This document shows, one piece after another, positions 1 to 64,000 of a stretch of DNA of 64,000 nt. The DNA is taken from positions 8,464-72,463 of the IMG/VR virus record IMGVR_UViG_3300028800_001035. One strand, given 5' to 3'. A model generated the notes under the pieces. The model did no database searches. It was given only the letters and a program-made list of their open reading frames with translations, and was not told the origin of the DNA. Positions within the stretch are counted from its first letter, which is position 1. Each line of letters begins with the position of its first letter. This stretch comes from a virus. The position numbers and the translations under genes are program-made.

Positions 1-21
1 GAAAGACGTAAAGATTCGCCG

Positions 22-1962
22 ATGACCCTCGACCCGACCCATCGCGCCGCCGGGATCATATTCCGCGCGCCGAACGGAGAGGCGCTCTTCTTGAAGCGCG
101 GGCCGGGCGGAGACTATCCGGGCGCGTGGTGCTTTCCCGGCGGGCACCTCGAAGGAAACGAGACGCCCGAGGCCGCCGCCTGCCGCGAAGCGGTCGAGGA
201 GGTCGGATTCCTCCCAAAGGGAAAGCGCGAACCGCTCGCCCGTTCCATCGCCGTTCAAGAGTTCGCGGAGGCACCCGCCGCCGCGATGCCCGACGGGGCG
301 GTCGGAGCGGAAGCCCTTCCCGGACCGGCCGCCCCGAAGGTCGTCGACTTCACGACGTTCCTTCAGGACGTCGCGGAACCGTTCGCCCCCGAGCGCGACG
401 CCGAGCACATTGGCCACGCTTGGGCCCCCCTGACCGCGCCGCCGGAACCGCTCCATCCCGGTTGCCGCGTCGCGATCGACCGGCTCTTCGCCGACGAGCT
501 CGGCGTCGCGAGGATGATGGCCGCCGGGGCTTTGACGAGCCCGCAGGTCTACAAGAACGTCACGCTCTGGGCGATGCGCGTTACCGGGACCGGCGTCGCC
601 TACCGCCGCCCGGTCTTCAAGACCGGCAAGGACGGCAAGGTCGAGCTCGGCGAGGACAAGAAGCCGATCGTTCTTCGCGAGGAGGAGTTTCCGTGGCGCG
701 ACCCGGAGCTCTACCTCAACGACGAGTTCCTCGCGCGCTGCAACGGCCTCCCGGTCATCTGGGAGCATCCGAAGGGCGCGACGCTCGATTCGAAGGAGCA
801 CGCCCGCCGCGTCGTCGGAAGCGTCTTCCTCCCGTATATAAGCGGGGACGAGGTCTGGGGCATCGCGAAGGTCTACGACGACGAGGCCAACGCCGAGATG
901 CGGAAGAACCAGCTCTCGACCTCGCCCGCCGTCGTCCTCTCCGACCCGGAGAGCCCGTCATACAAGTTTCGCCTCGAGGACGGCTCCGTCCTCCTCGTCG
1001 AAGGAAAGCCGAGCCTGCTCGATCATCTCGCCATCTGCGAGCGCGGCGTTTGGGATAAAGGTGGCGAGGCAGCAGGAATTATCAACCAAGTTTTAGAGGA
1101 GAATGAAGACATGCCTGAAGCGGTAAAGACCGACGCCGTGACCCCGACGCTCGCCGACGTTTTGGCCGCGATCGGCGGCCTCGCCGTATCGGTCAAGGAC
1201 ATCGGTGCTCGCGTCGACTCGATGGAGGAGAAGAAGGACTCCGACGAGGAAAAAGAAAAAGAGCGCAAGGACGCCGAAGAGAAGGAAAAGTGCGACGCGG
1301 AAGCGAAGGCCAAGGCCGACGCCGACGAGAAGGCGAAGAAGGACGCCGAGGACAAGGAAAAAGGCGATCCTGAAAAGGTCGCCGCCGACGCGAAGAAGGA
1401 CGCCGACGAGAAGGCGAAGAAGGACGCCGAGGACAAGGAAAAAGAGCGCAAGGACGCCGAAGTCAAGGCGGACGCCGACCGCGCCGAGAACAAAGTCCTC
1501 AAGGCCCGCCTCGACGCCCTCGAGCGCAAGCTCCCGAAGGATCGCGGCGACAGCGACTACAACGCGATGTCGCAGGCGCAAGCCCGCGCCGACGGCGTCT
1601 ACAACGCTTTCGGCGAGCAAGCCCCGCGCTTCCTCAACGGCGAAGAAGTCATCGACTATCGCCGTCGCTTGGTCGACAAGTTCAAGTCGCACAGCGCGGC
1701 TTGGTCGAAGGTCGACCTCGCCCGCCTCGACTCCGACGCCTTCGAGATCGCGGAAGCCGCAATCTATGCGGACGCCGCCGTCGCCGCCGTCACGCCGGGC
1801 GACCTCCCGGACGGCGGTCTTCGTATGGTTCGCGGCAAGACGCCGTCGGGCCATACGGAGACGAAGTTCTACGGCCGCCCGAGCTCCTGGATGTCCCGCT
1901 TCTCGGGCTCCCGCCGCTACGCGACCTCTATCGTCCCCAACCCCAAGCGCGAGGCGGTCTAA
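22..1962 (+). CDS. Nudix hydrolase domain fused to DUF2213-like prohead protease and C-terminal charged scaffold
   Basis: Nudix box GGHLEGNETPEAAACREAVEEVG; protease-like core (NGLPVIWEHP...LSTSPAV...LDHLAICERG); K/D/E/A-rich coiled region; lies upstream of the capsid genes. Confidence 0.85.
   Translation: MTLDPTHRAAGIIFRAPNGEALFLKRGPGGDYPGAWCFPGGHLEGNETPEAAACREAVEEVGFLPKGKREPLARSIAVQEFAEAPAAAMPDGAVGAEALPGPAAPKVVDFTTFLQDVAEPFAPERDAEHIGHAWAPLTAPPEPLHPGCRVAIDRLFADELGVARMMAAGALTSPQVYKNVTLWAMRVTGTGVAYRRPVFKTGKDGKVELGEDKKPIVLREEEFPWRDPELYLNDEFLARCNGLPVIWEHPKGATLDSKEHARRVVGSVFLPYISGDEVWGIAKVYDDEANAEMRKNQLSTSPAVVLSDPESPSYKFRLEDGSVLLVEGKPSLLDHLAICERGVWDKGGEAAGIINQVLEENEDMPEAVKTDAVTPTLADVLAAIGGLAVSVKDIGARVDSMEEKKDSDEEKEKERKDAEEKEKCDAEAKAKADADEKAKKDAEDKEKGDPEKVAADAKKDADEKAKKDAEDKEKERKDAEVKADADRAENKVLKARLDALERKLPKDRGDSDYNAMSQAQARADGVYNAFGEQAPRFLNGEEVIDYRRRLVDKFKSHSAAWSKVDLARLDSDAFEIAEAAIYADAAVAAVTPGDLPDGGLRMVRGKTPSGHTETKFYGRPSSWMSRFSGSRRYATSIVPNPKREAV
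1318..1444 (+). repeat. 46-bp direct repeat (1318-1363, 1399-1444) in the scaffold region
   Basis: gacgccgacgagaaggcgaagaaggacgccgaggacaaggaaaaag occurs twice, encoding DADEKAKKDAEDKEK. Confidence 0.9.
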
Positions 1963-1965
1963 GCC

Positions 1966-2844
1966 ATGGCGACTCCCAACATTACCATCAATCCTGCCCA
2001 GACCTCGACCGCCCAAGGGACGTTCAACGTCTCCTCGAGCGGCCTGATCCAGGGCATGGCGTACCCCGACCCCGCGACGCGGTTCGCCCTCGTTCAGGGG
2101 CTCGTCTCGGCCTCCGAAACCATCCCGATGTGGGGCGGCGTCGCCGTCTTCGAAGACATCGCGACGCTCAACAACGGGACGAACCCGTCGTCGGTCCTCG
2201 GCTCGGCGATCGGCCGGGCGACGACCGTCACGGGCGGCTCGAAGCCGATCCTCGGCTTCTCCGTCTTCGACCAGGCCTACGGGATGATCAACAGCCCGCA
2301 GTCCCCGGTTCAGCTCGCGGCGGCGGGCGCGTCGGCGAACTACTACCGGCTCGGCTCGGGAGCCCGGATTGCGGTCGCCTGCGACCCGAACCTCGCGAGC
2401 CTTCGCGGCGGCCTCGTCAACGCGAGCGTCTCGTGGGACTTCGTCAACGAGCAGCTGATCGCGTACTCCGCGCCGACCTTCTCGGCGGGGTCGTACAGCT
2501 CCGGCACCGGCCTCGTGACGATCACGACGACCGCTCCGCACGGCTTGCTCCCGGGTGATCAGATTATCACCTCGGGCGCGACCGGAACCGGCGCGGACCT
2601 CGCGCTCGTCAACGGGCAGTTCGCGCTCGCGGCGGGAACGACCGGCTCGACGCTCGTCTACAGCGTCGGAACCGGCCACACCATCTCGTCGATCACGGGC
2701 CTTACGCTCGGGACCGGCGCGATCTTGACCTCGGTCAAGGTCCTCGAGATCGAAACCGGCAACTCGATGACGGTCTCGTACGACGCAACCTCGGGTTTCG
2801 CGACCTGGAACCGCAGCGGCTCCGCTGCCGTCATCCTGATCTAA
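1966..2844 (+). CDS. head decoration/cement protein with an inserted small beta domain
   Basis: Lies between scaffold and major capsid; G/S/T/A-rich; contains TTTAPHGL insert. Confidence 0.65.
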   Translation: MATPNITINPAQTSTAQGTFNVSSSGLIQGMAYPDPATRFALVQGLVSASETIPMWGGVAVFEDIATLNNGTNPSSVLGSAIGRATTVTGGSKPILGFSVFDQAYGMINSPQSPVQLAAAGASANYYRLGSGARIAVACDPNLASLRGGLVNASVSWDFVNEQLIAYSAPTFSAGSYSSGTGLVTITTTAPHGLLPGDQIITSGATGTGADLALVNGQFALAAGTTGSTLVYSVGTGHTISSITGLTLGTGAILTSVKVLEIETGNSMTVSYDATSGFATWNRSGSAAVILI

Positions 2845-2859
2845 GGAGGGTCAGAAACC

Positions 2860-3879
2860 ATGCTGAACGCTTCGTCCTACATCACCGTCAATCCCTCCTT
2901 CATGGAGCCCGAGATCATCCTGCCGTACTCGCAGGCCTCGGGCGCGTTCGACCTTATCGCCGACGGCGAGCCGCGAGTCCGGCTCTCCGAGGGCGACCTC
3001 TGGGTCTACATGAAGCGCCTCGACCTCCGCACGCGCATGGCGGCCGGGCAGGCCTCCGGCAATCAGCTTCCCGGCGTCTCGATCGCCGCGTCGCAGATCA
3101 GCACGCCGACCTACCTTCAGCGCGTCCGGGCGACCTACGACCATCACGACACCGCCGCCGCTGCTCGCTGGGGCTTCGGGCTTCCGGAGGCCTATCGCCT
3201 CGGGATGTTCCAGGGCCACTTCCAGCTCGCGCGCTCGGCCTTGCTCTACGGCTTCAACCCGGCGAACGGCGAAGGTCTCATTCACGCGAATGGTGCCACC
3301 GCCCTCAACCTGCCGGCCGACCAGTTCGGCAACACGACCGTCCTGACCTACGACAACGGTCAGATGGCGTTCTTCTTGCTTCAGCAGATCGGCCTGATCA
3401 AGACGCGGACCAACCAAATGGGGATCGGGCGCAAGTTCACGATCCTCGGCCCGCAGCGGGTTCTCGAGACCTTCGAGTACCCGGGGATCGTTCAGCTCGT
3501 CCAGTACCAGCGCGTCGGCGCGGGCACGGCGACGACCGCGAACGTCGTCAAGGAGACTTGTATGTCGAACGGCGACCAGATCATCTGGGCGTACGACGAC
3601 ACCTTGATCGGCCAGGGCTCGGGCGGGACCGACGCCGTCATCATCTCGATGCCGGAAGTCGAGAAGCCGGAAAGCTCCCCCCTGAATACGAACGTCTTCG
3701 CGAACCTCGGCCCGGGCAATCCGGTCTGCGCGACGATGTACGCGGATATGGCCGCGCCGCGCGAGATCACCTCGCCGATGGCGGGCGGGGCGACCGACGT
3801 CCTGACCGAATGGCGCGTTACTGCCGGCTGGGCCGTCCGCCCGGAGGCGATCACCATCATCTCGATGCAGTACCAGTAA
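2860..3879 (+). CDS. major capsid protein
   Basis: 339 aa, strong RBS (aaggagg), follows scaffold/decoration genes and is followed by a terminator. Confidence 0.8.
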   Translation: MLNASSYITVNPSFMEPEIILPYSQASGAFDLIADGEPRVRLSEGDLWVYMKRLDLRTRMAAGQASGNQLPGVSIAASQISTPTYLQRVRATYDHHDTAAAARWGFGLPEAYRLGMFQGHFQLARSALLYGFNPANGEGLIHANGATALNLPADQFGNTTVLTYDNGQMAFFLLQQIGLIKTRTNQMGIGRKFTILGPQRVLETFEYPGIVQLVQYQRVGAGTATTANVVKETCMSNGDQIIWAYDDTLIGQGSGGTDAVIISMPEVEKPESSPLNTNVFANLGPGNPVCATMYADMAAPREITSPMAGGATDVLTEWRVTAGWAVRPEAITIISMQYQ

Positions 3880-3898
3880 ACCGGAAGACGTTTCCGTC

Positions 3899-3928
3899 AA
3901 AGAGCAACCCTCGCGGGTTGCTCTTTTG
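3899..3928 (+). terminator. rho-independent terminator after the capsid gene
   Basis: aaagagcaaccc-tcgc-gggttgctcttt perfect hairpin ending in a T-run. Confidence 0.85.
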
Positions 3929-3968
3929 GGAAGCGCCGTGAAGGGCCTTCGCAAGAAAGGGCAACAAG

Positions 3969-4478
3969 ATGAAGACGTACATCGCGAACTGCACTATGCA
4001 GAACCAGACGGCGAACTTTCGCCTCCCGGAATTTCCGAAGCCGCACTCGATCAAGGTCCCGATGGGACGGCAGGCGGAGGTCGGCGACTTGACGCCGCCG
4101 CAGCTCGACTCCTTCGTCGATCAGATGGGGCGCTACGGTATGGTTCACGTCAAGGAGGCGGGCAAGGCGACCGTCAAGATCGTATACCTCTATTCGACCG
4201 ACGGCCCCGTCCCGCAGGAGGCGTTCCTCCGCGTCCTCGAGCGGAACAGGGGGCTCTTGCGGAACGAGGGCGTTCGCCGCCGCCAGGAGGCCGCCGTCGC
4301 GGCCAACGCGGCGATGAACACCGAGGACACGCCGGTCAAGAACCTCGAGATGTCGATTGAGGAAGAGACCTCCGGCTCGTTCGCGGGTCAGGACGACCCG
4401 ATCGCCGAGGGCATCAAGATCGACAACGAGGCGGTCACGAGCGAGAACAAGACACCGCGCCGACGCGGCAAGGGCTGA
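3969..4478 (+). CDS. virion morphogenesis protein, unknown function
   Basis: ORF with the genome's codon usage in the head-neck operon. Confidence 0.6.
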   Translation: MKTYIANCTMQNQTANFRLPEFPKPHSIKVPMGRQAEVGDLTPPQLDSFVDQMGRYGMVHVKEAGKATVKIVYLYSTDGPVPQEAFLRVLERNRGLLRNEGVRRRQEAAVAANAAMNTEDTPVKNLEMSIEEETSGSFAGQDDPIAEGIKIDNEAVTSENKTPRRRGKG

Positions 4479-4485
4479 ACGCCCG

Positions 4486-4998
4486 ATGAGCTGCGCGGCC
4501 CTCGCGATTCCTCCTCCGACCCAGGCGGGGTTCATCGACTTCGCCCGGACGATTATGGGGATCACGGTCAAGCAGCTCCCGGACGCCTCGCCGTTCTTCA
4601 CTTACGCGTTCTGCGTCTCCCTCGAGCTCGTCAACTGCGCGATCCGCGACGCTTCGCCGTTCATGTATCGGCTCGCGGTCTACAACCTCGCGGGTTCGAA
4701 CCTCCTCAACTGGGCGCAGGACCCGGTCCCGGTCGACCCCTACCCGCCGAACAACGACGAGTCGAAGGCGAACGGCGTCGGGTTCTTCGCCTATACCCGC
4801 GCGCAGTACAATATGCTCGGGTTCGTCTCCGGTATCATCCAGGCCGCCGCCGACGAGACGACGTCCGAATCGCTCGTCGTCCCGGAGAGCTTCAAGAACT
4901 TTACGATCGCGAACCTTCAGCAGCTCAAGGACCCCTACGGGCGGGCGTACCTCGGCATCGCGATGGACTACGGCCCGGCGGCCTGGGGCTTGACCTAG
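4486..4998 (+). CDS. head-tail adaptor (DUF4054-like)
   Basis: Position; YRLAVYNLAG...GIIQAAADETTSES...DPYGRAYL pattern typical of adaptors; start chosen at ATG 4486. Confidence 0.6.
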   Translation: MSCAALAIPPPTQAGFIDFARTIMGITVKQLPDASPFFTYAFCVSLELVNCAIRDASPFMYRLAVYNLAGSNLLNWAQDPVPVDPYPPNNDESKANGVGFFAYTRAQYNMLGFVSGIIQAAADETTSESLVVPESFKNFTIANLQQLKDPYGRAYLGIAMDYGPAAWGLT

Positions 4999-5511
4999 AT
5001 GCTCAAACTTCACATCGGCGTCTTCGACGTTCCCTACGTCAAGCGCGAATCGCCGAAGAGGATGGCGGCGCGGATCGCGAAGAACGCGAAGAAGCCTCTC
5101 GCCAAGCCAAAGCACGCGAGCGCCGATAACAGGACGACCGGCGACGTCGCGACGATCCTCGAGGCCAAGTACGGACTCTTCACAGCCTTCTTCGAGAACA
5201 AGGAGCTCGAGATCGCCGCCGCGCTCGAGGGCGGCCTCAAGGACTCGCTCGAGAGCCTCCTAACCGGAGCCCCGACGAGCCTCGACCCCTTCGGCGACGG
5301 GACGGCGAAGATCGACGAGATGTTCAAGGACTTCCTCTCGACCCGCGAGGCCGAGCGCGTCGGCATCCCGGGGACGCCGACCAAGGCCGCCCGGCGCGGC
5401 GTCAACCACAGATTCAAGCACCCGTACGCGAAGGACAATCCGCGCCGCCCGTCGTTCATCGACACGGCCCTTATGCAGTCCTCCGAGAAGTCGTACGTCG
5501 AGGAAACCTAG
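4999..5511 (+). CDS. neck / tail completion protein
   Basis: Position; C-terminal RPSFIDTALMQSS resembles HK97-gp10-like proteins. Confidence 0.55.
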   Translation: MLKLHIGVFDVPYVKRESPKRMAARIAKNAKKPLAKPKHASADNRTTGDVATILEAKYGLFTAFFENKELEIAAALEGGLKDSLESLLTGAPTSLDPFGDGTAKIDEMFKDFLSTREAERVGIPGTPTKAARRGVNHRFKHPYAKDNPRRPSFIDTALMQSSEKSYVEET

Positions 5512-5835
5512 ATGGCAGTCAAATCGACCGCGAGGGCCGCAGCGAAGGACCCAACGCGGCACTCTTTCGACATCCACGGCAACGGCTACGTCGACCACGG
5601 CGCGGAGCCGACCATCGCGCCCGGCGCGGCGGCGCTACCGCCCGTCCGGCCCCCCGCCTTGGCGACTGAGGGCTCGTGTCACGTCCTCCTCGCGCCCGGC
5701 CCGAACGAAATCATCCTCCGCTGGGTCGGAGGCAATTGGCAGCATCCCTTCAACCCGGGCGCGGGCAACCGCCTCGCCTGGACGCCGAAGCACCTCGGCG
5801 ACGCCGGATGGTCCTATCACGGCCTGGTGAACTAG
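5512..5835 (+). CDS. hypothetical protein
   Basis: Abuts both neighbours in the operon. Confidence 0.5.
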   Translation: MAVKSTARAAAKDPTRHSFDIHGNGYVDHGAEPTIAPGAAALPPVRPPALATEGSCHVLLAPGPNEIILRWVGGNWQHPFNPGAGNRLAWTPKHLGDAGWSYHGLVN

Positions 5836-5836
5836 C

Positions 5837-6928
5837 GTGACCGTCGCCGAGGCGCTCGGCGCGAAGACCCCGCTCGGGTCCGACCTCGCGGCTGGCGTCG
5901 ACGCGATCAGCTCGAACCAGAAGGTCACGTTTACGAAGTACGTTCGCCTGGTCCTCCCGATCGACGGCTCGATCTTCTGGGTTCGCGCGACGATCATCTC
6001 CGACGGCGCGCTCCTCAACGCCGCCGTCCTCAACTCGGCGGCGCTCAACGAGCTCCCGCTCGTCTCGATCCCGGCCGCGACGATAACGGTCAAGGGCTCG
6101 CTCCACTACGCGACGGAGAACCGGCAGCAACAGGAAGCGAACTACGCGGTCAACCGCGTCGTCTTCACGGCGGAGTCGCCGGTCAACGACCTCAACGCGG
6201 TCGGCCCGTCGACGATGTACATCGGTGAGTTTCAGGGGCAGCGGTTCGCGTTCTCCTCGCGCCGGTCCTTCTACAAGCAGGCGGACCTCTATCACTACGC
6301 GGGCGACGCGATCTACCCGCCGATGCTCTCTCAAATCATCGACGACGCGGTACAACTAGCGAACCGGGGGCAGGTCGTCTCCAACTCGCTCCCGATCTGG
6401 CTCTCGATCGCCGACTACTTCGCGCCGACCTTCGGCGGCATCGGCTTGAGCTTCGTCATCGGCGAGAGCGCGATCGGCGGCGGCTACTGGCCCTGGAAGG
6501 TTCCCTTCGCGCCGATCCCGGCGCTCTTCCCGTCCTACCTCGCCGACGACAACCTCGCGCCGCCGTTCGCGACGATACACATACCGCCGGAGTCGACCCA
6601 GGCGCTCGCCTCGGCACCGTTCCTCGGGCGGCGGCTCTCGCACCACCAGCTCGCGAAGGATAAGGTCAAGGTCACGTTCTACGGCCTCCGCAACGAGGAC
6701 GCGCTCGGCTTCATCGACACGGTCAACCAGTTCTCGCTCGACACCGACCGCCTCGGGATTATGAACATCCCGACGGTCCGGGACGAGAAGCAGACGCAGG
6801 CCGAGATGAACATAATCGCGATGAAGAAGACGGTCGAATACGAAGTTTCCTATCACCAAAACCAGGCGCGGGACGTGGCGCGTCAATTGATCTTGTCCGC
6901 GATCCCAACCTTCATATTTCCCACCTAG
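5837..6928 (+). CDS. neck protein (head-closure / tail-terminator-like)
   Basis: Position upstream of the sheath; GTG start. Confidence 0.55.
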   Translation: MTVAEALGAKTPLGSDLAAGVDAISSNQKVTFTKYVRLVLPIDGSIFWVRATIISDGALLNAAVLNSAALNELPLVSIPAATITVKGSLHYATENRQQQEANYAVNRVVFTAESPVNDLNAVGPSTMYIGEFQGQRFAFSSRRSFYKQADLYHYAGDAIYPPMLSQIIDDAVQLANRGQVVSNSLPIWLSIADYFAPTFGGIGLSFVIGESAIGGGYWPWKVPFAPIPALFPSYLADDNLAPPFATIHIPPESTQALASAPFLGRRLSHHQLAKDKVKVTFYGLRNEDALGFIDTVNQFSLDTDRLGIMNIPTVRDEKQTQAEMNIIAMKKTVEYEVSYHQNQARDVARQLILSAIPTFIFPT

Positions 6929-6940
6929 GAGAACGACCAA

Positions 6941-7321
6941 ATGCCGCAAGCCCCCCTGAACGCCTTCGTCGCGAAGAACCCCTCGAACGTCCTCGTCGCG
7001 CTCAAGGTCGACGCGAACGGCGACCTGATCGTCAGCTCCGCCGGGACGCCCGGCAACTCTTCGAAGAACTACGCCGCGAATACGGCGGGCGACCAGGCCA
7101 AGCTCGGCGCGGGCATCCTTCGCGGCTTGACCGTCAACACTGCCGGCCTGACCTCGACCGCGACGCTCTATGACGGGACGTCGACCTCCGGCACGAAGCT
7201 CGGGACCTTCTCGACCCTCGCGCAAAACAGCTTGCAGGACCTCAACCTCGCCTTCGCGACCGGGCTCTTCGTCGTCCTCGCAGGTGGGACCCCGGCGGAC
7301 GTCACGGTCTCCTGGTCCTAA
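6941..7321 (+). CDS. small beta-rich structural protein
   Basis: RBS ggag; G/T/A-rich; TLYDGTS...FATGLFVV pattern. Confidence 0.55.
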   Translation: MPQAPLNAFVAKNPSNVLVALKVDANGDLIVSSAGTPGNSSKNYAANTAGDQAKLGAGILRGLTVNTAGLTSTATLYDGTSTSGTKLGTFSTLAQNSLQDLNLAFATGLFVVLAGGTPADVTVSWS

Positions 7322-7357
7322 ATCGGCGCGGCCTCCAACCTTTAGGGGAACCCCCGA

Positions 7358-8740
7358 ATGGTCAACAACATTGTTACCGTCAACGTCTCGCAGACGATCG
7401 CGCCGACGCCGAGCACGCTCCAGAAGACCGGGGCGTTCATTTCCCAGGGGGCGACGACGCTCGGCGCGGGCAAGACCGCGCTGATCACGCAGCTCTCGGA
7501 CCTAACGTCAATCCTTCAGGGCGCGTTCGCCCTCGCCTCCCTAACCTGGTCCGGCGGCGTCGTCACGGGGACGACCGCCGCGCCGCACGGCTTCGCGAAC
7601 GGGCAGCAGATACAGCTGACGATCTCCGGCGCGGTCCCCTCGGGCTATAACGGGACCTACATCTGCACGATCACGGGCGCGTCGCTCTTCACGTACGCGC
7701 ACGCGGGAACCCTGACGACCCCGGCCGGAACGCCGGGCGTCTACACCGAGGAAGACGTCGCCGAGCTCCTCGCGATGGGGACGACCTTCTTCGCGCAGGG
7801 CGCGGCGCAGGCCGTCTACGTCCTCGAGCTCGGTCAAGGCGACGCCGCGACCGGCGTCACCGCGCTCTCGGCGTACATAACGGCGAACCCGAACGCGTTC
7901 TATTCCTACCTCGTCCCCCGCAACTGGGCGAGCGAGACGACCTACTGGGCCTTCGTCGCGAACTTCGAGAACCCGACCGCGAAGACCTACTTCTTCACGA
8001 CGATGTCGCTCGCGAACTACACGAACTTCACGCCGCAGATGAAGTCCGTCTTCGGCCTCGTCGAGGCCCCGGTCATCCCGGTCACGGAGTTCTCGCTCGC
8101 GGCGGTCTTCTACCGGACGCTCAACTACGACCCGTCGACGACGAACAAGGTCGCGCCGACCGCGTTCGCCTTCCTCTTCGGCGTTACGCCGTACCCTCTC
8201 CCGGGTAACAGCGCGCAACTCTCGACGCTCAAGTCCGCCTTCGTCAACTACGTCGGAACCGGAGCCGAGGGCGGGATCTCGACCGCCGTCCTCTTCTGGG
8301 GGACGACGATGGACGGGAACGACTTCACGTACTGGTACTCGGTCGACTGGGTCCAGATCAACATCGACCTCGACATCTCGAACGCGATCATCGACGGCTC
8401 GAACAACCCGATCAACCCCCTGTACTACAATCAGAACGGCATCGACCGGCTCCAGGGGGTAGCCGCGTCGACGATGTCGAGCGGCGTCACGTTCGGCCTC
8501 GTCCTCGGGAACGTCGTTCAGACCGCGCTCGACGGCCCGGCCTTGACCGACGCGCTCGCGCGGAAGCAGTTCGAGGGGCAGACGGTCGTCAACGCCGTCC
8601 CGTTCATCCCGTACTCGGAAGAGAACCCGGGCGACTACAAGATCGGCAAGTACAGCGGCTTCTCGATCTCGTACACCCCGGCGCGAGGGTTCCTCTCGAT
8701 CATCTTCAACGTCAACGTTTCCCAATTCGTAGCGGCTTGA
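7358..8740 (+). CDS. tail sheath protein (DUF3383-like)
   Basis: 460 aa, NIVTVNVS N-terminus, YSVDWVQIN and YYNQNGI motifs, directly upstream of the tube gene. Confidence 0.8.
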   Translation: MVNNIVTVNVSQTIAPTPSTLQKTGAFISQGATTLGAGKTALITQLSDLTSILQGAFALASLTWSGGVVTGTTAAPHGFANGQQIQLTISGAVPSGYNGTYICTITGASLFTYAHAGTLTTPAGTPGVYTEEDVAELLAMGTTFFAQGAAQAVYVLELGQGDAATGVTALSAYITANPNAFYSYLVPRNWASETTYWAFVANFENPTAKTYFFTTMSLANYTNFTPQMKSVFGLVEAPVIPVTEFSLAAVFYRTLNYDPSTTNKVAPTAFAFLFGVTPYPLPGNSAQLSTLKSAFVNYVGTGAEGGISTAVLFWGTTMDGNDFTYWYSVDWVQINIDLDISNAIIDGSNNPINPLYYNQNGIDRLQGVAASTMSSGVTFGLVLGNVVQTALDGPALTDALARKQFEGQTVVNAVPFIPYSEENPGDYKIGKYSGFSISYTPARGFLSIIFNVNVSQFVAA

Positions 8741-8748
8741 GGTAAAAG

Positions 8749-9189
8749 ATGGCCAACCCCCAAGTCCCCCAGGGCTCACTCAACCGGCTGCGGGCCTCGA
8801 TCGTCATCCCGCAGTTCCCGCAACTCAACGTCACGGCCGCGTTCCTCGGAGAAGAGGCGATCCGCCTCGCCTTCGAGGGCGACTCGACGACGTTCATCAA
8901 CACGCTGACCGGCGCGGTCACGTCGCCGGAGCCGTACATCGCCGCGTCGCTGACGATCTCGCTCCTCAAGACGCAGAACCTCGCGAACGCCTACAAGGCG
9001 CAGATGGAGCAGAGCGCGCTCCTCGGCGACCTGACCGTCCGCCCGGACTCCGCGATCCTCAACCCCTACCTCCTCGAGAACTGCGCGATCGAGAACGTCC
9101 AGGAGCTCAACTTCTCCGGACGGGACGCAGCCTACCGCGTCATGATCAAGGGCTTCTATATCGTCAACAACGTCCTCTGGAACGGGTGA
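8749..9189 (+). CDS. tail tube protein
   Basis: 146 aa, follows the sheath gene. Confidence 0.75.
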   Translation: MANPQVPQGSLNRLRASIVIPQFPQLNVTAAFLGEEAIRLAFEGDSTTFINTLTGAVTSPEPYIAASLTISLLKTQNLANAYKAQMEQSALLGDLTVRPDSAILNPYLLENCAIENVQELNFSGRDAAYRVMIKGFYIVNNVLWNG

Positions 9190-9224
9190 TCCGCGCCTAG
9201 GGCACATCCCGAAGGGCAAATCGG

Positions 9225-9773
9225 ATGCGCATCGACAAGAAACTGAACCTCGTAATACCCGTCGAGTACGACGACCGGACGCTCTACGTCCACTCCGCCC
9301 CGATCTCGAGCGAGGCTTTCGAGGCGAACTATATGATCCTCGCGAAGACGTTCTCGAAAATCTACACGGCGGGCCTCAACTGGCAGATCGGTCCCCGGAT
9401 CGCCGCCCTCGCCCTCAAGGAGGTCGCGGAGGAAGACGGGAACTGGGACGCCGTTCAGGCCTCTCTCGTCAACGACATCGAGCGCCTGACGAACGTCGCC
9501 GTCCCCGGCGCGAACGGATGGGAGGTCATTCCCTACGTCGAGGCGCGGTCGAAGGGTATCATCGACGCCGACGACGCGCGGGAGGTCGAGAACGCGATAA
9601 CTTTTTTTATTGTAGACTACGCGATCCACGGCCGCCGGGACGGGGAGAAAGTCATCAAGGAGGCGGCGAGGCTCTGGGGCGGGCAGACTACGTCGTCGAA
9701 CTGTACGGAGTTCGCCGCTTCCTTGCCGACGTCGACCGGGGCCGCGAGTTCTGGCGAGAAGGCGGCGTCGTAG
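9225..9773 (+). CDS. tail assembly chaperone (G)
   Basis: Between tube and tape measure genes; an overlapping -1 frame stays open to 9910. Confidence 0.7.
   Translation: MRIDKKLNLVIPVEYDDRTLYVHSAPISSEAFEANYMILAKTFSKIYTAGLNWQIGPRIAALALKEVAEEDGNWDAVQASLVNDIERLTNVAVPGANGWEVIPYVEARSKGIIDADDAREVENAITFFIVDYAIHGRRDGEKVIKEAARLWGGQTTSSNCTEFAASLPTSTGAASSGEKAAS
9602..9608 (+). other. candidate -1 programmed frameshift site T TTT TTT
   Basis: In-frame ACT TTT TTT ATT; the -1 frame is open to 9910, abutting the tape-measure ATG. Confidence 0.5.
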
Positions 9774-9910
9774 GCGACGTTCTCGACTGGGCGTCCGGCG
9801 AGGGCTCCGACGAGTTCTTCTCCCGCGACGGCGAAGAGCAATTCGACGCCTCCCGCTTCCGCAACCGTCACGTCGTCAACGCGATCCTCTCGCTCAAGAA
9901 GGGCAAGTGA

Positions 9911-11689
9911 ATGGCCGTCAAGAGCGTTATAGAAGTCGAGGTCGACGACGGCGCGTTCAAGACGTTCAAGGCGCTCTTCGACAAATTCAAGGAGCAGGCC
10001 GCCGAGATCCCGGAGGTCTGGGCTCAAGTCGGCAAGGAGACCAAGGGCTCCGCCGGTAACTTCGCCGATATGACCGCCGCGCTTATGGCGCAGGCGCATT
10101 TGATGGACGCGCTCGAGAAGAAGCGCCGGGCCGCCGACCGGGCCGTCGACAAGGAAACGACGAGCTGGAAGCGCATCTCGACCTACTCGAAAGAGGTCGC
10201 GGGCAACATCGGCAAGGCGACGGTCGCGCTTCTCAAGTGGGGAGCCTTGACCGGCGTCGTCTCCGGCCTCCTAGGCGGGGGCGGCCTCTACGGGATAGAC
10301 CGCCTAGCCCTCGGCGTCGGGGCCGGTAGGCGCTCGTCCCTGGGACTAGGGATCGGCTACGGCGAGCAGAAGTCCTTCGAGACCAACTTCGGCCGGATCG
10401 TCGACCCGAACTCCTTCCTTTCCGGGGTCAACGAATCCCTTCACGACGTTACCAAGCGCTGGATGCTCCAGGCGGCGGGCGTCAAGGCTTCGACGATCGC
10501 GGGCGGCGACACCGGGGCGGTCGGGGTCGAACTCCTCAACTCCGTCAAGACCCTCGTCGACCGGACCCCGGCGAACCAGCTTCAGCAGCTCTCGGATTCC
10601 CGGGGGCTCGGTCAGTTTTATTCCCTCCAGGACCTCGTCCGGCTCAAAGCCACCTCTCGCGAGGAGCTCGCGACGCAGGGCGCAGCGTTCCGACGCGACG
10701 CGGGCTCGTTCGGTCTCGACGACCGGACGCAGCGCCGCTTTCAGGACTTCGCGACCCAGCTCTCCCGGGCCGGTCGCAAGATCGAGACGGTCTTCGTCGA
10801 AGGCCTCTCCCCCCTGGTCCCGTCCCTCTCCAAATTGTCAGAATCCGTCGCCGACGCGCTCGGCTCGTTCCTCAAGAGCATCAAGCCGTCCGACGTCGAC
10901 GCGATCGGAAAAGACATAACCGACTTCGCGAAGTACCTCGGCTCGCCCGAGTTCAAGAAGAACCTTCACGACTTCGGCGCGGACGTCGGAAGCCTCGCGC
11001 ACGCGATCGCCGACGCGCTCCACGCGCTCGGCAAGCACTCCGTCCAGGACGCCGCGTTCGGCGCGGCGGCGGGTTTCGTCGTAGGCGGCGTACCCGGCGC
11101 GGTCGTTGGCGGCCTCGTTGGCGGCGCAGTCGGCGCTGGTCGCGATGGCGTAACGGTCTCGCACGTCGAAGGCGGCAAGACGATCGTCGATAGACCCGAC
11201 CTCGTCGGGAAGGGCTTCGTCGACGACGGCAAGTTTCACGTCCTTCATCCCGAGACCTGGGGTCGCGGCTGGACCCGGCCGAACGATACCAACCCCGGCA
11301 ACATCGAGAAACTCGACGGGACGGGCTATCGGACTTTCGCCAATCCTGGTGAGGGCGTTCGCGCGGTCGCGGATCAGCTCAAGCGGTACGAATACTCGAA
11401 CAAGTGGGGGCACCTCGATACGATCGCGAAGATCATCGCGACCTACGCTCCCGCCAAGGCCGGAAACAACGTCGGCGCGTACATCAAGGACGTCGTCGGG
11501 CAGACGGGGTACAAGGCCGATCAGCATCTAGAACTTTCCGACAATAGGGTCCTCGCGAAGCTGACGTCGGCGATCCTCCGCCACGAGAACATCAAGAAAA
11601 ATTCGGGCTACACGCCGGAGAAGACCTTGCAGATCATCAACAATACGGGCGGCAACGCGATGGTCGTCGCCTCGCAGGCCGCTAGGTGA
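9911..11689 (+). CDS. tape measure protein with C-terminal lysozyme-like domain
   Basis: Ala/Gly-rich helical protein; C-terminal NPGNI...F...GVRA...TIAKIIATYAP...AYIKDV motif. Confidence 0.8.
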   Translation: MAVKSVIEVEVDDGAFKTFKALFDKFKEQAAEIPEVWAQVGKETKGSAGNFADMTAALMAQAHLMDALEKKRRAADRAVDKETTSWKRISTYSKEVAGNIGKATVALLKWGALTGVVSGLLGGGGLYGIDRLALGVGAGRRSSLGLGIGYGEQKSFETNFGRIVDPNSFLSGVNESLHDVTKRWMLQAAGVKASTIAGGDTGAVGVELLNSVKTLVDRTPANQLQQLSDSRGLGQFYSLQDLVRLKATSREELATQGAAFRRDAGSFGLDDRTQRRFQDFATQLSRAGRKIETVFVEGLSPLVPSLSKLSESVADALGSFLKSIKPSDVDAIGKDITDFAKYLGSPEFKKNLHDFGADVGSLAHAIADALHALGKHSVQDAAFGAAAGFVVGGVPGAVVGGLVGGAVGAGRDGVTVSHVEGGKTIVDRPDLVGKGFVDDGKFHVLHPETWGRGWTRPNDTNPGNIEKLDGTGYRTFANPGEGVRAVADQLKRYEYSNKWGHLDTIAKIIATYAPAKAGNNVGAYIKDVVGQTGYKADQHLELSDNRVLAKLTSAILRHENIKKNSGYTPEKTLQIINNTGGNAMVVASQAAR

Positions 11690-12357
11690 GCGGCGCGGGC
11701 CGTGCCCAGTTCGACCTCTCCTTCCAGATCAGCCCGATCATCTTGGTCGGGGGGATCGCGGCGGGACAGACCGGCGGAATGTCAATCTCCGATCTCCTCG
11801 GGGAATCGGACTCGGACGAGCCGTTCGCCAAGTTCATACCGCTCAACGGCGGGACGATCATCGACCAGGCGGTCGCGACCTTCCCGTTCGCGAACCAAAC
11901 GGTCGCAGCCAACGCGGTCATAGCAAACCCGAACGTCGTCTCCCTCAAGATGATCGTTCCGGCGGTGGACGGCTTCAGCTACGGGCAGAAACTGCAAGTC
12001 ATAACGGCGCTACAATCCTCGCTCGCGAAGCACAACGCGCAGGGTGGAACCTACACCGTCGCGACGCCCTCCTTCTACTACGACAACTGCCTCTTGACCG
12101 CCCTCCGCGACATCTCCGGCGGCGAGTCGAAGCAGGCGCAGATCGAGTGGCAATTCGACTTCTTCCAGCCGCTGATCACGCTCGCGGCCGCAGCCGCCGC
12201 GCAGAGCACGCTTATGAGCAAGGTTTCCAACGCGACGCCGGTCGACGGCGATCCGCCCGCGTGGTCCGGCCTCTCGACGACCTCCGGCTCGCCGCCGGGC
12301 GTCGGATCGACCGGATCGACCCCGTCCGCCGCGCCGCCCGTCGGGAGCCCGCCGTGA
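11686..12357 (+). CDS. tail tube initiator / Dit-like baseplate protein
   Basis: Follows the tape measure gene; YTVATP..YYDNCLLT pattern. Confidence 0.6.
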   Translation: MSGAGRAQFDLSFQISPIILVGGIAAGQTGGMSISDLLGESDSDEPFAKFIPLNGGTIIDQAVATFPFANQTVAANAVIANPNVVSLKMIVPAVDGFSYGQKLQVITALQSSLAKHNAQGGTYTVATPSFYYDNCLLTALRDISGGESKQAQIEWQFDFFQPLITLAAAAAAQSTLMSKVSNATPVDGDPPAWSGLSTTSGSPPGVGSTGSTPSAAPPVGSPP

Positions 12358-12842
12358 CGACGTATTTCGAGTTCGCGCCGACCAACACGGCGGCGTTTCA
12401 ATTTCAACCGACGTTCGACGGCGTGGTCTACAACGTCGCCGTCCCATGGCTCCTCTTCGGCCGCCGCTACTACGTCGCCTGCTACGCGCTCGACGGGACC
12501 CTCCAGTTCCTCTTGCCGCTGATCGGCTCGCCGACGGGGTTCGAGATACAGGCGATCGAGTGGGAGCGCGGCAACGCGATCGTCACGACGGTCGAACCGC
12601 ACGGCTTCAAGATCGGATCGACGACCGAGGTGACGATCTCCGGCGTCGCCCCGGCCGCGTACGACGGCAAATTCAAGGCCCTCGCGGTCGACCCCGTCAC
12701 CCTCTCCTACCCCCTGGCCGCCAACCCCGGCCAGGCGACGGCGCTCGGAAGCGCGAACCGCGATATAAGCATGACGGCGGGGTACTTCAATTCGACCCTC
12801 GTCTATCGTGCCGCGAACAAGACCTTCGAGGTCTCGCCCTAG
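12354..12842 (+). CDS. baseplate protein with an inserted small beta domain
   Basis: GTG at 12354 overlaps the upstream stop; FQFQPTFDG..YN N-terminus; TTVEPHGF insert. Confidence 0.6.
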   Translation: MTTYFEFAPTNTAAFQFQPTFDGVVYNVAVPWLLFGRRYYVACYALDGTLQFLLPLIGSPTGFEIQAIEWERGNAIVTTVEPHGFKIGSTTEVTISGVAPAAYDGKFKALAVDPVTLSYPLAANPGQATALGSANRDISMTAGYFNSTLVYRAANKTFEVSP

Positions 12843-13834
12843 TGCGGTATTACAAGATCGTTCTCAAGAACGCGACGAGCGGCGAAGTCATCCGGCCCGC
12901 CTCGATGACGAACCTCGACGCCGATTCGAGCTACGCGAGCTACGCGGGCGGCGCGACCCTTCCGGGCGCGCTCAACGTCGAGCTCGACCTCCCGGTCTCG
13001 TCCTTCGCAACGCCAGCCGGAGCGGCCTACGTTAAGATCTGGGGCGTCTCCCTCGCGGAGATCGCCCAGTCGAACGACCTCGCCGGTTGCAAGATCGAAG
13101 TCTACGGCGGAATGCAGAAAGGCCTTCCGCTCGCCAAGCCAGCGCAGGCGGGGCTCTTGGTTCAGGGGGTGGTTTCGCAGGCCTTCGGCAACTGGGTCGG
13201 GACCGAGATGTCCCTCGACCTGATCGTCGTAGCCGACGCCGGGACGAGCGAAGCGCCGAAGAACATCGTCCTCGACTGGAAGAAAGGCGCGACCCTCTCG
13301 GACGCGCTTTCCTCGACCTTGACGAACGCGTTCCCGGGATCGACGGCGAAGATCAACATCGACCCCGGCCTCGTCGCGACGCAGGATCAGCAGGGGTTCT
13401 ACGCGACGATGACGCAGCTAAACTCCTACCTCGTCTCGGCGAGCAAGGGGATTATAAAGCGCGACGGCTACATCGGGGTTCAAGTCGCGCAGCTCGGCAA
13501 CGCCTTCAACGTCTACGACGGGACGACGAAGTCGACGCCGAAGGAGATCGCGTTCGAGGACCTACTCGGGCAGCCGACGTGGATCGGACCTAGCGTCGTT
13601 CAATTCAAGACGGTTATGCGGGCGGACGTCGTCCTCGACGACTACGTCAAGCTCCCCGCGCCTCAGGTCTCCGCGACGGCGGCGGGAACGCCGCCGTTCG
13701 GGAGCGGGATCAAGCAGAAGAGCGCGTTCCAGGGTTCGTTTCAGATCATAGACGTGCATAGCTACGGAAGCTTCCGGCAGCCCGACGCCTACGCTTGGAA
13801 TACGACGTTCAACGCGGTCCCGGAGCTGCAATGA
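12842..13834 (+). CDS. baseplate hub protein
   Basis: GTG start at 12842; position before the spike gene. Confidence 0.65.
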   Translation: MRYYKIVLKNATSGEVIRPASMTNLDADSSYASYAGGATLPGALNVELDLPVSSFATPAGAAYVKIWGVSLAEIAQSNDLAGCKIEVYGGMQKGLPLAKPAQAGLLVQGVVSQAFGNWVGTEMSLDLIVVADAGTSEAPKNIVLDWKKGATLSDALSSTLTNAFPGSTAKINIDPGLVATQDQQGFYATMTQLNSYLVSASKGIIKRDGYIGVQVAQLGNAFNVYDGTTKSTPKEIAFEDLLGQPTWIGPSVVQFKTVMRADVVLDDYVKLPAPQVSATAAGTPPFGSGIKQKSAFQGSFQIIDVHSYGSFRQPDAYAWNTTFNAVPELQ

Positions 13835-14526
13835 GCTTCAACGCGCAGAAGACGCCGGGCGGGAAGAGCCTCAACGAGCTGACCCGGATGCGGACCGGCG
13901 ACGCGCGGCAGGTCGTCGGGCAGCGCCTGCCGTGCTCCGTTACCGCCGTCGACGGCGCGATGGTCACCGTCAAGTTCGAGATCGCGACGGAGGACTTTAC
14001 GCTCCCGAGCGTGACGGTCCCGATCGCCAACTCGATATACGTCCGCGAGCCGACGCAGGTCAGCGACAAGGGCTATGTTCAGGCCGCCGACGCGCGCCTC
14101 GGCGGCGTCGCCGGGCTCTTCGAAGGCTCGGCCGACCTCTCGACGCCTTCGAACCTCGGCGCACTCGTCTTCGTCCCAATCGGCAACGCAACTTGGGAAC
14201 CTGTCCCCGACCCCGACAAGCTGACGCTCCAGGGGCCGAAGGGCTTCTACCTCCGCGACCTCCCGGAGTCCGGCGGCGACGAGACCTTCTCAATCGTCGG
14301 CGACAAGGACTCTGGGACGATCACGATAAAGGTCGGAAACGACGTCTCGGCCGTTCTCAGCGCGACGGAGATTCTCTTCAAGGTCAAGACGAACGCAACA
14401 ATCAAGATGATAGACGGCGAGATCGACATCGACGCGACGACGGTCAAGATCAACGGGCACGATTTCAATACGCACGAGCACTCGGGGGTTCAGACCGGAG
14501 GCGGAAACACGGGAGGCGTCGTTTGA
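13831..14526 (+). CDS. baseplate central spike (gpV/gp138-like)
   Basis: C-terminal beta repeats ending in HEHSGVQTGGGNTG (HxH metal tip). Confidence 0.85.
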   Translation: MSFNAQKTPGGKSLNELTRMRTGDARQVVGQRLPCSVTAVDGAMVTVKFEIATEDFTLPSVTVPIANSIYVREPTQVSDKGYVQAADARLGGVAGLFEGSADLSTPSNLGALVFVPIGNATWEPVPDPDKLTLQGPKGFYLRDLPESGGDETFSIVGDKDSGTITIKVGNDVSAVLSATEILFKVKTNATIKMIDGEIDIDATTVKINGHDFNTHEHSGVQTGGGNTGGVV

Positions 14527-14870
14527 GGACTTACGGACGCGCCGTCGACCCGAACACCGGCAAGTTCGGCTGGATGATTGTCGAGACGGCGGCGGACGGG
14601 TCGAACGACTACGTCTACCTGACGACGCTCTGCCAGGTCCTCCTTCTCAACCTCAACGAGTCGCCGTTCTTCGCCAACTATGGTATCCCGGCGCACCAAT
14701 CCGTCGCGCAGCAGATCGCGCCCGACTTCTACGTCGCCGCGACGCAGCGGCAATTCGCGGGCTTCTTCGCGAGCCTCGTCATCAACAAGATCAAGGCGAT
14801 CCCGCCGACCTATGCGGTCCGGGTCATCACCAACCAGGGCGTTAAGATGGAAGCGACGGTGGCAATTTGA
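14523..14870 (+). CDS. baseplate wedge / sheath initiator (gp25-like)
   Basis: TTG start (MRTYGR); ESPFFANYGIP motif; lies between spike and J-like gene. Confidence 0.65.
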   Translation: MRTYGRAVDPNTGKFGWMIVETAADGSNDYVYLTTLCQVLLLNLNESPFFANYGIPAHQSVAQQIAPDFYVAATQRQFAGFFASLVINKIKAIPPTYAVRVITNQGVKMEATVAI

Positions 14871-16297
14871 GCACGGGACTGCCGCTCGTCATGACCGCCG
14901 CCGGTCCGCAGCCGACCGCGCCCGCGACGCTCCGCGCGGAACTCCTCGCGTCGGTCGCGGCGACCAACCCGGGCTACACGGCGAACCTGCCCGCCTCGCT
15001 GATCGAGGACGTCGCGAGCACGGACGTCGGCGCGCTCGTAATCGCCGACACGGCCCGCGTCGAAACCGTCAACTCCCTGACGCCCTACGGCGCGAACCCC
15101 TTCCTGCTCAACCAGCTCGGGCAGGTCTACGGCGTCCCGATCGGCGAGCCGACGAGTACGTCGGTCTTCCTCGTCTTCTCCGGCCCGGCGGGCTTCGTCA
15201 TCGGGAAGGGCTTCCTCGTCTCGGACGGGACGCACCAGTACGCGGCGGCCGACGGCGGCGTCATCGACGGAACGCTTCAGTCGACCCCCCTGTTCTTCGT
15301 CGCGACCTCGCAGGGATCTTGGCCGGTCCCGGCCAACTCCGTGACGACGTTGATCACGTCGATCCCGACTTCGGTTAGCACCATTACCGCGACGAACCCA
15401 CTCCCGGGCGTTCCCGGCATCGCGACCGGCGAGACCGAGGAGTCCTACCGGGCGCGCGTCCTTCAGGCCGGGCTCGCGGCGAGCCAGGGGATGACGCGCT
15501 ACCTCAAGACGCTCCTCGGGCAAGTCTCGGGAACGCAGACGCGCTTGATCTCGGTGCGGCAAATCGTCGGCGCGGGATGGGAAGTCATCTGCGGCGGCGG
15601 CGATCCCTACGAGGTCGCGTTCGCGATCTTCCAGGCGCTCTTCGACATCAACACGCTCGTCGGCTCGACGATAAAGATCACCGGGATTACGAACGCGACG
15701 CTCGGCGTCGTCACGACGGACCTCAACCACGGGCTCGTGACGGGGCAGAACAACGTTCACATCGCCGGGGTCGTCGGAATGACCGGCGCGAACGGAGGCC
15801 CGTATACCGTAACCGTTCTGACAGAGAAGACTTTCACGTTCGGGGTCAACACGAGCGGCTTCGGGGCCTACGTCTCCGGCGGCGTCGTTACGCCGAACGC
15901 GCGGAACGTCGTCGTCGACGTTGACGATTATCCCGATACGTATGCGATCCCGTTCGTCAACCCGCCGCAGCAGTCCGTGACGATGAACGTTACGTGGAAC
16001 ACCAACGCGACAAACTTCGTTAGCGCGGCGGCGGTCGCGCAGCTCGCGATCCCGGCGCTGACGGACTACGTCAACTCGATCGGCGTCGGCCAGCCGATCA
16101 ACCTCCTCGAGATGACGACGATCTTTCAGGCGGCGATAACGCCGGTTTTGATTCCGGACCTCCTCGTCCGCCTCGTCTTCTCCGTCAACATCAACGGCGT
16201 GACGACCGCTCCCCCGGCTGGCGAGAGCGTCATCAACGGCGACCCGGAGTCCTATTTCTTCGCCGCGCAGTCCGGAATAGTGGTCGTTCAGGGATGA
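14867..16297 (+). CDS. baseplate J-like wedge protein
   Basis: LNQLGQVYG and GETEESYRARV motifs; FCCH-like insert. Confidence 0.85.
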   Translation: MSTGLPLVMTAAGPQPTAPATLRAELLASVAATNPGYTANLPASLIEDVASTDVGALVIADTARVETVNSLTPYGANPFLLNQLGQVYGVPIGEPTSTSVFLVFSGPAGFVIGKGFLVSDGTHQYAAADGGVIDGTLQSTPLFFVATSQGSWPVPANSVTTLITSIPTSVSTITATNPLPGVPGIATGETEESYRARVLQAGLAASQGMTRYLKTLLGQVSGTQTRLISVRQIVGAGWEVICGGGDPYEVAFAIFQALFDINTLVGSTIKITGITNATLGVVTTDLNHGLVTGQNNVHIAGVVGMTGANGGPYTVTVLTEKTFTFGVNTSGFGAYVSGGVVTPNARNVVVDVDDYPDTYAIPFVNPPQQSVTMNVTWNTNATNFVSAAAVAQLAIPALTDYVNSIGVGQPINLLEMTTIFQAAITPVLIPDLLVRLVFSVNINGVTTAPPAGESVINGDPESYFFAAQSGIVVVQG

Positions 16298-17109
16298 TCC
16301 CGTCTTCCGCGATCGGCTCCTTCGTCATCGGACGTTCCCCGATCGGGGCGTTCGTTCCGCCGCCGCCGCCGGTTCCGTTTCCGCCGCCGGGTCCGACGAC
16401 GGTCACGAAGGTCATACCGGCCTACCTCTATCAAGAGTACAACGACGACGACGACCTTCAGGGGTTCTTCGCGGCGCAGAACGCGCTAGCGCAGGACATC
16501 GTCGGCTGGTTCGCGACGATCGGCCTCCCGGTCTACACCGGGGAGCAGGTCTCCAACCTCCTCCTCGACTGGGTCATCGCCGGACTCTACGGGATCGAAG
16601 GCCGACCGGCCCTCCCGTCGGGGACGAACCAAGACGTCGGCCCGCTAAACACGTGGGCGCTCAACACCCTCGCGCTCAACGCCTACGAGATCATCGGGAA
16701 CCAAAACTTCTACGCGACGACGGACGACATCTTCCGCCGCATCTTGACCTGGCACTTCTACAAGGGCGACGGGAAGGTCTTCACGATACGCTGGCTCAAG
16801 CGCCGCATCATGCGGTTCTTGACCGGCGTCGACGGGACGGCTGGAGAGACCGACGAGACCTACCCGATCTCGGTCTCGTTCGGCGCGGGGAACCAGGTCA
16901 ACATCGGGGTTGCGAACGGGACGCGGACGATCACGACGAGCGCCCTCCTCAACACGTTCGCGCTCAATACGGTCGCCCTCAACGAGCTCGACTCGACCTT
17001 CGTCCCGGAGCCGCCGTTTCCGCTCGCGCCGATCCTCAAGGCGGGGATCGACTCGGGCGTTCTCGAGCTACCTTTTCAGTTCACATACGTCGTGACGATC
17101 ACGACCTAG
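16294..17109 (+). CDS. baseplate wedge protein (I / DUF2612-like)
   Basis: Follows J; LLDWV..LYG and DDIFRRIL motifs. Confidence 0.7.
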   Translation: MIPSSAIGSFVIGRSPIGAFVPPPPPVPFPPPGPTTVTKVIPAYLYQEYNDDDDLQGFFAAQNALAQDIVGWFATIGLPVYTGEQVSNLLLDWVIAGLYGIEGRPALPSGTNQDVGPLNTWALNTLALNAYEIIGNQNFYATTDDIFRRILTWHFYKGDGKVFTIRWLKRRIMRFLTGVDGTAGETDETYPISVSFGAGNQVNIGVANGTRTITTSALLNTFALNTVALNELDSTFVPEPPFPLAPILKAGIDSGVLELPFQFTYVVTITT

Positions 17110-17125
17110 CGGAGACCTATCGAAG

Positions 17126-18232
17126 ATGGTCAACACCTTCCTCTACGCGAACAACGCCAAGTCGGCCCTCGCCGGGGCGATCACGAACGTCGCGACGTCG
17201 GCGAACTTGACGTCCGGCTCCGGCGTCCTCTTCCCGAACCCGGTCGCCGGACAACAGTTCGCGATGACCTTCGTCGACGCGGCGACTGGCCTCCTCAACG
17301 AGATCGTCTACGTCACGTCGCGGTCGGGCGATACCGTCACGATGGTTCGCGCGCAAGAAGGTACGACCGCCCTCGCCTGGAGCGCCGGAGACATCGCGGC
17401 GAGCCTTATGACGGCGGGGAACATGGCGCAGTTCCTTCAGCCGGGAAATACGACCTACCTTCGAACGCGGCTTGCGACGAATACTACGTTCTACGCGTCG
17501 AACACCGGAAACGATAGCACAGGCGACGGCACCGTCGGCAATCCGTGGGCGACGATGGCTCACGCTATCGCCGTCGTATATCAAAGCTATGACGCGAATG
17601 GCGCAACGGTAACAATCAAATGGAATGCTGCCGTTACAAACACTGAAAATTTGATCATAAACGGGCCGATGGTCGGCGTCGGATTGCCTTCTAATTTCGT
17701 CTTGGATTTCAACTCTCAGACGATGAGCCCGTCGGCTACGGCCGATTGCATAATCGCGCAAATGAACGCGCTTGTCTCCATTCAGAACGTTATCCTCACG
17801 AATACGCACTCCGCCGGGTGCCTTACGGCTCAGTATGGTGGCCAAATTCAAATCGCAGCTGGTGTTACCTTCGGAAGCGCGACCGGTGCAAATCATATTC
17901 TTGCTCAGGTAGGCGGCCGGGTAACGTCTAGCGCAAATTATACGATCACCGGTAGCGCGGCTTCGCACGTAAATTGCAACGACAACGGCATTGCTGTAAT
18001 GCTAGGCGGGGCGACGACGACAATTACCGGAACGCCCGCCTTTTCTCTCGCGTTTATCTTTTGCAATTCCAACGGGTTCTTCGGTTGGACCGCCGCAACA
18101 TTCTCTGGCGCTGCAACGGGATCGCGCTACAGCGCGTCGCTTAATGGTGTTATCTTCACGAATGGCGCGGGCGCGACTTATTTTCCAGGAAATTCGGCTG
18201 GCTCAACATCGACCGGCGGACAGTACGACTAA
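17126..18232 (+). CDS. tail fibre / receptor-binding protein
   Basis: Baseplate-anchor N-terminus (ANNA...EIVYVTSRSGD...RAQEGT), GNDSTGDGT..NPWAT motif, lower-GC C-terminal half. Confidence 0.8.
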   Translation: MVNTFLYANNAKSALAGAITNVATSANLTSGSGVLFPNPVAGQQFAMTFVDAATGLLNEIVYVTSRSGDTVTMVRAQEGTTALAWSAGDIAASLMTAGNMAQFLQPGNTTYLRTRLATNTTFYASNTGNDSTGDGTVGNPWATMAHAIAVVYQSYDANGATVTIKWNAAVTNTENLIINGPMVGVGLPSNFVLDFNSQTMSPSATADCIIAQMNALVSIQNVILTNTHSAGCLTAQYGGQIQIAAGVTFGSATGANHILAQVGGRVTSSANYTITGSAASHVNCNDNGIAVMLGGATTTITGTPAFSLAFIFCNSNGFFGWTAATFSGAATGSRYSASLNGVIFTNGAGATYFPGNSAGSTSTGGQYD

Positions 18233-18765
18233 TGACCTCCCTCGCCTGGGGCGCTCGCGTCTCCCCTCTCTTCCGGACGACGGTCGTCGGAATCGCGAGC
18301 GACCTCGCGATCTCCGACCCGTCGTGGCTTATGGCCGCGATGGCGTTCGAGACCGGGGAACGGTTCGCGCCCGACGTCCGCAACGGCGCGGGCTCCGGCG
18401 CGGTCGGCTTGATCCAGTTTATGCCGCAAACCGCCGCCGCCTTGGGAACCTCGACCGACGAGCTCGCCGCGATGACGCCCGAGACGCAGCTCGGCTTCGT
18501 TAAGGCCTACTTCGAGCCGCGCGCCGGTAGGCTCAACAGCCTCGGAGACGTCTACGGTGCTATCCTGTGGCCCGCGATGATCGGCAAGCCCGACGACGCG
18601 GTCGTCTTCGACGAGGCCGACCCGCACCACCCGAAGCTCTACCTTCAGAACAAGGGCCTCGACCTCAACGCCGACGGTAAAATAACCAAGGCCGAAGTCG
18701 TCTCGCGCGTCGCGCGCGAGCTCGACCGGGGCCTCCTCCCGAACAACTCGACGGAGATCGTATGA
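18232..18765 (+). CDS. endolysin (lysozyme / SLT-like fold)
   Basis: AMAFETG catalytic Glu, GAVGLIQFMP motif, EF-hand-like DLNADGKIT. Confidence 0.8.
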   Translation: MTSLAWGARVSPLFRTTVVGIASDLAISDPSWLMAAMAFETGERFAPDVRNGAGSGAVGLIQFMPQTAAALGTSTDELAAMTPETQLGFVKAYFEPRAGRLNSLGDVYGAILWPAMIGKPDDAVVFDEADPHHPKLYLQNKGLDLNADGKITKAEVVSRVARELDRGLLPNNSTEIV

Positions 18766-21700
18766 ATATCAAGAAGCATACCCGCGCGCTCGCCTTCCTC
18801 GCCCCCCTGCTCTTTGCGGCGACCGCCGCGCTCGGCCAGTCCTCGCCGAATTTGGTGACGGGGCAGATCCCGACCGCCGCGCAGTGGAACTCCTATTTCG
18901 CCTCAAAGCTCGACTACACCGCCCCTCTAGCCGCGATCGCGACGACCGGCTCCGCGAGCAACCTGATCACCGGAACCGTCCCCGTCGCGCGGCTCCCAAT
19001 CGCGACGACCGGCGCGATCGGCGGCGTCAAGCCGGACGGGTCGACGATTACTATCGGCCTCGACGGAACGATCACCTCCGTTTCGACCGGTGCTATCCCG
19101 TGCACGACGACCCCGAACAGCGTCCAGTACGACGCGGCGGGAGCCCTCGGCTGCGTTTCCGGCGTCACCTCCGACGCGACGGTCATGACGTTCGCACCGA
19201 GCGCGCTCAAGCTTTCCGGGTCTTCTTCCGGGGCGTCGTTCCTCAACGCGCCCGCGACCGGCGGCGGCCTCCTCGTCCTCCCCCCGGGGGCCGACACCCT
19301 CGTCGCCCGGACCTCGACCGACACCTTAACCGGCAAGTCGATATCAGGGGGTGCGAATACCTTTACCAATATCCCGAACGCGGCGCTGACCAACCCCGGT
19401 CTGACCCTCGGCTCGACCGGCCTAACCCTCGGCGCGACGACGACGACCGTCGCCGGGTTGACCCTGACGACCCCGACGATTGCGCAGATCGTCAACACCG
19501 GGACGCTCTCCCTCCCGACCGCGACCGATACCTTGGTGGCGCGTGCGACGGCCGATACCTTGACCAACAAGTCGATGAGCGGGTCGGCGAACACCTTCAC
19601 CAACCTGCCGAACTCGGCGTTCACCAACCCCTCGCTGACCCTCGGCTCGACGCTCCTGACCCTCGGCGCGACGACGACCACGGTTGCGGGCCTTACCCTG
19701 ACCGCGCCGACCTTTTCGACGATCGTCAACACCGGGACGCTGACGCTTCCGATTTCAACCGACACCCTCGTCGCGCGGGCGACGACCGATACCTTGACCA
19801 ACAAGTCGATGTCGGGCGGAGCGAATACCTTCACCAACATCCCCAACGCGGCCTTGACGAACTCGAGCCTGACTATCGGATCGACCAACGTCGCCCTCGG
19901 CGCAACCGCCGCGACCGTCGCGGGGTTGACGCTTACCGCGCCGACCATCGCGACGATCGTCAACACCGGGACGCTAACCCTCCCGACCGCGACCGATACC
20001 TTGGTGGCGCGGGCGACGACCGACACCTTGACCAACAAGTCGATGAGCGGGTCGGCGAATACGTTCTCCAACATCCCGGTCGCGGCTTTGACCGGCGCGA
20101 CGACCACGATCAATACTATCGCCTGCGCGCTCGGCGGCTCTTGTACCGTTCCCGCTGCCGCCGGGACCTTGACCGGCTCGGCCCTCGCCTCCGGCGTAAC
20201 CTCCGCGCCGGGCGTGACCTCGATCAACGGCTCGACCGTTCCGACCGCGACCGATACCTTCGCGCTCCTCGCCGCGACCCAGACCTTGACGAATAAGACG
20301 CTCTCCGGCGCGTCGAATACGATCAACAACCTCAACGCCTCGAACGTCTCGAGCGGAACCCTCGCGACCGCGCGGACCGCCGTCGGCAAGTCCGTCCTCG
20401 ACCCGGGGACCGGCGTCCTCGAAGCGATGTCGCCGGTTCAAACCGTAACGGCGACGAGCAAGACCTTCGCGACGGCGGACTTCCAGCTCGTCACGCGCCG
20501 GACCAATTCCGGGACGGCGATGACCGACACCTTCCCGGCCTCCTCGGCGACCGGGCTCGTCAATGGCACTGTGATGACCGTCAACAACGTCGACGCGACT
20601 GCCATCGACACGATCACGGCGGGGTCCGGGACGACGATAGGCGGCAACGCGACCGACGTCCTCGAAGCCGGACGCTCGGCTGCCTATATCTATGACCTCG
20701 CGAACACGACCTGGCGGAAGAACTACAACTCCGGGACCGCAGCGATCTTCGCGGCGACCGGCGGCAACGTCGCGAACGACATAGTCACGATGAGGACGAG
20801 CTACGGTGGCGTTCAGGACAGCGGTACGGCGCTATCGAGCCTCGCCCTCAACGGGACCGGCGCGGTCATAACGACGAGCCAGTCGCCGACGGCGGCCGAC
20901 TTCAATACGACTTGCAAAACGTTCACGATCAACGCGACGTCGCTGACGATAACCTTACCGCAGGCGAATACCCTTCAGCCGAACGGCGGATGCTATTTCG
21001 TCAGTAACCCGTCGGCTTTTTCGGCGACCGTTGCCCCGAACGCCGCCGACAAGATCAACAACGGAACGACCGGCGCGAGCGTCTCCGTCGCGGCGGGCTC
21101 CTTGACCCTCGTTACGACCGACGGGATCAACGGCGACTTCCTCCCGCTCGGCGGCTCGAGCGGCTTCCCGATCACTCTCGGCTCGACCTCGGTCGGAGCG
21201 GGTTCGACGACGACGAGCATCTCCGGCTTGTCCCTCGTCGCGCCCGCCTTGGGAACACCCGCTTCCGGCGTCGCGACCAACTTGACCGGGCTTCCTTTGT
21301 CGACCGGCATCACCGGCTTCGGAACCGGCGTCGCGACGCTTCTTTCTGGCGCGGCTTCCGGAACGGGAGGCCCCGTCGGGACGACGTCCCCGTCGTTCTC
21401 GGGAACGGTCAACGCCGTCGCGCTCGTCCTCTCCGGCAACTTGACGACGAACGTCACCGGGTCGACGCAGTGCCTCAACGTCAACACGCTCGGCGTTATC
21501 TCCGGCTTCGGGGCGGCGTGCAGCGGCGTTCAATTGTCGGCCGCGAACGTCTGGTCGGCGCAGCAGAGCAACTCGGTGACGACGTTGACGATCTCGACGG
21601 CGACCTTCACGCCCGACGGCTCGGCGAACAACTACAAGATCGGATTGACGAGCGCCTGCCCGTGCACGCTCGCCAACCCGAGCGCGACTCCCGTCGCCGG

Positions 21701-21902
21701 AACGGCCGGGCTGATGGAGGTCGATCAAGACGCGACCGGCAGCCGAACCTTCGGAACTTATGGTTCGCAGTATCAATTCCCGGGAGGGACCTCGACCTTG
21801 ACGCTCAGCACGGCGGCGAACGCCGTCGACTATGTTCCTTTTTACGTCAGGGACTCGACACATATCGTTTTGAGCCCTCCGATCCTCAACCCGGTTCACT
21901 AA
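18762..21902 (+). CDS. Thr-rich repetitive fibre-like protein with predicted Sec signal peptide
   Basis: N-terminus MNIKKHTRALAFLAPLLFAATAALG; 78-aa TLTNK repeats; C-terminal TLSTAANAVDYV fibre-tip-like domain. Confidence 0.75.
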   Translation: MNIKKHTRALAFLAPLLFAATAALGQSSPNLVTGQIPTAAQWNSYFASKLDYTAPLAAIATTGSASNLITGTVPVARLPIATTGAIGGVKPDGSTITIGLDGTITSVSTGAIPCTTTPNSVQYDAAGALGCVSGVTSDATVMTFAPSALKLSGSSSGASFLNAPATGGGLLVLPPGADTLVARTSTDTLTGKSISGGANTFTNIPNAALTNPGLTLGSTGLTLGATTTTVAGLTLTTPTIAQIVNTGTLSLPTATDTLVARATADTLTNKSMSGSANTFTNLPNSAFTNPSLTLGSTLLTLGATTTTVAGLTLTAPTFSTIVNTGTLTLPISTDTLVARATTDTLTNKSMSGGANTFTNIPNAALTNSSLTIGSTNVALGATAATVAGLTLTAPTIATIVNTGTLTLPTATDTLVARATTDTLTNKSMSGSANTFSNIPVAALTGATTTINTIACALGGSCTVPAAAGTLTGSALASGVTSAPGVTSINGSTVPTATDTFALLAATQTLTNKTLSGASNTINNLNASNVSSGTLATARTAVGKSVLDPGTGVLEAMSPVQTVTATSKTFATADFQLVTRRTNSGTAMTDTFPASSATGLVNGTVMTVNNVDATAIDTITAGSGTTIGGNATDVLEAGRSAAYIYDLANTTWRKNYNSGTAAIFAATGGNVANDIVTMRTSYGGVQDSGTALSSLALNGTGAVITTSQSPTAADFNTTCKTFTINATSLTITLPQANTLQPNGGCYFVSNPSAFSATVAPNAADKINNGTTGASVSVAAGSLTLVTTDGINGDFLPLGGSSGFPITLGSTSVGAGSTTTSISGLSLVAPALGTPASGVATNLTGLPLSTGITGFGTGVATLLSGAASGTGGPVGTTSPSFSGTVNAVALVLSGNLTTNVTGSTQCLNVNTLGVISGFGAACSGVQLSAANVWSAQQSNSVTTLTISTATFTPDGSANNYKIGLTSACPCTLANPSATPVAGTAGLMEVDQDATGSRTFGTYGSQYQFPGGTSTLTLSTAANAVDYVPFYVRDSTHIVLSPPILNPVH
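19293..20100 (+). repeat. 234-bp tandem coding repeat (about 3.4 copies)
   Basis: DTLVAR units start at 19293, 19527, 19761 and 19995. Confidence 0.9.
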
Positions 21903-22871
21903 ATGAGGAAGCTCCTCGCATCCGCGCTTCTATGGTTGGCGCTCTTCGCTTCGCCCGCCTTCGCGGCGACGACGACGGTTTTCCTGACGTCCGGCACGAC
22001 TTGGACCGTTCCGGCCAGCGCCACCGTCACCGCCATCGAAGCTATCGGACCTGGTGGCAATAGCGGCGCGGCCGTTCTCAATACGAGCGGCGGCGGCGGC
22101 GGTCAGGGGGGTGGCTACGGCAAGGTCACGTCACCGTCAAACGTTCACCCCGGCGACGTCCTCAACATCCAAGTCGGCGCGGGCGGATCGACGAACCCGA
22201 CTTTCGTTCAGGACGACACGAATACGGTCATCGCCCAAGGCGACTACGGCGCGAACGGTTCTACGCTAACCGGCGGTTCTCGATCTCAGACCAATGTAGG
22301 TGCGGCATCTACGGCGGCGGGCGGAGCGGGCGGATCAGTCGCTTCCGGTGCGCGGGGTGGTGCGGGCGGCGGCGCTGCTGCCGGACCTTCCGGCGCTGGC
22401 GGTCACGGCGGCTCCATTACGGGAACGGGCAATTCCGGAGCGGGAGGTGGCGGCGCGGACGGCGGAGCCAATGCCGTCAACAACGGCAGCAATCCCGGCT
22501 CGTCTGGCGGCAACGGCCCGCTCGGTTCGGGCGGCGGTACGACGGCGACGGCAGGCGTCAATGGCGGCGGCGGCGGCGGCTCTACCGGGAGCAGCGGCTT
22601 TCCGGCTCAACCCGGCGCGGGCGGTCCCGGCACGAATTACGATTCGACCCACGGCTCCGGCGGTGGCGGTGGTGGTGGCGGCGGTGCAACGAGCTTGACG
22701 GCGGCGGCGGGCGGCGCGGGCGGACTTTACGGCGGCGGCGCGGGCGGTCCGGGCGCGGCATCTACGGGCACCAACGGAGCCGTCGCTTCCGGCAAAGCGG
22801 GCTTGATCGTTATTACTTACACGACGCCCAGCGGTTCTCCCCCAACCTTCACGTTTAGGTCGATACCGTGA
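21903..22871 (+). CDS. glycine-rich fibre-like protein with predicted signal peptide
   Basis: MRKLLASALLWLALFASPAFA; TSGTTWTVP...IGPGG...GGGG...GLIVITY glycine-rich domain. Confidence 0.75.
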   Translation: MRKLLASALLWLALFASPAFAATTTVFLTSGTTWTVPASATVTAIEAIGPGGNSGAAVLNTSGGGGGQGGGYGKVTSPSNVHPGDVLNIQVGAGGSTNPTFVQDDTNTVIAQGDYGANGSTLTGGSRSQTNVGAASTAAGGAGGSVASGARGGAGGGAAAGPSGAGGHGGSITGTGNSGAGGGGADGGANAVNNGSNPGSSGGNGPLGSGGGTTATAGVNGGGGGGSTGSSGFPAQPGAGGPGTNYDSTHGSGGGGGGGGGATSLTAAAGGAGGLYGGGAGGPGAASTGTNGAVASGKAGLIVITYTTPSGSPPTFTFRSIP

Positions 22872-24871
22872 TCAACGAAGGCCGCCTCCTCAAGCATCTA
22901 ACCTGTATCATCGCTTTCGTAATGATGACCGCTGTTTGGTCAGGTGAAGCGCAAGCCGTTCATCGCGGAACGAACGCGTCGATCGCCGCCGGGCCGGTCC
23001 TTCAAAACGTTGCCGTCAACTACGGCGTCTTGACGCCGAGTGGCCTCGGAAGCGTCCGCCTGAGCTCCCAGGACCTCAACTACGGAACGGGCCTCAACCC
23101 GTCCGGCCTAGACGTCCTCGTGAGCGGGGGCTGCGCGAAGTGGAGCGAGACCTTCGTCAGTGGGCGGTCGTCGACCGACTTCAACTTGATCCCCGCGCAC
23201 ACGGTCGAAGGAACGAGCGCGAAGACGCCGAACATCTCTTCCACAGGCGTCGGGCACATGACCGGGGCCTACGTCTTCAACATCGTCTGTGAGGATTCCT
23301 CCGGGACCCCCCTGGCGACAAAGACGCTCACCTACAATTCCGCGACGAACGCGGTCAACATCGGGACCGGCGACCGCAACTTCTCGAATTGGCCATCCGG
23401 CTTCGGCAACGTCGCCGGGGCGAAGGTTCTCTTCAGCACCGGCTTCGTTCACGACAGCGGGCGCATATTCTATACCGCCGCATTCTCTCAACAGGTGATT
23501 TGGACTTGGGCGGATACCTCGCGGCCAGGGGCGGAAATTCAGCTCGAATTTGCAAGCGGGTCCGGGAACGTCCTTGTCAAGGATATGTCTTTCACGGGGT
23601 CATCAGTCGCCGGTATCGGTTCGCTCTTAACTCTCGCTGGCACCGGCGGTCCTATGTCGGCGGACAACGTTCACGGCTATTTGAGCCAAGCCATAATCGG
23701 GAACAGTCAGACGGCCTTCGTTTCGCCGGGCGGCGTTAGCGGTACGGTCAACAATTTCAGTTGTGAGTGGTGCGCCACCGGGGCGGCGGTCGGGTCAAAC
23801 TATATAATGACAAACGGGTATTTCCGTTATGTCAATAATAACGGCCTATTCTTCGTCAGCTTGCACGACACCGAAATTGATGATGTTACGGTTGCCTCGC
23901 TTGTAACTAATGCGCTCAACCAACATCCCGATTGTATGCAGCGGGCAGACGGATCGTCGCAAATACGGCTCGTCGTCAAACGTTTCATGTGCATCGGAGC
24001 GGATGCTACTTCGACGGCGCAAGGCCCTTGGTTCGGCGGCGCGGTTCTCGGGAGCAACGGCGGCATACAGGGCTATATCAGCGCCGGATGCGGCAACACA
24101 AATCCCGGCAAAAACCTCTGCATCACAAGCGGCGGTCTCCTGACTGGTTCTGCCGGATCTGTCATCTATTCGCCATCCGGTTCGCCTGTCGGCGCGTCCG
24201 ACCTCGTGACTATCGGCAACTGCGGCTCGAACTGTCTCGGTCAGACCTCGGTGGCGCTCAACCTCGCGTCCGATATCAACTACGGAAGCGCGGGAGCTCC
24301 GGCGACGTTCTACGGTCTTCAGACCGTGGACAATACGTTCGATATGATCGCCTACGCGGCGAATACCTTCAACGGCTTGGTGAGCGGGTCGGAGGCGGGA
24401 ACCTCGACCGTTTCGCGGTTCACGTATATCGAGCAGGACTACCCGGGAGCGGGAGCGGCTGGCGTCGGCTTTACTTTGGGAAATTGCGAAGTCACCCAGG
24501 TACATCTCGGAACGTTCAGTCTTAGTGGCGGGATTATTTACGAGGGGATCGGCACTCGCAAGGCGAACCCGATAACCCCGGCGACGCCATGCTCTCCGAA
24601 CGTCCCGCCCGCCAACACGACGGTTTCGAACGTCACCTCGGCGAGCGGCAATACGACGACGCTCAACGCGGCCTTCGCCGGGGGCAACCCGCAACCGATC
24701 CTCGAGGCCGTCCTCCCCGCGACGTACAAAGGCGAGACCGTCGCGCAGCTCAAGCATTATTACTGCGGCGTCCTAGCCGCGAAGGTCGCCGGTCCGCTCG
24801 ACGGCGGCGGGGGTACTTGGTACAACGCCTTCAACTCCAGCGGCAATTGGGCCGACGGAACGGCGTGTTGA
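22868..24871 (+). CDS. secreted-type beta-helix (pectin-lyase-like) protein
   Basis: Signal-like N-terminus ending AQA; HPDCMQ beta-helix motif; many Cys; lower GC. Confidence 0.55.
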   Translation: MINEGRLLKHLTCIIAFVMMTAVWSGEAQAVHRGTNASIAAGPVLQNVAVNYGVLTPSGLGSVRLSSQDLNYGTGLNPSGLDVLVSGGCAKWSETFVSGRSSTDFNLIPAHTVEGTSAKTPNISSTGVGHMTGAYVFNIVCEDSSGTPLATKTLTYNSATNAVNIGTGDRNFSNWPSGFGNVAGAKVLFSTGFVHDSGRIFYTAAFSQQVIWTWADTSRPGAEIQLEFASGSGNVLVKDMSFTGSSVAGIGSLLTLAGTGGPMSADNVHGYLSQAIIGNSQTAFVSPGGVSGTVNNFSCEWCATGAAVGSNYIMTNGYFRYVNNNGLFFVSLHDTEIDDVTVASLVTNALNQHPDCMQRADGSSQIRLVVKRFMCIGADATSTAQGPWFGGAVLGSNGGIQGYISAGCGNTNPGKNLCITSGGLLTGSAGSVIYSPSGSPVGASDLVTIGNCGSNCLGQTSVALNLASDINYGSAGAPATFYGLQTVDNTFDMIAYAANTFNGLVSGSEAGTSTVSRFTYIEQDYPGAGAAGVGFTLGNCEVTQVHLGTFSLSGGIIYEGIGTRKANPITPATPCSPNVPPANTTVSNVTSASGNTTTLNAAFAGGNPQPILEAVLPATYKGETVAQLKHYYCGVLAAKVAGPLDGGGGTWYNAFNSSGNWADGTAC

Positions 24872-24902
24872 CGAATTTTTTAACGAAGAAGGGCAACTAC
24901 CT

Positions 24903-25184
24903 ATGAAACGCATCGCATTGACTCTGTTCCTCCTCGCCTCGACCTCCGCCTTCGCCGAAGACGCCAAGCCGAAGCCGACCTGCGGCAAATCGGTCGAGGA
25001 CTGCCAGAAGGTCGTCGACGACCTGACCGGCAAGCTCGGCGAGATGACCCTCGCCTATCAGGGCGCGAGCGCGCAGCGCGACGCCAACGCCAACGCCGCC
25101 GCCAAGTCGGCCGCCGACGCCAACCTCGCCGCCTGGATCAACCAGCAAAAGGCCGCGATCGCCGCGCCTTCCGCGAAGAAGTGA
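24903..25184 (+). CDS. small secreted protein
   Basis: MKRIALTLFLLASTSAFA signal peptide, Cys pair, coiled coil. Confidence 0.65.
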   Translation: MKRIALTLFLLASTSAFAEDAKPKPTCGKSVEDCQKVVDDLTGKLGEMTLAYQGASAQRDANANAAAKSAADANLAAWINQQKAAIAAPSAKK

Positions 25185-25567
25185 TCCGCCTCCCGGCGGC
25201 GCTCGCGGTTTTCCTCCTCGCGGGCTGCGCCAACCTCGCCGCCTATCAACCCTACGTGGCGGACGTCAAGGACCGGAAGGCCCTCGCCGACGACGAGGTC
25301 GCCTGCCTCGCCCGCGCGGAGGCCTACAAGGCCCCCCTGTCGGGCCAAGCGATCGCGTCGGCGGCGCTACAGGGGGGCGCGGTCAACGCCGCCTCGGGCG
25401 TCCTCAACCCGCTCGCGCCGGTCTTGGGGAGCCTCGGCTACGCCTCCGGCGAGTTCCTCTCCGAGCTCGGGCTCTTGAGCTCGGCCCAGCGCCGGGTCTT
25501 CTTGATCTGCCTCTCTCATCGCGGGATGCGGAGCGGCCTCTACGACGTTCTCGATCCAAACCAATAG
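25181..25567 (+). CDS. lipoprotein
   Basis: Lipobox LLAGC; glycine-zipper-like core; CL..RG..V C-terminus. Confidence 0.7.
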   Translation: MIRLPAALAVFLLAGCANLAAYQPYVADVKDRKALADDEVACLARAEAYKAPLSGQAIASAALQGGAVNAASGVLNPLAPVLGSLGYASGEFLSELGLLSSAQRRVFLICLSHRGMRSGLYDVLDPNQ

Positions 25568-25576
25568 GGGGAAAGT

Positions 25577-25978
25577 ATGTCGCCGAATCTCAAGTTCGAC
25601 ATCAAGATAACCGGCAATCCGCTCGTCGACGGGGTCATCCTCAAGATGGTCGGGATGTTCGCGGGCGGCCTCGCGATCAACGCGGCGGTCTGGCTCAAGG
25701 CCCACGGCTTCGCGCCGGACTCCGAGATCCTGACGCAGGCGATCGGCGGCGTTATGGTCGGCGGCCTCGTCCTCGTCGCCGGTTGGTACAAGAGCAAGAA
25801 CGACTACGCGAAGGCCGCGCAGGGCGGAATCAACCTCGTCCTTAGCGGCGAGGCCATCGCCAAGGACGGGTCGACGATCATGAACATAGGAGCCCCGGGC
25901 TCGACCCCGCCGATGCCGGTGACGCCGAAGACCGGCGTCGAGATCATGAAGCTCGCGACCCCGGCGAAGGCCGCCTAG
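25577..25978 (+). CDS. holin-like membrane protein
   Basis: Two hydrophobic segments; directly upstream of the spanins. Confidence 0.55.
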   Translation: MSPNLKFDIKITGNPLVDGVILKMVGMFAGGLAINAAVWLKAHGFAPDSEILTQAIGGVMVGGLVLVAGWYKSKNDYAKAAQGGINLVLSGEAIAKDGSTIMNIGAPGSTPPMPVTPKTGVEIMKLATPAKAA

Positions 25979-25979
25979 C

Positions 25980-26222
25980 TTGGGCGCTTTTTGGACTTGG
26001 CTCCGGGAGACCGTGACGGGCGTTATACTAGGGTTCTTCGGGAAAGGCCCGGGAACCGTTTCCCCGGCCGAGCGGGTCGGGCAACTGGAGAGCGAGAATG
26101 CGGGACTCAAGAAAGAGATCGACGTCGCGGACCGCGCGGAGGCTGCTCGCGATCGCGTTCCTGACGACCCTCGGAGCGTGTACGACGACCCCGCCAACCG
26201 CCGGGAGCGCCCTCCCGGCTAG
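25980..26222 (+). CDS. i-spanin (Rz-like)
   Basis: N-terminal hydrophobic anchor plus coiled coil; overlapped by a lipoprotein gene. Confidence 0.6.
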   Translation: MGAFWTWLRETVTGVILGFFGKGPGTVSPAERVGQLESENAGLKKEIDVADRAEAARDRVPDDPRSVYDDPANRRERPPG

Positions 26223-26403
26223 GACGACGCCGACGGCGACCGCGCGCTACGTTCCCTGCGCAGCCGACCCGATCATCTCCTACAACGCTCCGGACCCGGA
26301 TCACCCGGTCAACGAGACGGCGGCGAATATCTACGACACGCCGCCTACTATTTCACAAATACGAAAGAACAACGCCGCGCGCATCGAAAGCTGCGGCAAG
26401 TGA
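26098..26403 (+). CDS. o-spanin (Rz1-like lipoprotein)
   Basis: Lipobox LGAC, Pro-rich, C-terminal Cys; overlaps the i-spanin in another frame. Confidence 0.65.
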   Translation: MRDSRKRSTSRTARRLLAIAFLTTLGACTTTPPTAGSALPARTTPTATARYVPCAADPIISYNAPDPDHPVNETAANIYDTPPTISQIRKNNAARIESCGK

Positions 26404-26720
26404 CGTCGGCACAAAAGGTCAAAAGCGTGGCAGAGAACGCCTGGGTTACGTTCTTCGGACGCGGGATGCAGCTGATCGGGACGCCGCTTATGGTCGCCCT
26501 GATCCTCGCGGTCCTTCACAAGATAGACAATTTCGGACACCGGATCGACGTCCTCGAGGACAAGATGTCGGTCGCCTATGCCGACCCGTACCACGCGACC
26601 GACGCGAAGCGCGACTTCGAGTGGCGCGACCGGAACGCCGCCGGAATCGAATCCCACGTCGAGAACCTCGACGGACGCGTGCAGGCCCTCGAGCTGGCCA
26701 ACGCGCGGGGACGCAAATAA
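26400..26720 (+). CDS. membrane protein with coiled coil
   Basis: One transmembrane segment then heptad repeats. Confidence 0.55.
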   Translation: MTSAQKVKSVAENAWVTFFGRGMQLIGTPLMVALILAVLHKIDNFGHRIDVLEDKMSVAYADPYHATDAKRDFEWRDRNAAGIESHVENLDGRVQALELANARGRK

Positions 26721-26748
26721 GCTCGCGGACCAACCAAAGGAGAAGGGC

Positions 26749-27141
26749 ATGACAACTTCAACAGCAACACTCTCGGGCCTGGCCGCCCAAATCGAGGCCT
26801 TCGCGTCGGCCGCCGTTGCCGCCGCCAAGGCGGAAGCCGAGAAGATCGGCGCGGAGATTGTCGTCGAGGCGAAGGCGGTCGAAGCCGCCATCGAACCGAT
26901 CGCCGTCATGGCGTTCAACGAAGTCGTCCAACAGTTCGGCGCGCTCGCGGCGGCTACGGTGACGAGCTTGTTCGGCCAGGCGGGCGCTTTGCTCTCCGGC
27001 GGCGAGAAGGCAGACCTCGCCGCGAGGACCCTCGTCGACGCTGTCGAGCAATCCGGCAAGAAAATCCTCGCCGACGACGCAACCGCCCTGATCAAGAACT
27101 CCTACACGGCGGTCAAGAACCTGCTTCAGCCCGCCGGATAA
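26749..27141 (+). CDS. Ala-rich hypothetical protein
   Basis: RBS aaggag; last gene of the late arm. Confidence 0.6.
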   Translation: MTTSTATLSGLAAQIEAFASAAVAAAKAEAEKIGAEIVVEAKAVEAAIEPIAVMAFNEVVQQFGALAAATVTSLFGQAGALLSGGEKADLAARTLVDAVEQSGKKILADDATALIKNSYTAVKNLLQPAG

Positions 27142-27170
27142 CGCGCCGACGATTGATCCTAGATAGAATG

Positions 27171-27208
27171 AAAAACGCCGCCGAGGCTTTCGCTTCGGCG
27201 GCGTTTTT
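27171..27208. terminator. bidirectional rho-independent terminator between the two arms
   Basis: aaaaacgccgccgaggc-tttc-gcttcggcggcgttttt. Confidence 0.9.
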
Positions 27209-27238
27209 GTTGACGCGAGGGCAAGTCGATTGCCGAGC

Positions 27239-27457
27239 CTACCTCCCGGTCTCCGGCGCGTCTAGGGCGACCCGCGCCGTCCCGTCGGGTTCGGAGAAGG
27301 CCGCGAACTCGACGACGGCTAGGACGGCTCCCGCGACCGCCGGGAGGGCGAGGAAGGCGAGAAAGAGGAGCGCGACGAGGGTCAACCCTCCCGACCCCCT
27401 GACCTCGCGGCGGAACAGGGGGCGGGCTTCGGGCTTCGGGATATAGACGCGGCTCAT
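27239..27457 (-). CDS. small membrane protein
   Basis: MSRVYIP start overlaps the upstream stop; hydrophobic segment. Confidence 0.55.
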   Translation of the reverse strand: MSRVYIPKPEARPLFRREVRGSGGLTLVALLFLAFLALPAVAGAVLAVVEFAAFSEPDGTARVALDAPETGR

Positions 27458-28032
27458 CGGCTCGGCTCCTTGTAGAATTGGTGGCCGCCGATCGACGCGG
27501 TCTCGCGCCAACCCTTCCAGCGGACCTTGGTCAGCGCGCCGTTCTCGTAGCGGGTCGCGCCGCCGGTCGGGTCGGGGGCCTCGTCGCGGTCGATCCAAGA
27601 AAGGAGGGCGACCTCGTAGGCGTCGTTCCAGGCGTCGTGCTCGCGGATCGAGTGGTCCCGCCCGTCGTTGACCCAGGAGAACTGGCAGACGCCGTTCCGG
27701 GGGTCGCATTGCGAGACGACCTTGCAGGCCTTGCGGGGGAAGACGCCGCCCTTCATCCGATTGAGGACGACGTTCGTGACGTACCACATCCCGTCCTCGC
27801 CCTCGCCCCGCGCCTCGAAGTAATTGTTCTCGGCGATGCATTCAATCTCGCGGAGGTCCTCGTCGGAGAGACTCGCCGCCGCGCTCCGGACCCGCGCGTC
27901 GAGCGAGGTTCGGATCACGACGACGCCGTCGCGGGCGGCGATCGCGTCGCGGTAGCCGCCGGAGAAGAGGAAGACGATCCCCGCGAGCGCGAGAAGGCTC
28001 ATCGCGAAGGCGGCCGGGCCGAGGCGGTTCAA
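27454..28032 (-). CDS. SleB-like cell wall hydrolase (Hydrolase_2) with N-terminal membrane anchor
   Basis: CIAENNYFEARGE...VVLNR...CQFSW...GGATRY...IGGHQFY; TTG start after ggagg. Confidence 0.85.
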   Translation of the reverse strand: MNRLGPAAFAMSLLALAGIVFLFSGGYRDAIAARDGVVVIRTSLDARVRSAAASLSDEDLREIECIAENNYFEARGEGEDGMWYVTNVVLNRMKGGVFPRKACKVVSQCDPRNGVCQFSWVNDGRDHSIREHDAWNDAYEVALLSWIDRDEAPDPTGGATRYENGALTKVRWKGWRETASIGGHQFYKEPSR

Positions 28033-28127
28033 GACCGCCTCCCGTTCGACGCCGCGACGATGATCGCCAAGAAGATGAAATTGAGGAAGATCGAGGCGAC
28101 GAGCGCCCCCGCATAGTGTTCGTGCAT
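28029..28127 (-). CDS. 32-aa membrane peptide
   Basis: MHEHYAGALVASIFLNFIFLAIIVAASNGRRS; RBS ggag. Confidence 0.5.
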   Translation of the reverse strand: MHEHYAGALVASIFLNFIFLAIIVAASNGRRS

Positions 28128-28132
28128 TTGCT

Positions 28133-28146
28133 TCGTCTCCGGTTAT
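28133..28146 (-). promoter_or_regulatory. conserved leader/RBS motif ATAACCGGAGACGA (copy 1)
   Basis: Identical copies at 34516-34529 and 63303-63316; one-mismatch copy at 46515-46528. Confidence 0.7.
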
Positions 28147-28185
28147 ATACGCGAGAAGCATAGGCACGAATTTCCTAACGGGAGG

Positions 28186-29346
28186 TTAAAACGGAATCGG
28201 ATCGTCGGCGGTCGCCGGGTATTTCGGGACGAGAACGACCTCGAGCCCTTGCTCCGGCGCGACCGGGACGTTCGCCTCCGACCAGAGCCCGACGTTGATC
28301 CGCTTGACGATCGCCTCCGCGACCCGCTCCCAATCGTCGTAATAGCCGTCCGGCGCGGCGAGGACGGGCTCGTTGTTCGCGTCCTTGACCTCGAGACCCT
28401 CGACCCGCCACGGGCGCGGATGGACCTCGGAGAGTCTCCAAGGACCGCGCGGGTAGGACCGCGACCCGGCGTAGGAGCCGTAGTAGGACCAGGAGGCCTT
28501 CGAGAGCCCGCGCGGGCGGCGCTTCATAACGGCGCGGAAGGCCTCCGACGGCGGGACGTGGCCCGGGAACGTCATCCCGTGCTCCCAGTTGTCTTGCTCG
28601 GCGGTCAAGACCGCCTCGACCTGCTCCTCCGTCGCCTCGGTCAAGACCCAGCGCGCGACGAGGTCTTTTAGGTGATAGGTGTAGGCGATCGAGCGGTTCT
28701 CCGTCAGCTCGAGGACCTCGAGGACGTTGTAGGTGAAGACCGACGGCTTGCCGAGGTCGAGGGCCCGCATCGTCCGGTAGTAGACGTGATCGGATTCGCC
28801 GGGAAACGCTTCGAGGAGGACGCCGCTCCGCCGACCGCGCGGGAGGAAGATCGAGTCGATCTCCTCGGCGGCCTTGAGGAAGTCCGGCTGGTCGATGACG
28901 ACGTAGGTCTTGCCCGCGTCGGGGCCGCCGTGGAAGAGGTCCCACTTGTCCGGCGCGTCGATCAGGACGGTCCGCCCGCCCTCGTCGCGGGTATTGCTCT
29001 CGAGCTCGCGGAAGGCCATCCAGGGCTGCCAGTTCCGCCCGTAGGACGTCGTGAACGGCATCTCGTAGGCGGTCGGTCGCTTGCCGCCCTCCTTGAGGAC
29101 CTTCATCACAATCGTCTCGAGCGGGGAGCCCCGGAAGGTCGAAACCTTCTTCGTGAAGGTGATCTTGTCCCGGCCGCGCCATACGACCGGCTCCGCGCCG
29201 AGCCGGACGAGGACCGCGATCGCGTACTTGAGCCCGGTTCCGAAGTAGCCGATCGGGTTGGTCGTATTGGGCTTCGCGTGCGCGCCCATCACGGTAAAGG
29301 CCCGGAGGTCGATCAAGCCGGGGGTCTCGAAGACGACGGCGGTCAT
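28186..29346 (-). CDS. GHKL-type ATPase with rearranged motif order
   Basis: IGYFGTGLK G-box precedes RELESNTRDEGG N-box. Confidence 0.7.
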   Translation of the reverse strand: MTAVVFETPGLIDLRAFTVMGAHAKPNTTNPIGYFGTGLKYAIAVLVRLGAEPVVWRGRDKITFTKKVSTFRGSPLETIVMKVLKEGGKRPTAYEMPFTTSYGRNWQPWMAFRELESNTRDEGGRTVLIDAPDKWDLFHGGPDAGKTYVVIDQPDFLKAAEEIDSIFLPRGRRSGVLLEAFPGESDHVYYRTMRALDLGKPSVFTYNVLEVLELTENRSIAYTYHLKDLVARWVLTEATEEQVEAVLTAEQDNWEHGMTFPGHVPPSEAFRAVMKRRPRGLSKASWSYYGSYAGSRSYPRGPWRLSEVHPRPWRVEGLEVKDANNEPVLAAPDGYYDDWERVAEAIVKRINVGLWSEANVPVAPEQGLEVVLVPKYPATADDPIPF

Positions 29347-29519
29347 AGCGCAATCCTTTCGACGAAGGCTTTTATCTGATCGCGGAAAATCGCCGCGAGG
29401 ACGATCAGGAGTATCGGGGCCCAGAACTCGACGACGACCGCACCGAGGACGGCGACCATAGCGGCGACGCCGACGATCCCGAAGGCGGCGATCGCGCCCA
29501 AGCCGAGGAGGACCCTCAC
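29343..29519 (-). CDS. small membrane protein
   Basis: GTG start; two hydrophobic segments; GTGA-type overlaps. Confidence 0.5.
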   Translation of the reverse strand: MRVLLGLGAIAAFGIVGVAAMVAVLGAVVVEFWAPILLIVLAAIFRDQIKAFVERIAL

Positions 29520-29770
29520 GGCTTTTCCTCCATCCCGAGGATCAGGAGCGAGATCCCGAGGAGGCCGACCCGGAAGGCGGAGGCCTCGAACTCGTCGCGC
29601 GCCATAGCGAGGCGACCGTCGAAGGCCGCGCGCTCGTCCGCGAGCGCCGCCTTGAGCTCGACCTTCGCCTTGCGGTACCACCAGCACGCCGACCAGACCT
29701 TGAAGCGCGCCGCGTTACGGCGACGCTCCTCGGCCTCGCGGATTTCTTCCATCGTCTTGTCGTCGAGCAT
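29516..29770 (-). CDS. hypothetical protein
   Basis: RBS and tight packing. Confidence 0.55.
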   Translation of the reverse strand: MLDDKTMEEIREAEERRRNAARFKVWSACWWYRKAKVELKAALADERAAFDGRLAMARDEFEASAFRVGLLGISLLILGMEEKP

Positions 29771-29771
29771 A

Positions 29772-29936
29772 TCATTCCCCCTTCTTCGCGAGGAGCGCCG
29801 CTTCTTCGACGCCCTTCCGCCACTTCGCCTCGGAACGGGTCATCCCGTTCCACTTCATCCGCCCGTCGACGAAGAGCGCCCAGCTATAGGCGTCGTCGCC
29901 GCCGTCCTTCCTGATCTTGACCCGGGAGCCGCTCAT
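29772..29936 (-). CDS. hypothetical protein
   Basis: MSGSRVK start overlaps the helicase stop. Confidence 0.5.
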   Translation of the reverse strand: MSGSRVKIRKDGGDDAYSWALFVDGRMKWNGMTRSEAKWRKGVEEAALLAKKGE

Positions 29937-31498
29937 CTCCGGTCCTCCCCGGGGATCAAGATCAGCGTCTCCATCGCCCGCGTCTGCGCAACGTAAAGAA
30001 GGTTGCACTCCTGCTCGAACGCCGCCTCGGACTTCGCCGACTTGAGCGGGACCATCTCCGGCCCGTAAATCGCGACGGTGTGCCACTCGCGACCTTTAGC
30101 TTTATGCATAGTGCAAAGCGTCAAGACGCCCTCGCCGGTCCCGTCGGCGAAGAGCTCGTCAATCTTCGCGAGAACGGCGGGGACGGTCCGGTTCGGGACG
30201 GGGATCGACTCGATCACGGTCTTGATGCAGTCGATCCGATCTTGAAGCGCCTCGGTCTTCGCGACGTCGCCCTTCTTCGCGTTGATCTCCCACTCCTTGG
30301 CGGCGTAGGCGTCCATCCGCTCGAGGAGGCTCTCGACCCCCTTCGGGCGGAGCTTCTTGACGAGGGCCGAGAGGCCCGCGCCGATGTCCTTGCCGAGGAC
30401 GAAGCACCCCCTGCCCTCCGCGATCAGCTTGAAGGCGAGGGAGATCAGGGGGGCGGTCTTGCGGCAGAGGATCGCGGAGCTCGCGTCGAGGCGCGGGAGC
30501 GCGTCCTTGAGCGGGAGCGTTACGACCTCGCCCTCGATCGCGCCGGGGAAGACGTCGAAGTAGGGGACGATCATCCGGGCGAGTTCGCCGACGGCCTTCG
30601 GGCAGCGGTAGGAGGTCGTCAAGGGAAGCTCGACGGTCTTGAACTCGCGGGCGATTACGTCCATCGCGTCGGCGGAAGCGCCCGTGAAGGCGTAGATTGC
30701 TTGGCGGGGATCGCCGACCGCGACGAGGCGACCGTCGCGGCGGAGGACCTTGCGGGCGAACTCCCGGCGGACGGGGTTTGTATCCTGCGCCTCGTCGACG
30801 AAGACCCAGCTATAGGGGAAGAGGCGGAGGTTCCAGAGGAGCGGGAGGTAGAGCTGGTCGTCGAAGTCGATCCAGCGCTCGGTCTCGGCCTTGCGGTTCG
30901 AGGCGGCGAGCGCCTTGCGCGCGATCTCGACGGCGCGGCCCTCGGTCGCCTTCTCGTCGTCGAGCCACATATCCTGCCCGGCGATGATCTCGAACCAGAC
31001 CTCGGGGACGTCCGCCGCGAGGCCCGGGATGCCGACGCCGATTCCCTTGCCGTAGCCGACGAGCTTCGCGACGAAGTCGCCATACATCTCGTATTCGTCC
31101 TCGGAGAGCCGGTCCTTGAGAATCTTCCGGACCTTCCCGCCGTCGACCTCGACCTTGACGTCGCGCCCGAACTTCGCGCAGAGCGCCTTGAAGCCGCGCG
31201 CGTGGAAGGTCGCGGCCTCGACGTTGCGGAAACGCGAAACGTCTCCCAGCTCTTCCGCGAGCTGGGAGACTTTCGCGCGCATCTCCTTGGCGATCGGCGT
31301 ATTGAAGGCGAGGATCAAGACGGTCTCGGAGACCGGGATGTAGGGGAGCGCCCGGACGATTGAGGTCGACTTCCCGGAGCCCGCGACGGCCTTGAGGATC
31401 GCGTTCCCGCGACCCTTGGCAATCCAATCGAAGAAGGCCTGCTGAAGTTTCGACGCGGCGAAGGCGCGCGGGGCGCGGACGGCGAGGGCGGCGCTCAT
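29933..31498 (-). CDS. UvrD/Rep-like SF1 helicase
   Basis: AVAGSGKS, LAFN, ATFHA, VDEAQD, VGDPRQAIY, SYRCP, TMHKAKGREW, LLYVAQTRA. Confidence 0.92.
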   Translation of the reverse strand: MSAALAVRAPRAFAASKLQQAFFDWIAKGRGNAILKAVAGSGKSTSIVRALPYIPVSETVLILAFNTPIAKEMRAKVSQLAEELGDVSRFRNVEAATFHARGFKALCAKFGRDVKVEVDGGKVRKILKDRLSEDEYEMYGDFVAKLVGYGKGIGVGIPGLAADVPEVWFEIIAGQDMWLDDEKATEGRAVEIARKALAASNRKAETERWIDFDDQLYLPLLWNLRLFPYSWVFVDEAQDTNPVRREFARKVLRRDGRLVAVGDPRQAIYAFTGASADAMDVIAREFKTVELPLTTSYRCPKAVGELARMIVPYFDVFPGAIEGEVVTLPLKDALPRLDASSAILCRKTAPLISLAFKLIAEGRGCFVLGKDIGAGLSALVKKLRPKGVESLLERMDAYAAKEWEINAKKGDVAKTEALQDRIDCIKTVIESIPVPNRTVPAVLAKIDELFADGTGEGVLTLCTMHKAKGREWHTVAIYGPEMVPLKSAKSEAAFEQECNLLYVAQTRAMETLILIPGEDRR

Positions 31499-32115
31499 TT
31501 CGCACCGCCTTTCGCGAAGGCGTCGCGGTCTTGCGACGCGACGAAGGCTTCGATCGCCGCGCGCTTCGACGGGTCGGAGAGCTCGCGTTCGTCGTACTGC
31601 TTGACGGAATCGAGAACCTTGCGATCGACGGCGTCGAGGAGCTCGGCGGCGCGGAGGCCGACGTTCTTGTTGCGCATCGCATCGAGGACGACCGCGTAGA
31701 ACGCGTCGGCGGCGTCGCCGACGTAGTAGCGGCGGGACTTGGCAATTTGCTGGTCGCGCTCGATCAAGAGCGCGCGGCCCCAACCCTCGCGATGCTTGCT
31801 GGCCTCGTCGGCGGTCGGAATCCGCCCCGAGAGGAGGAGCCCCTCCGTGATCGCGGCGAAGTCGTCCTGCTTGTCGGCCTTGGCGAAGAGCGTCCGGTCG
31901 ACCCAGGAACCGTCGGCGGGCGTCAACGCGCGGACGAGGACGGGCTCGTGGTTGACGTCGAAGAGCTCGTAGCCCTTGCCGCGATAGTTGCGCATCCAAA
32001 CGGCGCGGCGCTCGCCGTCGACGATCACGTCGAAGTCGTTGATCAGGTTGCGGGGGTTCGTCTCCCCGACGTTGGCGGGGCAGTCGCGGATCACGCGCTT
32101 GAAGGTGAAGTTCAT
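31495..32115 (-). CDS. hypothetical protein
   Basis: RBS aaggag downstream of a promoter motif. Confidence 0.6.
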   Translation of the reverse strand: MNFTFKRVIRDCPANVGETNPRNLINDFDVIVDGERRAVWMRNYRGKGYELFDVNHEPVLVRALTPADGSWVDRTLFAKADKQDDFAAITEGLLLSGRIPTADEASKHREGWGRALLIERDQQIAKSRRYYVGDAADAFYAVVLDAMRNKNVGLRAAELLDAVDRKVLDSVKQYDERELSDPSKRAAIEAFVASQDRDAFAKGGAK

Positions 32116-32174
32116 TTCTATTCTCCTTGGCCGCCCTCCCCGAAGTCGATCGGGGAATCGGGTCGACGCCGTCA

Positions 32175-32204
32175 TCCTAGCCCGGAACCCGGGGAAAAGT
32201 AAAG
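32175..32204 (-). promoter_or_regulatory. sigma70-like early promoter (TTTACT-N18-TAGGAT)
   Basis: CTTTACTTTTCCCC repeated exactly at 34556-34569 and 45303-45316. Confidence 0.7.
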
Positions 32205-32609
32205 TTAGGGCTTCGGCCAAGAATTAACCAATTCGACGAGGCGCTCGGCGAGATCGGCGGGGACGTTCGCCGGGTCGGAAAGCGCCTTGTAGAGCGTCCG
32301 GCAATTCGAGACGTGCCGGTGCTTGGCGACCCGGACCTTCTGCTCGGCCTCGATCGCCGGGGTCCAAGGCCGAACGATCGTCCCGGAGAAGCTCCCGCCG
32401 GTCGAATGCCCGCGATTCCCGTGAAGCCGGTACTGCTGCGCCTCGACGGCCTTCGGCTCCTTGGCCGGGGCGAGCTTGACGTTGCCATTCTTGAGGATGA
32501 CCGCGACGACCATCCGCCGGTAGGGCTCGTCGTTGCCGCCCCGCTCGACGGCGACGGGAGCGCCGAGGACGAAGGGATTCGGGCCGGGGTCGAATTTGGT
32601 AGCTTTCAT
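32205..32609 (-). CDS. hypothetical protein
   Basis: MKATKFD start with ATGA overlap. Confidence 0.55.
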   Translation of the reverse strand: MKATKFDPGPNPFVLGAPVAVERGGNDEPYRRMVVAVILKNGNVKLAPAKEPKAVEAQQYRLHGNRGHSTGGSFSGTIVRPWTPAIEAEQKVRVAKHRHVSNCRTLYKALSDPANVPADLAERLVELVNSWPKP

Positions 32610-32890
32610 CTCTCGTCTCCCGGGAAGTTGACGCGGTCGCAATACGGGTCGACCTTCGCCCGCCGCCAAAGGGCGAGCGGAACCGGGTCGTGCCCGTCGT
32701 TCTGCATATCCCAATCCGGGGCGAGGGCGAGGTCGGCGTAGTTGACCTCGTCGCCTTCCATCCAAGCGAGGGCGACGTAGCCTCCGTCGCCCCGGAACTT
32801 GGCGTCGAAGAGGTCTTCCCAGGCGATCGAGTGCCCGTAGGCGTCCCAGGCGGCGGCGAGCGCCGGGTTCTTCTTGCGGCCGGGTTTCAC
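32606..32890 (-). CDS. hypothetical protein
   Basis: GTG start with overlap. Confidence 0.5.
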   Translation of the reverse strand: MKPGRKKNPALAAAWDAYGHSIAWEDLFDAKFRGDGGYVALAWMEGDEVNYADLALAPDWDMQNDGHDPVPLALWRRAKVDPYCDRVNFPGDER

Positions 32891-33216
32891 AGCGGCATCT
32901 CCTTCGCGTGGTCGAAGATCGCCGCGACCTCGTACTTCGTCCGGCCCTCCTCGTCGTTGTAGCGGGCGAGGCTTTCCCCGAACCCGAGCCCGACGAGGGC
33001 GCGCTTGAGGGCGTCCCCGCACGGCGCGTCCGTCAGAACTTTCACGCCCGTCGCGCGGAAGGTCGCGCCGACTATGCAGAAGGATACGGCCTCTTTCCGC
33101 TCGACCCTCGTCGGCATACCCGAAGCATCCCGGGCGAAAACTCCCTGACACCACCCCGCGAGGACGAGGGCCTTCGCGCGATCGAGCGCGGCGTTGCGGG
33201 CTTCGAGGGTCGTCAT
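32887..33216 (-). CDS. hypothetical protein (DUF6197-like)
   Basis: GWCQG...FCIVGA...YND..GRT..EV...FD pattern. Confidence 0.55.
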   Translation of the reverse strand: MTTLEARNAALDRAKALVLAGWCQGVFARDASGMPTRVERKEAVSFCIVGATFRATGVKVLTDAPCGDALKRALVGLGFGESLARYNDEEGRTKYEVAAIFDHAKEMPL

Positions 33217-33416
33217 ATCGTCACTCCTTGTTCCTTGAAAACCGCGTGCCCGAGCCACGGCGCGATCCGGAGCTCGGTCCCGCTCCATTCGGATTGCGAC
33301 TTCGGGACGTAGACGGTCACCTGGTCGCCGGAGTCCTTCGCGACGCGGAAGGCCCAGGCGCGCTCGGTCTCGCGGAAGACGTCGGAGCGGCGAAGGCGGG
33401 TCGGGCGGGTTTTCAT
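33213..33416 (-). CDS. hypothetical protein
   Basis: RETERAW...YVPKSQ...IAPWL small phage protein pattern. Confidence 0.55.
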   Translation of the reverse strand: MKTRPTRLRRSDVFRETERAWAFRVAKDSGDQVTVYVPKSQSEWSGTELRIAPWLGHAVFKEQGVTI

Positions 33417-34135
33417 TTCGCGCCGTCCTTGAGGAGCCGCGTCGGCCATTGCGGGAAGTATTTCCCGAGGACCGAGACATTCTCGATCTGCTTCGTCTTC
33501 CAGCGCTCGACCGCCGCGCCCTTGCGGACGGTCAAGATCGAGTGCGACCAGACGTGGTCGCCGTCGAGCTCGGCGGCGTCGCACGCGCCGATCTTGGCGA
33601 CGAGCTTGAGGATGAAGAGGTCGTAGTTGATCGCGGCGTCCTCCTTGGCGTGCTGGACGAACCGCGCGACGAGGGTCGGCTCCCAAGCGTACTCGCCCTT
33701 CTCGCCCATCCGTCGCGCGCCCTTGAGGTCGCGGACGAACCGATGATATTTCGCGTACTTGTCCTTCGCGAGGTTGTAGCTGATGGTCCCGTATTGAAGG
33801 CCGCTCGCGCGGTCCGGATAGGGCGCGAAGCCGTCGACGTCGAAGCCGACCGCCTCGAGCTCGACCTTGACCTTGGCGGCGTAGGCGATCGCCCACTTCT
33901 CGGCGGCGGCGACGGAGGCGGCCTTGAGCGGGTGGACGGCGCGACCGACCGGCTCGCGGCTCGCAATCGTCGCGGCGATCGTCTCGGCGGGAATCTCGGC
34001 GGCGTAGGCCGCGTCGATCTCGTCGTTGAGCTCGCGGAGCCGGTAGACGTGACCGAGGAGCGTCGAGGTCTTCTTGAAATAGGCGGCGCGCTTGGCGGCG
34101 GCGACGCGGGCGGCCTTCTCGGATTTTTTGGTCAC
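33413..34135 (-). CDS. hypothetical protein
   Basis: Long ORF with the genome's codon usage; start uncertain. Confidence 0.6.
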   Translation of the reverse strand: MTKKSEKAARVAAAKRAAYFKKTSTLLGHVYRLRELNDEIDAAYAAEIPAETIAATIASREPVGRAVHPLKAASVAAAEKWAIAYAAKVKVELEAVGFDVDGFAPYPDRASGLQYGTISYNLAKDKYAKYHRFVRDLKGARRMGEKGEYAWEPTLVARFVQHAKEDAAINYDLFILKLVAKIGACDAAELDGDHVWSHSILTVRKGAAVERWKTKQIENVSVLGKYFPQWPTRLLKDGAK

Positions 34136-34344
34136 GACGTCTTCCCCGCTTCCCAAATCGCGCCACCCTTGATCCTGTCGAGGAGTATCTCGGCCTCGGC
34201 CTGATCGACGACGCGGACCGAGTCGAAACTCTCGCAGAGGTCGCGGCCCGCGCAGAGCGCGTCGTTACGGAAGGCGAAGCGGTCGTAGGTCGACCAGTCG
34301 CCGGTCTCGTCGATCACTTCGACGGTATATCGTTTGTCGGTCAC
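34132..34344 (-). CDS. hypothetical protein
   Basis: GTG start overlapping the upstream stop. Confidence 0.5.
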   Translation of the reverse strand: MTDKRYTVEVIDETGDWSTYDRFAFRNDALCAGRDLCESFDSVRVVDQAEAEILLDRIKGGAIWEAGKTS

Positions 34345-34511
34345 TTCACACCGCCCTTCGTCGCGGCGATCGCGCAAAGGGCGTTGACCTTCTTGTAGAG
34401 CGCGGCGAGCGGGCTGGCGTCAAAAGCGCCCTCGCGACCGTCGTCGTCCATCTCCATCGCCTTTTCGACGAGCAGCGCGCGGATTTGTTCTAGTTCTTGA
34501 TGGGAAAACAT
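34341..34511 (-). CDS. hypothetical protein
   Basis: Follows the promoter and conserved leader motif. Confidence 0.55.
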   Translation of the reverse strand: MFSHQELEQIRALLVEKAMEMDDDGREGAFDASPLAALYKKVNALCAIAATKGGVK

Positions 34512-34515
34512 TTTG

Positions 34516-34569
34516 TCGTCTCCGGTTATCTCGGCCCCCATAAGGCCCGATTCCCGGGGAAAAGTAAAG
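34516..34569 (-). promoter_or_regulatory. early promoter motif plus leader motif (copy 2)
   Basis: CTTTACTTTTCCCC at 34556-34569 and ATAACCGGAGACGA at 34516-34529. Confidence 0.7.
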
Positions 34570-34574
34570 CGGGT

Positions 34575-34931
34575 TCATCGCCCGAAGCGGAACCCCCGCT
34601 TTTCCCAAAACGAGACGAGCCGGGGGTCGGCGGCGGCCTCCCAAGCGTGGACCGTCACCTTCGAGACCGACCGGGCCTCGGCGACGGCTTCGAGGGTCAA
34701 GCCGGACCGGCGGCGGGCGAGGGCGAGGAGGAGCTCCGGCGACGCCGTCTGAACGCCGAACTTCGGCGAAACGGGCGAGGGCCGCCGGTCCTTCTCAATC
34801 TCGATCAAGACGTTCTCGGTCACACCGAGCCGCGCCGCCATCTCGACCTGGGTCAGCTCGAGGACCTTCCGAACGAGCCAGGCGGTCTCCCCCGGGGTCC
34901 TTTTGGTCAAATCCTTGTTATTTTGTTTCAA
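34575..34931 (-). CDS. XRE-family regulator with two HTH units
   Basis: LTQVEMAARLGVTENVLIEIEK and LTLEAVAEARSVSKVTVHAWE. Confidence 0.8.
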   Translation of the reverse strand: MKQNNKDLTKRTPGETAWLVRKVLELTQVEMAARLGVTENVLIEIEKDRRPSPVSPKFGVQTASPELLLALARRRSGLTLEAVAEARSVSKVTVHAWEAAADPRLVSFWEKRGFRFGR

Positions 34932-34958
34932 TTCGCTCTCCGTCGATTTTGAGGGGGT

Positions 34959-35465
34959 CTACGCGGCCTCGGGCGGCCCGGGGTCCGATCCTACCGGCCC
35001 GACCCGCCGAGCCGGTTCTCCGCCGCCCGCTCGAGGCCCCGTCAAGGCCCGGAGGACCCTCCCGGTCGGGAAATTGCCCTTCCCGAAGGCCCTCGCGACG
35101 AAGAAGGCGTCTCCGGCCCGGACGGCGTCCTCGAAGACCCCCCTGATCCCGGCGGGCTCGAAGAGGAAGTGCCAGGGGGGCGCTTTGAGGAGGAGGAAGG
35201 CCCGCCCCCCGGCGGCGGTCCAATCCTCGGCGAAGGCGACTTGCTCGAGCGTCAAGGTCTCGACGTGAAGCCGCGTCGCATCCCGCTTCGGGAAGCCGTC
35301 GATCGACTTGAGCTCGATCCAGCCGGTCGCGGCGTTCCCGTTCGGGGCGCGGAGGGCGTAGGCGACGTCGGGAACGCCGAGCGCGGTCGAGGTCTCGATC
35401 CGGACGAGCTTCCCGAACGGGGAGAGGTTGTCGCGGACGGTCGACCAGTAGGCGTCTTCCCTCAC
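34959..35465 (-). CDS. PD-(D/E)xK Holliday junction resolvase / VRR-NUC-like nuclease
   Basis: RIE...GVPD...WIELK...Q..F motif. Confidence 0.8.
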   Translation of the reverse strand: MREDAYWSTVRDNLSPFGKLVRIETSTALGVPDVAYALRAPNGNAATGWIELKSIDGFPKRDATRLHVETLTLEQVAFAEDWTAAGGRAFLLLKAPPWHFLFEPAGIRGVFEDAVRAGDAFFVARAFGKGNFPTGRVLRALTGPRAGGGEPARRVGPVGSDPGPPEAA

Positions 35466-35857
35466 GCCCGACCCTCCGCCCGCTTGGCGAACTTCTCGAG
35501 GCCCTCGAACTGTGCCCGCGAGAGCCGCCCGTTCCGGTCCCATTGATCCTTGATGCTCGCGATGAAGTCGTTTGCCTCTCCGCGCGGGTCCTTGCTCAAG
35601 ACGGTCTCGAACATATCGTCGACGACCTTTGCGAAGGCAGCCTTCCGCACCGCCTCGGCGGACGGCTCCGTCTTCGCGTCGCGCGGCTCGATCTCGACCT
35701 CGACCTTGATAACGCGGTCGAGGACGCGATCCCAGGTCGTGTCCGACTTGCGGATGATCTCGTTCGCCGAGTTGATCGCGGTTAGCTTCTCCTGGTCCGC
35801 GCCGGAGAGCGTCATATTCATTAGTTTTTTGAGTCGGCGAAAATCCTCGAGCTTCAA
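35462..35857 (-). CDS. hypothetical protein
   Basis: TTG start overlapping the exonuclease stop. Confidence 0.55.
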   Translation of the reverse strand: MKLEDFRRLKKLMNMTLSGADQEKLTAINSANEIIRKSDTTWDRVLDRVIKVEVEIEPRDAKTEPSAEAVRKAAFAKVVDDMFETVLSKDPRGEANDFIASIKDQWDRNGRLSRAQFEGLEKFAKRAEGRA

Positions 35858-36522
35858 AACAGCACCTCTTGTTTTTGCATATCTTCGCGGAGCGCAGCGA
35901 CCGCGCCGTCGAGGACGGTCCGCCCTTCGTTGCGCCGCTTGATCTCGAAGTAGACCTCCGCCGCCGCGCGGCAATCGGCGAGCGCGCCGTGAGCGCCGGG
36001 ATAGTCGCGCCCGAAGAAGAAGCGGTACGCCTCGGTCAGCTTCGGGGTCTTGAATTGGTCCGCCCGGCCCCAGCGGATCATCTGTTCGGTCGCGGGAAGG
36101 CGACAATGCGGCGACGCGAGCTCGGTCGTGTCGATCACCTCGCCCGGCCCGGGGAGCGTGACGGGCTTGCCGTTGCGCGCGATCGCTTGCCGCATTATCG
36201 CGAGGTCGAACTTCGGATTGTGCGCGATGATCGCGTCGGCGCGAGAACGGAGGTGGACGTAGGCCGGGACGACGAGGGAGAGCGGGACGCCAAACTCCTC
36301 GGCGACCGCCGTCGTTATACCGTGAACGCGCACGGCGGAGTCGGGGATAACGTAGCGGCCTTCGGGGCGGACGATCAACTCGAGCGTCGCGAACTCCGCG
36401 CCGTTGTCTCCGTCGACGAGGAGGCAGCCGAGCTGGACGAGCGGCGGCTGCGCCGGGTGATCGTCGGCGAGGCGGTCGCTCGGGATGCCGCAGGTCTCGG
36501 TGTCGAGGAAGAGGAGTTTCAA
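35854..36522 (-). CDS. DEDDh 3'-5' exonuclease (Pol III epsilon-like)
   Basis: DTET, VHGIT, AHNPKFD, DT, HGALAD motifs. Confidence 0.9.
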   Translation of the reverse strand: MKLLFLDTETCGIPSDRLADDHPAQPPLVQLGCLLVDGDNGAEFATLELIVRPEGRYVIPDSAVRVHGITTAVAEEFGVPLSLVVPAYVHLRSRADAIIAHNPKFDLAIMRQAIARNGKPVTLPGPGEVIDTTELASPHCRLPATEQMIRWGRADQFKTPKLTEAYRFFFGRDYPGAHGALADCRAAAEVYFEIKRRNEGRTVLDGAVAALREDMQKQEVLF

Positions 36523-36532
36523 GAGAGGCCCC

Positions 36533-38196
36533 TTATTTCAGTACCCGTAGAAATTCCAAAACGGCGTCCGCCGTTCTAGTCGCTATAACCATCTGCTGCG
36601 GATCGCCATCTGGGTGATTTTTCGTCGGCAAAAATCGCCTATCCTGCGCTAACATAACAATCTCACCACAGATCGGAGTCAGGTTTATTCGTTTCCGAAA
36701 ACACCGCATAAGGTCCCTCAATCGTAAGTTCGGAAAGCGGCGTGGAGCGCAATTAGCGCAACCACCGCAATTGCAACCCATTGCCATTGATCTGTAGTCA
36801 TAACGTCGTTCCCTTCTAAATCTTAGTCAGGCCATTGGGATAAGCCTTGAACCATTCTCGGTCATACGAGCCCCGGTAACCGTCGAATTGCACATCGACC
36901 GTATCTCCGACACGATCAACGACGCCCTCCTTGCCATTCATGTGTCGCACCCTATCGCCGTCAGCGAACTGAAATTCAAAAAACGCCTTGCCGCAGGTCG
37001 GACAATGTTTGACGATTTGATATGACATCGAACGTCCCTATTCTGTTGGTGGTGAAGAAGGCGGCGGGGGTGGGGGAACAGGATCGAACTGCTTTCCAGG
37101 GTCCGCCAGTAGCGCGAAAATCTCGCTCGCTGTCTTTCCTTGCGGGTAAACCATCTGGAAGTCGCCCTTTTCCAAATCTTGGAAATAGAGTCCGACCGTG
37201 AACCTAGCGCCTAAGTCATACGGAACGCGCGGCTGGTTATCAGCCGGATCGTCCGCAATGTATTCCCACCAATCTGGTCTCATAGCCGCCCCCTATTCTT
37301 CGTAATTGCCAGTGATAAGAGCAGTCAACGCTACGCAACCCATTCCGAGCGGCCCAATGAAGCCAAGGTAGAAAAGCCAATCGCTCATAACGTCCCCTTC
37401 CTGTTAGTGGTTGATCTGGCAATCAATGCGCCCGCAATCCGGACATTCATTCGTGTCCGCCGCCGTGATGCGCCTGCACGACGGGCAGAGAATGCGATGT
37501 TTGCTCTCGGCCATGAACGACCGCTCGCAGTTGGCACACCGGCATTCGTATTGCGGCGTTTCTGGTTCCATAGCCGTCCCCATTAAACTTTCTTGTTAAG
37601 GGCTTGCCTGCCCGCTTCGGTCACAACGTAGATGGTGTCCCGCCCGTTATTGATTGTGCGAGCGGCGCGCATGAACCCAAGCTGCACCAGGCTGTCGATG
37701 GTCGATTGATCGGCATGACAACCGGCAGTCTCGGCGCAGAAATAATTGCGGTAACTTTCCGTTGAGCGGTCTAGCCCCAACGAGTGCCGTATAATGTCTT
37801 TCTCAGGTTCGCGCAGCACGCCCATCCTTGGTCCCTATTCCGCTGAGGTTGAAGTGTCCGGCACCGGGTCGCGGTAACCGTTTGCGAGTAAATTGCGGCG
37901 GCGCTCCGCTTCTTGCTTCGGGTCAAAGTCTATGGTGATGACTTTGGTCCCAACTCTTGCGGGAGGAATGCTCTGATCGGTGCGAATTTTCATAACGTCG
38001 CCTCCCCTGCTGCTTCGAGTGCTTTGCGGATGCGATATTGCGTCTCCGCGAAATTCGACTTGAACCATTCTATGGTCGGCCCTTCCGGCGCGTGGTGTGT
38101 CAGCGCCCCGGCAATGACGTAGCGCAGGGTCATCACCTTCTGCCGCAGACGCGTATTCTCGTTCAACACTTCTGCCAGGGCATCGTGTGCGTCCAT
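36533..38196 (-). other. lower-GC island of nine mini-genes (36533-36709, 36718-36801, 36816-37028, 37038-37283, 37293-37388, 37404-37571, 37583-37825, 37835-37993, 37990-38196)
   Basis: Visible drop in GC; each ATG preceded by a GGGAC/GGGGC-type RBS. Confidence 0.65.
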
Positions 38197-38210
38197 CGTC
38201 GGTCCCCTTT

Positions 38211-38498
38211 CTACAAACAACCGAACAACGCGCGAAGCGTCGGAGCTTCCTTGATCGCGCGCGTTAGGCCTACGATTCCTTCAATCAATCCCGGCGGAAG
38301 TCCGACAACGCGGACTTCGCCGATCGTCCTCGACTCCGCCGTCGCGCCGACGAAGAGCGTCCCGCGACCGCGAAGGCAGGCGATCGCCGCGCGAAGCGTC
38401 TCCGCGCCGCGCCCTTCGAGGAACGAAGTCTTCTCGGGTACGCCGAGGACGCGGAGCGCGATCTCCGCCTCGCGGCTCCGGGAATAGCCGACGATCAC
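38211..38498 (-). CDS. hypothetical protein
   Basis: GTG start with overlap. Confidence 0.45.
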   Translation of the reverse strand: MIVGYSRSREAEIALRVLGVPEKTSFLEGRGAETLRAAIACLRGRGTLFVGATAESRTIGEVRVVGLPPGLIEGIVGLTRAIKEAPTLRALFGCL

Positions 38499-38749
38499 CT
38501 TTGCCTCCTGATCTTGCCTTCAACCTTGCGCTCCCGCGCCGCCGCCTGCTTGTTGATCTCGGCGGTCGCCTCCCCGGCGATCCCGCCGAAGATAGCGCCC
38601 GCAACGAAGAGCGCAAACATCCGCTCCTTCTCGAGCTTTAGTATAAAATCCTTCGGACCAATCTCAGACGAGGTATATCCCGGCATCTCCGCCGCAAGGT
38701 AGTCCTCGAAGGCGTTCTCGAGCGATTCCTTGGAAACAGAATATGTCAC
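38495..38749 (-). CDS. hypothetical protein
   Basis: GTG start overlapping the polymerase stop. Confidence 0.55.
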   Translation of the reverse strand: MTYSVSKESLENAFEDYLAAEMPGYTSSEIGPKDFILKLEKERMFALFVAGAIFGGIAGEATAEINKQAAARERKVEGKIRRQR

Positions 38750-40713
38750 AGCGCCTCTCCCCACGTCCGCCCCGTCTTCGCCTCGACGAGGACCGGGACC
38801 TTGAGCTTGATCGCGTTCGGCATCACGTCCTCGTGAAGCTCGCGCCAAGCCTCGCGGCCCCGCGCCGTCCTCGGGATCGAGGAGTTGAGTTCGTCGTAGA
38901 TCGTAAGTAGGTACGGCCCCAAGGCGTCCGATGCGGTCAATCCGCGATCGACGCCGTCGACCATCGCCTTCTTGATTATATCCGCGTTCGACGATTGCAT
39001 CTTCTTGTTGAGCGCCGTGTAGGTGTGATAGCGGACGATGTTCGGCCCGTATTCCTTCTCGGCCTCGGCCCGGCGGAGCGGCGTCGCGGGATTGTCCCAG
39101 TTCTTCTTCGCGGGCTCCCAGAGCAGGAACCGCTGGCGTCGCCGGAGGATCGAGCGGACGAAGCCGTGCTTCTCCGCGTACTTCTGCGCCGCGTCGAACG
39201 TATCCTTGTTGAACGGTAGCTTCGCGTCGTAGAGGTCGATGAAGGCCTGCGCCTCTTGCTTCGAGATGCCTAGCATCTCGCCGATCTTGTTCGCGCGGGC
39301 CCCATAGGTCTTGCCGAAGTTTAGGTTCTTGACATATTTCCGCCGCTTCTTGTCCTCCGGCGGGATGCCAGCCATCTCGGCGCACATCTTGTGGTAGTCG
39401 GTCCTCGGGTCCTCGTTGTAGGTCCGCCGGACGGATTCCGCGCTCGGCCCGACCGCGAAGTGCGCGAGGAGCCGATACTCGATCTGCGAAAAGTCCGCCG
39501 AACCCCAATCCTCGCCGTCCTCCGGAAGGAAAAGCCCCCTGATCAGGGGGGCGACGTCGCGGAGATCTTCGTCGGCGCGGTCGTCGTCGCGGCTCGGGAT
39601 GTTGGCGAGGTTCGGGTTCGCGCTCGCCGTCCGCGCGATCGTACCGCCGCCGTCGTCCTTGAGTTGCTTCCACTCGCAATGTATCCGGCCCTTGACGTTC
39701 GAGCCGATGATCGTCCCGTCCATAAAGGTCGAGAGGAGGGTTTGAACCTTCCTCCCGTTGTAGATCGCGGAGCAGAGCGGGTCGCCGAGGCGGGCGGTTA
39801 GCCAACCCTTCGTAATCGAATCTTTCCCGGACTTCGGCGTCTTCGGGATTTGGTGCCCGTTCGCGCGAAGCGCGTCGGTGAAGCTCTCCGGGATTGAGAG
39901 CTCGGCCTTCGGGCTCGAGAGCCGCCGAACCTCGGCGAGGAGGCGGTCGCGGACGCGGACGAGGCCCTCGCGGGTCCGGATCGCGCCCGCGACGTCGACG
40001 CGAACGCCGCGCCGCGTCATATCGACCAAGGGGCGGACGAGGCGGCGCTCGATCTCCCAGACCGGGAGGAGCTCCTCGGCGGCGAGCTTCTCGCGCTGGA
40101 GCTTGATGATCCGGAGCGGGCGGTCGACGTCGGCGAGCGCATAGGGCCCGGCGTGCGAGGAGTGGAGCTTCCAGACGTTCGACTTGATCTGCGAATCCGT
40201 CTTCCAGCCGCGCGCGTTGGCGGCCTTGCGGAGAAGCTCCTCGTCCTTGCCTTGCCCGAGGTAGTCGCGGGCGAGCGCGTCGAGGTTGAACTCGTAGCGC
40301 CATTCGTCGAGCAACGGCTCCGCGATTTGAACGTCGTCGAACGCCTCGACGAGCGGGAACGTCACGCCGTTCTCCGCGAGCCAGTCGAGGTCGTAGGCGA
40401 GCTTCGCGCCGACGACGGTCCCCCGGAAGGCGTTAAGCTCCTCGCGGGCCCAAGCCCAGACGATCCGCTCGTCGAGGTTGCCGCCGCCTTCGTGGCGAAC
40501 GGGAAAGTACCAGCGGCGACCGTCTTCGGTCCCGACCGCGAGGCCGACGACGTAGTTGCCGGGGCGTCGGACGCCGGGGCCGAGCTCGGCGATTTGCGTA
40601 TCCTTGGTCTCGACGTCGACGGCGAGATCGCCGAAGCGCGGCAAGCTCGGAAGCTCAGCGGGCGGATGCCAGGCCGGGACGTCCTCGAGCTCGACGGCGG
40701 AGAGGAGGTTCAA
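38746..40713 (-). CDS. polA: family A DNA polymerase with 3'-5' exonuclease domain
   Basis: Exo DVET and YALAD; NPNLANIP; motif A DFSQIEYR; motif B KNLNFGKTYG; motif C TIYDE. Confidence 0.95.
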   Translation of the reverse strand: MNLLSAVELEDVPAWHPPAELPSLPRFGDLAVDVETKDTQIAELGPGVRRPGNYVVGLAVGTEDGRRWYFPVRHEGGGNLDERIVWAWAREELNAFRGTVVGAKLAYDLDWLAENGVTFPLVEAFDDVQIAEPLLDEWRYEFNLDALARDYLGQGKDEELLRKAANARGWKTDSQIKSNVWKLHSSHAGPYALADVDRPLRIIKLQREKLAAEELLPVWEIERRLVRPLVDMTRRGVRVDVAGAIRTREGLVRVRDRLLAEVRRLSSPKAELSIPESFTDALRANGHQIPKTPKSGKDSITKGWLTARLGDPLCSAIYNGRKVQTLLSTFMDGTIIGSNVKGRIHCEWKQLKDDGGGTIARTASANPNLANIPSRDDDRADEDLRDVAPLIRGLFLPEDGEDWGSADFSQIEYRLLAHFAVGPSAESVRRTYNEDPRTDYHKMCAEMAGIPPEDKKRRKYVKNLNFGKTYGARANKIGEMLGISKQEAQAFIDLYDAKLPFNKDTFDAAQKYAEKHGFVRSILRRRQRFLLWEPAKKNWDNPATPLRRAEAEKEYGPNIVRYHTYTALNKKMQSSNADIIKKAMVDGVDRGLTASDALGPYLLTIYDELNSSIPRTARGREAWRELHEDVMPNAIKLKVPVLVEAKTGRTWGEAL

Positions 40714-41459
40714 GCCGCGCCCTTCTCAATCAGCCATCCGGCGAAGTCGCCATAGCGGAACCACTCGACCGGATTGCCGGGTAGGTCTTCCGGGTCAAGC
40801 GGGCGCTGGACGCCCGCGAGCGAGAGCTCTTTGTCGATGATTTCCTTCGGCGAGACGCCCGTCGACAGCTTGCCCGCAAGGGTTAGGCGATTGAGGACCT
40901 GGCTCGCGTAGCCCGAAGCGAGCGCGGTCCGGTCGACGACGACGAGGGCACCGCCGGGAGCGAGGTTGCACCAAAGATCGTGAAGCAACTTCCGCCGCTT
41001 CTTGGGCGGAACGAACATCACGAAGAGGAAGGCGACGATCAGGTCGTTCTTGTCCTTGTCGGCCCACGGGACGTTTGTCGCGTCCTCGTTCCAGACGTTG
41101 ACGTATGGATGAAACGACACGAAGTCCCTCGAGCCTCGCCGCTTGATTGCTTCGATCATCGCCTCCGACTTCTCGACGCCGTATATTCGGGCGGACCGCG
41201 CCTTGAGGACCGACTGCAGGGCGTAGGCGACGTTGCCGGTCGACGCGCCGAGGTCGATGACGCCTCCGCCTTCCGAGACGTAGTGCCGCGCGATATGGAC
41301 GAGCCCCTTCGTAACGAAGTCGTACCACGGGAGCTGGCTCCGGACGTGCGCGTCGAAGTTCTCCGCGACGTCGGCGGTCTCGAACGACCACGCGCCCTCG
41401 GCGGGTCGCTCGGAGAGGCCGTCGCCGGAGAGCTTCTTGATCTTGGCCTTCTTGGTCAT
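40710..41459 (-). CDS. cmoA: CmoA-like carboxy-SAM synthase homolog
   Basis: WSF...VAENFD.HV..QLPWY, IDLGASTG, SEAM, MFVPP..R..LL..L...LAPGGALV, WFRYGDF match the CmoA pattern end to end. Confidence 0.8.
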   Translation of the reverse strand: MTKKAKIKKLSGDGLSERPAEGAWSFETADVAENFDAHVRSQLPWYDFVTKGLVHIARHYVSEGGGVIDLGASTGNVAYALQSVLKARSARIYGVEKSEAMIEAIKRRGSRDFVSFHPYVNVWNEDATNVPWADKDKNDLIVAFLFVMFVPPKKRRKLLHDLWCNLAPGGALVVVDRTALASGYASQVLNRLTLAGKLSTGVSPKEIIDKELSLAGVQRPLDPEDLPGNPVEWFRYGDFAGWLIEKGAA

Positions 41460-42553
41460 CTCTTCCTCGCCTCTCTCAAATCGCGGTACGGGATCAGGAC
41501 CTTGTCGCGAACCGCCGAAGCGACGGCGGCCATCATAACCGGCGGGACGGCGCGGCCCATCCGCTCCCATTTCTGCTGATAGGTCCCCGTCAACTTAAAG
41601 TCATCGGGGAAGGAGCAAAGCCGCCGGACCTCGGCGATCGAGAACTTCCGCTTCTCGGTCGGATGGCATACCCCGGCGATAGATTCTCCGCCGTGGCTCG
41701 CGAGGATCGTCGGCGCGGGCTTCGACCGGCTCGCGCGGATCAAGGAGAAGAAGCGGTCGGACTGCTGCCCCTCCGCGCACTTGTCCCACTCCGCGCCGAT
41801 CGCGTAGCGCGAGATGTCGATCCCGTCCATAACCCCGGGATGCTCCTCGGTCGCGCCGTCGGTCATCCACGGGCAGGCGTCGCCGACGTTGTAGCGATAG
41901 TCGAGCGGCTCCGGGTAGGCCGGATCGAGCCCGAGGTCCTCGCGGACGCCGACGAAGATAATCCGCATACGTTGCTGCGGGACGCCGAGCCATTGCGCGT
42001 CCAAGACGCGCGCCCCGACGCGGTAGCCGAGCGAGCGTAGGAGCTCGAGGACGTCGTTGAAGTACCCGACCGCAACCCCCCTGACCAATCCCGCGACGTT
42101 CTCGGCGACGAAGGTCTTCGGCTTGATCCCATCGACGAGCCGGGCGAACTCGAAGAAGAGGTCGTCGGTCCGCTGCTTGGAGTCGGAATATTTCCGGACG
42201 ACGCCCCAACCCTCCGACCGCTTCCCGGCGGTCGAGAAGGAGGCGCAGGGGGGACTGCCGTCGAAGAGGTCGAGGCCGCCGGGCTTGACGCCGCACGCGG
42301 TCAAGACGTCGGCGGCTTGGACGGTTCGTATGTCCCGCCCGTCGACGACGGTATAGGGGCGCGCGTTCGCCTCGTAGGTCGCCCGCGCCTCCGGGATGAA
42401 CTCGTTCGCGTAGCCGAGCTTGAAGCCCGCCATCCGGTAGCCGAGGCTCGAGCCCCCGCAACCGGAAAACGTACTCGCGGCGACGAAGCCGTTCGGCTCG
42501 AGCGCGTCGATCTCCGCCATCAGCGGGACGCGGTAGGGAGGCTTCTCGGTCAT
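41456..42553 (-). CDS. C5-cytosine DNA methyltransferase family enzyme, candidate carboxymethyltransferase
   Basis: Motif I FSGCGG, IV GSPPC, VI ENV, VIII QQRMR, IX RLCSFPDDF, X ERMGRAVPP (R in place of the usual N). Confidence 0.9.
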   Translation of the reverse strand: MTEKPPYRVPLMAEIDALEPNGFVAASTFSGCGGSSLGYRMAGFKLGYANEFIPEARATYEANARPYTVVDGRDIRTVQAADVLTACGVKPGGLDLFDGSPPCASFSTAGKRSEGWGVVRKYSDSKQRTDDLFFEFARLVDGIKPKTFVAENVAGLVRGVAVGYFNDVLELLRSLGYRVGARVLDAQWLGVPQQRMRIIFVGVREDLGLDPAYPEPLDYRYNVGDACPWMTDGATEEHPGVMDGIDISRYAIGAEWDKCAEGQQSDRFFSLIRASRSKPAPTILASHGGESIAGVCHPTEKRKFSIAEVRRLCSFPDDFKLTGTYQQKWERMGRAVPPVMMAAVASAVRDKVLIPYRDLREARKR

Positions 42554-42786
42554 TCTTCGGAGACCTTCGTGTCGTCGGCGTTGGGCTTGGGATTGCCGCG
42601 CCAGCCGTAGCCACATTTTGCACAGCAGAACTCGACCTCGATCCCGGCGGAGAAGTCCGGCCACGCCTCGGGCGGGACGGCGCTCTCGGGATCGTAGCCC
42701 GCGAGGTCGGAGACCTCCTTGACGTCGAACAAGGCGGAAGCGCCGATGCCGACGGGGCCGAGGGAGGAGGAGCGGAGTTTTGCCAT
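42550..42786 (-). CDS. small CxxC (zinc-ribbon-like) protein in the modification operon
   Basis: CAKCGYGW; overlaps both neighbours. Confidence 0.65.
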   Translation of the reverse strand: MAKLRSSSLGPVGIGASALFDVKEVSDLAGYDPESAVPPEAWPDFSAGIEVEFCCAKCGYGWRGNPKPNADDTKVSEE

Positions 42787-43589
42787 CAGTCTAATACTCC
42801 GGCGGCGATCTTGTTATAGGCGGCGATCGGCGACTTCGCGCCGGGGGCGTACTTCCGGAGGACGGCGTTGCCGACCGTCTCCGCTATCTTGGAATCGCCG
42901 AGCTGAAGGTTCGTATGCCGCGCGATCGAGAGGGGATCGAGCTCGGGGAACTCTTTCCGAATCGCCTCCTTCTGGCGCGGCTTGTTGAGATCGTCCCAGG
43001 TCGAGCGGGCGAAGAGGTCGAAGACATCATTGCTGAAATACGGCGAAAAGATCGAGACGTTGTTCGCGATCCCGATCGCGCGGAGCGTAGAAACTTGCGC
43101 CGCGTCCGGGTTCGCGAAGTAGTCCGCCCGGAATTTCTGAAACTTCGCTCTCGGATAGCGGTGATGGATCATCGCCTTCTTCGAGAGCGCAAAATGCCCG
43201 TCCGCCGCCGAGCCGACGACGAGCGTCGAAAGCCCGGCGCGCTTCAAGGTCGCAATCGTCGCGAGGAAGGGCCAGAGGCACTCGATCGCGGTCTTCCGCC
43301 GGGCCTCCCAGGTCTCGATAAGATAGCGGACGTCGGCGACGATCGTCTCCTCGGAAGTCGGTAGCGCGACCGGAAGGAACGGAAGGCCGAAGGCCTCCGC
43401 CAAGTGCCTAGCGGCTTTGAAGTCGCTCGACTCGTACCGTTCGAGGGAAAAGGAAACAACCGTAACGGTCTTCCCCGCGTCGATCGCGGCAAGGACGAGG
43501 GCCGAGGAGTCGATTCCGCCGGAAGTCGCGACGGCGATCTTCGCGTCCGGGATAGCCTTGATTTTGTCGGCGAGGATTTGGCGGAGCAT
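42786..43589 (-). CDS. asparagine-synthetase-like ATP-dependent amide ligase (no glutaminase domain)
   Basis: PP-loop ATSGGIDSS, GSAADGHF, SPYF, KEAIR; 267 aa. Confidence 0.8.
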   Translation of the reverse strand: MLRQILADKIKAIPDAKIAVATSGGIDSSALVLAAIDAGKTVTVVSFSLERYESSDFKAARHLAEAFGLPFLPVALPTSEETIVADVRYLIETWEARRKTAIECLWPFLATIATLKRAGLSTLVVGSAADGHFALSKKAMIHHRYPRAKFQKFRADYFANPDAAQVSTLRAIGIANNVSIFSPYFSNDVFDLFARSTWDDLNKPRQKEAIRKEFPELDPLSIARHTNLQLGDSKIAETVGNAVLRKYAPGAKSPIAAYNKIAAGVLD

Positions 43590-44572
43590 CAACTCCTCCC
43601 CGTCACGAGACCGCGAACGACCGGGCCGACGAAGGCGCTCGGCGCGGGATAGGCGGAGAGGTCCCAGGCGGTCGCGTTGGCTACGACGAGGTCGGCGAGG
43701 GCGACGTGCCACTTGCTCGCGTCGCGCCCTTCGGGGACCGCGCTCTCGACCTCCTCCTCGACGGTAGCCGCGCCGTTGACGCCGACGATCTTGTCGGCAC
43801 GTATCGCAATCTCGCCGTCGGCGAACCCGGCGACGCGTATAAATGCCCCTCTCCACTCCTCCGTAATTTCCGGAGGAGTTGGCGAGGTAGCAACCTTCTC
43901 GGCGAGGCGGTCGATCGTCCCGGGGACCTTGCCGTCGACCAAGGACGACGCGAGCCAGGCTCCGTCCTCCCAGAAGAAGCTCGCGCGGTTCGCGGAGAGG
44001 GAGATTCGATTCGGCGGCGTCGCCGCGCCGAGGACGGCCATCAAGGCGCGCTTGGGGATCAGGGCGTCCGCGCCGAAGTCGGGGATCGATGCGTAGGCGT
44101 AGATCGCGGCCTGCGGCCCGCAGGCGCTCGCGCGCCCGTGCTGAATTATCAAGGCGTTCATCCACGCCGGTTGGGGGTCCTCGGAGACGAAGCCCGAGAG
44201 GACCTCGAAGCGCGAGAGCGTCGCCGCGTCGAGCGGGTGCGCGTCGGCGTCGCTCGGCGTCGCCGGGACGAAGGTCTCGACGAACTTCGCGAGACGGACT
44301 TCGCCCTTGAAGCGCCCGGCGCGGATTCGGAGGACATCGCCTTCGACGTCGAACTCGGGATCGGAGGGCATCCTCGAGAGGACGGCCTCGAACTCGGACC
44401 CGGCGACGATCGCGTCGCCGAGCCACGGGAAGGGGGCGGAGGCGGTCATCGCGCGCGAGTTCGCGGCGATCCGCCCCCCTGACAAAACGAGCCAGGAGAA
44501 CGGGCCCGAGTCCTCGCGGTCGAGGGCCGCCTTGACGCGCGCGATCGCCGCGAGGGCTCGGGAGAGTTCCAT
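43589..44572 (-). CDS. DNA sliding-clamp (beta-like) protein
   Basis: 327 aa with three-fold helix/strand repetition; replication context; no diagnostic motif. Confidence 0.5.
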   Translation of the reverse strand: MELSRALAAIARVKAALDREDSGPFSWLVLSGGRIAANSRAMTASAPFPWLGDAIVAGSEFEAVLSRMPSDPEFDVEGDVLRIRAGRFKGEVRLAKFVETFVPATPSDADAHPLDAATLSRFEVLSGFVSEDPQPAWMNALIIQHGRASACGPQAAIYAYASIPDFGADALIPKRALMAVLGAATPPNRISLSANRASFFWEDGAWLASSLVDGKVPGTIDRLAEKVATSPTPPEITEEWRGAFIRVAGFADGEIAIRADKIVGVNGAATVEEEVESAVPEGRDASKWHVALADLVVANATAWDLSAYPAPSAFVGPVVRGLVTGRS

Positions 44573-44575
44573 CGG

Positions 44576-45238
44576 CTATTCCTCAATCCCGAAGATAGAC
44601 TCGAGCGTCTTGCCCTTTGGGAGCGTGATCGAGACGACTTCCTTATCGTCGATCTCGAAGGTCCCGCCGACGAGCGCCGCGACCTTCTTGACGCGGAACT
44701 TCGCCCGCGACTTCTGATTGCGCCCGTTGTCGGCGAGGCGCATCAGCGGAACGAGCTGACCGAGAGTCTTGCTGCCCTCGACCCCGTACTTCAAGACGCG
44801 CCCGAGCGAGGAGTTCTCGCGTACGGCGAGAGCCGTCCCGTTCTTCTTCTTGGCGACCTTCGCCGCCTTCTTGCCCTTCTTTGCCATTTCATTCTCACCA
44901 TTTTGAGTTTCTGCCGCTGATGCTACCTTCGAGTTCGCGGCTTCGCTCTCGACGGGTTGATTCCGGAATTGAGATTCGAGGAGGCCGAAGACGCGTTCCG
45001 CGCCGATCGACCGGGTCTCGAACTTGTTGACGGGCTTCGCGCCGTCCGGCGCGAGCGCGTTGTGCATCGCGACGAGGCTCGGCCCCGACTTCGACGCGAG
45101 GTCGCCGACCTCGGAGACGACGGAGGTCGAACAATTCGCGAAGCGCGTCTCGATAGCGCGGTTCGCCGCCGCGACGTCGGCGAACGTAAAGACTTCCACG
45201 TCCTTTCGCGACAGCCCTAGTATTAGATAAGTCACCAT
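44576..45238 (-). CDS. hypothetical protein with Lys/Ala-rich linker
   Basis: Downstream of promoter copy 3. Confidence 0.6.
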   Translation of the reverse strand: MVTYLILGLSRKDVEVFTFADVAAANRAIETRFANCSTSVVSEVGDLASKSGPSLVAMHNALAPDGAKPVNKFETRSIGAERVFGLLESQFRNQPVESEAANSKVASAAETQNGENEMAKKGKKAAKVAKKKNGTALAVRENSSLGRVLKYGVEGSKTLGQLVPLMRLADNGRNQKSRAKFRVKKVAALVGGTFEIDDKEVVSITLPKGKTLESIFGIEE

Positions 45239-45286
45239 CTCTTTGCCCTTTCGTTCCCGTCCGCCGAATCGCGGCGCGGGTCGTCT

Positions 45287-45316
45287 ATCCTATGCGCGTC
45301 GCGGGGAAAAGTAAAG
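45287..45316 (-). promoter_or_regulatory. early promoter (TTTACT-N17-TAGGAT), copy 3
   Basis: CTTTACTTTTCCCC at 45303-45316 followed by TAGGAT. Confidence 0.75.
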
Positions 45317-45321
45317 CCCCG

Positions 45322-45522
45322 TCACGCTTTCGGGTCGAGCGGGTCGGTTAACTCAATCGTTACGGTCCGGACGCCCCGGGTCGCGGTCACATTGGCGAGC
45401 CGCGTCGCGAAGTCCGAGAGCTCAACGTGATCGACCATATCCTCTGGACGATACCCCCGGGCCTTGTACCGCGCGAACTCGTGAAGGATCGGGCGGGTCG
45501 TCTTCAAGGTGATCGTTTCCAT
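45322..45522 (-). CDS. hypothetical protein
   Basis: RBS aggag. Confidence 0.55.
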   Translation of the reverse strand: METITLKTTRPILHEFARYKARGYRPEDMVDHVELSDFATRLANVTATRGVRTVTIELTDPLDPKA

Positions 45523-45531
45523 AGTCTTCTC

Positions 45532-45939
45532 CTATACGGACTGATCCGAACCCCGGAGGGTCCGGAGTTCGTCGCGGGTCAATTCGTTCTCGAGCTTGCC
45601 CAAGGCTTCGGACCAAGGCGATTCCGGATCGCGCGACGTGTTCTCACGGGCTGCGCCCTCGTAGAGCCGGGCGTAGTACCACCGCGCGCTCTCGAGGGAG
45701 TGCTCCGGCATCTTCGAGCGCCGGAGATAGCGAAGAATGTTCGAGGCGGCGGCGACCGGGCCCCAACCGAGGCGGAGCATCGCGTCCCACGGTTGCTCGC
45801 CTTCGACCCCGTAGTGCGCCTTCCTCGGCTCCCGATCCCCCTGGTTCTCCCGGACCGGCGCGAGGGCAGGGGGTTGGGCCCGTCGCTCGCTCGCGAGCTT
45901 CTCGATTCCCTCGACGGTTTCGCGATCGACGTCGGTCAC
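45532..45939 (-). CDS. DUF3310 / SaV-like protein (putative nucleotide kinase family)
   Basis: HY....QPWD...SNILRYLRR.K....LESARWY pattern. Confidence 0.6.
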   Translation of the reverse strand: MTDVDRETVEGIEKLASERRAQPPALAPVRENQGDREPRKAHYGVEGEQPWDAMLRLGWGPVAAASNILRYLRRSKMPEHSLESARWYYARLYEGAARENTSRDPESPWSEALGKLENELTRDELRTLRGSDQSV

Positions 45940-46109
45940 GCCGCGACTCCTTCGAGCTTGTCGACCGCATCGCGTACGACTTCGGCGATCGAGATCAGGC
46001 GGCCCTCCCGGCGCGTTCGGCGCGCGGCTTCGAGCCGGAGCCGCTCGAGCTGGTCGGGGCGGAAGAGGACGTTGTAGTAGGTTGCGTTCTCGGCGAGCTT
46101 GGGCCTCAC
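45936..46109 (-). CDS. ribbon-helix-helix DNA-binding protein (57 aa)
   Basis: YNVLFRPDQLERL...SIAEVVRDAVD; overlaps at both ends; too short for the ORF track. Confidence 0.65.
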   Translation of the reverse strand: MRPKLAENATYYNVLFRPDQLERLRLEAARRTRREGRLISIAEVVRDAVDKLEGVAA

Positions 46110-46351
46110 TTGAACCTCCGGGGAAATTTCTCGAGCTTGAGCGGGCGCGTCCCTCGCGGGACGTAGCAGCGCTCGATTGAGACAACCCGTCCCATCGTTC
46201 CGACGAGCCCGGCGACCTCGAGCTCAATCATCGCCTTCGGAACGCGCGGCGCGTGCGCCTTGTAGAAATTGTCCGGGTCGAGGACCCTCTCGAAGAGCTT
46301 CCGCGCCGCCGGGGAGAGGCGGGCGATCTTGCGGTTGAGCGAAACGGTCAT
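46106..46351 (-). CDS. hypothetical protein
   Basis: ATGA overlap start. Confidence 0.5.
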   Translation of the reverse strand: MTVSLNRKIARLSPAARKLFERVLDPDNFYKAHAPRVPKAMIELEVAGLVGTMGRVVSIERCYVPRGTRPLKLEKFPRRFK

Positions 46352-46512
46352 GCGCGCCACGCGAAGAAGACCAGCGCGGCGACGACGGCGACGAGGACGG
46401 CGTCGAAGAGGAACGACGCCCGGCGCTCGTCCGGCGACATCTCGTCCCAGACGTCGGAGAAGGCGGGGTTGAAAGGACGCGGAACTTGCGGGACCCATGA
46501 AGGAATTTTCAT
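46348..46512 (-). CDS. 54-aa membrane protein
   Basis: Follows the leader motif; C-terminal transmembrane segment. Confidence 0.55.
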   Translation of the reverse strand: MKIPSWVPQVPRPFNPAFSDVWDEMSPDERRASFLFDAVLVAVVAALVFFAWRA

Positions 46513-46534
46513 TATCGTCTCCAGTTATAAAAAT

Positions 46535-46693
46535 GTCGCGGCGGGGAGTGGTCTCTTAGCCCTCTTGCGAAAGTCGATACGGTCTCGTTTGCGTAGGTTC
46601 GACCCCGCGTTGCGGGATGAACGGCTTTGCGACCGACGAACTTTCCTCCTCCGACTGCTTTCGCCGACCGATACGCAACGCGGTCGCCGCGAC
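46535..46693 (-). ncRNA. candidate structured RNA of unknown family
   Basis: Perfect 9-bp closing stem, perfect 10-bp inner stem, several GNRA-type loops, T-run downstream, promoter-like TTTACT upstream. Confidence 0.6.
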
Positions 46694-46730
46694 GATTCGA
46701 GTAAAGGGCATCGCGAAGGAGAAGTAAACA

Positions 46731-47315
46731 TCAATCTTCCCCGCAGCCGACGCCGATCGCGCCGCGATCCCGGCTCGAGACGAAGTCCTTCCAGAACTTC
46801 CAACCCTTCGGGCAATAGAAGCCCCAATCCCGTATGCGGAAGCCCATCAGGAAGAGGGAAACGGTTTCCGGTATGCTCCCGTCCGCCTCGCGCTTGAGGA
46901 CGATCCGATGCGCCGTCGCCGCCCGGCGGATCGTTACCGAGCCTTCCTTGCGAAATGTCTTGTACGTCGGGCGGAAGACCGCCTGCTCGCGTAGTTGCGA
47001 TATGCGGGTCTCGGACAAGGGAACGAAGAGGACTTCCCAGTAGCCGGTCTTGAGCGGGATCGAGACGCTCCCGAACGGATGATCGTGAAGCGCCCGATCG
47101 TCGTCGTCGTGAAGGAACCGATGAACGTAAACCGCCGGGAGCGCCCGGACGAACGCCTCCCATCGGTTCTTCGGGACGGAGCCCTTCTCGTAGTTCGACC
47201 ACGAACACAAATGCCACCGGAGCATATAGCGGTCGCCCGGCGGCCCGACCTCGAAGTCCGGAGACCGCGACGCCATTACGCGCTCGGCCCGTTTCAGTAA
47301 CGCCTCTCTGATCAT
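46731..47315 (-). CDS. cupin-like protein
   Basis: HRF...D...LHDHP...GYWE...HRI...LF..G...WGF. Confidence 0.6.
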   Translation of the reverse strand: MIREALLKRAERVMASRSPDFEVGPPGDRYMLRWHLCSWSNYEKGSVPKNRWEAFVRALPAVYVHRFLHDDDDRALHDHPFGSVSIPLKTGYWEVLFVPLSETRISQLREQAVFRPTYKTFRKEGSVTIRRAATAHRIVLKREADGSIPETVSLFLMGFRIRDWGFYCPKGWKFWKDFVSSRDRGAIGVGCGED

Positions 47316-47328
47316 CTTCTCTCCTCCC

Positions 47329-48813
47329 TTAAATCCGATACCCGTACTGCGTGCCCGGCGCGACGAGGATCAGCTTCTCCTTGCACCGCGTCGCGCCGAC
47401 GTAGAACACGCGATGCTCGCTATCCTCGTCGAGCTCCATCGCCCGGCTCGTCCGGTAGGTCATATCGGTGACGAGGACGACGCCCTCCGCCTCCGCGCCC
47501 TTGCTCCCGTGGATCGTCTCGATCCGGACCTTCGGCTCGTCGGTCAGCTTCCCGCCGCGCCGCATGATCGCGAGGTAATATTCGCGGGTCTCGAGGGGGA
47601 TCTCGGTCAAGGCGTCGTGCCATATCCGGCCGGCATCGTAGCCGAGCTCGGCGGCGGAGCGGCTCCCCTCGAACGGCTCGAACGCGATCCCGGCGGACTT
47701 GGCGAGGGCGTCGGCCTCCTCCCGGTCTATCTTCTTGCCGCCCCGGAGCGCCTCGTGGGCCTTGATCGCGCGGACGTCGGCCCAGCGGACGGACTTCTCG
47801 CCCTTGACCTCGTACGCAACCCCCTGCGCCCTTGCGGCGGCGGCGAGCGCGGGAAGTTGCGCCCTAGTCCTCGCCAACAAGAGCCAGCGCCCGTCCCCTC
47901 CGAGGCCCGCTCCGGAGAAGTCGACCTCGTCGGCGGCGGCAACCCAATCGACCGACCCTTCCCGGTTGGAGGGCCGCCAGTCGCGGGCGTACTTCTTGCC
48001 GATCCGCGCCCCGATCTCCGCCGCGAGCCGGAAGGGGGCTCGCGGTAGGCGATGCGACAGGGGGAGATTCTCGATCTCGAAGCCCTCGGCGCGGAGGCCG
48101 AGGAACTTCTCCTCGTCGGCCCCGGCCCAGTGGTGGATCATTTGCATATCGTCCCCGGCGACGAAAAGTTCCTCCGCGTTGGCGAAGAGGCGGTTCGCGA
48201 CGCGCCACTGCGCGCGGGAGAGGTCTTGCGCTTCGTCGACGATCGCGACGTCGACGTCGAGCGGGGGAAAGGAGGAGTCGGCGTAGCGCGTCAGCATATC
48301 CGTGAAGTCGAGGACGTCCTCGTCGTCCTTGTAGGCCTCGTAGGCGCGGTTGAAGCGGAGGAGCCGGAACCACTCGAGCTCGGAGCCGTGATCGCTCCAG
48401 GCGTCGGCGAGCGAGCGCCCGGTCGTCCGCGCGAAGTGGTCGAGCGTCAAGAGCGGATCGGCGGAGCGACCAGCGACCGGCGCGTCGGAGAAGGGGTTCG
48501 TCAAGGACGTCAGGAGCTCGCCGGTAATCTCGGAGACGCGGTCGAGGTGCTCGTCGCCGAGGACGCGGCCCCGCCCGAGGCCGAGCTCGCGGAAGGCGAA
48601 GGCGTGGATCGTCTTGAAGTTCGGGAGGTCGTCCGGGGTTAGGCCGAAGGCGTCGCAGGCCCGCTTGATCGCGAGCCGGATCGCCTCCTTCGTAAAGGAC
48701 GCGAAGGCGATCCGCGCGGGCGGGATGCCCGCCTCTAAGGCGAGCTCGACCTTGCGGAGGAGCTTCTCCGTCTTGCCAGCGCCGGGCCCGCCGAGGACGA
48801 GGACCTTCCTCAT
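47329..48813 (-). CDS. second UvrD/Rep-like SF1 helicase
   Basis: GGPGAGKT, SFT, KTIHA, VDEAQD, AGDDMQ, SHRLP, TIHGSKGAEA, FYVGATR. Confidence 0.92.
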   Translation of the reverse strand: MRKVLVLGGPGAGKTEKLLRKVELALEAGIPPARIAFASFTKEAIRLAIKRACDAFGLTPDDLPNFKTIHAFAFRELGLGRGRVLGDEHLDRVSEITGELLTSLTNPFSDAPVAGRSADPLLTLDHFARTTGRSLADAWSDHGSELEWFRLLRFNRAYEAYKDDEDVLDFTDMLTRYADSSFPPLDVDVAIVDEAQDLSRAQWRVANRLFANAEELFVAGDDMQMIHHWAGADEEKFLGLRAEGFEIENLPLSHRLPRAPFRLAAEIGARIGKKYARDWRPSNREGSVDWVAAADEVDFSGAGLGGDGRWLLLARTRAQLPALAAAARAQGVAYEVKGEKSVRWADVRAIKAHEALRGGKKIDREEADALAKSAGIAFEPFEGSRSAAELGYDAGRIWHDALTEIPLETREYYLAIMRRGGKLTDEPKVRIETIHGSKGAEAEGVVLVTDMTYRTSRAMELDEDSEHRVFYVGATRCKEKLILVAPGTQYGYRI

Positions 48814-49058
48814 CTCCCGACCTCGATCTTCCCCGGCTGCCAATAGGTCCGCGCGCCTATTCCCGGGCGGTCGAGAAACTCGCCGCGCTTGCCGGGCTTG
48901 TAGAGGTCGACGAGGACGAGGAAGCCGAACGTCTCGTCCGGGATCACGCGCTTGACCCGCCCCGCCCGACCGAAGCAAGGGTCGTCGCGGATGATCACGT
49001 CGCGCCCGACGAGGCGTTCGGCGGCGGCGAAGGTCGCCGCAAAGTCGGAAGCCATCAC
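48810..49058 (-). CDS. small SH3/KOW-like hypothetical protein
   Basis: Overlaps both neighbours. Confidence 0.5.
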   Translation of the reverse strand: MMASDFAATFAAAERLVGRDVIIRDDPCFGRAGRVKRVIPDETFGFLVLVDLYKPGKRGEFLDRPGIGARTYWQPGKIEVGR

Positions 49059-49546
49059 GGCGCGTCCGCCTTCTCAAGCTCGCCGGGGGCGCTCGCGAAG
49101 AAGTCGGCGGGAGAGTCGTAGCGGAGGCTCGCGACGATCTCGTCGAGCGCGACCTTGAGCGTCCCGCGCCGCTTCATCGCTCGACCGAACTGCCACTTCG
49201 AGTATCCCCGGTTCGTTCCGATAACGTAGATCGGCTTCCCGTGCGCGTCGGCGTAGCCCGCCTCGTAGAGCGCGCCCTTGAGGTCGTCGTCGCGCTCGGC
49301 GTAGACGAGGAAGACGTCGGCGCGACGTATGTCGGCCTTGTTATCCTCGAGCCAGTGCCGCGCGGGGCGGTTCATCTCGCTCGAAACGTCGGCGACGGCG
49401 GCCCAGCGGGAAGTCAGGTAGATGTTTGGGTAGGCGTCGCGGATCGCGAGGATCTTCTTCGCGTGGAGGAGCTTGCTCGCGGCATAGAGCGAGACGGACG
49501 CCCCCGGCGGTAGCGCCATACTCTGCGTCTTCATATCTCCGGTCAT
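49055..49546 (-). CDS. nucleoside 2-deoxyribosyltransferase / Rcl-like N-glycosidase
   Basis: LYAAS...DIRRADVFLV...GALYEAGYA.A.GKPIYVIG. Confidence 0.75.
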   Translation of the reverse strand: MTGDMKTQSMALPPGASVSLYAASKLLHAKKILAIRDAYPNIYLTSRWAAVADVSSEMNRPARHWLEDNKADIRRADVFLVYAERDDDLKGALYEAGYADAHGKPIYVIGTNRGYSKWQFGRAMKRRGTLKVALDEIVASLRYDSPADFFASAPGELEKADAP

Positions 49547-50391
49547 TGTTTTCCCTTTCCGAGGTTCTTGGTGAATAGTTCTTCGAGGCCCGCCGCGTAG
49601 GCGGCGATCAGGGTCGCTCCGGAGGAGAGCTTCCGCGACTCCGCCATTCCGAAGAGATATTTGATCCCGACGGTCTTGATCGCGCGGATCACGCCGATCG
49701 GGTCGGCGAGCCACGCCGGGTTGGCGGCGAGGACGGAGGTCGTCGCCGTCACGATCGGGGCGCGGAGGAGGCCCGGGTTGCCGCCGCCGGTATCGACGAC
49801 CGTCCGGAGCGCGAGTTCGAGGACCTCGGGCCCCCAGGACTTGAAGGCCTTCTCGAGCGCGCCGATCGCGAGGGTCTCGCCGGGGACCATCCCGGAGAGC
49901 GGCTTCGTCCCGCGCGGGATCGTCACGCCGACCTTCTCGAGGACGCGGCTCAAGCGGACGGCGACGGAATCCCCGGCCATGAGCCGCGCGTGCCAGATTT
50001 GCTGCTCGGCGATCGCGGTAACGGCCCCGTTGATCACGGAGAAGGCCTTCGCCTCGTCCGCCCGGTCCCCCCTGATAACGAGGCACGGGACCTTCTCGAT
50101 CCCGCCGTGGGTCCGCGCTGCGATCGCCCGGTGCTGCCCGTCGATTACGGCGTAGAGGCCGCCCTCGCGCGCGCAGACGACGAGCGGGGAGAAGAGGCTC
50201 CAGGAGAAGTTTTCGATCACCTGCCGGATGTTCTTCTCGCCCTTCGGCCCGATCGGTCGCTGATACTTCGGGTCGATCCGGAGGTCGCGGAGGTCGAGCC
50301 ACGCGAGCTCGCCGACGGCGTCGGTCGGAGCCGGGTTCGGGAAGGGCGGCGCGAAGGCGACCGCGTCGAGGGAGAGAAGTTCGTCGTTCAT
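49543..50391 (-). CDS. ParB/Srx-like N-terminal domain protein
   Basis: IDPKYQR and VIDGQHR motifs, EAKAF..IN. Confidence 0.75.
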   Translation of the reverse strand: MNDELLSLDAVAFAPPFPNPAPTDAVGELAWLDLRDLRIDPKYQRPIGPKGEKNIRQVIENFSWSLFSPLVVCAREGGLYAVIDGQHRAIAARTHGGIEKVPCLVIRGDRADEAKAFSVINGAVTAIAEQQIWHARLMAGDSVAVRLSRVLEKVGVTIPRGTKPLSGMVPGETLAIGALEKAFKSWGPEVLELALRTVVDTGGGNPGLLRAPIVTATTSVLAANPAWLADPIGVIRAIKTVGIKYLFGMAESRKLSSGATLIAAYAAGLEELFTKNLGKGKQ

Positions 50392-50744
50392 ATCGCCTCC
50401 GCGTTCGGGTCCGCCATATAGTAGCCGCGTCCCCAGGACGTCCCGATGTCGATCCCGAGCGGCTTGATTTTCTTCCGGAGCTTGCAGACGTATACGTCGA
50501 CTATCTTGATCTCCGGGACCTCTTCCTCGGTCCTCCGGAGTTGGTATAGGTGCTCGAGGATCGCCTCCTTCGGGACGATCCGCCCGGCCCTCTCGAAGAT
50601 GAACTCGAAGACCGCCATCTCCTGCGGGGTCAACGACCCGCAGCGCTTGCCGCCGTAGCGTATCTCCGCGCGGTCGCGGTCGAGGATTATTCCGCCGAAC
50701 TCGGGAAGCGCCGAACCGCAATGCTCGCAAACTCTCCCGCTCAT
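50388..50744 (-). CDS. receiver-less CtrA-like winged-helix regulator
   Basis: LEHLY...PEIKIVDVYVCKLRKK...TSWGRGY closely matches the CtrA DNA-binding domain; N-terminal CxxC. Confidence 0.8.
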   Translation of the reverse strand: MSGRVCEHCGSALPEFGGIILDRDRAEIRYGGKRCGSLTPQEMAVFEFIFERAGRIVPKEAILEHLYQLRRTEEEVPEIKIVDVYVCKLRKKIKPLGIDIGTSWGRGYYMADPNAEAI

Positions 50745-51160
50745 CCGTAGACCTCCCCTATCATCGACGCGACGGCGCGAGCGTGCGGGCCCGTCGCCTC
50801 GAACTGCTCGACGAGGATCGCGACGACCTTGCTCCGGCGCTCGAGCTCGCCGGGCGCGAGCTCCGGGCGCGTCGCGCGAACGGCGGAATAGCCGAGCCCG
50901 AAAACGGTCGTCGTCAGGACGACGCCGTAGTCCGCGAGCTTGAAACGGAGCCGCGAGGCGTAGACGCGGGAGGCGTTGAGCGGGTCCTCTTCGACCTTGC
51001 CGACGTCGCCGACGAGGTCCCGATGCCGCACCGGGCGACCCTCGGCGCGAAGTAGCGTCGCGACGAAGCGCGCCTCGGCGCGGGTCAGGCTCATTTCGAC
51101 CGGGGCGTGAAACCGCCTCGCGACCTCGTCGAACGACCATCCTCCCCACTCGATCATCAT
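50741..51160 (-). CDS. receiver-less OmpR/PhoB-type winged-helix protein
   Basis: LTRAE...RVYASRLRFKL...TVFGLGY. Confidence 0.7.
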   Translation of the reverse strand: MMIEWGGWSFDEVARRFHAPVEMSLTRAEARFVATLLRAEGRPVRHRDLVGDVGKVEEDPLNASRVYASRLRFKLADYGVVLTTTVFGLGYSAVRATRPELAPGELERRSKVVAILVEQFEATGPHARAVASMIGEVYG

Positions 51161-52752
51161 CACATCTCCACCGCCGCCGCGCCGCGCGGGACGGCGTGCT
51201 CTTCGGTCTGCTCGGGGAAGGCGGGAACCGACCAATAGTCGACCCGCTTGCCCTTGATGTCGGATGCGTGACTATCGACGCCGCGCTTGCGGAGCCAGCG
51301 CCAGGCGTCGCGGTCGTTGATCCCAGCGAAGCGGTGGGCGGTCAAGTAGGCGAAGAAGTCGGTCGAGCGGAAGTAGACGCGCTTCTTCGCGTGATCCGTA
51401 AAGGCCTTCCCGAGGATGATTTCTTCGAGGAGCCGCGCGCGGGCCCGGCCTGTGCAGAAGGCGGCGAGGTGCGCGAAGAACTGCCCCTCCCGCGTCCCGT
51501 CGTCGGGAACGACGATCGTCGTCGCGCTTGCGAGGAGGTCGCGGACGATCTTCTCCCAGGCGGACGGCTTGACGGGGTTGGGCCATTTGTTGAGGCGCTC
51601 GATCACGAAGGTCCGGAACTTGCGCTGATCCGTCAACGCGTCGGTCGTCACCTCGAGGAGCTCGCCGTCGACCTCGATCACCCAGACGGGCGGTTCGGTC
51701 AGGACTTTGGCGAGGGTCCCGAACTTGACGCCGGGGTCGAGCGGTTCGCCGCCAAGGCCGAAGTCGACCTTGGCGCAGGCGGTCTTGTTGCAGACGCCGG
51801 AGATCGGGCCGTCTTTGCATTTGTAGAAGTAGTTCTTCTTCTTGACCGACTTGACGACCGACCGTATATCCGCGCTCGGAACGCCGAGGCCGAGCCGGTC
51901 ATTGTAGTCGATCAGCGCGGCCTCGACGTCCTCCTCGCCGCGCTTCTTGAGGTATATCCCGATGTCGAAGAGGGAGTTGTTTCCCCAATCGCCCCAGCCG
52001 TTCGTCGCCCAGAGCGTCCGGAGGCACGGCGGAGCTCCGGGGAAGAGGTCCTCGCCCGGCGGCGGAAGATCGGGCGGCGTCGCGACCTCGATCTTCTCGA
52101 GCGTCTCCGGCGAGATCGCGCGGCGGCGAACCTCCTCTATGAACTCGTCGACCGAGAGCGCCTCGTCGTTCGGCCCGAGGGCGTAGCGGAGGCTCCGGTT
52201 GCCTCCGGCATACGGGATGTTGATCCAGGACCCGTCCGACTCCGGCGTAAGGACGTCCTGCTTCGGAAATATTTCGACGCCGGGATGGCCCAAGGCGATA
52301 GCCCAGGCGATCAGCTTCTCGCGGACGAGCGTCGCCCGCGCGGGCGAAGAGAGGAAGAGGTAGGCGTGCGCGCCGGAGGACTTGGTCCGGCAAACGATCA
52401 AAGGAAGGCCGAGCTCGGCGACCTTGGCTCTGAACTTCTCGATGGTTAGCGGATAGACGTCGACGTCGATTGCGCCGAAGACGGCGGTTCCGTCCTCGCG
52501 GATCGGGACGATCCCGAGCCCGACCGGGCCCGTAACGGGCTCGTCGGTCTTCTCGTCCTTGACGGTCGCGATCACCCCGGAGAGGTGATCTTCCCATTCC
52601 TTGAGGCCGACGGGGCGCTTCGACGTCCAGGGACGGCCGACGATCTTGCCGGTCTTCGGATCGGCGATCGCGCCGGTCGGAACGACGTAGCGCCCGCTCG
52701 ATCGCGCGAGCCCCGCAAATATCCGAGAAAATTCTTCCGCCCTTGATGACAA
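51160..52752 (-). CDS. AEP-superfamily primase
   Basis: GAIDVD, TKSSGAHAY, EIFPKQ, INIPY, PPC, Cys-rich PriL-like region. Confidence 0.8.
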   Translation of the reverse strand: MSSRAEEFSRIFAGLARSSGRYVVPTGAIADPKTGKIVGRPWTSKRPVGLKEWEDHLSGVIATVKDEKTDEPVTGPVGLGIVPIREDGTAVFGAIDVDVYPLTIEKFRAKVAELGLPLIVCRTKSSGAHAYLFLSSPARATLVREKLIAWAIALGHPGVEIFPKQDVLTPESDGSWINIPYAGGNRSLRYALGPNDEALSVDEFIEEVRRRAISPETLEKIEVATPPDLPPPGEDLFPGAPPCLRTLWATNGWGDWGNNSLFDIGIYLKKRGEEDVEAALIDYNDRLGLGVPSADIRSVVKSVKKKNYFYKCKDGPISGVCNKTACAKVDFGLGGEPLDPGVKFGTLAKVLTEPPVWVIEVDGELLEVTTDALTDQRKFRTFVIERLNKWPNPVKPSAWEKIVRDLLASATTIVVPDDGTREGQFFAHLAAFCTGRARARLLEEIILGKAFTDHAKKRVYFRSTDFFAYLTAHRFAGINDRDAWRWLRKRGVDSHASDIKGKRVDYWSVPAFPEQTEEHAVPRGAAAVEM

Positions 52753-52787
52753 TGCCCCGAGCCTTCAATCGACTTCTTCGTCTCGTT

Positions 52788-52829
52788 GAAAAACCCGGGC
52801 GGCGGAGCCCTTCTATCCGCCGCCCGGTT
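52788..52829 (-). terminator. rho-independent terminator after the SSB-like gene
   Basis: 12-bp stem ccgggcggcgga/tccgccgcccgg followed by GTTTTT on the - strand. Confidence 0.85.
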
Positions 52830-52839
52830 CAGGCGACGC

Positions 52840-53754
52840 TTACATCTCGACTTCGTTCTCGGCTGCGGGTTCCTCGACCAAACCGCCGGTGTAGTCGACC
52901 TCGGCCTTGCCCTCCTCGACAAACTTCGCGAACTCCTTCGCCATAGCGAAGAGCGGGTCGGACTTCTTGATGAACGACTTGACGGAGACGTCGTCCGAGC
53001 CGTCCTCCTTCTTCGCGAGGAGCCCGATCACGTAACCCTTGAACGCGCCCTTCTTGTTGCGCTCGTTGCCGGTGGTCAGGAGCCACTTGTGGGAATAGAG
53101 CGCGGGCTTGACCGGGACCTCCGAACCGGCGACGAGGTATTCGAAGCCGTCGGCGCGGTCGATGAACGTAGTGTATTTAGAAATTTGCGTCGACTGGAAC
53201 GGAACAATCGCGCGGAACTTCGATCCCGTCGCCGGGTCGATGAGGATCGAGTAGAGCTCGAAGCTCTCGACGATCTCCGTCCCGTCGAGCGGCTTGCCGT
53301 CCTTGTCCCGCTTGGTCACGCCGTTCGGGAGGCGGCCGAACTTGCCGAACTTGGCGCGGAGGTCCTTGATGAGCTTGTCGCCGGGCTGATGAAGGCCGAC
53401 GAAGCCCCCGCCGATCTCGCGCGGCGTATATTCGATGAACTTGTGATCCCGCGCGCACGCGATCATAATCAACGACGAGTAGAGCTGCTTCGACGCCGTG
53501 TTCATGAAGAGCCCGGCCTTGGCGTTCGGCATATACTTGGCGTTGCCCTCCTCGCACTCCGGAGAGTTCGATTGAAGGATGCGGAGGAAGGGAACCTTCC
53601 GCTCGTCGGCGGAGATGTTCTTGAGCCCAGCCCCCCTGTCCTCCTCGTCGATCTCGACGACCGCGAGCTGGGTATTGTTTGCCGCCGTCGGGAGCTGCTT
53701 GTCGGCTTCCGGGGCCGGAGCCTCGGGTTTCTTTTCTTCGGTCTTGGCGTTCAT
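52840..53754 (-). CDS. ssDNA-binding / annealing-like protein
   Basis: PFLRILQSNSP motif, acidic C-terminal tail, adjacent to the primase. Confidence 0.6.
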   Translation of the reverse strand: MNAKTEEKKPEAPAPEADKQLPTAANNTQLAVVEIDEEDRGAGLKNISADERKVPFLRILQSNSPECEEGNAKYMPNAKAGLFMNTASKQLYSSLIMIACARDHKFIEYTPREIGGGFVGLHQPGDKLIKDLRAKFGKFGRLPNGVTKRDKDGKPLDGTEIVESFELYSILIDPATGSKFRAIVPFQSTQISKYTTFIDRADGFEYLVAGSEVPVKPALYSHKWLLTTGNERNKKGAFKGYVIGLLAKKEDGSDDVSVKSFIKKSDPLFAMAKEFAKFVEEGKAEVDYTGGLVEEPAAENEVEM

Positions 53755-53815
53755 GTCGATATCCTTTTGGTCTTCGTTGAGCCGGTTCCTGGTTGCGTCG
53801 ACCGGCGGCGGCGCG

Positions 53816-54256
53816 TCATACCCTTTCGGGTATCTTGACCGCTCGCGTCGGCGAGCGGGAGAAGCAGGGGGTTTTGCGGTCTTCGACTTCGGCCTTGACC
53901 TCGGCCGCGCTGACGAGGCTCGTCGGTTTCCAGCCCTTGGTCGGACGGAGCTCGTACAAGCGCGCGGGAAGGACCGGGAGGCCGCGCCAATCTTTGCGCT
54001 GAACGACGAAGCGGCGGAGGGGCTTCCTCTCGTCGGCGATCATACCGGCGGCGATCTTGTCGCCCTCGGGATTGGCGCGGGCGGAAAGGACGCGGTCCGC
54101 GATGTTGCTGATCTCGCGCCAGACCGGCGGCATCTCGCCCTTGTAGTACTGCTCGACGCCGGGGAGGCCGATCTTCTCCCAGAACTCGGCGTGGTCGGTC
54201 ATCTTCGGGTTGTTCTTGAGGACCGCGCAGGCCGTTGCGACTAGCTTGTTGCCCAT
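53816..54256 (-). CDS. hypothetical protein
   Basis: RBS and tight packing. Confidence 0.55.
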   Translation of the reverse strand: MGNKLVATACAVLKNNPKMTDHAEFWEKIGLPGVEQYYKGEMPPVWREISNIADRVLSARANPEGDKIAAGMIADERKPLRRFVVQRKDWRGLPVLPARLYELRPTKGWKPTSLVSAAEVKAEVEDRKTPCFSRSPTRAVKIPERV

Positions 54257-54472
54257 CTAACTCTTCCTCTTCGTCGCGGTGAAATTGTTGACGACCTTCG
54301 GGTCGATCCGGCGGCGCGGGCCGACGCCGCGCTCGGCGCGGAGCCGGACGACCTCGGCGCAACCGAAGCGGGACTGCTCGACGAAGACCGCGTTGAAGAG
54401 CTTCGTGCGGGACTTCTTCCCTACCGCGACGACGCCGACCTCGTTGTAGATGTATTTTCCGTTCTTGCTCAT
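54257..54472 (-). CDS. basic hypothetical protein
   Basis: ATGA overlap start. Confidence 0.5.
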   Translation of the reverse strand: MSKNGKYIYNEVGVVAVGKKSRTKLFNAVFVEQSRFGCAEVVRLRAERGVGPRRRIDPKVVNNFTATKRKS

Positions 54473-55059
54473 TTCCCCTCCTTCGGCCCGACCAATTCGG
54501 CGCGCGTCAATTCGAATATCCCGATCAAGTCGCGCGGGAGCCGAAGCTCGAGCGGGACCTTCCCGGCGTCTTCCTTCTCGATCCGGCGGCGGACGAACGC
54601 CCGCCACGTCGCCGGGTGAATGTTGTCTTCGACCTCGTGCTCGATCGGACGCTTCCGCTTCTCGAGGTCGCGTATGAATTTGGCCGCGAGCTTCTCCTCC
54701 CCCTTGTCGAAGAAGGCCGTAACGACCTTCCGGACGATCGGGAAGCCGTGCGCGGCGAGCCAGGCGTGTACCGCCGGTTCGTCTTCCTTGCGGATCGTCC
54801 CGGAGATGACTTTCGACTTCTCGACGCTCCAGCCGCCGTCGAGCGGGACCGAAGAGACCCCGGCCTCGCGGAGCGCGGCGGGGAGCTCGAACTCCTCGAT
54901 CATCTTGACCTCCGCCGCGAACTTCGCGGCCTCGGCCTCGGCGACGGCTAGGTGCTTCTTCGCCTTCCACAACCGTCCCGCGATCGCGCGGATCGAGACG
55001 AGGGCTTGTGCCCCCGGCTCGACGCGCGGCTCGATCTCGGAGGGGTCGACGCGGATCAT
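54469..55059 (-). CDS. replication-module hypothetical protein
   Basis: Coiled coil then LP..L...G...IHPAT pattern seen near phage SSB genes. Confidence 0.6.
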   Translation of the reverse strand: MIRVDPSEIEPRVEPGAQALVSIRAIAGRLWKAKKHLAVAEAEAAKFAAEVKMIEEFELPAALREAGVSSVPLDGGWSVEKSKVISGTIRKEDEPAVHAWLAAHGFPIVRKVVTAFFDKGEEKLAAKFIRDLEKRKRPIEHEVEDNIHPATWRAFVRRRIEKEDAGKVPLELRLPRDLIGIFELTRAELVGPKEGK

Positions 55060-55060
55060 C

Positions 55061-55336
55061 CTAGAACCCGTTCGCCTTGCGCCAGCGCGCGAAGCGGAGG
55101 GCGCGCTCGTAGAAGTCGGGGCTCTCGGTCATACTCTCGACCAAGCCTTTGAAGGTAAGTCCCGAGACGCCGTCCCCGGCCTTGCGCGGCCACTCCGCCG
55201 CGAGGCGGTTCGAGACCTCGTCGTCGAGCGCCTTCTCCGGCGTTGCGTGAACGCGGCCCGCGTAGCCGGTATAGGCGGGCGTCGGCTTGACCGAAAACTC
55301 CTCGAGTCCGGGGATTGCGTATGAGTTCTCCGTCAT
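55061..55336 (-). CDS. hypothetical protein
   Basis: ATGA overlap start. Confidence 0.5.
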   Translation of the reverse strand: MTENSYAIPGLEEFSVKPTPAYTGYAGRVHATPEKALDDEVSNRLAAEWPRKAGDGVSGLTFKGLVESMTESPDFYERALRFARWRKANGF

Positions 55337-55701
55337 AGCGCGGCCTCGTACGGCGCGGCTTCGAGGAGAGCGGCGACGTGCTCGGGGAGGACTTCGCCGC
55401 GCTGGCATCCAATCGCTTCGTTCGCGTTGAAGAAGACGCCGTAGCCGTGCTCCCAACTCAAGCCGATATTTTTCGCGATCGTTTGCGCCTCGAAGTATGC
55501 CTCCTGGCTATTGACCGTCCGCCCCGTCGCGGACGAGAGGAGGAGGCCGAGCGCGCACGATGCGCAGACGTTATAGTCCCACTTGAAGCCGACCGGCCAC
55601 CGCTTCTCGTCGCGGAGGAGTGCGATCAACTCCCCCCTATTCTTGCGGACGAAGGACAGGGGGGCTTCCCCGGGATTCGGGTTTTTATCTTCGAGGTACA
55701 T
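55333..55701 (-). CDS. hypothetical protein
   Basis: ORF fills the gap between neighbours. Confidence 0.5.
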   Translation of the reverse strand: MYLEDKNPNPGEAPLSFVRKNRGELIALLRDEKRWPVGFKWDYNVCASCALGLLLSSATGRTVNSQEAYFEAQTIAKNIGLSWEHGYGVFFNANEAIGCQRGEVLPEHVAALLEAAPYEAAL

Positions 55702-55731
55702 AGCGAGGCCCTTTCGACTGGGTTGATAGGT

Positions 55732-56139
55732 CTACGGCGATTCGGAAGGTTTTGCGACAGCTATCTCGGGACGGCGCGCGGTTAGTTCGTGCCAGAGCTT
55801 CAATATGGGAATGTTATCCTCCGGCATATCGTCGAGGAGCTTCTCGAGGTCGACGTCGACCCCGGCTTGTAGCGCGCCGATCGCGGCGTTGAAGCGGGAG
55901 AGCCGACGCCAGCTCGCCGCAATCCGGGCCTTTTCGAGCTCGCCGAGGGTCTCGAGCATAGCGGCGGCGACGGCGGACTTGATCTGCCGCGTCGGGTCGG
56001 TCTCCATCCAATGGTTGTGCGTCTTTCGCATCGCCTTGCGGAGGCGCTCCTCGACGTCGGGCTCGCCCTTGCAAGCGTCGCGCGCCTCTTCGATCGCTAT
56101 GACCATTCCGCCGGTTATGTCTTCGCCGAGTCGGCTCAT
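55732..56139 (-). CDS. hypothetical protein
   Basis: RBS ggag, ATGA overlap. Confidence 0.55.
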   Translation of the reverse strand: MSRLGEDITGGMVIAIEEARDACKGEPDVEERLRKAMRKTHNHWMETDPTRQIKSAVAAAMLETLGELEKARIAASWRRLSRFNAAIGALQAGVDVDLEKLLDDMPEDNIPILKLWHELTARRPEIAVAKPSESP

Positions 56140-56540
56140 TGCGGTTCTCCGGTATCGAGGACGAGAGGGGCGTAGGCGTTGAGGCGGCGCTCCCATTTCA
56201 AGACGCGGAGCTTGCCGGTCTCCGAGGTCCCGACGATCGCCGCCGCCGCAACGAGTAGCGCCTGATCGCCGACGAGGACGAGATAGTCCTCTTCGCGAAA
56301 GTCGGCGAGCTTCTCGCGGAGCATCGCGAGGTAGGGCTTGAGGTTGCCGGGCGGGCTCCCGTCGGGCGTCACCTTGACGACGTCGCCGAAGTTCGCGGCG
56401 CTCTCCATCGGGAGGAACGGCTCGAGCTCGCCGGTCTCTAGGTCCTTCTTGAGGGGCTCGTTGATTATGAAAACCCGGGGCGGTCGGGCGATGCCTTGTT
56501 CTTCGGTACTCACTTGCTTTCCTTCGCGTTTGTTCGTCAT
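56136..56540 (-). CDS. hypothetical protein
   Basis: A..FG...DYLVLVGD...VLKWER pattern. Confidence 0.55.
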   Translation of the reverse strand: MTNKREGKQVSTEEQGIARPPRVFIINEPLKKDLETGELEPFLPMESAANFGDVVKVTPDGSPPGNLKPYLAMLREKLADFREEDYLVLVGDQALLVAAAAIVGTSETGKLRVLKWERRLNAYAPLVLDTGEPQ

Positions 56541-56977
56541 ACGACTTCCCGGACTTCGACGCCCGCCTTCCGCGCCCGCTCGATCATGTCGGCGGTCCCC
56601 GTCCCGCCGGGGAAGGCGACGACGAGGTCGGGCTTTTGCTCGAGCATTTTCGCGTTGCGGACGTGACCCGCGAGCGCGTCGTAGGGCTTGCGGTCCTTCT
56701 TCCGGAGCTTGATCACCGCGCCGGGGCGGGTGATGTTTTCCCAATCCGCCGGGAAGGAGCGCCACGGGAAGCCCTTCTTCCCGGCCCAGCCCTCGGCGAT
56801 CGAGTCCGCGCCTCGCGCCCCGCCGTGGATCAACTCGAACTTCCCGACCTCGAGCGCGAGCGCGTCGAGGACGGCGGCGATCCGGGCCCGCTCCGCCGCC
56901 CGGCGCGGAAACTCGAGGGGCTTGTTGGCGTCGATCCGGCCGTAGTCCCGGCCGCCGCAGACGAGGACGACCTTCAT
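56537..56977 (-). CDS. YspA/SLOG family protein (DUF2493-like)
   Basis: VCGGRDY, IHGGARGAD, RNAKML, VAFPGGTGTADM. Confidence 0.85.
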   Translation of the reverse strand: MKVVLVCGGRDYGRIDANKPLEFPRRAAERARIAAVLDALALEVGKFELIHGGARGADSIAEGWAGKKGFPWRSFPADWENITRPGAVIKLRKKDRKPYDALAGHVRNAKMLEQKPDLVVAFPGGTGTADMIERARKAGVEVREVV

Positions 56978-57411
56978 AGGATTACCTGCCCGCCATAGGT
57001 TGCCGAAGCGATAGTCGTTGATGCTTCGTGACCGTTTTTTCGTCCGGTTATCGTCGAGCCGTCGAGGACGAGCAATCCGTTCATACTGACGTCGAAAACC
57101 AGGTCATCGCGGTCGGGCTCGAATATAATTTCGCAGTCGCGGAGCACGAGGTGCGCCGCTTGCGTGACCTTTATCGTCCGCGAGATGAGAAACCGCGCGC
57201 CGCGAAGCGTCCCCTGTCCCGCGATCCCCGCGAAGCCGTCGATCGTCCGGAACGGTCTCCCCTCAATCATCGCCTGTATCGCGTCGGTATCGTCCGCGAC
57301 GCCGTCTCCGGTCAAGAGCGGAAGGTCGAGGAGCTTGAGGGACGACGGGACCGCCGCGACGGCGGCGACGGTTAGAAGCCCTCCGAGGAAGGAACGACGG
57401 GAGACGTTCAC
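56974..57411 (-). CDS. Tat-signal protein with pectate-lyase-3-like N-terminal motif
   Basis: SRRSFLG twin-arginine motif; GDGVADDTDAIQA. Confidence 0.65.
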   Translation of the reverse strand: MNVSRRSFLGGLLTVAAVAAVPSSLKLLDLPLLTGDGVADDTDAIQAMIEGRPFRTIDGFAGIAGQGTLRGARFLISRTIKVTQAAHLVLRDCEIIFEPDRDDLVFDVSMNGLLVLDGSTITGRKNGHEASTTIASATYGGQVIL

Positions 57412-57626
57412 GACGGCTTCTCCTCTTCGACTTCTTCCTTCGTCTGCCACTTGTGGCACGGCGTCGTCTTCTCGTCGACGGTCGGGTACGCCGTCACGAG
57501 CCCGACGCCCGGAACGGGGAACGACGACGGCGACCGCTCGATGCACATCTTGATTCGGAAGTTGATCCTCCCCGACGGGTCCTGCGCCGGAACGGCGTGA
57601 AAGCAATTCATGCAGTTGTCGGTCAT
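57408..57626 (-). CDS. small Cys-rich protein
   Basis: CxxC...C...C. Confidence 0.5.
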   Translation of the reverse strand: MTDNCMNCFHAVPAQDPSGRINFRIKMCIERSPSSFPVPGVGLVTAYPTVDEKTTPCHKWQTKEEVEEEKPS

Positions 57627-58120
57627 TTGATCCTTCCCTGCGCGACGGCGGTAACGAACGCGCGGTCCGGGGCTTCGGCCTTCGCCTTCTCGGCCTCGCG
57701 CGCAGCGATCTCGGCGCGCTTCCTATCCGCGATCAGGCCGTCGATCTTCTCGCAGTCACGCCATTCTTTCCGGTAAACGTAGCGCGTTTCACCTACAAAG
57801 CCGCTTCCACCTCCCGACGTTGGAATGGCGCTTGTCGTTCCATAGTCGACGTGCCGCGAGCAAATCTTCTCCGCGCGGTCAAGCGGGGTCTCGGGCCCAG
57901 CATCCTCGATACGAGAGAAGGTTGTTGCGGAACTCAATGTAATCACTGTCGAACCAGCCGGTGTTCCTGGCGGGCATTTGACTGCCTTCTGCGTTTGGGA
58001 GCCATCATCCAATAGGCACCATGTGCCACCATCTGTCGGATAATATTGGATGTTATCGTAAGGCTGCCCTGCGAGCGCGGGCGTCGCGGCAAAGAGGAAG
58101 GCGGCGAGGGCGATCTTCAC
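57623..58120 (-). CDS. secreted protein
   Basis: KIALAAFLFAATPALA signal peptide; Cys pairs. Confidence 0.6.
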   Translation of the reverse strand: MKIALAAFLFAATPALAGQPYDNIQYYPTDGGTWCLLDDGSQTQKAVKCPPGTPAGSTVITLSSATTFSRIEDAGPETPLDRAEKICSRHVDYGTTSAIPTSGGGSGFVGETRYVYRKEWRDCEKIDGLIADRKRAEIAAREAEKAKAEAPDRAFVTAVAQGRIK

Positions 58121-58770
58121 GGTAGGGACCTCCATTGCGACAAATAGTTGACGATTCTTTCCCAGAAGCCCTCGCGGCCGTCGAAGCGGATCGCCATCCC
58201 GACGACGCGTCCGGTCCGCGACTTTGGGCCGAAAAACGGCTCCGGCGCAGGGTCGCCGCCGTAGGTACAGTACGAGAGGGCGAGATCGTTGGCGGATAAA
58301 TTTAGCGCGTAAGTGTTCTCGGCGCGGCGACGGTCTTCTCCTTTGCCGCTGCAGAACAACGTCGAGTCGGCGAGCATGATTTCCTGATCAGCGTCCTTAA
58401 AGATGATAAAGACGAGGGTTCGCCCGGCGTCGCCCCTGACAATAATGTGTTCGAAGCAGACGGAACGTTTCTCGCCCCGGACGTTGACTTCGAACGGGTG
58501 CTTCGGATCGGCGGTAATGTCGTGATAGACGATCGCCCCTTGCGGGCAGTCGGAATGATTTAGCGTCCAAGTCGCGCAGGTCGAGCCACCGCCGTCGGGG
58601 CAAGTCACGTTGAACGAATAAGGTTTGGTCCTATCCGCGACCTGAACCGTATCCGTATGCGGCGGAAACGTCACCGCCGCGAGCGCGGGGTCGATCGCGT
58701 GAAGTAGGCCGAGGGTCGCGGCGAGGAGGAGCGCGGCGATTGCGAAGAAGCGGAGGAGGTTGAGGGTCAT
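58117..58770 (-). CDS. secreted/periplasmic protein
   Basis: Hydrophobic N-terminus ending PALA; six Cys. Confidence 0.6.
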   Translation of the reverse strand: MTLNLLRFFAIAALLLAATLGLLHAIDPALAAVTFPPHTDTVQVADRTKPYSFNVTCPDGGGSTCATWTLNHSDCPQGAIVYHDITADPKHPFEVNVRGEKRSVCFEHIIVRGDAGRTLVFIIFKDADQEIMLADSTLFCSGKGEDRRRAENTYALNLSANDLALSYCTYGGDPAPEPFFGPKSRTGRVVGMAIRFDGREGFWERIVNYLSQWRSLP

Positions 58771-58771
58771 G

Positions 58772-59035
58772 CTAGTCGAGTCCCGTTTCGGGTCGCGCCG
58801 TGAGGACGGCGGCGGCCATCTGCGCGAACGTCCGCGCGAGCTCGTCGCGGCGCTCTTGCGACTTCGGAAGCCAGAACGTGACCGCGCTCCGGTCGTCGTC
58901 GGCGGGCGGATGATGCAATCGTTCCGACGAATGAAGGATCAACTGCACCGCGCTGTAGGTCAGCCCGGTGTTGCTCTTCTTCTCGAGGACGACGACCTCG
59001 TTCGTCAGTTCTTGGCTGTAGACGTTGATTCTCAT
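58772..59035 (-). CDS. hypothetical protein
   Basis: MRINVYSQEL...DDDRSAVTFW. Confidence 0.6.
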   Translation of the reverse strand: MRINVYSQELTNEVVVLEKKSNTGLTYSAVQLILHSSERLHHPPADDDRSAVTFWLPKSQERRDELARTFAQMAAAVLTARPETGLD

Positions 59036-59048
59036 AATTTTGTCCTAA

Positions 59049-59366
59049 TCACGGGAAGCACCTCGTTCCCTTGCGCGGAAGGATCGTCGAGCCGCGCAAG
59101 ATATATTCGCAGCCGGTCTTCGCGTCGGTCGCGACGTCGAAGCCGGAAGTATGCCAGCGGTCCTTGTCGGAATCGTCGCCGCCGGAGAGGAGGCGCAAAA
59201 CGAGGACGACTGCAAGATATAGTAGCCAGAGCGGGCCGAGGTACGTGCCGATTCCGATCGCGACGCCGTGCGCCTTGTTCGCGTAGCGCGCCCGTTCCGC
59301 CCTCGCGCCCTCCTTCGACGCCGGGTCCTTTATGATGTTCACTTCAACGGCCATATCGGATTTCAT
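59049..59366 (-). CDS. membrane protein
   Basis: Transmembrane segment; TDAKTGCEY motif. Confidence 0.55.
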   Translation of the reverse strand: MKSDMAVEVNIIKDPASKEGARAERARYANKAHGVAIGIGTYLGPLWLLYLAVVLVLRLLSGGDDSDKDRWHTSGFDVATDAKTGCEYILRGSTILPRKGTRCFP

Positions 59367-59584
59367 TTCTTTTCTCCACGCTTGATCCCGGCCGTCCAGC
59401 GGTTTTCGCCCGGCAAGACAGATAGAGCGAACGGAATAGATGCTGGCCACGACAATCCGAGGACGAGATATCCCGCGAAGTTTATCTGGTGCTCCGGCGT
59501 AACGTAGGCGCGGTCCATCGCGTCGAGCCACGCTCCGAAGAATAACCCGATAACCGCGTAAGAAATGAGAATAAGATATTTCAC
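59363..59584 (-). CDS. small membrane protein
   Basis: Two transmembrane segments. Confidence 0.55.
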   Translation of the reverse strand: MKYLILISYAVIGLFFGAWLDAMDRAYVTPEHQINFAGYLVLGLSWPASIPFALSVLPGENRWTAGIKRGEKK

Positions 59585-59739
59585 GGCTCCCTCCGTAGAA
59601 CCTTGGCCGATACTTTAACGCCGTCCGGGAAGCCGAGGGCGTCGAGTATCAAATCGCAGACGTTATCCGCTGCCTCGGCGTCTTTCATATCGCAAGCGTC
59701 CTTCGCTTCCATCTCGACCTCGAATACGATCTTGCTCAC
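59581..59739 (-). CDS. hypothetical protein
   Basis: GTG start with overlap. Confidence 0.45.
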   Translation of the reverse strand: MSKIVFEVEMEAKDACDMKDAEAADNVCDLILDALGFPDGVKVSAKVLRREP

Positions 59740-60128
59740 GACTCCCCTCCGTCTTTGAATCCCGGGAGGAACCGGACGCCGACCGTCGGGACGATCGCGG
59801 GCCGCCAGACATTGCCGCAGCGCTGGCACGCGTGGGTATGGTGCGGCTTCGTCGCGAACTCGCCCTCGTCGACGTGGAGGGCTTTGCATTCCGGACAGAC
59901 GAGGCGGAGCGGGATCGGAGCGGAGGTCGCCGACGCTTCTTGCGCGCCGAGCGGCCATACGACGTCGATGACAGTCGTCTTAAGCAAGGGCTCGCGCGGC
60001 GTATTGGGATAAGCCCTATTCGCGCGGCGCTCCGCTTCCGTCGCTCTCTCGTAAATAGTATTTACGAATGCGAACGCTTCCTCGAGCGTCATGCGTCGAA
60101 CGAATAGTACCGGCGGTTCCATCGTCAT
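59736..60128 (-). CDS. zinc-finger protein
   Basis: CPEC...H...HHTHACQRC. Confidence 0.6.
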   Translation of the reverse strand: MTMEPPVLFVRRMTLEEAFAFVNTIYERATEAERRANRAYPNTPREPLLKTTVIDVVWPLGAQEASATSAPIPLRLVCPECKALHVDEGEFATKPHHTHACQRCGNVWRPAIVPTVGVRFLPGFKDGGES

Positions 60129-61846
60129 CCCTTCCTCCCAATCTTCCCCATCACGTATTCGGCGGGCTCCGCCTTAGCGGCGTGCGCCTCGCGCTTGACC
60201 TCGTCGAAGGTGTCGTTCGCGAGGAGGTCGACGATCAAGGTCCCGGCGTGACGCCCCGCGACCTCGGCCCGATCTTCGGATTGCGACCGCTTCCGGTTCG
60301 AGAACCCATTCTCGACGTAGCACATCCACGACGCCGCGCGCCCGTCGAGGCCGCGACCGAGCGAACTCTCCTTCGTGACGATCAGGTCGGCGATCCCCCT
60401 CTTGAACCGGGAGAGGTTGACGAGTTTGTCCTCGTCGTCGACCTTGCCGTCGTAGCGAACGACCTTCCGGCCCATCGCCTTGGCGAAACCGAGAACCGCG
60501 TCGACGGTCTCGTCGAAAACGGCCCAGACTATTCCCGGCTCGGGGTTCATCCGGAGGACGTCTCCGAACGCGTCGAGCCTCGGATTGCTCTTCGGGTCGA
60601 CGATCGTCTTCGCGGTCTTGAAGATTACCGCGCCGACGTCGTTGCAGGCGAAGCAACCGTCCCCCTGACAATTCGCGCAAATCATCGGGAGCTTCTCGCC
60701 CGGGACGTAGTTGCTCGCGACCTGATCGAGCCGGATCATCCGCGTTAAGACGTGGGCGGCGCTAACCTTCTTGCCGGTCCGGAGCTCGGCCTCGAACTCG
60801 GTGCGCAGGGGGTCGTAGACGGCGCGCTGGGCGGGCGAGAGGTCGAAGTGATAGGGCCGGTAGAGCTTGTCGGGGATGTCGAAGACGTCCTTCCTCCGAA
60901 CGCGGAAGCTAACCGTCGCGAGGCGGTCGGCGAGAACGTCGAGATTTTGGAACTTCTTCCGCCCGAGCTCGTCGACGGCCTGGACCGGGAAGAAGTTCTG
61001 CTTCGGGACGCCGGTCTTCTTGTCCTTGATCCAGACTTCCTTCTGCTCCCACTCCGCATAGAAACGCTTGAAGTCGGACCACTTCTCGAAGCCTAGTACG
61101 TTGCGGTCGAGGAAGGAGAGCTGCGCGAAGAGGTCGAGCGGGTTCTCGTCGGACGGCGTCCCGTCGAGGACGCGCCGGATAATCGAGCCCGGGAGCTTCT
61201 TGATCGCTTCGAGGACGCGGGCCCGGACGTTGCCGGGCTGGCTCGCGAGGAGCGAGGTCTCGTCGGCGACGACGAGCGCGCGGCGGGTCCGGAGGAAGAG
61301 GCTTATCGCCTTGCGGGCGGTTACGGAGGCGAGCGCCTCGCCGTTGACGAAGAGACACGCGAGGCCGTGATGCTCGACGAGCTCGCGGAGTTCCTTCGCA
61401 TAGTAGACGTTGTCGGAGAGGGAAGAGCGCCAGACCATCGTCTTGGCGCGGACCGGCTCGGGGAGGCGGAGCTTGGCCTCGTCGTCCCAGTTGAACGGAA
61501 CGCCGCCCGGCATCGAGATTGTCAGGAGCGCGTCGATCCCGCGCGTCGCCCAGGACGCCGGGCGGTAGACCGACTTCGGGGCCGCCGGGAGGTCGCGTAT
61601 CCGGTTGAAGTCGCGGAGCTTGGGGAGTTCGGCGGCGAGCTTCGGGCCGAAGCCGCCCGCGTTGATGAAACGCCCGTAGTGATAAACCGTCGCGCCGAGG
61701 GTCACGATAGTTTTCCCCGTGCGCTGTTCCATCAAGAGCGCGGCGAGGCGCATCCCGACGGTCGCCTGGTGCGCCTCCTCCTGCTTCTCGTACGGGGCTT
61801 GTCCCGGCGGCCAGGTCAATAGCTCTTGGAGCGTTGGGAGGGTCAC
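60125..61846 (-). CDS. SNF2-like SF2 helicase
   Basis: EQRTGKT, DETS, DGTP, LFAQLSFL, GRGLD, QSEDRA. Confidence 0.85.
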   Translation of the reverse strand: MTLPTLQELLTWPPGQAPYEKQEEAHQATVGMRLAALLMEQRTGKTIVTLGATVYHYGRFINAGGFGPKLAAELPKLRDFNRIRDLPAAPKSVYRPASWATRGIDALLTISMPGGVPFNWDDEAKLRLPEPVRAKTMVWRSSLSDNVYYAKELRELVEHHGLACLFVNGEALASVTARKAISLFLRTRRALVVADETSLLASQPGNVRARVLEAIKKLPGSIIRRVLDGTPSDENPLDLFAQLSFLDRNVLGFEKWSDFKRFYAEWEQKEVWIKDKKTGVPKQNFFPVQAVDELGRKKFQNLDVLADRLATVSFRVRRKDVFDIPDKLYRPYHFDLSPAQRAVYDPLRTEFEAELRTGKKVSAAHVLTRMIRLDQVASNYVPGEKLPMICANCQGDGCFACNDVGAVIFKTAKTIVDPKSNPRLDAFGDVLRMNPEPGIVWAVFDETVDAVLGFAKAMGRKVVRYDGKVDDEDKLVNLSRFKRGIADLIVTKESSLGRGLDGRAASWMCYVENGFSNRKRSQSEDRAEVAGRHAGTLIVDLLANDTFDEVKREAHAAKAEPAEYVMGKIGRKG

Positions 61847-62157
61847 GGCTTCAACCTCGGGTCGGATTTGTAGATATAGAACTCGACGATCCGCCCGTCG
61901 GAGGTCAGGCAATAGTAGGGGGAGCCGACCTGACCCGTCGTCAAGTGCCCGCCGTGCGCGTGACAATCGGCACGATAGTCTTCGCGGAGCGAGAGCCATT
62001 CTTTTTCCCAGCGCGGAGGCGAAGCGACGAACCTAATCGCCCAATAGTTGAGGACGACGGCGATACCGCACAATGAAAAAACCGCGACCGCGCTCAAAGC
62101 AATCGCGCGCCCGGCCTCCTTGGGGCTGCTTCGCAAAGACTCGCCCCTCCCTATCAC
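61843..62157 (-). CDS. membrane protein
   Basis: One transmembrane segment; overlaps both neighbours. Confidence 0.5.
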   Translation of the reverse strand: MIGRGESLRSSPKEAGRAIALSAVAVFSLCGIAVVLNYWAIRFVASPPRWEKEWLSLREDYRADCHAHGGHLTTGQVGSPYYCLTSDGRIVEFYIYKSDPRLKP

Positions 62158-62393
62158 GGCCCGCTTCCCCCGACCTTCGAGGCGACCTTCCCGACCGCTT
62201 CAACGACGCGGACGATCCGGCGCTTCTCGAGGCCCTCGCGGTCGGCAATCACGATCAGGGCTTCGAGGGAGGCGGCGAAGTCGAGCTCCTTCTGGCGCTG
62301 CCAGGAGTTGAGCATCGCGACCGCGACGTCGGTCGGGGTTCGCGGGGTTATCGAGGGTTCGGGCGGAGGCGGGCGGCGGAAGAGGGTGAACAT
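62154..62393 (-). CDS. hypothetical protein
   Basis: Tight packing. Confidence 0.5.
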   Translation of the reverse strand: MFTLFRRPPPPEPSITPRTPTDVAVAMLNSWQRQKELDFAASLEALIVIADREGLEKRRIVRVVEAVGKVASKVGGSGP

Positions 62394-62397
62394 CGGA

Positions 62398-63303
62398 TCA
62401 GGTCCCTTCGGTTGGTTTGAGCATCTCGTCGACGATCTCTTGCGCGAGGATCAGACCCTGCTCGAGGCCTTCGTCGTATTCGTTGCGCGCTTTCCAGATA
62501 CCGCCCCCTCCGACGTTGAAGTTCTTCGAGACGAAGTCGACTCGGGCCCGGTCGATTGCCCGCCGCAATTCTTTGAGCGCCGCCCCCCTGATCTCCGCGC
62601 CACCCAGCATCCGCCCGAGGACGAGCGCGTGATATTCGGGGGAGAGGGCAGGGGGTTGCTCGATTAGGACCGTCCGGACGGCGGCGAGGACGGAATCCGG
62701 CGCGGAATGCTTCCCACAATACGCCCCCCACAAGCGGCCCGCGAACTCCCCCGGCGTCTCGACGAAGGGCCAGCGCGTGAGCTTCGGGTAGGTCCGCGAG
62801 GCGTAGTCGGCGGCGTCGGCCTCCATCGTTCCGGGGACCCGGGCGATCGCGTCGACCGCAATCTCGGCGAGCTCGCGCCGGTCGCTTCGAAGGTGCAGCG
62901 AGCGCGAACGAAAATGCTCCCCGATACTCGCCGCGAAGGCGAGCTCGACTTCGCCGATTAGCCGCTCGCGCGGGATGACGATTTCGTCCTCGTCGCTAGG
63001 AATTTTTCCCTCGTCGTTGTCCGGGCGGATTGCCCTCGGCGGCGCGAGCGCCGGGTCGTAGGAAAGGTCGACCTCGAAGGCCGGGAGATCGCCGAAGGGG
63101 GTTTGATAGGTCTCCGACGTCGATTCTCCGGGGCGCGGAGGTGGGCTAGGCGGCGATTCGAGGGCTAGGGCGTAGTCGGATACCGCCCCGAGGGCTTCGA
63201 GGGCCTCCGCGAGCGTCGGATGCCTTCTCGCGGTAATCTGGAAAGGGACGAGGGCGGCGACTAGGCGGGCGGCAATCCGCTCGAGGTCGGGGTCGGTCAT
63301 CAT
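62398..63303 (-). CDS. hypothetical protein
   Basis: Preceded by the conserved leader motif. Confidence 0.6.
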   Translation of the reverse strand: MMTDPDLERIAARLVAALVPFQITARRHPTLAEALEALGAVSDYALALESPPSPPPRPGESTSETYQTPFGDLPAFEVDLSYDPALAPPRAIRPDNDEGKIPSDEDEIVIPRERLIGEVELAFAASIGEHFRSRSLHLRSDRRELAEIAVDAIARVPGTMEADAADYASRTYPKLTRWPFVETPGEFAGRLWGAYCGKHSAPDSVLAAVRTVLIEQPPALSPEYHALVLGRMLGGAEIRGAALKELRRAIDRARVDFVSKNFNVGGGGIWKARNEYDEGLEQGLILAQEIVDEMLKPTEGT

Positions 63304-63424
63304 CGTCTCCGGTTATTCGACCCCGCCTCCGAGGGTGACGCATCGGAGGCGGGGCCGGGGCTAGTAGGCCGGGGAGCGGGGTAGCCCCTCCGGGCGACTC
63401 GAGGTTAGGCGAGGAAAAGGAAAG
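63303..63424 (-). promoter_or_regulatory. structured leader with degenerate promoter motif
   Basis: Leader motif 63303-63316, 12-bp hairpin 63321-63354, second stem 63357-63388, CTTTCCTTTTCCTC at 63411-63424. Confidence 0.5.
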
Positions 63425-63447
63425 TGGCTACAGCTAAATTTGGTGAG

Positions 63448-63999
63448 CTAGGTTTGACCGGCGATGCCGGGTTCTTTCGGCGGCGCGCGAAGCGGATTCC
63501 AGAGGATCAAATTGCCCTCGGCGTCGTAGCGTTTGGCGACGTCGCCGTTGACGGAAATTTTGTAAAGGGCAACTTGCGCCCGGTGCCGCGCCGCGAGGAG
63601 GTTGCCCGCCGTCGCCGGCATTCCGACCATATAGACGGATTTTACCCATTCGTCGAAGGCGATCCCGCCCTCCGCGAAGAGGATGACGTCGGTCGCGTAC
63701 TCGAGGTCGACCCTCCGGCGAAACTGCGATCTCCGCTTCGTCCGACCCTCGGCGATTTCCTGCAGGCGAAGGCCGAAGAACTCCGCCGCCGCGTAGAGGC
63801 GATTGAACGCGGCGCGCTTCTCCCGGGACCAGAAGCTAACGTCGACGCGCCCAGTAACGAAGATCGTCGACGAGGGCGGCGTTAGATCGGGGCCGTCAAT
63901 CGGCTCCCACGGGAGGGGTTCCCCGAGGAAAAGCTCAGGGGGTCGTCCGGGACGTTCGTGTCCGGGAGATGCGGGGCGAGGGAGATTTGATCCAACCAT
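63448..63999 (-). CDS. hypothetical protein (may be truncated by the window edge)
   Basis: Open frame runs to the window end. Confidence 0.45.
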   Translation of the reverse strand: MVGSNLPRPASPGHERPGRPPELFLGEPLPWEPIDGPDLTPPSSTIFVTGRVDVSFWSREKRAAFNRLYAAAEFFGLRLQEIAEGRTKRRSQFRRRVDLEYATDVILFAEGGIAFDEWVKSVYMVGMPATAGNLLAARHRAQVALYKISVNGDVAKRYDAEGNLILWNPLRAPPKEPGIAGQT

Positions 64000-64000
64000 T

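Follow-up and report, generated by a model that had tools for sequence, protein, structure and literature searches.

Five consecutive late genes with predicted export signals, fibre-like proteins among them, directly upstream of the lysis genes of a soil phage

Five late genes in unbroken series on the + strand of an uncultured soil phage, probably virulent and contractile-tailed (18762-25567 of the window, the whole stretch of 64,000 nucleotides analysed) encode proteins that all begin with predicted export signals. An ORF check found the genes (1046, 322, 667, 93 and 128 aa) where they had been predicted, and neighbouring genes overlap or abut. Particles of tailed phages are built in the cytoplasm. 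Conserved leaders, cysteine enrichment and even cysteine counts support the original prediction that these Cys-containing proteins fold in the periplasm, and their export and periplasmic folding can be considered well supported. A fuller explanation, in which they would dock to the particle at lysis, is tentative, with a probability of about 0.4. No paper describing leader-bearing phage host-recognition proteins of this kind was found in a literature search.

Predicted export signals and cysteine content of the block

Signals were called by a heuristic of our own, not by an established signal predictor. It looked for an n-region of net positive charge, a core of 7 or more uncharged hydrophobic residues averaging 1.6 or above in Kyte-Doolittle hydropathy, and small residues at positions -3/-1. 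The five block proteins scored 35.7-39.5, four with a Sec signal and one with a lipoprotein signal. The predicted cleavage sites of the first four, in gene order, lie between ALG and QSSPN, AFA and ATTTV, AQA and VHRG, and AFA and EDAKP; the first three give the mature N-termini that had been named beforehand. Among 89 ORFs picked by third-position GC from the entire 72-kb genome, 10 scored at least 30, these being the five block members, the o-spanin candidate, ORF 58117-58770(-) and three doubtful ORFs. When the 10 positives were shuffled 200,000 times over the 89 ORFs, five or more came to stand in a row at a frequency of 4.9e-4, so that five in a row are unlikely to have arisen by chance and the proposed series of five genes with export signals is borne out.

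The leaders are retained in diverged homologues (35-69% identity), namely in 5/7 homologues of the 667-aa protein, in the pair of homologues in L081, in the fibres P0010, P0011 and P0023 and in the lipoprotein P0131. In a natural variant of the 667-aa gene the leader codon changes are only synonymous or hydrophobic-for-hydrophobic. Cysteine makes up 1.33% of residues in the block versus 0.43% in 19 upstream structural proteins (Fisher p 2.8e-5), a density about three times higher in the mature block proteins, and the mature proteins have even cysteine counts.

The five proteins and their closest known counterparts

The 1046-aa fibre-like protein (18762..21902, +; score 37.9) has its predicted Sec signal in residues 1-25 (18762-18836), followed by a conserved N-terminal motif ahead of the 78-aa Thr-rich repeats (19291-20093; 234-nt unit, 3.4 copies), which together with a Thr content of 19.2% confirm the Thr-rich repeat fibre first described. 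Its ten Cys are in nearby pairs. The repeats are shared by 162 IMG/VR phage proteins, and 73 of the 74 repeat-sharing relatives whose 5' ends are complete lack a leader, showing that a hydrophobic N-terminus is not a general fibre feature. Leaders were found in 10/119 homologues, and in four of these (P0013, P0021, P0045 and P0125) the motif that opens the N-termini of most leaderless relatives stands right behind the leader. The leader, the N-terminal motif and a conserved domain of about 135 aa (residues 529-663, nt 20346-20750, +) are 48-58% identical to those of proteins in L090, L091 and L092; the distal parts of these relatives differ and, as read, contain beta-helix-type motifs and, in L091, an S74-chaperone-like tail. 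The 529-663 domain also occurs in the leaderless fibres of L094 and L095, and the C-terminal part is common mostly to other leader-bearing proteins.

The 322-aa protein (21903..22871, +; score 39.1; predicted Sec signal in residues 1-21) is of receptor-binding type, with TNF-like and polyglycine parts, and at 29.8% Gly it is indeed the Gly-rich protein that had been proposed. Its family profile matches the tail fibre of the myocyanophage Pam3 (7yfw, 7ypx; E 3e-8) from gp24 residue 77 onwards, covering the TNF-like plus Gly-rich receptor domain of gp24, which together with Gly-rich adhesins of the S16 gp38 type is among the closest known counterparts. The protein alone fell below the Gly_rich_2 threshold in a Pfam search; Atlas placement was with Gly_rich_2-type viral clusters (structural TM 0.83). 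In Pam3 gp24 this domain is assigned to host recognition in the available text of PMC9608196. Unlike the 322-aa protein, gp24 has an alpha-helical baseplate-docking N-domain and no leader, and needs the cytoplasmic chaperone gp25; in the 322-aa protein the N-terminal docking helix is absent and a secretion signal replaces the docking domain. Since 67/150 representatives of the family bear leaders, it is common for the Gly-rich domain to be secreted as an independent protein.

The 667-aa protein (22868..24871, +), whose gene starts with GTG behind a weak ribosome-binding site, has a predicted Sec signal in residues 1-30 and an Ig-like N-domain at about 45-160. Residues from about 160 to 600 form a right-handed parallel beta-helix, and the protein is a candidate polysaccharide lyase or hydrolase. 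Its structure model (pLDDT 70.6) matches PL6 alginate lyases, AlgE epimerases, Pel9A and the tailspikes of Sf6 and Dettilon at VIA Z 22-24, and CBA120 TSP2 shares the fold; the alignments to tailspikes and beta-helix enzymes cover 282-336 residues at rmsd 2.9-4.2 A and 8-13% identity. BFVD matches are phage beta-helix and tailspike proteins, and the beta-helix-like nature first suggested is thereby upheld. Tailspikes differ in that they lack a leader and carry a particle-binding domain at the N-terminus, where the 667-aa protein has a leader and the Ig-like domain. Residues D339, H353, D355, Q358 and R372 do not vary across 8 sequences, and all 7 family members counted have an even number of Cys in the mature protein. 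In L081 the leader-bearing 667-aa homologue adjoins that of the 322-aa protein. The available text of PMC7949094 describes a tailspike-type beta-helix with an export signal in Pantoea stewartii WceF, which acts on the exopolysaccharide of its own cell; WceF differs in being encoded in a chromosomal EPS cluster and not by a phage, in using a Tat rather than a Sec signal and in having no fibre or lectin partners described there.

The 93-aa Ala-rich protein (24903..25184, +; score 35.7; predicted Sec signal in residues 1-18) has two Cys (27 and 34), and the 128-aa lipoprotein (25181..25567, +; lipobox LAGC, Cys16) has two besides Cys16. Neither had a family match in Pfam, PHROG and other family searches. 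Small leader-bearing proteins likewise come after leader-bearing fibres in L092 and L095, and the 93-aa protein weakly matches the 79-aa protein of L095 (E 3e-4 in a tiny database). The sole homologue found for the lipoprotein, P0131, is 66% identical and keeps the lipobox. Exported lipoprotein or outer-membrane genes adjoin receptor-binding or lysis genes in T5 (Llp) and lambda (Lom and Bor), but these proteins are small and not made of fibre or tailspike modules, and PHROG and Pfam searches found no similarity of the 93-aa and 128-aa proteins to them. T5 Llp reportedly masks the receptor, FhuA, late in infection.

A similar arrangement occurs in the Cellulophaga phage phi18:3 (NC_021794), where gp085, gp086 and gp087 are consecutive, large, provided with Sec-type leaders (scores 34.6, 41.4 and 40.5) and located directly upstream of the endolysin region. 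The notes in its GenBank record, which give 'experimental MS/MS proteomics analysis' as their basis, class the three as virion, structural or tail proteins. In contrast to the phage studied here, phi18:3 is a cultured podovirus of a Bacteroidota host, and its three proteins lack sequence similarity to the block and have few Cys (0, 1 and 3). Established cases in which tailed-phage late proteins use host Sec before lysis are endolysins of the fOg44 Lys44 and P1 Lyz type, but Sec-exported and signal-anchor-release endolysins are lysis enzymes and not of receptor-binding type, and the available text of the endolysin review applies 'signal peptide' to endolysins only (PMC6116005).

Possible fates of the exported proteins

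In the explanation preferred here, the block products would exit the cytoplasm by host Sec, the 128-aa protein as a lipoprotein and the other four with cleavage by signal peptidase I. The 1046-aa protein would be a long trimer-type fibre module, the 322-aa protein a Pam3-gp24-like Gly-rich tip binding sugars or receptors and the 667-aa protein a beta-helix glycan enzyme, each opening with a secretion signal in the place usually taken by a particle-anchoring domain. All three would form disulphide bonds as they fold in the periplasm, where the 93-aa periplasmic protein and the lipoprotein would assist or retain them, and be kept apart from the cytoplasm-built particles until the downstream holin, lysin and spanins open the envelope. 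At lysis, cytoplasm and periplasm would mix for seconds within the still-closed outer membrane, and the 1046-aa fibre may then dock to the particle by its conserved proximal module as accessory host-recognition gear, possibly bearing the 322-aa and 667-aa proteins.

In the slot of the block, related phages have genes for fibres and enzymes that also bear leaders. One of them, L090, is a true relative, since its baseplate J, DUF2612-like protein and fibre anchor are 56%, 55% and 63% identical to those of this phage. In L095 the leader-bearing genes sit between baseplate genes, which would favour joining of the particle, as would the canonical fibre N-terminus behind the leader in four homologues, the conservation of leader and proximal module alongside variation in the distal parts, an architecture typical of particle-docked receptor-binding proteins, and the virion annotation of the phi18:3 proteins, whose MS/MS detection could be co-purification. 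The same fibre N-termini and phi18:3 annotation speak against a fate absent from the original prediction and about as likely, namely free receptor destruction or masking, which has no obvious need of a 1046-aa shaft with fibre repeats, or of a proximal module that stays conserved while the distal parts are exchanged. It is possible that the proteins are exported but never on the particle, acting free in the periplasm and after release, where they would cut or mask host surface polysaccharide or receptor, keep progeny from being trapped on debris or matrix and block late superinfection, a role comparable to the reported masking of FhuA by T5 Llp. The anchor domain of the phage's own 368-aa fibre and of both PdC23 fibres is absent from all three large proteins, and a leaderless fibre is already present, so exported ones may not be needed on the particle. 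The slot also holds proteins not obviously of particle type (the lipoprotein, and outer-membrane-protein-like genes in L090 and L091), and leaders are frequent in the Gly-rich family; these points would count against joining. Free action would further suit the presumed co-expression of the block with the lysis genes, the invariant acidic and His residues of the 667-aa beta-helix, its match to periplasmic or secreted glycan enzymes (PL6 lyases, AlgE epimerases, RbmB) and the exopolysaccharide trimming by exported WceF (available text of PMC7949094).

The surface appendage or exclusion layer of the original prediction cannot be separated from particle joining by sequence alone. We regard it as improbable, also in the form of a moron or conversion module helping the host, with the lipoprotein as anchor and a host secretion system as the route to the surface. 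The operon does include a lipoprotein and a small periplasmic partner, and Streptococcus phage SM1 reportedly supplies phage-derived fibre-like adhesins, PblA and PblB, that stand on the cell surface. GC3 is lower in the genes of the 322-aa and 667-aa proteins (0.71 and 0.74 versus 0.85-0.93), which suggests recent acquisition. A lysogenic benefit is unlikely, however, since no integrase or resolvase was found in a record rated 100% complete and the phage encodes a polymerase, a primase and helicases of its own. The block is not set apart by an excess of promoters or terminators, translational coupling ties it to the tail and lysis genes, and family searches of the block proteins revealed no outer-membrane translocation domain. 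Least probable is that the N-termini are not signals but hydrophobic helices used in the particle or baseplate, or lie upstream of the true starts of ordinary cytoplasmic fibres. The home-made heuristic, the start of the 667-aa gene and the tail-fibre position of the block would agree with this. It is opposed by the n-h-c pattern and small -3/-1 residues that persist in homologues despite sequence drift, the conservative leader changes of the strain variant, the lipobox of P0131, the cysteine pattern, which fits an oxidising compartment, and the rarity of such N-termini among the fibre relatives.

Flanking tail and lysis genes

The signal-less fibre described upstream of the block is real. It is a canonical tail fibre or short tailspike of 368 aa (17126..18232, +; phrog_8469 tail fibre, E 2e-19; heuristic score 17.6, no signal; GC3 0.68), and its anchor domain (residues 5-126) is 45% and 52% identical to gp23 and gp24 of Pantoea phage PdC23 and 63% to the fibre N-terminus of the IMG/VR relative L090. 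The next gene encodes a 177-aa protein (18232..18765, +) whose stop overlaps the start of the 1046-aa fibre gene. The lytic transglycosylase (SLT) domain (PF01464, E 3e-5) agrees with its naming as an endolysin, but its best PHROG matches (phrog_4928, E 6e-54; phrog_196 baseplate hub, E 3e-43) are C-terminal parts of baseplate-hub and tail proteins, hydropathy revealed no TM segment, and it may be a tail-associated lysin rather than an endolysin. The placing of the block inside a lysis cassette is accordingly correct only in part.

The downstream holin and spanin calls are plausible but weakly supported. The 133-aa holin candidate (25577..25978, +) has two TM segments (hydropathy peaks at residues 16-38 and 51-69), no Pfam or PHROG family match and no similarity to the PdC23 holin. 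The spanin candidates (25980..26720, +) comprise an 80-aa ORF (25980-26222) overlapping the o-spanin candidate, a 101-aa lipoprotein (26098-26403; lipobox LGAC; phrog_456 Rz-like spanin, E 0.018), and a 106-aa ORF (26400-26720) with a TM segment (residues 22-40) and a coiled-coil-like tail. Convergent with the late operon lies the gene of a SleB-type cell-wall hydrolase (27454..28167, -; PF07486 Hydrolase_2, E 1e-16), a second endolysin candidate whose N-terminal TM peak (residues 49-67) is possibly a signal-anchor.

Export signals of a late-gene block

Five consecutive (+) strand genes at 18762-25567 encode a 1046-aa fibre-like protein, a 322-aa glycine-rich protein, a 667-aa beta-helix protein, a 93-aa protein and a 128-aa lipoprotein, and all five carry export signals as described in the original prediction. 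Leaders were called with a simple n-h-c signal heuristic of our own, applied genome-wide to 89 ORFs picked by third-position GC, and all five proteins score 35.7-39.5 on this scale. Four show the Sec/SPI pattern of a positive n-region, an uncharged hydrophobic core and small residues at -3 and -1, with predicted cleavage sites ALG/QSSPN, AFA/ATTTV, AQA/VHRG and AFA/EDAKP, the slash marking the cut. The 128-aa protein has the lipobox LAGC with Cys16, matching [LVI][ASTVI][GAS]C after a hydrophobic stretch. A score of at least 30 was reached by 10 of the 89 ORFs, and the shuffle frequency of a run of five is 4.9e-4. The block is packed into the late operon: the start of the fibre gene overlaps the stop of the gene for the SLT protein (18232-18765), its own stop lies directly against the start that follows, two more pairs overlap, and the remaining gaps are 31 and 9 bases. 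Promoter- or terminator-like sites around the block showed no excess over shuffles.

The signals are conserved in diverged homologues of the 667-aa protein, the 322-aa protein, the fibre and the lipoprotein. Seven homologues of the 667-aa protein were found at 33-60% identity; five have leaders (scores 38.8-51.5), one begins inside the alignment with its N-terminus absent, and one has a longer N-terminus with a sub-threshold score of 29.3. On the metagenome contig L081 the 322-aa and 667-aa homologues adjoin with overlapping stop and start, and both bear a leader. The fibre homologues P0010, P0011 and P0023 keep the signal while their sequence drifts, and the sole lipoprotein homologue found, P0131, retains the lipobox.

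Ten rhizosphere DNA runs contain 5-26% of the sampled words from the phage, and no RNA run was among those listed. Four rhizosphere DNA runs have short contigs matching the region, whose length of 150-540 bases makes them informative for presence and one variant only; contig joints at ~22100-22570 lie within the glycine-rich low-complexity part and were left uninterpreted. The variant, from run X2, differs in 27 of 302 bases at 23924-24225. The 15 listed differences in 23968-24175 all change the third base of a codon in the 667-aa gene, taken as a sign of purifying selection in a related strain. The leader codons of the gene carry two synonymous changes in the variant, as well as the substitutions L11I and C13W (one contig, depth ~3).

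Cysteine makes up 1.33% of the five block proteins versus 0.43% of 19 upstream structural proteins (Fisher p 2.8e-5). The block cysteines occur as nearby pairs, and their counts after predicted cleavage are all even (10, 0, 14, 2 and 2), as they are in 7 of 7 counted members of the 667-aa family (12-16). Leader conservation, the variant changes, the cysteine enrichment and the even counts together fit leaders that would be translated and under selection for export, with the proteins folding in an oxidising compartment. That the proteins pass through Sec, form disulphides and trimerise is what we infer, as is their fate. Predicted exported proteins are encoded outside the block as well, by the (-) strand pair at 57623-58770; these overlapping early-region ORFs, 57623-58135 and 58117-58770 (170 and 217 aa), have signal-like N-termini and several cysteines, and no Pfam family was found for either.

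Receptor-binding-type folds

The 322-aa protein (21903-22871) is 30% Gly. Pfam Gly_rich_2 (PF21722) was not found in it at E <= 0.1 or in a six-frame search, no Pfam threshold being reached, and as a single sequence it had no match in the PDB. A profile of 26 family members matched the Pam3 tail fibre (7yfw, 7ypx) with E 3e-8, over the TNF-like and first glycine-rich parts beginning at gp24 residue 77; 5 of the 26 members pass Gly_rich_2. An Atlas search placed the protein among viral Gly_rich_2-type clusters; its structural TM is 0.83 to one that has Gly_rich_2 in 22% of its members. According to parts of the Pam3 description (PMC9608196), the TNF-like/Gly-rich domain of gp24 serves receptor recognition and a separate N-terminal helix docks to the baseplate. 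The 322-aa protein, unlike Pam3 gp24, is without the N-terminal alpha-helical docking domain, and its receptor-type domain comes directly after the leader. Leaders were found in 67 of the 150 best representatives of this family.

For the 667-aa protein (22868-24871) Pfam, PHROG and NCBIfam gave nothing, and scans of its alignment against genome contigs and viral sequences returned nothing useful and nothing, respectively. Its predicted model combines an Ig-like domain with a right-handed parallel beta-helix (pLDDT 70.6), and structural matches were obtained at Z 24.3 to 7o7a, 24.2 to 2pyh, 23.7 to 6f7k and 23.0 to 2vbe. The set at Z 22-24 comprises PL6 alginate lyases, AlgE epimerases, Pel9A, RbmB and the Sf6, Dettilon and CBA120 tailspikes. 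TM scores from Foldseek on its own were weak, and the matching viral models are beta-helix, tailspike and pectate-lyase-type proteins. D339, H353, D355, Q358 and R372 are invariant across 8 sequences. A complex prediction for the mature 667-aa and 322-aa proteins scored 0.00, which carries no weight either way.

The 1046-aa protein is 19% Thr, with a 78-aa unit repeated 3.4 times. Its repeat region (residues ~170-540) has 162 confirmed IMG/VR relatives, from which 80 loci were kept. Among relatives with a complete 5' end 73 of 74 are leaderless, most starting with one conserved fibre N-terminus; the single exception, L072, has a lipoprotein-type start. The shaft repeats are shared with phage fibre proteins, and the protein also matches phrog_6002, virion structural protein (E 3e-10). 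In a large protein collection 10 of the 119 best homologues have leaders; the part beyond residue 530 is common mainly to these ten, other matches being short or of low identity. In four leader-bearing homologues the canonical fibre N-terminus follows directly after the leader. A PDB search with the single sequence gave no match, and the predicted fold of the C-terminal 566 residues was too low in confidence for use (pLDDT 43.5). Residues 525-800 fell in small viral clusters of the Atlas, one of them with 13% T4_gp9_10_N members, a weak lead. A scan of genome contigs with the homologue P0021 gave nothing useful, and against the phage collection P0021 gave repeat matches only. A Pfam 2-oxoacid_dh match on the fibre was taken as a low-complexity artefact, though this family is among the precomputed domains of some relatives.

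The N-terminal baseplate anchor of the Pantoea phage PdC23 fibres gp23 and gp24 is absent from the block proteins (BLASTP with PdC23 gp21-gp31, E <= 0.01); the leaderless 368-aa fibre at 17126-18232 alone matches. No family was found in Pfam, PHROG or NCBIfam for the 93-aa and 128-aa proteins.

Genome setting, lysis genes and recurrence

The window covers bases 8464-72463 of a single virus record, which is 72,463 bases long, ~65% G+C and rated 100% complete. On the (+) strand from 22 to ~18765 lies a contractile-tail structural module with sheath, tape measure, hub, baseplate J, DUF2612-like protein and tail fibre, and the major capsid protein shares 58-59% identity with those of Klebsiella, Yersinia and Pantoea myoviruses, e.g. 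PdC23. A family-A DNA polymerase, primase, helicases and a methyltransferase are encoded elsewhere, and no tyrosine or serine recombinase (integrase/resolvase) was found in this record; the phage is therefore probably virulent. The block had no match in the GenBank phage collection at either the DNA or the protein level. A 646-aa head-module protein at 22-1962 (+) (phrog_6216) has a NUDIX hydrolase-like segment at its start, and its PdC23 counterpart is annotated nudix hydrolase. Amid the replication genes, G+C falls to 0.573 at 36001-38000, where only short ORFs occur.

The proposal that the block lies inside the lysis cassette is partly right: by position it separates a lysin from the holin and spanin candidates (25577-26720), but the SLT protein, which had been taken for the endolysin, best matches tail or hub C-terminal domains. 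In PdC23 the fibres, lysozyme, holin and spanins are contiguous in this order, and the lysozyme there bears no relation to the SLT protein. A SleB-type cell-wall hydrolase (PF07486, E 1e-16) is encoded at 27454-28167 (-), convergent with the late operon; with one Ala/Gly/Leu-rich membrane segment after ~48 cytoplasmic residues it is a possible signal-anchor-release endolysin. The tape-measure-like protein at 9911-11689 (+) has a lysin-type domain at its end (phrog_873, phrog_2276; residues ~460-580), so that the phage has up to three muralytic domains.

A scan of IMG/VR, for which the fibre was aligned with three of its leader-bearing homologues, gave six more loci. L090 is truly related to this phage, judging by its identities (hub 43%, baseplate J 56%, DUF2612-like 55%, fibre anchor 63%). 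There a short leaderless fibre is followed by a leader-bearing 482-aa protein, a 108-aa protein, a leader-bearing 1229-aa protein and a small leader-bearing ORF, and then by lysis and envelope genes in the order PG_binding_1 lysin, membrane protein and leader-bearing putative outer-membrane beta-barrel. The 1229-aa protein shares the domain at fibre residues 529-663 (57% identity) and has what reads as a pectate-lyase-type motif. L091 (51% G+C) has baseplate genes, leaderless fibres, a leader-bearing 994-aa protein, a leader-bearing barrel-like protein and lysis genes; the 994-aa protein is 45% identical to the fibre in its mature N-terminus and 58% in the 529-663 domain. The leader-bearing barrel-like genes adjoining the lysis genes (L090 15411-16217, L091 12907-13692) look like putative outer-membrane beta-barrels, and Pfam gave no match for that of L090.

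Two and three leader-bearing tail-region proteins are encoded in L092 and L095, respectively, and behind each set comes a small protein that also has a leader. In L095 they are flanked by the baseplate J-like and DUF2612-like genes. The L090, L091 and L092 proteins show 48-58% identity in leader, N-terminal motif and conserved domain, and differ in their distal parts. Leaderless fibres of L094 and L095 likewise contain the 529-663-type domain. A leader-bearing 455-aa protein amid the baseplate genes of L095 (7080-8447) matched none of the proteins of the window.

Fate of the exported proteins

Assembly of tailed phages is in textbooks entirely cytoplasmic. A full-text literature search found no account of tailed-phage fibres or tailspikes with Sec leaders, and supplements or other papers may have one. 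In parts of a review of phage envelope-breaching enzymes 'signal peptide' is used for endolysins only (PMC6116005). We put at roughly 0.4 the probability that the exported proteins join the particle, and likewise that assembly occurs in two compartments. Head, tail and baseplate would be built in the cytoplasm, and the disulphide-bonded appendages (fibre, lectin tip and glycan enzyme) would leave through Sec and mature in the periplasm together with the phage's own exported helper proteins. They would be mounted on the particle only in the seconds of envelope breakdown, and the lysis genes that follow the module directly would also carry out the final step of virion assembly.

Joining of the particle is suggested by the length of the shaft, a proximal module that stays conserved while the distal parts are swapped, the fibre N-terminus behind the leader in the four homologues and the baseplate-operon position in L095. 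In the cultured Cellulophaga phage phi18:3 (NC_021794), gp085-gp087 have leaders by the heuristic and are virion proteins by the MS/MS annotation in GenBank, which is also counted in favour. By a rough estimate a thousand fibres per femtolitre is ~1.6 micromolar, a concentration that makes docking physically possible within ~1 s after the membrane is permeabilised. Against joining stand the lack of a recognisable anchor, the presence of a leaderless fibre and the clearly non-particle envelope proteins in the same slot. Action of the exported proteins free of the particle, for which excerpts of one paper provide a bacterial precedent in WceF (PMC7949094), is slightly less likely than joining; a surface layer on the infected cell is improbable, and leaders without function are highly improbable given their conservation and the cysteine pattern. 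Moron or lysogenic-conversion genes were rejected as the main reading, since lysogeny genes and separate expression signals are lacking; stop codons in the block also overlap the following starts.

Routine export of receptor-binding proteins would mean that leaders, disulphides and periplasmic partners have to be considered in predicting host range, in engineering phages and in producing recombinant fibres and depolymerases, that virion proteomics must seek processed N-termini, and that lysis timing becomes part of particle completion. If they act free, phages would own a receptor-destroying or receptor-masking arm made of their receptor-binding modules, which would matter for superinfection exclusion and for how phages escape capsule or biofilm. 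In both cases the module is a concrete gene set for testing the question, and phi18:3 is a cultured system for it.

Third-position GC is 0.68-0.74 in the leaderless fibre, glycine-rich and beta-helix genes (17126-18232, 21903-22871 and 22868-24871) versus 0.85-0.93 in their neighbours, a composition that would fit recent exchange of host-recognition genes.

Follow-up and report, generated by a model that had tools for sequence, protein, structure and literature searches.

The uncultured phage record IMGVR_UViG_3300028800_001035 is 72,463 bp (~72.5 kb) long with 65% G+C, and the window analyzed here comprises the 64,000 nt from position 8,464 to its end. In the window, the minus strand carries four translationally coupled genes flanked by a clamp-like gene and the gene for DNA polymerase A, and the junctions read from the sequence bear out the overlapping stop and start codons described in the earlier note. 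They encode a predicted CmoY-type ATP-dependent amide ligase with an AsnB synthetase domain only (267 aa; 42786..43589), a stand-alone "tail" protein of 78 aa that is a homologue of the CxxC tail at the C-terminus of CmoX-associated ParB-like proteins (42550..42786), a predicted CmoX-type DNA cytosine-C5 carboxymethyltransferase (365 aa; 41456..42553) and a homologue of CmoA-type carboxy-SAM synthases (249 aa; 40710..41459). Upstream on the same strand are a sliding-clamp-like processivity factor (327 aa; 43589..44572) that matches phrog_947, "DNA polymerase processivity factor" (E 5.5e-22), and is 69% identical to the product of the syntenic gene of a related locus, L006, and a 220-aa protein (44576..45238; GC3 0.81); neither has a Pfam match. 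The family A DNA polymerase (38746..40713, minus strand; PF00476, 2.6e-49) is the last gene of the coupled run. TGATG junctions (1-nt overlap) join clamp to ligase and ligase to small protein, ATGA junctions (4 nt) join small protein to methyltransferase and methyltransferase to CmoA, and at the final TTGA junction the TTG start of the polymerase overlaps the CmoA stop. GC3 is 0.82-0.89 across all six gene frames from the clamp-like gene through polymerase A. The run clamp-CmoY-tail protein-CmoX-CmoA-PolA is most likely one transcript that includes the replication genes. Just 5' of the unit's first gene, that of the 220-aa protein, the repeated motif CTTTACTTTTCCCC occurs without mismatch (45303..45316, minus strand) and is a candidate phage promoter element of the operon; three exact minus-strand copies (32191, 34556 and 45303) and one copy with two mismatches were found against a chance expectation of 0.23, and none of 100 shuffles reached four.

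The similar cyanophage trio that the earlier note had mentioned is the CmoA-CmoX-CmoY system of Synechococcus phage S-B43, first proven in December 2025 (Yang et al., Nat Commun 2025, PMC12783734). According to that paper, SpCmoA makes Cx-SAM; SpCmoX yields 5-carboxymethylcytosine (5cxmC) with Cx-SAM as the sole accepted donor and is inactivated by R350N; SpCmoY forms the glycine amide of this base, 5gcxmC, with ATP and glycine; 5gcxmdC is present in S-B43 virion DNA; and, in the S-B43 system, carboxymethylated DNA is resistant to HhaI.

The window transferase is the full but altered C5-methyltransferase that had been described, with a PF00145 domain (3.1e-50), SPPC at aa 100-103 (42245-42256) and a motif X, GRAVPP, at aa 333-338 (41540-41557) that includes Arg334. 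Among the 41 PDB sequences matched at E<=1e-10, SpCmoX (8yf3_A) ranked top at 6.8e-64, followed by HaeIII methylase at 2.6e-18. In the alignment to 8yf3_A, "ermGRaVPP" stands opposite "ervGRmVPP" and SPPC opposite SPPC. The window enzyme has the signature published for CmoX, SPPC together with Arg at the position of SpCmoX R350; by BLASTP the two proteins are 37% identical (E 4e-75). Arg334 is invariant across an alignment of 52 Arg-type sequences, which is no independent test because these sequences were picked as Arg-type. The target-recognition region aligns poorly between the window CmoX and SpCmoX, and the GC motif is therefore not transferable to the window enzyme.

For the CmoA homologue, the best NCBIfam match is TIGR00740 CmoA (1.7e-17), although its 63.9 bits fall far below the 193.3-bit cut-off, as do 56.5 bits against the 285-bit cut-off of another NCBIfam CmoA model. 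The protein also matches phrog_4752 (1.3e-45) and S-B43 CmoA (BLASTP, 23%, E 1e-15); all three of its PDB sequence matches are CmoA/YecO (4gek, 1e-12), and the solved structures closest to its AF2 model (pLDDT 86.7) are 4gek and 1im8 (TMq 0.78, TMt 0.84-0.85). The columns of the E. coli CmoA SAM contacts Y39, D62, G64 and F137 are kept. The segment DKELSLAGVQRP (40800-40835), which holds K210, E211 and R219, places Glu211 in the column of E. coli CmoA Arg199, a carboxylate-binding residue (PMC3663124). This objection is weakened, although still standing, because the experimentally proven SpCmoA has Glu in the same column. R219 supplies an Arg eight columns past that of Arg199, as is likewise found in 46 of 77 phage CmoAs.

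The ligase has the PP-loop (SGGIDSS, aa 23-29, 43503-43523) and lacks a glutaminase domain, just as had been noted: PF00733 Asn_synthase matches (5.8e-9) over profile positions 10-136 of 354 only, and the domain search returned no GATase domain. Its AF2 model (pLDDT 95.9) resembles beta-lactam synthetase and AsnB in their synthetase halves only (TMq 0.71-0.78, TMt about 0.4). The similarity to SpCmoY is clear (BLASTP, 32%, E 3e-41, residues 1-231), and the lengths are alike (267 and 271 aa).

We surveyed 80 related IMG/VR loci, in which the motif X residue was Arg in 71 and Asn in seven, the pattern not being found in two. The survey served as a natural control, CmoA accompanying 69 of the 71 Arg-type transferases and none of the seven Asn-type transferases; the two Arg loci without CmoA have only 1042 and 1261 bp of sequence downstream of CmoX, flanks are short in two of the seven Asn-type loci, and both loci without a recognized motif X pattern contain CmoA. 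Within the available flanks, a ligase of any kind was found in 27 of the 80 loci, the ParB-CmoX-CmoA module including a short CmoY-type ligase in 17 and a long AsnB-type ligase in 10. A ParB-like protein with a CxxC tail occurs in 73 loci; in 71 of these its gene opens the detected module, while in the other two another ParB-type ORF precedes it. Yang et al. assign no function to the CmoX-associated ParB proteins (PMC12783734).

Homology and gene context together make it very probable that the locus is a CmoA-CmoX-CmoY DNA hypermodification module converting cytosine to 5-carboxymethylcytosine and then to an amide. By homology to the S-B43 enzymes, the CmoA homologue would convert SAM and host prephenate to carboxy-SAM; CmoX would flip out cytosine, with Cys103 attacking C6 and Arg334 holding the cofactor carboxylate, and place a carboxymethyl group on C5 of phage DNA after replication; and the 267-aa ligase would adenylate the carboxylate and join it to an amine. 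The modified base may then protect phage DNA against host nucleases. The earlier note had proposed the same route from Cx-SAM to an amide, and the homology of all three enzymes to the proven S-B43 set supports it; the idea appears correct, yet it is not new because the S-B43 system has already been published.

It is extremely unlikely that the transferase is instead an ordinary 5-methylcytosine methylase beside a CmoA-like protein that serves in SAM depletion, a tRNA role or other small-molecule methylation. The sub-threshold CmoA scores and the absence of Arg at the R199 column would fit such an arrangement, as would the matches of the CmoA homologue to generic methyltransferase Pfam families and the nearly equal structural closeness of CysG/BelI-type methyltransferases (TMq 0.71-0.73). 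These points are set against a motif X with Arg rather than Asn, a top solved match, 8YF3, whose lead in E-value spans 45 orders of magnitude, the partition of CmoA between Arg- and Asn-type loci, and the exclusive use of Cx-SAM by the Arg-bearing SpCmoX as reported by Yang et al. (PMC12783734). In addition, CmoB, noted earlier as missing from the window, is missing from the whole 72,463-bp record, in which searches found neither CmoB (TIGR00452) nor a second C5-MTase or a chorismate mutase. A ligase that acts off DNA, amidating a small molecule or RNA and lying beside CmoX incidentally, is very unlikely: weak matches to the PP-loop enzymes QueC, LarE and MnmA and the low frequency of ligases among the surveyed loci would allow it, but the protein is a homologue of SpCmoY, whose action on 5cxmC-DNA is demonstrated by Yang et al., ligases of both lengths recur within the ParB-CmoX-CmoA module, and its stop and start are both coupled to the flanking genes. 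For the hypermodification module itself, the identity of the amine is a separate matter, glycine being the only precedent, by analogy with SpCmoY. It is quite possible that the amine is another one (ammonia, an amino acid other than glycine or a polyamine-like compound) and that the final base is a new amide. The window ligase differs from SpCmoY at His132 (Tyr in SpCmoY) and in NLQLGDS (42891-42911; NLQLGSN in SpCmoY), both sites being invariant among the 70 sequences of its own clade; NLQLGDS with His132 is found in 14 of 17 locus ligases, and Asp232 alone in 16 of 17, SpCmoY and its nearest relative (L051) being without them. The two enzymes also fall into separate components at 1e-56 in a 90-sequence network, which is tiny beside the 2,251 ligases of Yang et al., who report several ligase clusters with distinct active-site residues and amines not assigned (PMC12783734). 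Despite the clear overall similarity and similar length of the two ligases, these motif and network differences make it unsafe to carry over "glycine".

The 78-aa protein between ligase and CmoX had been called a CxxC protein, and the motif is indeed present; it is, however, a single CxxC (C55-x-x-C58) plus C54 (CCAKC, 42613-42627), which rules out a four-Cys zinc ribbon. There was no Pfam, NCBIfam or PHROG family match. The ORF is coding because its GC3 is 0.85 in frame as compared with 0.62 and 0.53 in the other two frames. Eight close homologues (65-73% identity) keep both the N-terminal peptide and the tail, with CxxC and WRGN invariant. When a profile of the protein was run against 1.84 billion representatives, 93 sequences matched at E<=1e-3; 65 of them are at least 110 aa long, and in 57 of these 65 the tail motif lies within 25 aa of the C-terminus, while 25 of the 93 are full-looking proteins below 110 aa that start with Met. 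In L006 the tail protein adjoins CmoX even though the upstream gene encodes a different enzyme. Modeled as a complex, CmoX and the tail protein scored 0.88 (runs 0.88, 0.86 and 0.88), as compared with at best 0.00 for three controls; 58 of 80 solved complexes reach the score mark, as do 2 of 110 mismatched pairs, a calibration that is only approximate here because our own alignments were used. At least 56% of contacts agreed between runs, with a partner pLDDT of at least 59, about 60. Most likely, the 78-aa protein corresponds to the tail by which the ParB-like helper docks on the enzyme, here without the ParB domain, and the model suggests that it most likely binds CmoX through an added strand (PPEAWPDFS, 42649-42675) next to CmoX residues 179-185.

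It is possible, but rather doubtful, that the 78-aa protein is no CmoX partner and is instead a decaying ParB remnant, a zinc-bridged dimerization module, or a binder of DNA or another protein. A single CxxC per chain resembles the Rad50 hook, the ParB domain is missing and the partner pLDDT is modest; moreover, the studied ParB-helper system requires both N-terminal and C-terminal domains, the latter described as a dimerization domain (PMC13229309). On the other side stand the conservation of both parts in the homologues, the GC3 and the coupling to neighbors at both ends of the gene, the retained position beside CmoX in L006, the separation of the complex score from all three controls and the recurrence of short, Met-starting proteins among the profile matches. 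A point against a docking helper is that SpCmoX works alone in vitro according to Yang et al. (PMC12783734), so that a helper is dispensable for catalysis in that system.

The window locus adds one more case to a system already known; in this case the usual ParB-like helper is cut to a small tail. It shares with S-B43 the same three enzyme families in one coupled cluster lacking CmoB, a CmoX with SPPC and with Arg replacing HhaI Asn304, and a ligase of ~270 aa with an AsnB synthetase domain and no glutaminase domain, identity being higher for CmoX and CmoY than for CmoA. The two differ in gene order (CmoY-tail-CmoX-CmoA in the window, CmoA-CmoY-CmoX in S-B43), in type of host (65% G+C in the window, whose PolA has no cultivated-phage match above 39%), in the target-recognition region, in the ligase motif (GDS rather than the GSN of SpCmoY), and in the tail protein, an extra in the window, since neither a ParB nor a tail gene occurs within 4 kb of the S-B43 cluster. 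Among cultivated phages, the closest CmoX (52.6% identity) is encoded in gp121-gp125 of Streptomyces phage TurkishDelight (NC_073473), which likewise has an Arg-type CmoX, a CmoA homologue and a CxxC tail ("...EYKCPRCEYTWSGKPA") directly 5' of CmoX. There, however, the tail forms the C-terminal end of a 197-aa protein annotated as a ParB-like nuclease domain protein, and the AsnB-like ligase, 466 aa long, includes GATase_6/7 domains and by the reasoning of Yang et al. would use glutamine-derived ammonia. The E. coli CmoA/CmoB tRNA cmo5U pathway (4GEK, 4IWN, 1IM8; PMC3663124) shares the CmoA fold (TMt 0.84) and the conserved Y39, D62, G64, F137 and K198, whereas the window has no CmoB, a predicted DNA acceptor and Glu in place of Arg199. 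Asparagine synthetase B, beta-lactam synthetase and carbapenam synthetase (1CT9, 1MC1, 1Q15) share the PP-loop fold of the synthetase domain, which implies that the carboxylate-adenylation chemistry is shared as well, but the window ligase corresponds to their C-terminal half only, without the N-terminal glutaminase domain, and by homology to SpCmoY its carboxylate would be on DNA. Finally, the ParB-dependent phage thymine dioxygenase 5mYOX176/ParB176 (O'Toole et al., PNAS 2026, PMC13229309) and ParB-fold fusions to phage DNA methyltransferases (PMC12704722) also place a small ParB-like helper, shown or presumed, by a DNA base-modifying enzyme; the same kind of helper accompanies CmoX in 73 of the 80 loci, whereas in the window it is the tail only and the enzyme is a C5 transferase instead of a dioxygenase.

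The putative cytosine modification genes lie on the minus strand in a run that opens with a 220-aa protein of unknown family (44576-45238; third-position G+C 0.81) and continues through a clamp-like processivity factor (43589-44572; phrog_947, 5.5e-22), a 267-aa ligase (42786-43589), a 78-aa protein (42550-42786), a 365-aa C5-cytosine transferase (41456-42553), a 249-aa CmoA homologue (40710-41459) and a family A DNA polymerase (38746-40713). From the clamp gene through the polymerase, stop and start codons overlap (TGATG, TGATG, ATGA, ATGA and TTGA; the junction of the transferase and CmoA genes is ATGA), and third-position G+C across these six genes is 0.82-0.89. For the 78-aa reading frame the value is 0.85, versus 0.62 and 0.53 in its other two frames. 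The coupled gene set described in an earlier note is thus borne out by coordinates, overlaps and third-position G+C; the small coupled gene which that note called a CxxC protein is likewise present, with the correction that its product contains just one CxxC. A repeat search identified exact minus-strand copies of the 14-base motif CTTTACTTTTCCCC at 32191-32204, 34556-34569 and 45303-45316, and a fourth copy with two mismatches at 63411-63424 (minus strand), whereas 0.23 matches were expected by chance and 0 of 100 shuffles reached four copies. The copy at 45303-45316 is directly upstream of the gene for the 220-aa protein, the first of the operon. The motif may be a phage promoter element, with one copy heading the operon. 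Within the operon no convincing terminator was found (7 found versus 8.0 expected).

The record itself is 72,463 bp long and 100% complete by CheckV. Compared with 50,697 phage records, its DNA polymerase reaches at most 38.7% identity, a close cultivated relative being absent; G+C of the window is about 65% and no tRNA genes were found in it. In the vicinity of the module, minus-strand genes for replication and regulation encode two UvrD-like helicases (47329-49077 and 29933-31999), a receiver-less winged-helix protein of the OmpR/CtrA type (50388-51149; PF00486, 5.9e-13) and an AEP-type primase (51160-52752; PF22548, 4.7e-8). Other genes on this strand encode homologues of cyanophage Pam3 gp34 (52840-53754; PF23977, 4.2e-43) and gp33 (54469-55059; PF23984, 8e-14), and a YspA/SLOG-family protein (56537-56977; PF10686, 1.5e-16). 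Examination of 20 additional ORFs of the window yielded no further DNA-modifying genes, save for a weak ParB_N match near the N-terminus of a 415-aa ORF (49055-50302, minus strand; E 9.2e-4, 15.5 bits). Residues 309-366 of this ORF resemble nucleoside 2-deoxyribosyltransferases (PF05014, 6e-5, below the cut-off), so that it is possibly a fusion of a ParB fold to a nucleoside-handling domain; the profile of the CxxC tail discussed below finds no such tail on it.

A pathway of this composition has been established for Synechococcus phage S-B43 (Yang et al. 2025, PMC12783734). According to the available text of that paper, SpCmoA produces carboxy-SAM (Cx-SAM), the C5-methyltransferase homologue SpCmoX uses it to form 5-carboxymethylcytosine at GC sites, and the asparagine-synthetase homologue SpCmoY joins glycine to 5-carboxymethylcytosine with the use of ATP, the glycine amide being present in virion DNA. 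CmoX proteins are defined there by an SPPC motif (residues S95-C98 in SpCmoX), on which candidates were filtered, together with Arg350, which takes the place of Asn304 of M.HhaI and touches the Cx-SAM carboxylate; an R350N variant is inactive and the wild type accepts Cx-SAM only. The transferase of the window carries every hallmark of CmoX that a sequence can reveal. It matches PF00145 (3.1e-50 over residues 26-347) and TIGR00675 (1.3e-43), its SPPC at residues 100-103 aligns with the SPPC of the SpCmoX structure 8YF3, and its GRAVPP, containing Arg334, aligns with GRMVPP of SpCmoX at the R350 position. Identity to SpCmoX is 37% in a BLASTP-type comparison (4e-75), and a PDB sequence search placed 8YF3 first at 6.8e-64, followed by the HaeIII methylase at 2.6e-18. 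The whole record contains no second C5-methyltransferase, no chorismate mutase and no CmoB.

To place this transferase among its relatives, an alignment of CmoX was searched against IMG/VR, giving 573 relatives; all counts refer to the best 80 of these, a set made up of the closest relatives that was not drawn at random. Six-frame ORFs of these 80 loci, many of which are cut by contig ends, were scanned with our own profiles. (Related-locus searches from the ligase as a single sequence and from the small-protein alignment gave two loci and one locus, respectively.) SPPC is present in all 80, and the motif X residue is Arg in 71, Asn in seven and not matched by the pattern in two. CmoA was detected in both loci with unmatched motif X and in 69 of the 71 with Arg; the two Arg loci in which it is missing have just 1042 and 1261 bp downstream of CmoX. 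CmoA was found in none of the seven Asn loci; at least 3 kb of downstream sequence is available for five of them, and the flanks of the other two are short. A single Arg/Asn switch thus tracks, within one clade of close relatives, the presence of the carboxy-SAM synthase, in agreement with the prediction of the published mechanism. This clean natural control supports calling carboxymethyltransferases from sequence by the Arg of motif X alone. The Asn-type loci (L034, L037, L047, L054, L074, L082 and L083 of the IMG/VR set) lack CmoA, and six of the seven carry a ParB-like protein with a CxxC tail, the exception (L054) beginning at a contig edge; since both transferase types have it, this ParB-like helper is common to the ordinary methylases and the carboxymethylases of the clade.

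The association of CmoA with CmoX, for which the earlier note had proposed a gene-neighbourhood search, is found in 69 of 71 Arg-type loci. The pathway deduced in that note, in which a CmoA homologue supplies Cx-SAM, an altered methyltransferase writes 5-carboxymethylcytosine and an AsnB-type ligase converts it to an amide, proved to be the S-B43 pathway published in December 2025, and the window encodes homologues of all three of its enzymes. The core system is thus already published and widespread, and this main claim is low in discovery value because IMG/VR, the home of the present record, was among the collections mined by Yang et al., whose 5,615 candidate CmoX proteins come partly from it (PMC12783734, available text). 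In our literature search, which left most subscription journals outside its coverage, CmoX was described only in that paper.

Fold, homology and context all speak for the identification of the CmoA homologue, subject to one caveat. The protein is 23% identical to SpCmoA (1e-15), and its top NCBIfam matches are TIGR00740 (63.9 bits, cut-off 193.3) and NF011995 (56.5 bits, cut-off 285). Its three PDB sequence matches are all CmoA/YecO, and its AF2 model (pLDDT 86.7) is closest to 4GEK and 1IM8 (TMq 0.78). Residues Y39, D62, G64, F137 and K198 (E. coli CmoA numbering) are conserved. The caveat is Arg199, which in E. coli CmoA forms a salt bridge to the cofactor carboxylate (PMC3663124, in the portion available); Glu211 occupies that column in the homologue. 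In an alignment of E. coli CmoA with 77 phage CmoAs (loci L001, L002 and L004-L087; window segment 40800-40835), Lys198 is kept in 76 of the 77, and column 199 holds Glu in 47, Arg in 22 and Ala in six. These residues co-vary with neighbouring positions: Glu199 occurs with Arg207 (n=46, including R219 of the window protein), Arg199 with Val207 (n=22) and Ala199 with Arg203 (n=6). The proven SpCmoA has Glu199, Arg203 and Lys207. Because SpCmoA has Glu at column 199 and 75 of the 77 phage proteins keep an Arg at column 199 (22), 203 (7) or 207 (46), the bacterial hallmark Arg199 has no diagnostic value within the phage clade, and the pattern suggests that the carboxylate-binding Arg has relocated among these three columns in phages. 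A placement of the three columns on one helix face was dropped, the AF2 helix ending at residue 214 with R219 in a loop.

The ligase likewise carries the features of CmoY that are accessible to comparison, namely the synthetase domain and homology to SpCmoY. Its PP-loop, SGGIDSS, is at residues 23-29 (PF00733, 5.8e-9), and over residues 1-231 it is 32% identical to SpCmoY (A0A514ABJ0; 3e-41), the two proteins being 267 and 271 aa long. The model (pLDDT 95.9) corresponds to the synthetase half of AsnB, beta-lactam synthetase and carbapenam synthetase (1CT9, 1MC1 and 1Q15), and no family match to a glutaminase (GATase) domain was obtained. The ligase family comprises 155 matches at E<=1e-10, of about 242-310 aa among the 120 of the 155 that were listed, and His132 and the motif NLQLGDS are invariant over 70 aligned members. 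SpCmoY differs from this pattern, with Tyr at the position of His132 and NLQLGSN for NLQLGDS, and its nearest relative, at the IMG/VR locus L051, also deviates. Ligases are optional in the 80 CmoX loci: short CmoY-type ligases occur in 17 and long AsnB-type ligases with a glutaminase domain in 10, and none was found on the available DNA of the remaining 53. Of the 17 short ligases, 14 combine His132 with the full GDS motif, and 16 have Asp232 when that residue is considered alone.

Which amine this ligase attaches was considered in light of the published clusters. According to Yang et al., residues contacting the carboxylate of glycine are retained in the cluster of SpCmoY and in several smaller clusters, and the other clusters probably use other amines (PMC12783734, available text). 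In our network of 90 ligases the group of the window and that of SpCmoY were not linked at 1e-56, the threshold of that paper, a network that is tiny next to its 2,251 ligases and too small to place the ligase in its clusters. The chances of glycine and of a different amine therefore seem to us about equal. The 'GDS' subgroup is the common one in our sample. It differs from the sole characterised CmoY, making it a reasonable first target in a search for new cytosine amides.

The 78-aa protein has eight close homologues with 65-73% identity, in all of which CxxC and WRGN are invariant. When 1.84 billion representative proteins were searched with a tail profile, 93 matched at E<=1e-3. Of these, 65 are at least 110 aa long, and in 57 of the 65 the CxxC lies no more than 25 residues from the C-terminus; the other 28 fall below 110 aa, with Met as the first residue in 25. 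The 78-aa protein aligns only to the last ~60 residues of ParB-like proteins, and it has no Pfam match at all, including none to PF02195, the nucleotide-binding N-terminal ParB domain. By these comparisons it is a relative of the tail that lacks the ParB domain, and not a ParB protein. No variation is seen at C55, C58 or W62 across 52 aligned tails. Candidates for a third zinc ligand, either a His two positions ahead of the first Cys or a Cys immediately preceding it, did not recur consistently over 49 locus tails, and we claim no zinc site; 'zinc' and 'CxxC' have zero occurrences in the available text of PMC12783734. Stand-alone tail proteins (P0130-P0211 in our numbering) form a diverse family of 57-106 aa. 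Many of them have a basic N-terminal end and a GYDPxS segment, and continue beyond the W-x-G motif with an acidic extension. ParB-fused tails are without the acidic extension and end a few residues past WSGK.

The ParB domain of the long forms was found with a home-made profile built from nine N-terminal pieces. PF02195 is marginal on the members checked, scoring 27.4 bits (cut-off 26.3) on the protein of locus L004, 25.0 on that of L011 and 23.2 on P0158, and it does not match gp122 of Streptomyces phage TurkishDelight. The label 'ParB-like' thus rests partly on GenBank annotation and on the statement of Yang et al.; gp122, for example, is annotated in GenBank as a ParB-like nuclease domain protein and has the same tail at its C-terminus. 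The available text of Yang et al. notes ParBc proteins in 1,660 contigs and calls their role unknown (PMC12783734). In our 80 loci the tail profile matches 76, on a ParB-type ORF in 73, on another ORF of 279 aa in one and on ORFs cut by a contig end in two; three of the four loci without a tail start with CmoX at a contig edge. In 71 of the 73 the tailed ParB-type ORF opens the module as detected; in the other two it follows another ParB-type ORF.

A syntenic relative of the window, locus L006, separates the tail from the ligase. Its clamp, tail, CmoX, CmoA and PolA proteins are 69%, 71%, 76%, 49% and 73% identical, respectively, to those of the window. The tail protein is kept directly upstream of CmoX, whereas the ligase is replaced by an N6/N4 DNA methylase (5254-6000; PF01555, 3.6e-23), and no ligase is present within the 12 kb examined. 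Because the tail stays beside CmoX when the ligase is swapped out, it goes with CmoX and not with the ligase, and L006 looks like a cassette exchange around a fixed tail-CmoX-CmoA core. A weak Dam-like gene lies between CmoA and PolA of this locus (7972-8454; PF05869, 1.5e-5, below the cut-off).

Complex prediction with CmoX and the tail protein, each as a 52-row alignment, supports binding of the one to the other. The modelled pair scored 0.88 (runs 0.88, 0.86 and 0.88), versus 0.00 for the best of three controls; among solved complexes 58 of 80 reach this score, among mismatched pairs 2 of 110, a calibration that is only rough since our own alignments were used. The runs share at least 56% of contacts and the pLDDT of the partner is at least 59. 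The tightest modelled contacts join tail residues 42-46 (WPDFS) to CmoX residues 180-185, tail residues 60-65 also touching, and in the model the tail would add a strand beside CmoX residues 179-185. We know of no solved complex of a ParB tail with a C5 transferase, and our literature search, with most subscription journals outside its coverage, found no description of such docking.

Taken together, these results allow a joint reading that we put forward tentatively and consider, as a whole, somewhat doubtful. The ParB-like helpers of CmoX-type and Asn-type C5 transferases would dock by the single-CxxC tail. The lineage of the present phage would have lost the nucleotide-binding domain of ParB and kept only a minimal subunit for docking. 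The free N-terminal peptide of this subunit (MAKLRSSSLGP...ALFDV), which is conserved, may link CmoX to a further partner. One candidate partner is the phage's own sliding clamp, whose gene is two genes upstream of the tail gene; that the peptide binds the clamp is an idea only. Finally, glycine may not be the amine used by the 'GDS' ligase, in which case the product would be a new hypermodified cytosine. If the docking is true, it identifies which part of a ParB-like helper contacts the enzyme and provides a minimal construct with which binding and activation could be assayed. The conserved CxxC tail, here a free 78-aa protein that is confidently modelled onto CmoX, offers a testable handle on the unexplained ParB-like proteins beside these enzymes.

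A ParB protein has also been found to activate a phage thymine dioxygenase on dsDNA, both of its domains being needed (O'Toole et al. 2026, PMC13229309, available text). With respect to S-B43, the module of the window belongs, by its sequence, to the same CmoA-CmoX-CmoY kind, and what this copy mainly adds is a high-G+C, replication-module example of the published system. Particular to it appear to be the position of the module inside a replication operon, the 'GDS'-type ligase and a helper reduced to a free docking tail.

What the first reader, a model, noticed from the sequence alone, without database searches (positions are those of the whole stretch)
41540..41566. Motif X of the C5-MTase reads GRAVPP instead of GNAVPP
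Seen: ERMGRAVPP, with the Arg codon at 41552-41554, while motifs I, IV, VI and VIII are canonical. Established: this position is normally Asn and faces the SAM methyl group; the engineered Asn-to-Lys change (N374K) in M.MpeI makes it a Cx-SAM-using carboxymethyltransferase. Inference: this is a natural version, with Arg pairing to the cofactor carboxylate. It is independent support for the operon hypothesis and points to a possible biotechnology enzyme.
Basis: partly seen in the sequence, partly recalled or inferred. Interest (0 to 1): 0.88.

Follow-up and report, generated by a model that had tools for sequence, protein, structure and literature searches.

The report
Phage cytosine carboxymethyltransferase (CmoX), already described
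The arginine in this phage DNA methyltransferase is the hallmark of CmoX, an enzyme family shown in December 2025 to put carboxymethyl groups on phage DNA cytosines, so this copy is a further member and not a discovery.

Summary
The reverse complement of 41540-41566 reads ERMGRAVPP, with Arg = CGC at 41554-41552.

Yang et al. (Nat Commun 2025, PMC12783734) described CmoX of Synechococcus phage S-B43, a Cx-SAM-dependent DNA cytosine C5-carboxymethyltransferase. Its Arg350 replaces M.HhaI Asn304 and holds the cofactor carboxylate (crystal 8YF3).

- The window protein's best solved match is 8YF3 (E 6.9e-64), with its Arg on Arg350 and its SPPC on S95-C98.
- It lies in an overlapping gene string: clamp, CmoY-like ligase, 78-aa protein, CmoX, CmoA-like, DNA polymerase.
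- Among 124 distinct relatives, 112 of 114 Arg-type genes have a CmoA neighbour. None of 10 Asn-type genes does. The Asn types form one clade, so this is one evolutionary event.

This scan already holds 51 notes on such systems in at least 45 genomes.

Two small additions are new here:
- The 78-aa gene is a stand-alone copy of a tail that ends the ParB-like proteins beside CmoX, and it is predicted to dock on CmoX.
- Motif IV Ala/Ser versus Gln covaries with motif X Arg versus Asn.

Verdict: new member of a known kind, low interest.

The parts
41456..42553 (-). CmoX-type DNA cytosine C5-carboxymethyltransferase gene (365 aa; ATG 42553-42551, TGA 41458-41456)
   Evidence: PF00145 at 3.2e-50. 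Best solved match is 8yf3_A at E 6.9e-64. The AF2 model has pLDDT 90.3, and its top Foldseek hit is 8yf3 at E 8.9e-31, TMt 0.85.
41552..41554 (-). Arg334 codon (CGC) of motif X. It is equivalent to SpCmoX Arg350 and sits at the M.HhaI Asn304 position
   Evidence: In the alignment, ermgRavpp lies on ervgRmvpp; I counted the chain position as 350. The residue is invariant in alignment A3 of 45 sequences.
42245..42256 (-). Motif IV S100-P-P-C103 (catalytic Cys103), followed by Ala104 in place of the usual Gln
   Evidence: It aligns with S95-C98 of 8YF3. SPPC is invariant in A3. The residue after Cys is Ala or Ser in all 114 Arg-type relatives and Gln in all 10 Asn-type relatives.
40710..41459 (-). 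CmoA-like carboxy-SAM synthase gene (249 aa). Its ATG overlaps the CmoX stop codon (ATGA)
   Evidence: The only solved matches are CmoA structures (4gek at 1e-12, 1im8, 4iwn). The best NCBIfam model is TIGR00740 CmoA at 1.7e-17, below its cut-off. phrog_4752 matches at 1.3e-45. It is 43% identical to the CmoA of Moraxella phage Mcat8 and 22% to the validated SpCmoA.
42550..42786 (-). 78-aa protein with a single CxxC. It is a stand-alone copy of the C-terminal tail of the ParB_N proteins that lie beside CmoX in relatives
   Evidence: Its stop overlaps the CmoX start (ATGA) and its start overlaps the CmoY stop (TGATG). The tail alignment A4 has invariant C55 and C58. The tail HMM hits 71 of 80 and 70 of 73 related loci and 0 of 8 control loci. 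Complex prediction with CmoX scored 0.87 against a best control of 0.00.
42786..43589 (-). CmoY-like ATP-dependent amide ligase gene (267 aa). It has the asparagine-synthetase PP-loop domain only, with no glutaminase domain
   Evidence: PF00733 at 6.2e-09. It is 31.6% identical to SpCmoY at 3e-32. It shares 24 invariant columns with SpCmoY in A5, including the SGGIDS PP-loop. phrog_26038 matches at 5e-43.
43589..44572 (-). DNA polymerase processivity factor (clamp-like) gene. Its stop overlaps the CmoY start (TGATG)
   Evidence: phrog_947 at 5.5e-22. The overlap is read.
38746..40713 (-). Family A DNA polymerase gene. Its TTG start abuts the CmoA stop
   Evidence: PF00476 at 2.6e-49.

Best explanation
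The gene at 41456-42553 (minus strand) is a CmoX-type DNA cytosine C5-carboxymethyltransferase of an uncultivated, complete 72-kb, 65% G+C phage.

Proposed mechanism, taken from the S-B43 system and inferred here by homology:
1. The downstream CmoA-like enzyme converts SAM plus host prephenate into carboxy-SAM. The phage has no chorismate mutase of its own.
2. CmoX flips a target cytosine out of duplex phage DNA. Cys103 attacks C6, and C5 takes the carboxymethyl group from Cx-SAM, whose carboxylate is held by Arg334. The product is 5-carboxymethylcytosine.
3. The upstream CmoY-like PP-loop ligase adenylates that carboxylate and joins an amine to it. The amine is glycine in S-B43 and unknown here.

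The genes sit in one string of overlapping reading frames between the sliding clamp and the DNA polymerase, so the modification is probably made as the phage DNA is replicated. In S-B43 the modification blocks restriction enzymes, and that is the likely purpose here.

What is shown here: sequence, motifs, homology, gene context and the covariation with CmoA. What is inferred: every enzymatic step.
For: Published system:
- Yang et al. (PMC12783734; I read the abstract, Results and Discussion in full and searched other sections for accessions) showed SpCmoA makes Cx-SAM.
- SpCmoX makes 5cxmC on dsDNA and only accepts Cx-SAM.
- R350 contacts the carboxymethyl group in crystal 8YF3.
- SpCmoY ligates glycine.

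Window CmoX:
- Its best solved match is 8yf3_A at E 6.9e-64. The next best is M.HaeIII at 2.6e-18.
- The Arg aligns with R350, SPPC with S95-C98, and F29/E51/F52/D74 with the Cx-SAM contacts F25/E47/F48/D69.
- ENV and QxRxR are invariant.
- The AF2 model (pLDDT 90.3) has 8yf3 as top fold match, E 8.9e-31, TMt 0.85.

Window CmoA-like and CmoY-like:
- CmoA-like matches only CmoA structures, and its best NCBIfam model is CmoA.
- CmoY-like is homologous to SpCmoY.

Gene coupling: ATGA and TGATG overlaps were read.

Correlation with CmoA:
- 153 related IMG/VR loci gave 124 distinct sequences. Of 114 Arg-type, 112 have a CmoA-like ORF in the flanks, and the 2 misses are cut by contig ends. Of 10 Asn-type, 0 have one, also by HMM.
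- Eight distant phage loci with nine C5-MTases: 8 Asn, 1 Met, and 0 of 8 loci with CmoA.
Against: - No chemistry was or could be done, so the donor, the product and the target sequence are inferred.
- The CmoA-like protein scores far below NCBIfam's CmoA cut-off (63.9 against 193.3 bits).
- It has Glu where E. coli CmoA has the carboxylate-binding Arg199 (role of Arg199 from passages of PMC3663124). The validated SpCmoA also has Glu there in the same kind of alignment, so this does not disqualify it, but alignment error is possible.
- The Arg/CmoA covariation is one evolutionary event: the 10 Asn-type sequences form a single clade with 100% SH-aLRT. The Fisher p of 4e-13 therefore overstates independence.
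- Identity to SpCmoX is only 41%, and the target-recognition region between motifs VIII and IX did not align, so the GC specificity of SpCmoX cannot be transferred.
- M.MpeI could not be aligned directly.
Confidence: 0.87

Rival explanations
1. The cassette transfers an alkyl group other than carboxymethyl. The divergent CmoA-like enzyme would make a different SAM derivative, which the Arg-type transferase then uses.
For: The CmoA-like protein is only 22% identical to SpCmoA. It is below the NCBIfam CmoA cut-off and lacks Arg199 of E. coli CmoA.
Against: SpCmoA, which does make Cx-SAM, also lacks Arg199 in the equivalent alignment. The only solved and curated matches are CmoA. The transferase keeps the Arg that binds a carboxylate and all the named Cx-SAM contacts. 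The Lys before the Glu, and Y47, D70, G72 and R156, are invariant across the four phage CmoAs.
Confidence: 0.06
2. It is an ordinary SAM-dependent 5-methylcytosine methyltransferase that happens to have Arg in motif X, and the CmoA-like neighbour serves tRNA modification or SAM depletion.
For: The fold and all catalytic motifs of C5-MTases are present. M.MedI wild type, an Asn-type enzyme, has weak carboxymethylation activity, so cofactor choice is not absolute (passages of PMC12015181).
Against: Wild-type SpCmoX accepts only Cx-SAM. Arg is tied to CmoA in 112 of 114 relatives, and Asn-type relatives lack CmoA (0 of 10). No CmoB-like partner was looked for, and none is needed in the published phage system.
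Confidence: 0.03
3. The cassette is present but stops at 5cxmC, because the CmoY-like ligase acts on something else or is inactive.
For: 41 of the first 80 related loci have no CmoY at all. The closest relative, L005 (76% identical), carries an N6A/N4C-type methyltransferase in the CmoY slot, so CmoY is dispensable and swappable.
Against: The PP-loop SGGIDS and 24 columns invariant with the validated SpCmoY are kept. The gene overlaps its neighbours within the cassette. In S-B43 no free 5cxmdC remained once CmoY was present.
Confidence: 0.15

Closest known systems
CmoA-CmoX-CmoY system of Synechococcus phage S-B43 (Yang et al., Nat Commun 2025;17:281, PMC12783734; SpCmoX crystal 8YF3; GenBank MN018232.1)
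   Same: The three enzyme types are clustered in both. CmoX has SPPC plus the Arg at the R350 position and the same Cx-SAM contact residues. The CmoA homologue has Glu at the E. coli Arg199 position in both. The short CmoY lacks a glutaminase domain in both.
   Different: Identity is only 41% for CmoX, 22% for CmoA and about 31% for CmoY. The gene order is CmoY, tail, CmoX, CmoA here and CmoA, CmoY, CmoX in S-B43. The recognition region does not align, so the target site is unknown. The 78-aa tail protein has no counterpart in the 10.7 kb of S-B43 examined. The host is probably alphaproteobacterial and not a cyanobacterium: named homologues come from Brucella and Azospirillum genomes.
Streptomyces phage TurkishDelight gp121-gp125 (NC_073473.1) and Moraxella phage Mcat8 (KR093632.1): annotated but uncharacterised cassettes
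   Same: These are the closest cultured-phage relatives of the window CmoX (59% and 45% identity in A2) and, for Mcat8, of the CmoA (43%). In both, the protein directly upstream of CmoX carries the CxxC tail.
   Different: In both, the tail is the C-terminus of a longer protein (annotated as a ParB-like nuclease domain protein in TurkishDelight, hypothetical in Mcat8), not a stand-alone gene. TurkishDelight has the long ligase with a glutamine amidotransferase domain. Mcat8 has no ligase in the stretch seen.
Engineered M.MpeI N374K and M.MedI N377K carboxymethyltransferases
   Same: A positive side chain at the motif X Asn position lets a C5-MTase use carboxy-SAM (passages of PMC12015181; Discussion of PMC12783734).
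   Different: These are engineered Lys variants of CG-specific Mycoplasma enzymes that still methylate with SAM. The window enzyme is a natural Arg form with an altered motif IV. No sequence or fold search here returned M.MpeI.
Canonical C5-cytosine methyltransferases (M.HhaI, M.HaeIII, DNMT1; PF00145)
   Same: Fold, motif I, catalytic Pro-Cys, ENV and QxRxR are shared.
   Different: Motif X has Arg, not Asn. Motif IV reads SPPC-Ala, not G/F-PC-Gln.

Membership tests
CmoX (DNA cytosine C5-carboxymethyltransferase, Yang et al. 2025) | C5-cytosine methyltransferase fold | tested here: met
   PF00145 at 3.2e-50 over residues 27-348. The AF2 model has pLDDT 90.3, and its top fold match is 8yf3 with TMt 0.85.
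CmoX (DNA cytosine C5-carboxymethyltransferase, Yang et al. 2025) | 'SPPC' form of motif IV (S95-P96-P97-C98 of SpCmoX) | tested here: met
   GSPPCASFS aligns with GSPPCSAFS of 8yf3 and is invariant in A3.
CmoX (DNA cytosine C5-carboxymethyltransferase, Yang et al. 2025) | Arg at the position of SpCmoX R350 (M.HhaI N304), which binds the Cx-SAM carboxylate | tested here: met
   One search places ermgRavpp on ervgRmvpp, and I counted the chain residue as 350. The same residue lies on the Asn of M.HaeIII and DNMT1 in the same output.
CmoX (DNA cytosine C5-carboxymethyltransferase, Yang et al. 2025) | Cx-SAM adenine and ribose contacts (F25, E47, F48, D69 of SpCmoX) and the Glu and Arg that read cytosine N4 and O2 | tested here: met
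   F29, E51, F52 and D74 align with these contacts. E151 (ENV), R195 and R197 are invariant.
CmoX (DNA cytosine C5-carboxymethyltransferase, Yang et al. 2025) | Phage-encoded CmoA in the neighbourhood | tested here: met
   The CmoA-like gene overlaps the CmoX stop codon.
CmoX (DNA cytosine C5-carboxymethyltransferase, Yang et al. 2025) | Cx-SAM-dependent formation of 5cxmC on DNA | not testable with these tools
   This needs enzyme assays or LC-MS of phage DNA.
CmoA (carboxy-SAM synthase) | Class I SAM-binding fold with closest similarity to CmoA | tested here: inconclusive
   The only PDB matches are CmoA entries (1e-12 to 1e-10). TIGR00740 is the best NCBIfam model, but at 63.9 bits against a cut-off of 193.3. 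phrog_4752 matches at 1.3e-45 over its full length.
CmoA (carboxy-SAM synthase) | Arg199 (E. coli numbering) salt-bridging the cofactor carboxylate | tested here: not met
   Glu aligns with Arg199. The experimentally validated SpCmoA shows the same Glu, so this feature does not define the phage branch. The preceding Lys is invariant in four phage CmoAs.
CmoY (ATP-dependent 5cxmC amide ligase) | Asparagine-synthetase-type PP-loop domain homologous to SpCmoY | tested here: met
   PF00733 at 6.2e-09. SGGIDS is present. It is 31.6% identical to SpCmoY at 3e-32, with 24 invariant columns in A5.
CmoY (ATP-dependent 5cxmC amide ligase) | Residues that bind the glycine carboxylate (amine specificity) | not tested
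Canonical SAM-dependent 5mC methyltransferase | Asn in motif X (GN[AS]V) and Gln after the catalytic Cys (PCQ) | tested here: not met
   The window reads GRAVPP and PPCA. Of 9 control phage MTases, 8 have Asn and 6 have PCQ.

The most novel reading that the evidence does not exclude
Two things here go beyond the 2025 paper.

(1) The 78-aa CxxC protein between CmoY and CmoX may be a docking module for the transferase. The same ~45-aa tail (PPxxFxEVDExIETEHxCPKCGYxWSG) ends the ParB_N-domain proteins encoded beside CmoX in most relatives. It is predicted to add a strand to the edge strand 179-185 of CmoX. If so, the ParB-like proteins, whose role the paper calls unknown, would be tethered to the transferase by this tail, perhaps to load or spread it on DNA. 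This phage and its nearest relative would keep only the tail.

(2) Cofactor choice in this clade seems to need two coupled positions: motif X Arg with motif IV Cys-Ala/Ser for Cx-SAM, and motif X Asn with Cys-Gln for SAM. One nested clade looks like a natural return to methylation that also lost CmoA. This could explain why the single R350N mutant of SpCmoX was dead.
Probability: 0.4. Interest if true: 0.5.

Novelty: new member of a known kind. Interest (0 to 1): 0.27.

Why it matters
The main point does not change anything. Natural 5-carboxymethylcytosine, the Arg-for-Asn switch and the CmoA/CmoX/CmoY cassette were published with biochemistry and a crystal structure in December 2025, and the authors already counted 5,615 candidate CmoX sequences in IMG/VR, UniProtKB and MGnify. 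This window is an IMG/VR record and meets both of their filters, so it is probably in that set. I could not check this because the supplements are closed.

The copy still has some use:
- It is a high-GC, probably alphaproteobacterial example with a short ligase of unknown amine specificity and an unknown target site.
- It isolates the CxxC tail as a separate small gene, which makes the proposed tail-CmoX contact easy to test.
- The Arg/Ala-Ser versus Asn/Gln pairing gives enzyme engineers a second position to change when converting methyltransferases to carboxymethyltransferases or back.

Tried and rejected
Direct alignment to M.MpeI. phmmer of the whole protein and of its last 71 residues at E up to 10 against all PDB sequences, and Foldseek of the model (top 50 rows seen), never returned M.MpeI. 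The N374 equivalence is therefore not tested here.

Arg199 of CmoA as a disqualifier. I rejected this after finding the same Glu in the validated SpCmoA.

ParB_N domain elsewhere in the phage. The only match is weak (15.5 bits, below the cut-off) at window 50032-50199(-), inside ORF 49055-50302. It has no tail, so I do not claim it works with CmoX.

Fusions of the tail to CmoX. None of the 120 best homologues has one (tail HMM).

Phage-encoded chorismate mutase (PF01817). None in the 72-kb genome.

Short palindromes in the window. GCGC and CGCG are not depleted (observed/expected 0.96 and 0.97), and only CATG (0.47) and CTAG (0.51) are low. This says nothing about the CmoX target.

Amine substrate of CmoY. 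Not resolvable: the glycine-binding residues are only in a supplementary figure, and supplements are closed.

Literature on the ParB tail. One search (ParB + cytosine methyltransferase + phage + carboxymethyl) found only the Yang paper, which says the ParBc role is unknown.
Full report
**What is there.**
- The + strand 41540-41566 reverse-complements to GAG CGG ATG GGC CGC GCC GTC CCG CCG = ERMGRAVPP, with Arg = CGC at 41554-41552.
- It belongs to a 365-aa minus-strand ORF (ATG 42553, stop 41456-41458) that matches Pfam PF00145 at 3.2e-50 and NCBIfam TIGR00675 at 1.3e-43.
- The window is 64 kb of a 72,463-bp IMG/VR virus record rated 100% complete by CheckV. G+C is 64.7%.
- One correction: motif IV is not canonical. 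It reads GSPPCASFS, with Ser before PPC and Ala where most C5-methyltransferases have Gln.

**It is a published family.**
- My first literature search returned Yang et al., Nat Commun 2025;17:281 (PMC12783734). I read the abstract, all of Results and the Discussion.
- In Synechococcus phage S-B43, a phage CmoA makes carboxy-SAM.
- A C5-methyltransferase homologue, CmoX, uses it to make 5-carboxymethylcytosine on duplex DNA at GC sites.
- An asparagine-synthetase-like ligase, CmoY, adds glycine.
- The 1.9-A crystal structure 8YF3 shows Arg350, which replaces Asn304 of M.HhaI, touching the carboxymethyl group.
- Wild-type enzyme accepts only Cx-SAM, and R350N accepts neither cofactor.
- The authors then collected 5,615 candidate CmoX sequences defined by 'SPPC' plus R350, and 4,257 CmoA, 2,251 ligase and 1,660 ParBc sequences on the same contigs.
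- They say themselves that R350 mirrors the engineered M.MpeI N374K. Passages of PMC12015181 confirm the N374K story.

**Membership.**
- The window protein's best solved match is 8yf3_A (E 6.9e-64); the next is M.HaeIII at 2.6e-18.
- Counting along the printed alignment, its Arg lies on residue 350 and its SPPC on 95-98. F, E-F and D lie on F25, E47-F48 and D69, the residues the paper names as Cx-SAM contacts.
- In the same output the Arg lies on the motif X Asn of M.HaeIII and DNMT1.
- An AlphaFold2 model built on 45 sequences (pLDDT 90.3, pTM 0.91) has 8yf3 as its top Foldseek match (E 8.9e-31, TMt 0.85).
- M.MpeI never appeared in any search, so that equivalence rests on the paper.

**The neighbours.**
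- Downstream, the CmoA-like gene's ATG overlaps the CmoX stop (ATGA). This 249-aa class I methyltransferase has only CmoA structures as solved matches (4gek at 1e-12, 1im8, 4iwn). Its best NCBIfam model is CmoA, but well below the cut-off (63.9 against 193.3 bits).
- Glu aligns with Arg199 of E. coli CmoA, the residue that binds the cofactor carboxylate (passages of PMC3663124).
- I fetched the validated SpCmoA from MN018232.1 and found the same Glu at that position in the same kind of alignment. The Lys before it is invariant in four phage CmoAs. The missing Arg is therefore a trait of the phage branch and not a defect.
- Upstream lie a 78-aa ORF and a 267-aa PP-loop ligase without a glutaminase domain. 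The ligase matches PF00733, is 31.6% identical to SpCmoY (E 3e-32) and shares 24 invariant columns with it.
- Reading frames overlap all along the string: clamp/CmoY TGATG, CmoY/78-aa TGATG, 78-aa/CmoX ATGA, CmoX/CmoA ATGA. The polymerase start abuts the CmoA stop.
- The flanking genes are a processivity factor (phrog_947) and a family A polymerase.
- No chorismate mutase is present in the phage, so prephenate must come from the host.

**Does Arg go with CmoA?** Two scans of IMG/VR gave 153 related loci with 124 distinct transferase sequences.

| Transferase type | Distinct sequences | With CmoA-like ORF in the flanks | Residue after catalytic Cys |
|---|---|---|---|
| Arg-type | 114 | 112 | Ala (95) or Ser (19) |
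| Asn-type | 10 | 0 | Gln (10) |

- The two Arg-type misses, L108 and one sequence seen in the two overlapping loci L031 and L119 of a single contig, have the gene at a contig end.
- The ten Asn-type loci have no CmoA or CmoY by BLAST or by HMM, although six of them have about 5-7 kb on both sides.
- Every Asn-type sequence reads SPPCQ and GN[SA]VPP.
- Fisher's test gives 4e-13, but the Asn types form one clade (100% SH-aLRT). On a midpoint-rooted quick tree with many open forks, that clade is nested among Arg types. This is one event, not ten.
- Of the 120 best database homologues, 118 have Arg and 2 have Asn, and both Asn proteins have Gln after the Cys.
- As distant controls I fetched eight phage loci spread down the tblastn ranking, chosen because the match reached motif X or nearly so. 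Their nine C5-methyltransferases have Asn eight times and Met once. None of the eight loci has a CmoA-like ORF within 6 kb.
- In the whole phage collection, 690 records hold a homologue of the transferase, but only 55 hold a homologue of the CmoA-like protein.

**What is different here.**
- The 78-aa ORF is homologous to the last ~45 residues of proteins lying beside CmoX in relatives. Five of the six such proteins that I scanned match ParB_N (two above Pfam's cut-off, three below). The motif is PPxxFxEVDExIETEHxCPKCGYxWSG, with both Cys invariant.
- An HMM of this tail hits 71 of the first 80 loci. Seven of the nine misses have CmoX at the contig start. It also hits 70 of the 73 later loci (all ten Asn-type ones included), TurkishDelight gp122 and the ORF upstream of Mcat8 CmoX.
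- It hits nothing in the S-B43 stretch or in the eight control loci.
- In the window and in its closest relative L005 (76% identical), the tail is a separate small gene. One other short hit (L047) is cut by the contig start.
- Complex prediction of CmoX with the 78-aa protein, both as alignments, returned 'the model supports binding; it does not show it'. The score was 0.87 and the best of 3 controls 0.00. That mark was reached by 58 of 80 solved complexes and 2 of 110 mismatched pairs, and these counts hold only roughly because my own alignments were used. The runs agree in at least 48% of contacts, and the partner's pLDDT is at least 56.
- The confident contacts pair tail residues 42-46 with CmoX strand 179-185. 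I know of no solved complex of this kind.
- This is a prediction only. It fits the tight linkage, and it would give the paper's unexplained ParBc proteins a physical link to the transferase.
- L005 also shows that the ligase slot is exchangeable. It holds an N6A/N4C-type methyltransferase there, and a further NPPY methyltransferase lies between CmoA and the polymerase.

**Verdict.**
- This scan has met the system repeatedly: 51 notes in at least 45 genomes.
- I file it as a new member of a known kind.
- Open points are the target sequence, the amine joined by the ligase, and the role of the tail.

Noticed in passing
window 42550-42786 (-); also L005:5768-6007, L001:4246-4941, L003:3508-4014: A 78-aa CxxC protein is a stand-alone copy of the ~45-aa C-terminal tail of the ParB_N proteins encoded beside CmoX in most relatives. 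It is predicted to dock on CmoX strand 179-185 (score 0.87 against a best control of 0.00).
   Followed up: yes
L103, L110, L111, L114, L152-L156, L158 (IMG/VR loci): One clade of close relatives (50-61% identical to P0023, the Asn-type query that retrieved them) reads SPPCQ plus GN[SA]VPP and has no CmoA or CmoY nearby, yet keeps the ParB-tail partner. It looks like a natural return to plain methylation. It also shows that the residue after the catalytic Cys covaries with the motif X residue.
   Followed up: partly
L005:4625-5767 and L005:7406-8221: The closest relative (76% identical CmoX, same gene order) has an N6A/N4C-type DNA methyltransferase in the slot where the window has CmoY. It also has an extra NPPY (Dam-like) methyltransferase between CmoA and the polymerase. 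The ligase slot is therefore a swappable cassette.
   Followed up: partly
L092:5920-6987 (Flavobacterium phage FPSV-S3, MK764444.1): This C5-methyltransferase has a CmoX-like motif IV (SPPCSSFS) but Met at the motif X position (IGMSVPP). No CmoA-like ORF lies within 6 kb. It is a third state of this position, and its cofactor preference is unknown.
   Followed up: no
Erwinia/Dickeya jumbo phages, e.g. NC_061441.1 29691-31784: The CmoX homologue matches in two pieces spread over about 2.1 kb, so it has a large insertion. The CmoA-like and asparagine-synthase-like genes lie about 17 kb away (near 12-14 kb) and are not adjacent to it.
   Followed up: no
window 49055-50302 (-): This ORF has a weak ParB_N match (15.5 bits, below the cut-off, at 50032-50199) and a weak nucleoside 2-deoxyribosyltransferase match in its C-terminal part. 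It has no CxxC tail.
   Followed up: partly
proteins P0053, P0105: Some long homologues (565-579 aa) begin with the motif IX-X end of a transferase (…FPDDF.LTG…GRAVPP…). In P0105 the start of a second transferase (…KPLYRVPSM…) follows. They may be tandem genes read as one, or permuted forms.
   Followed up: no
window, whole: CATG and CTAG are under-represented (observed/expected 0.47 and 0.51 by a second-order estimate), while GCGC and CGCG are not.
   Followed up: no
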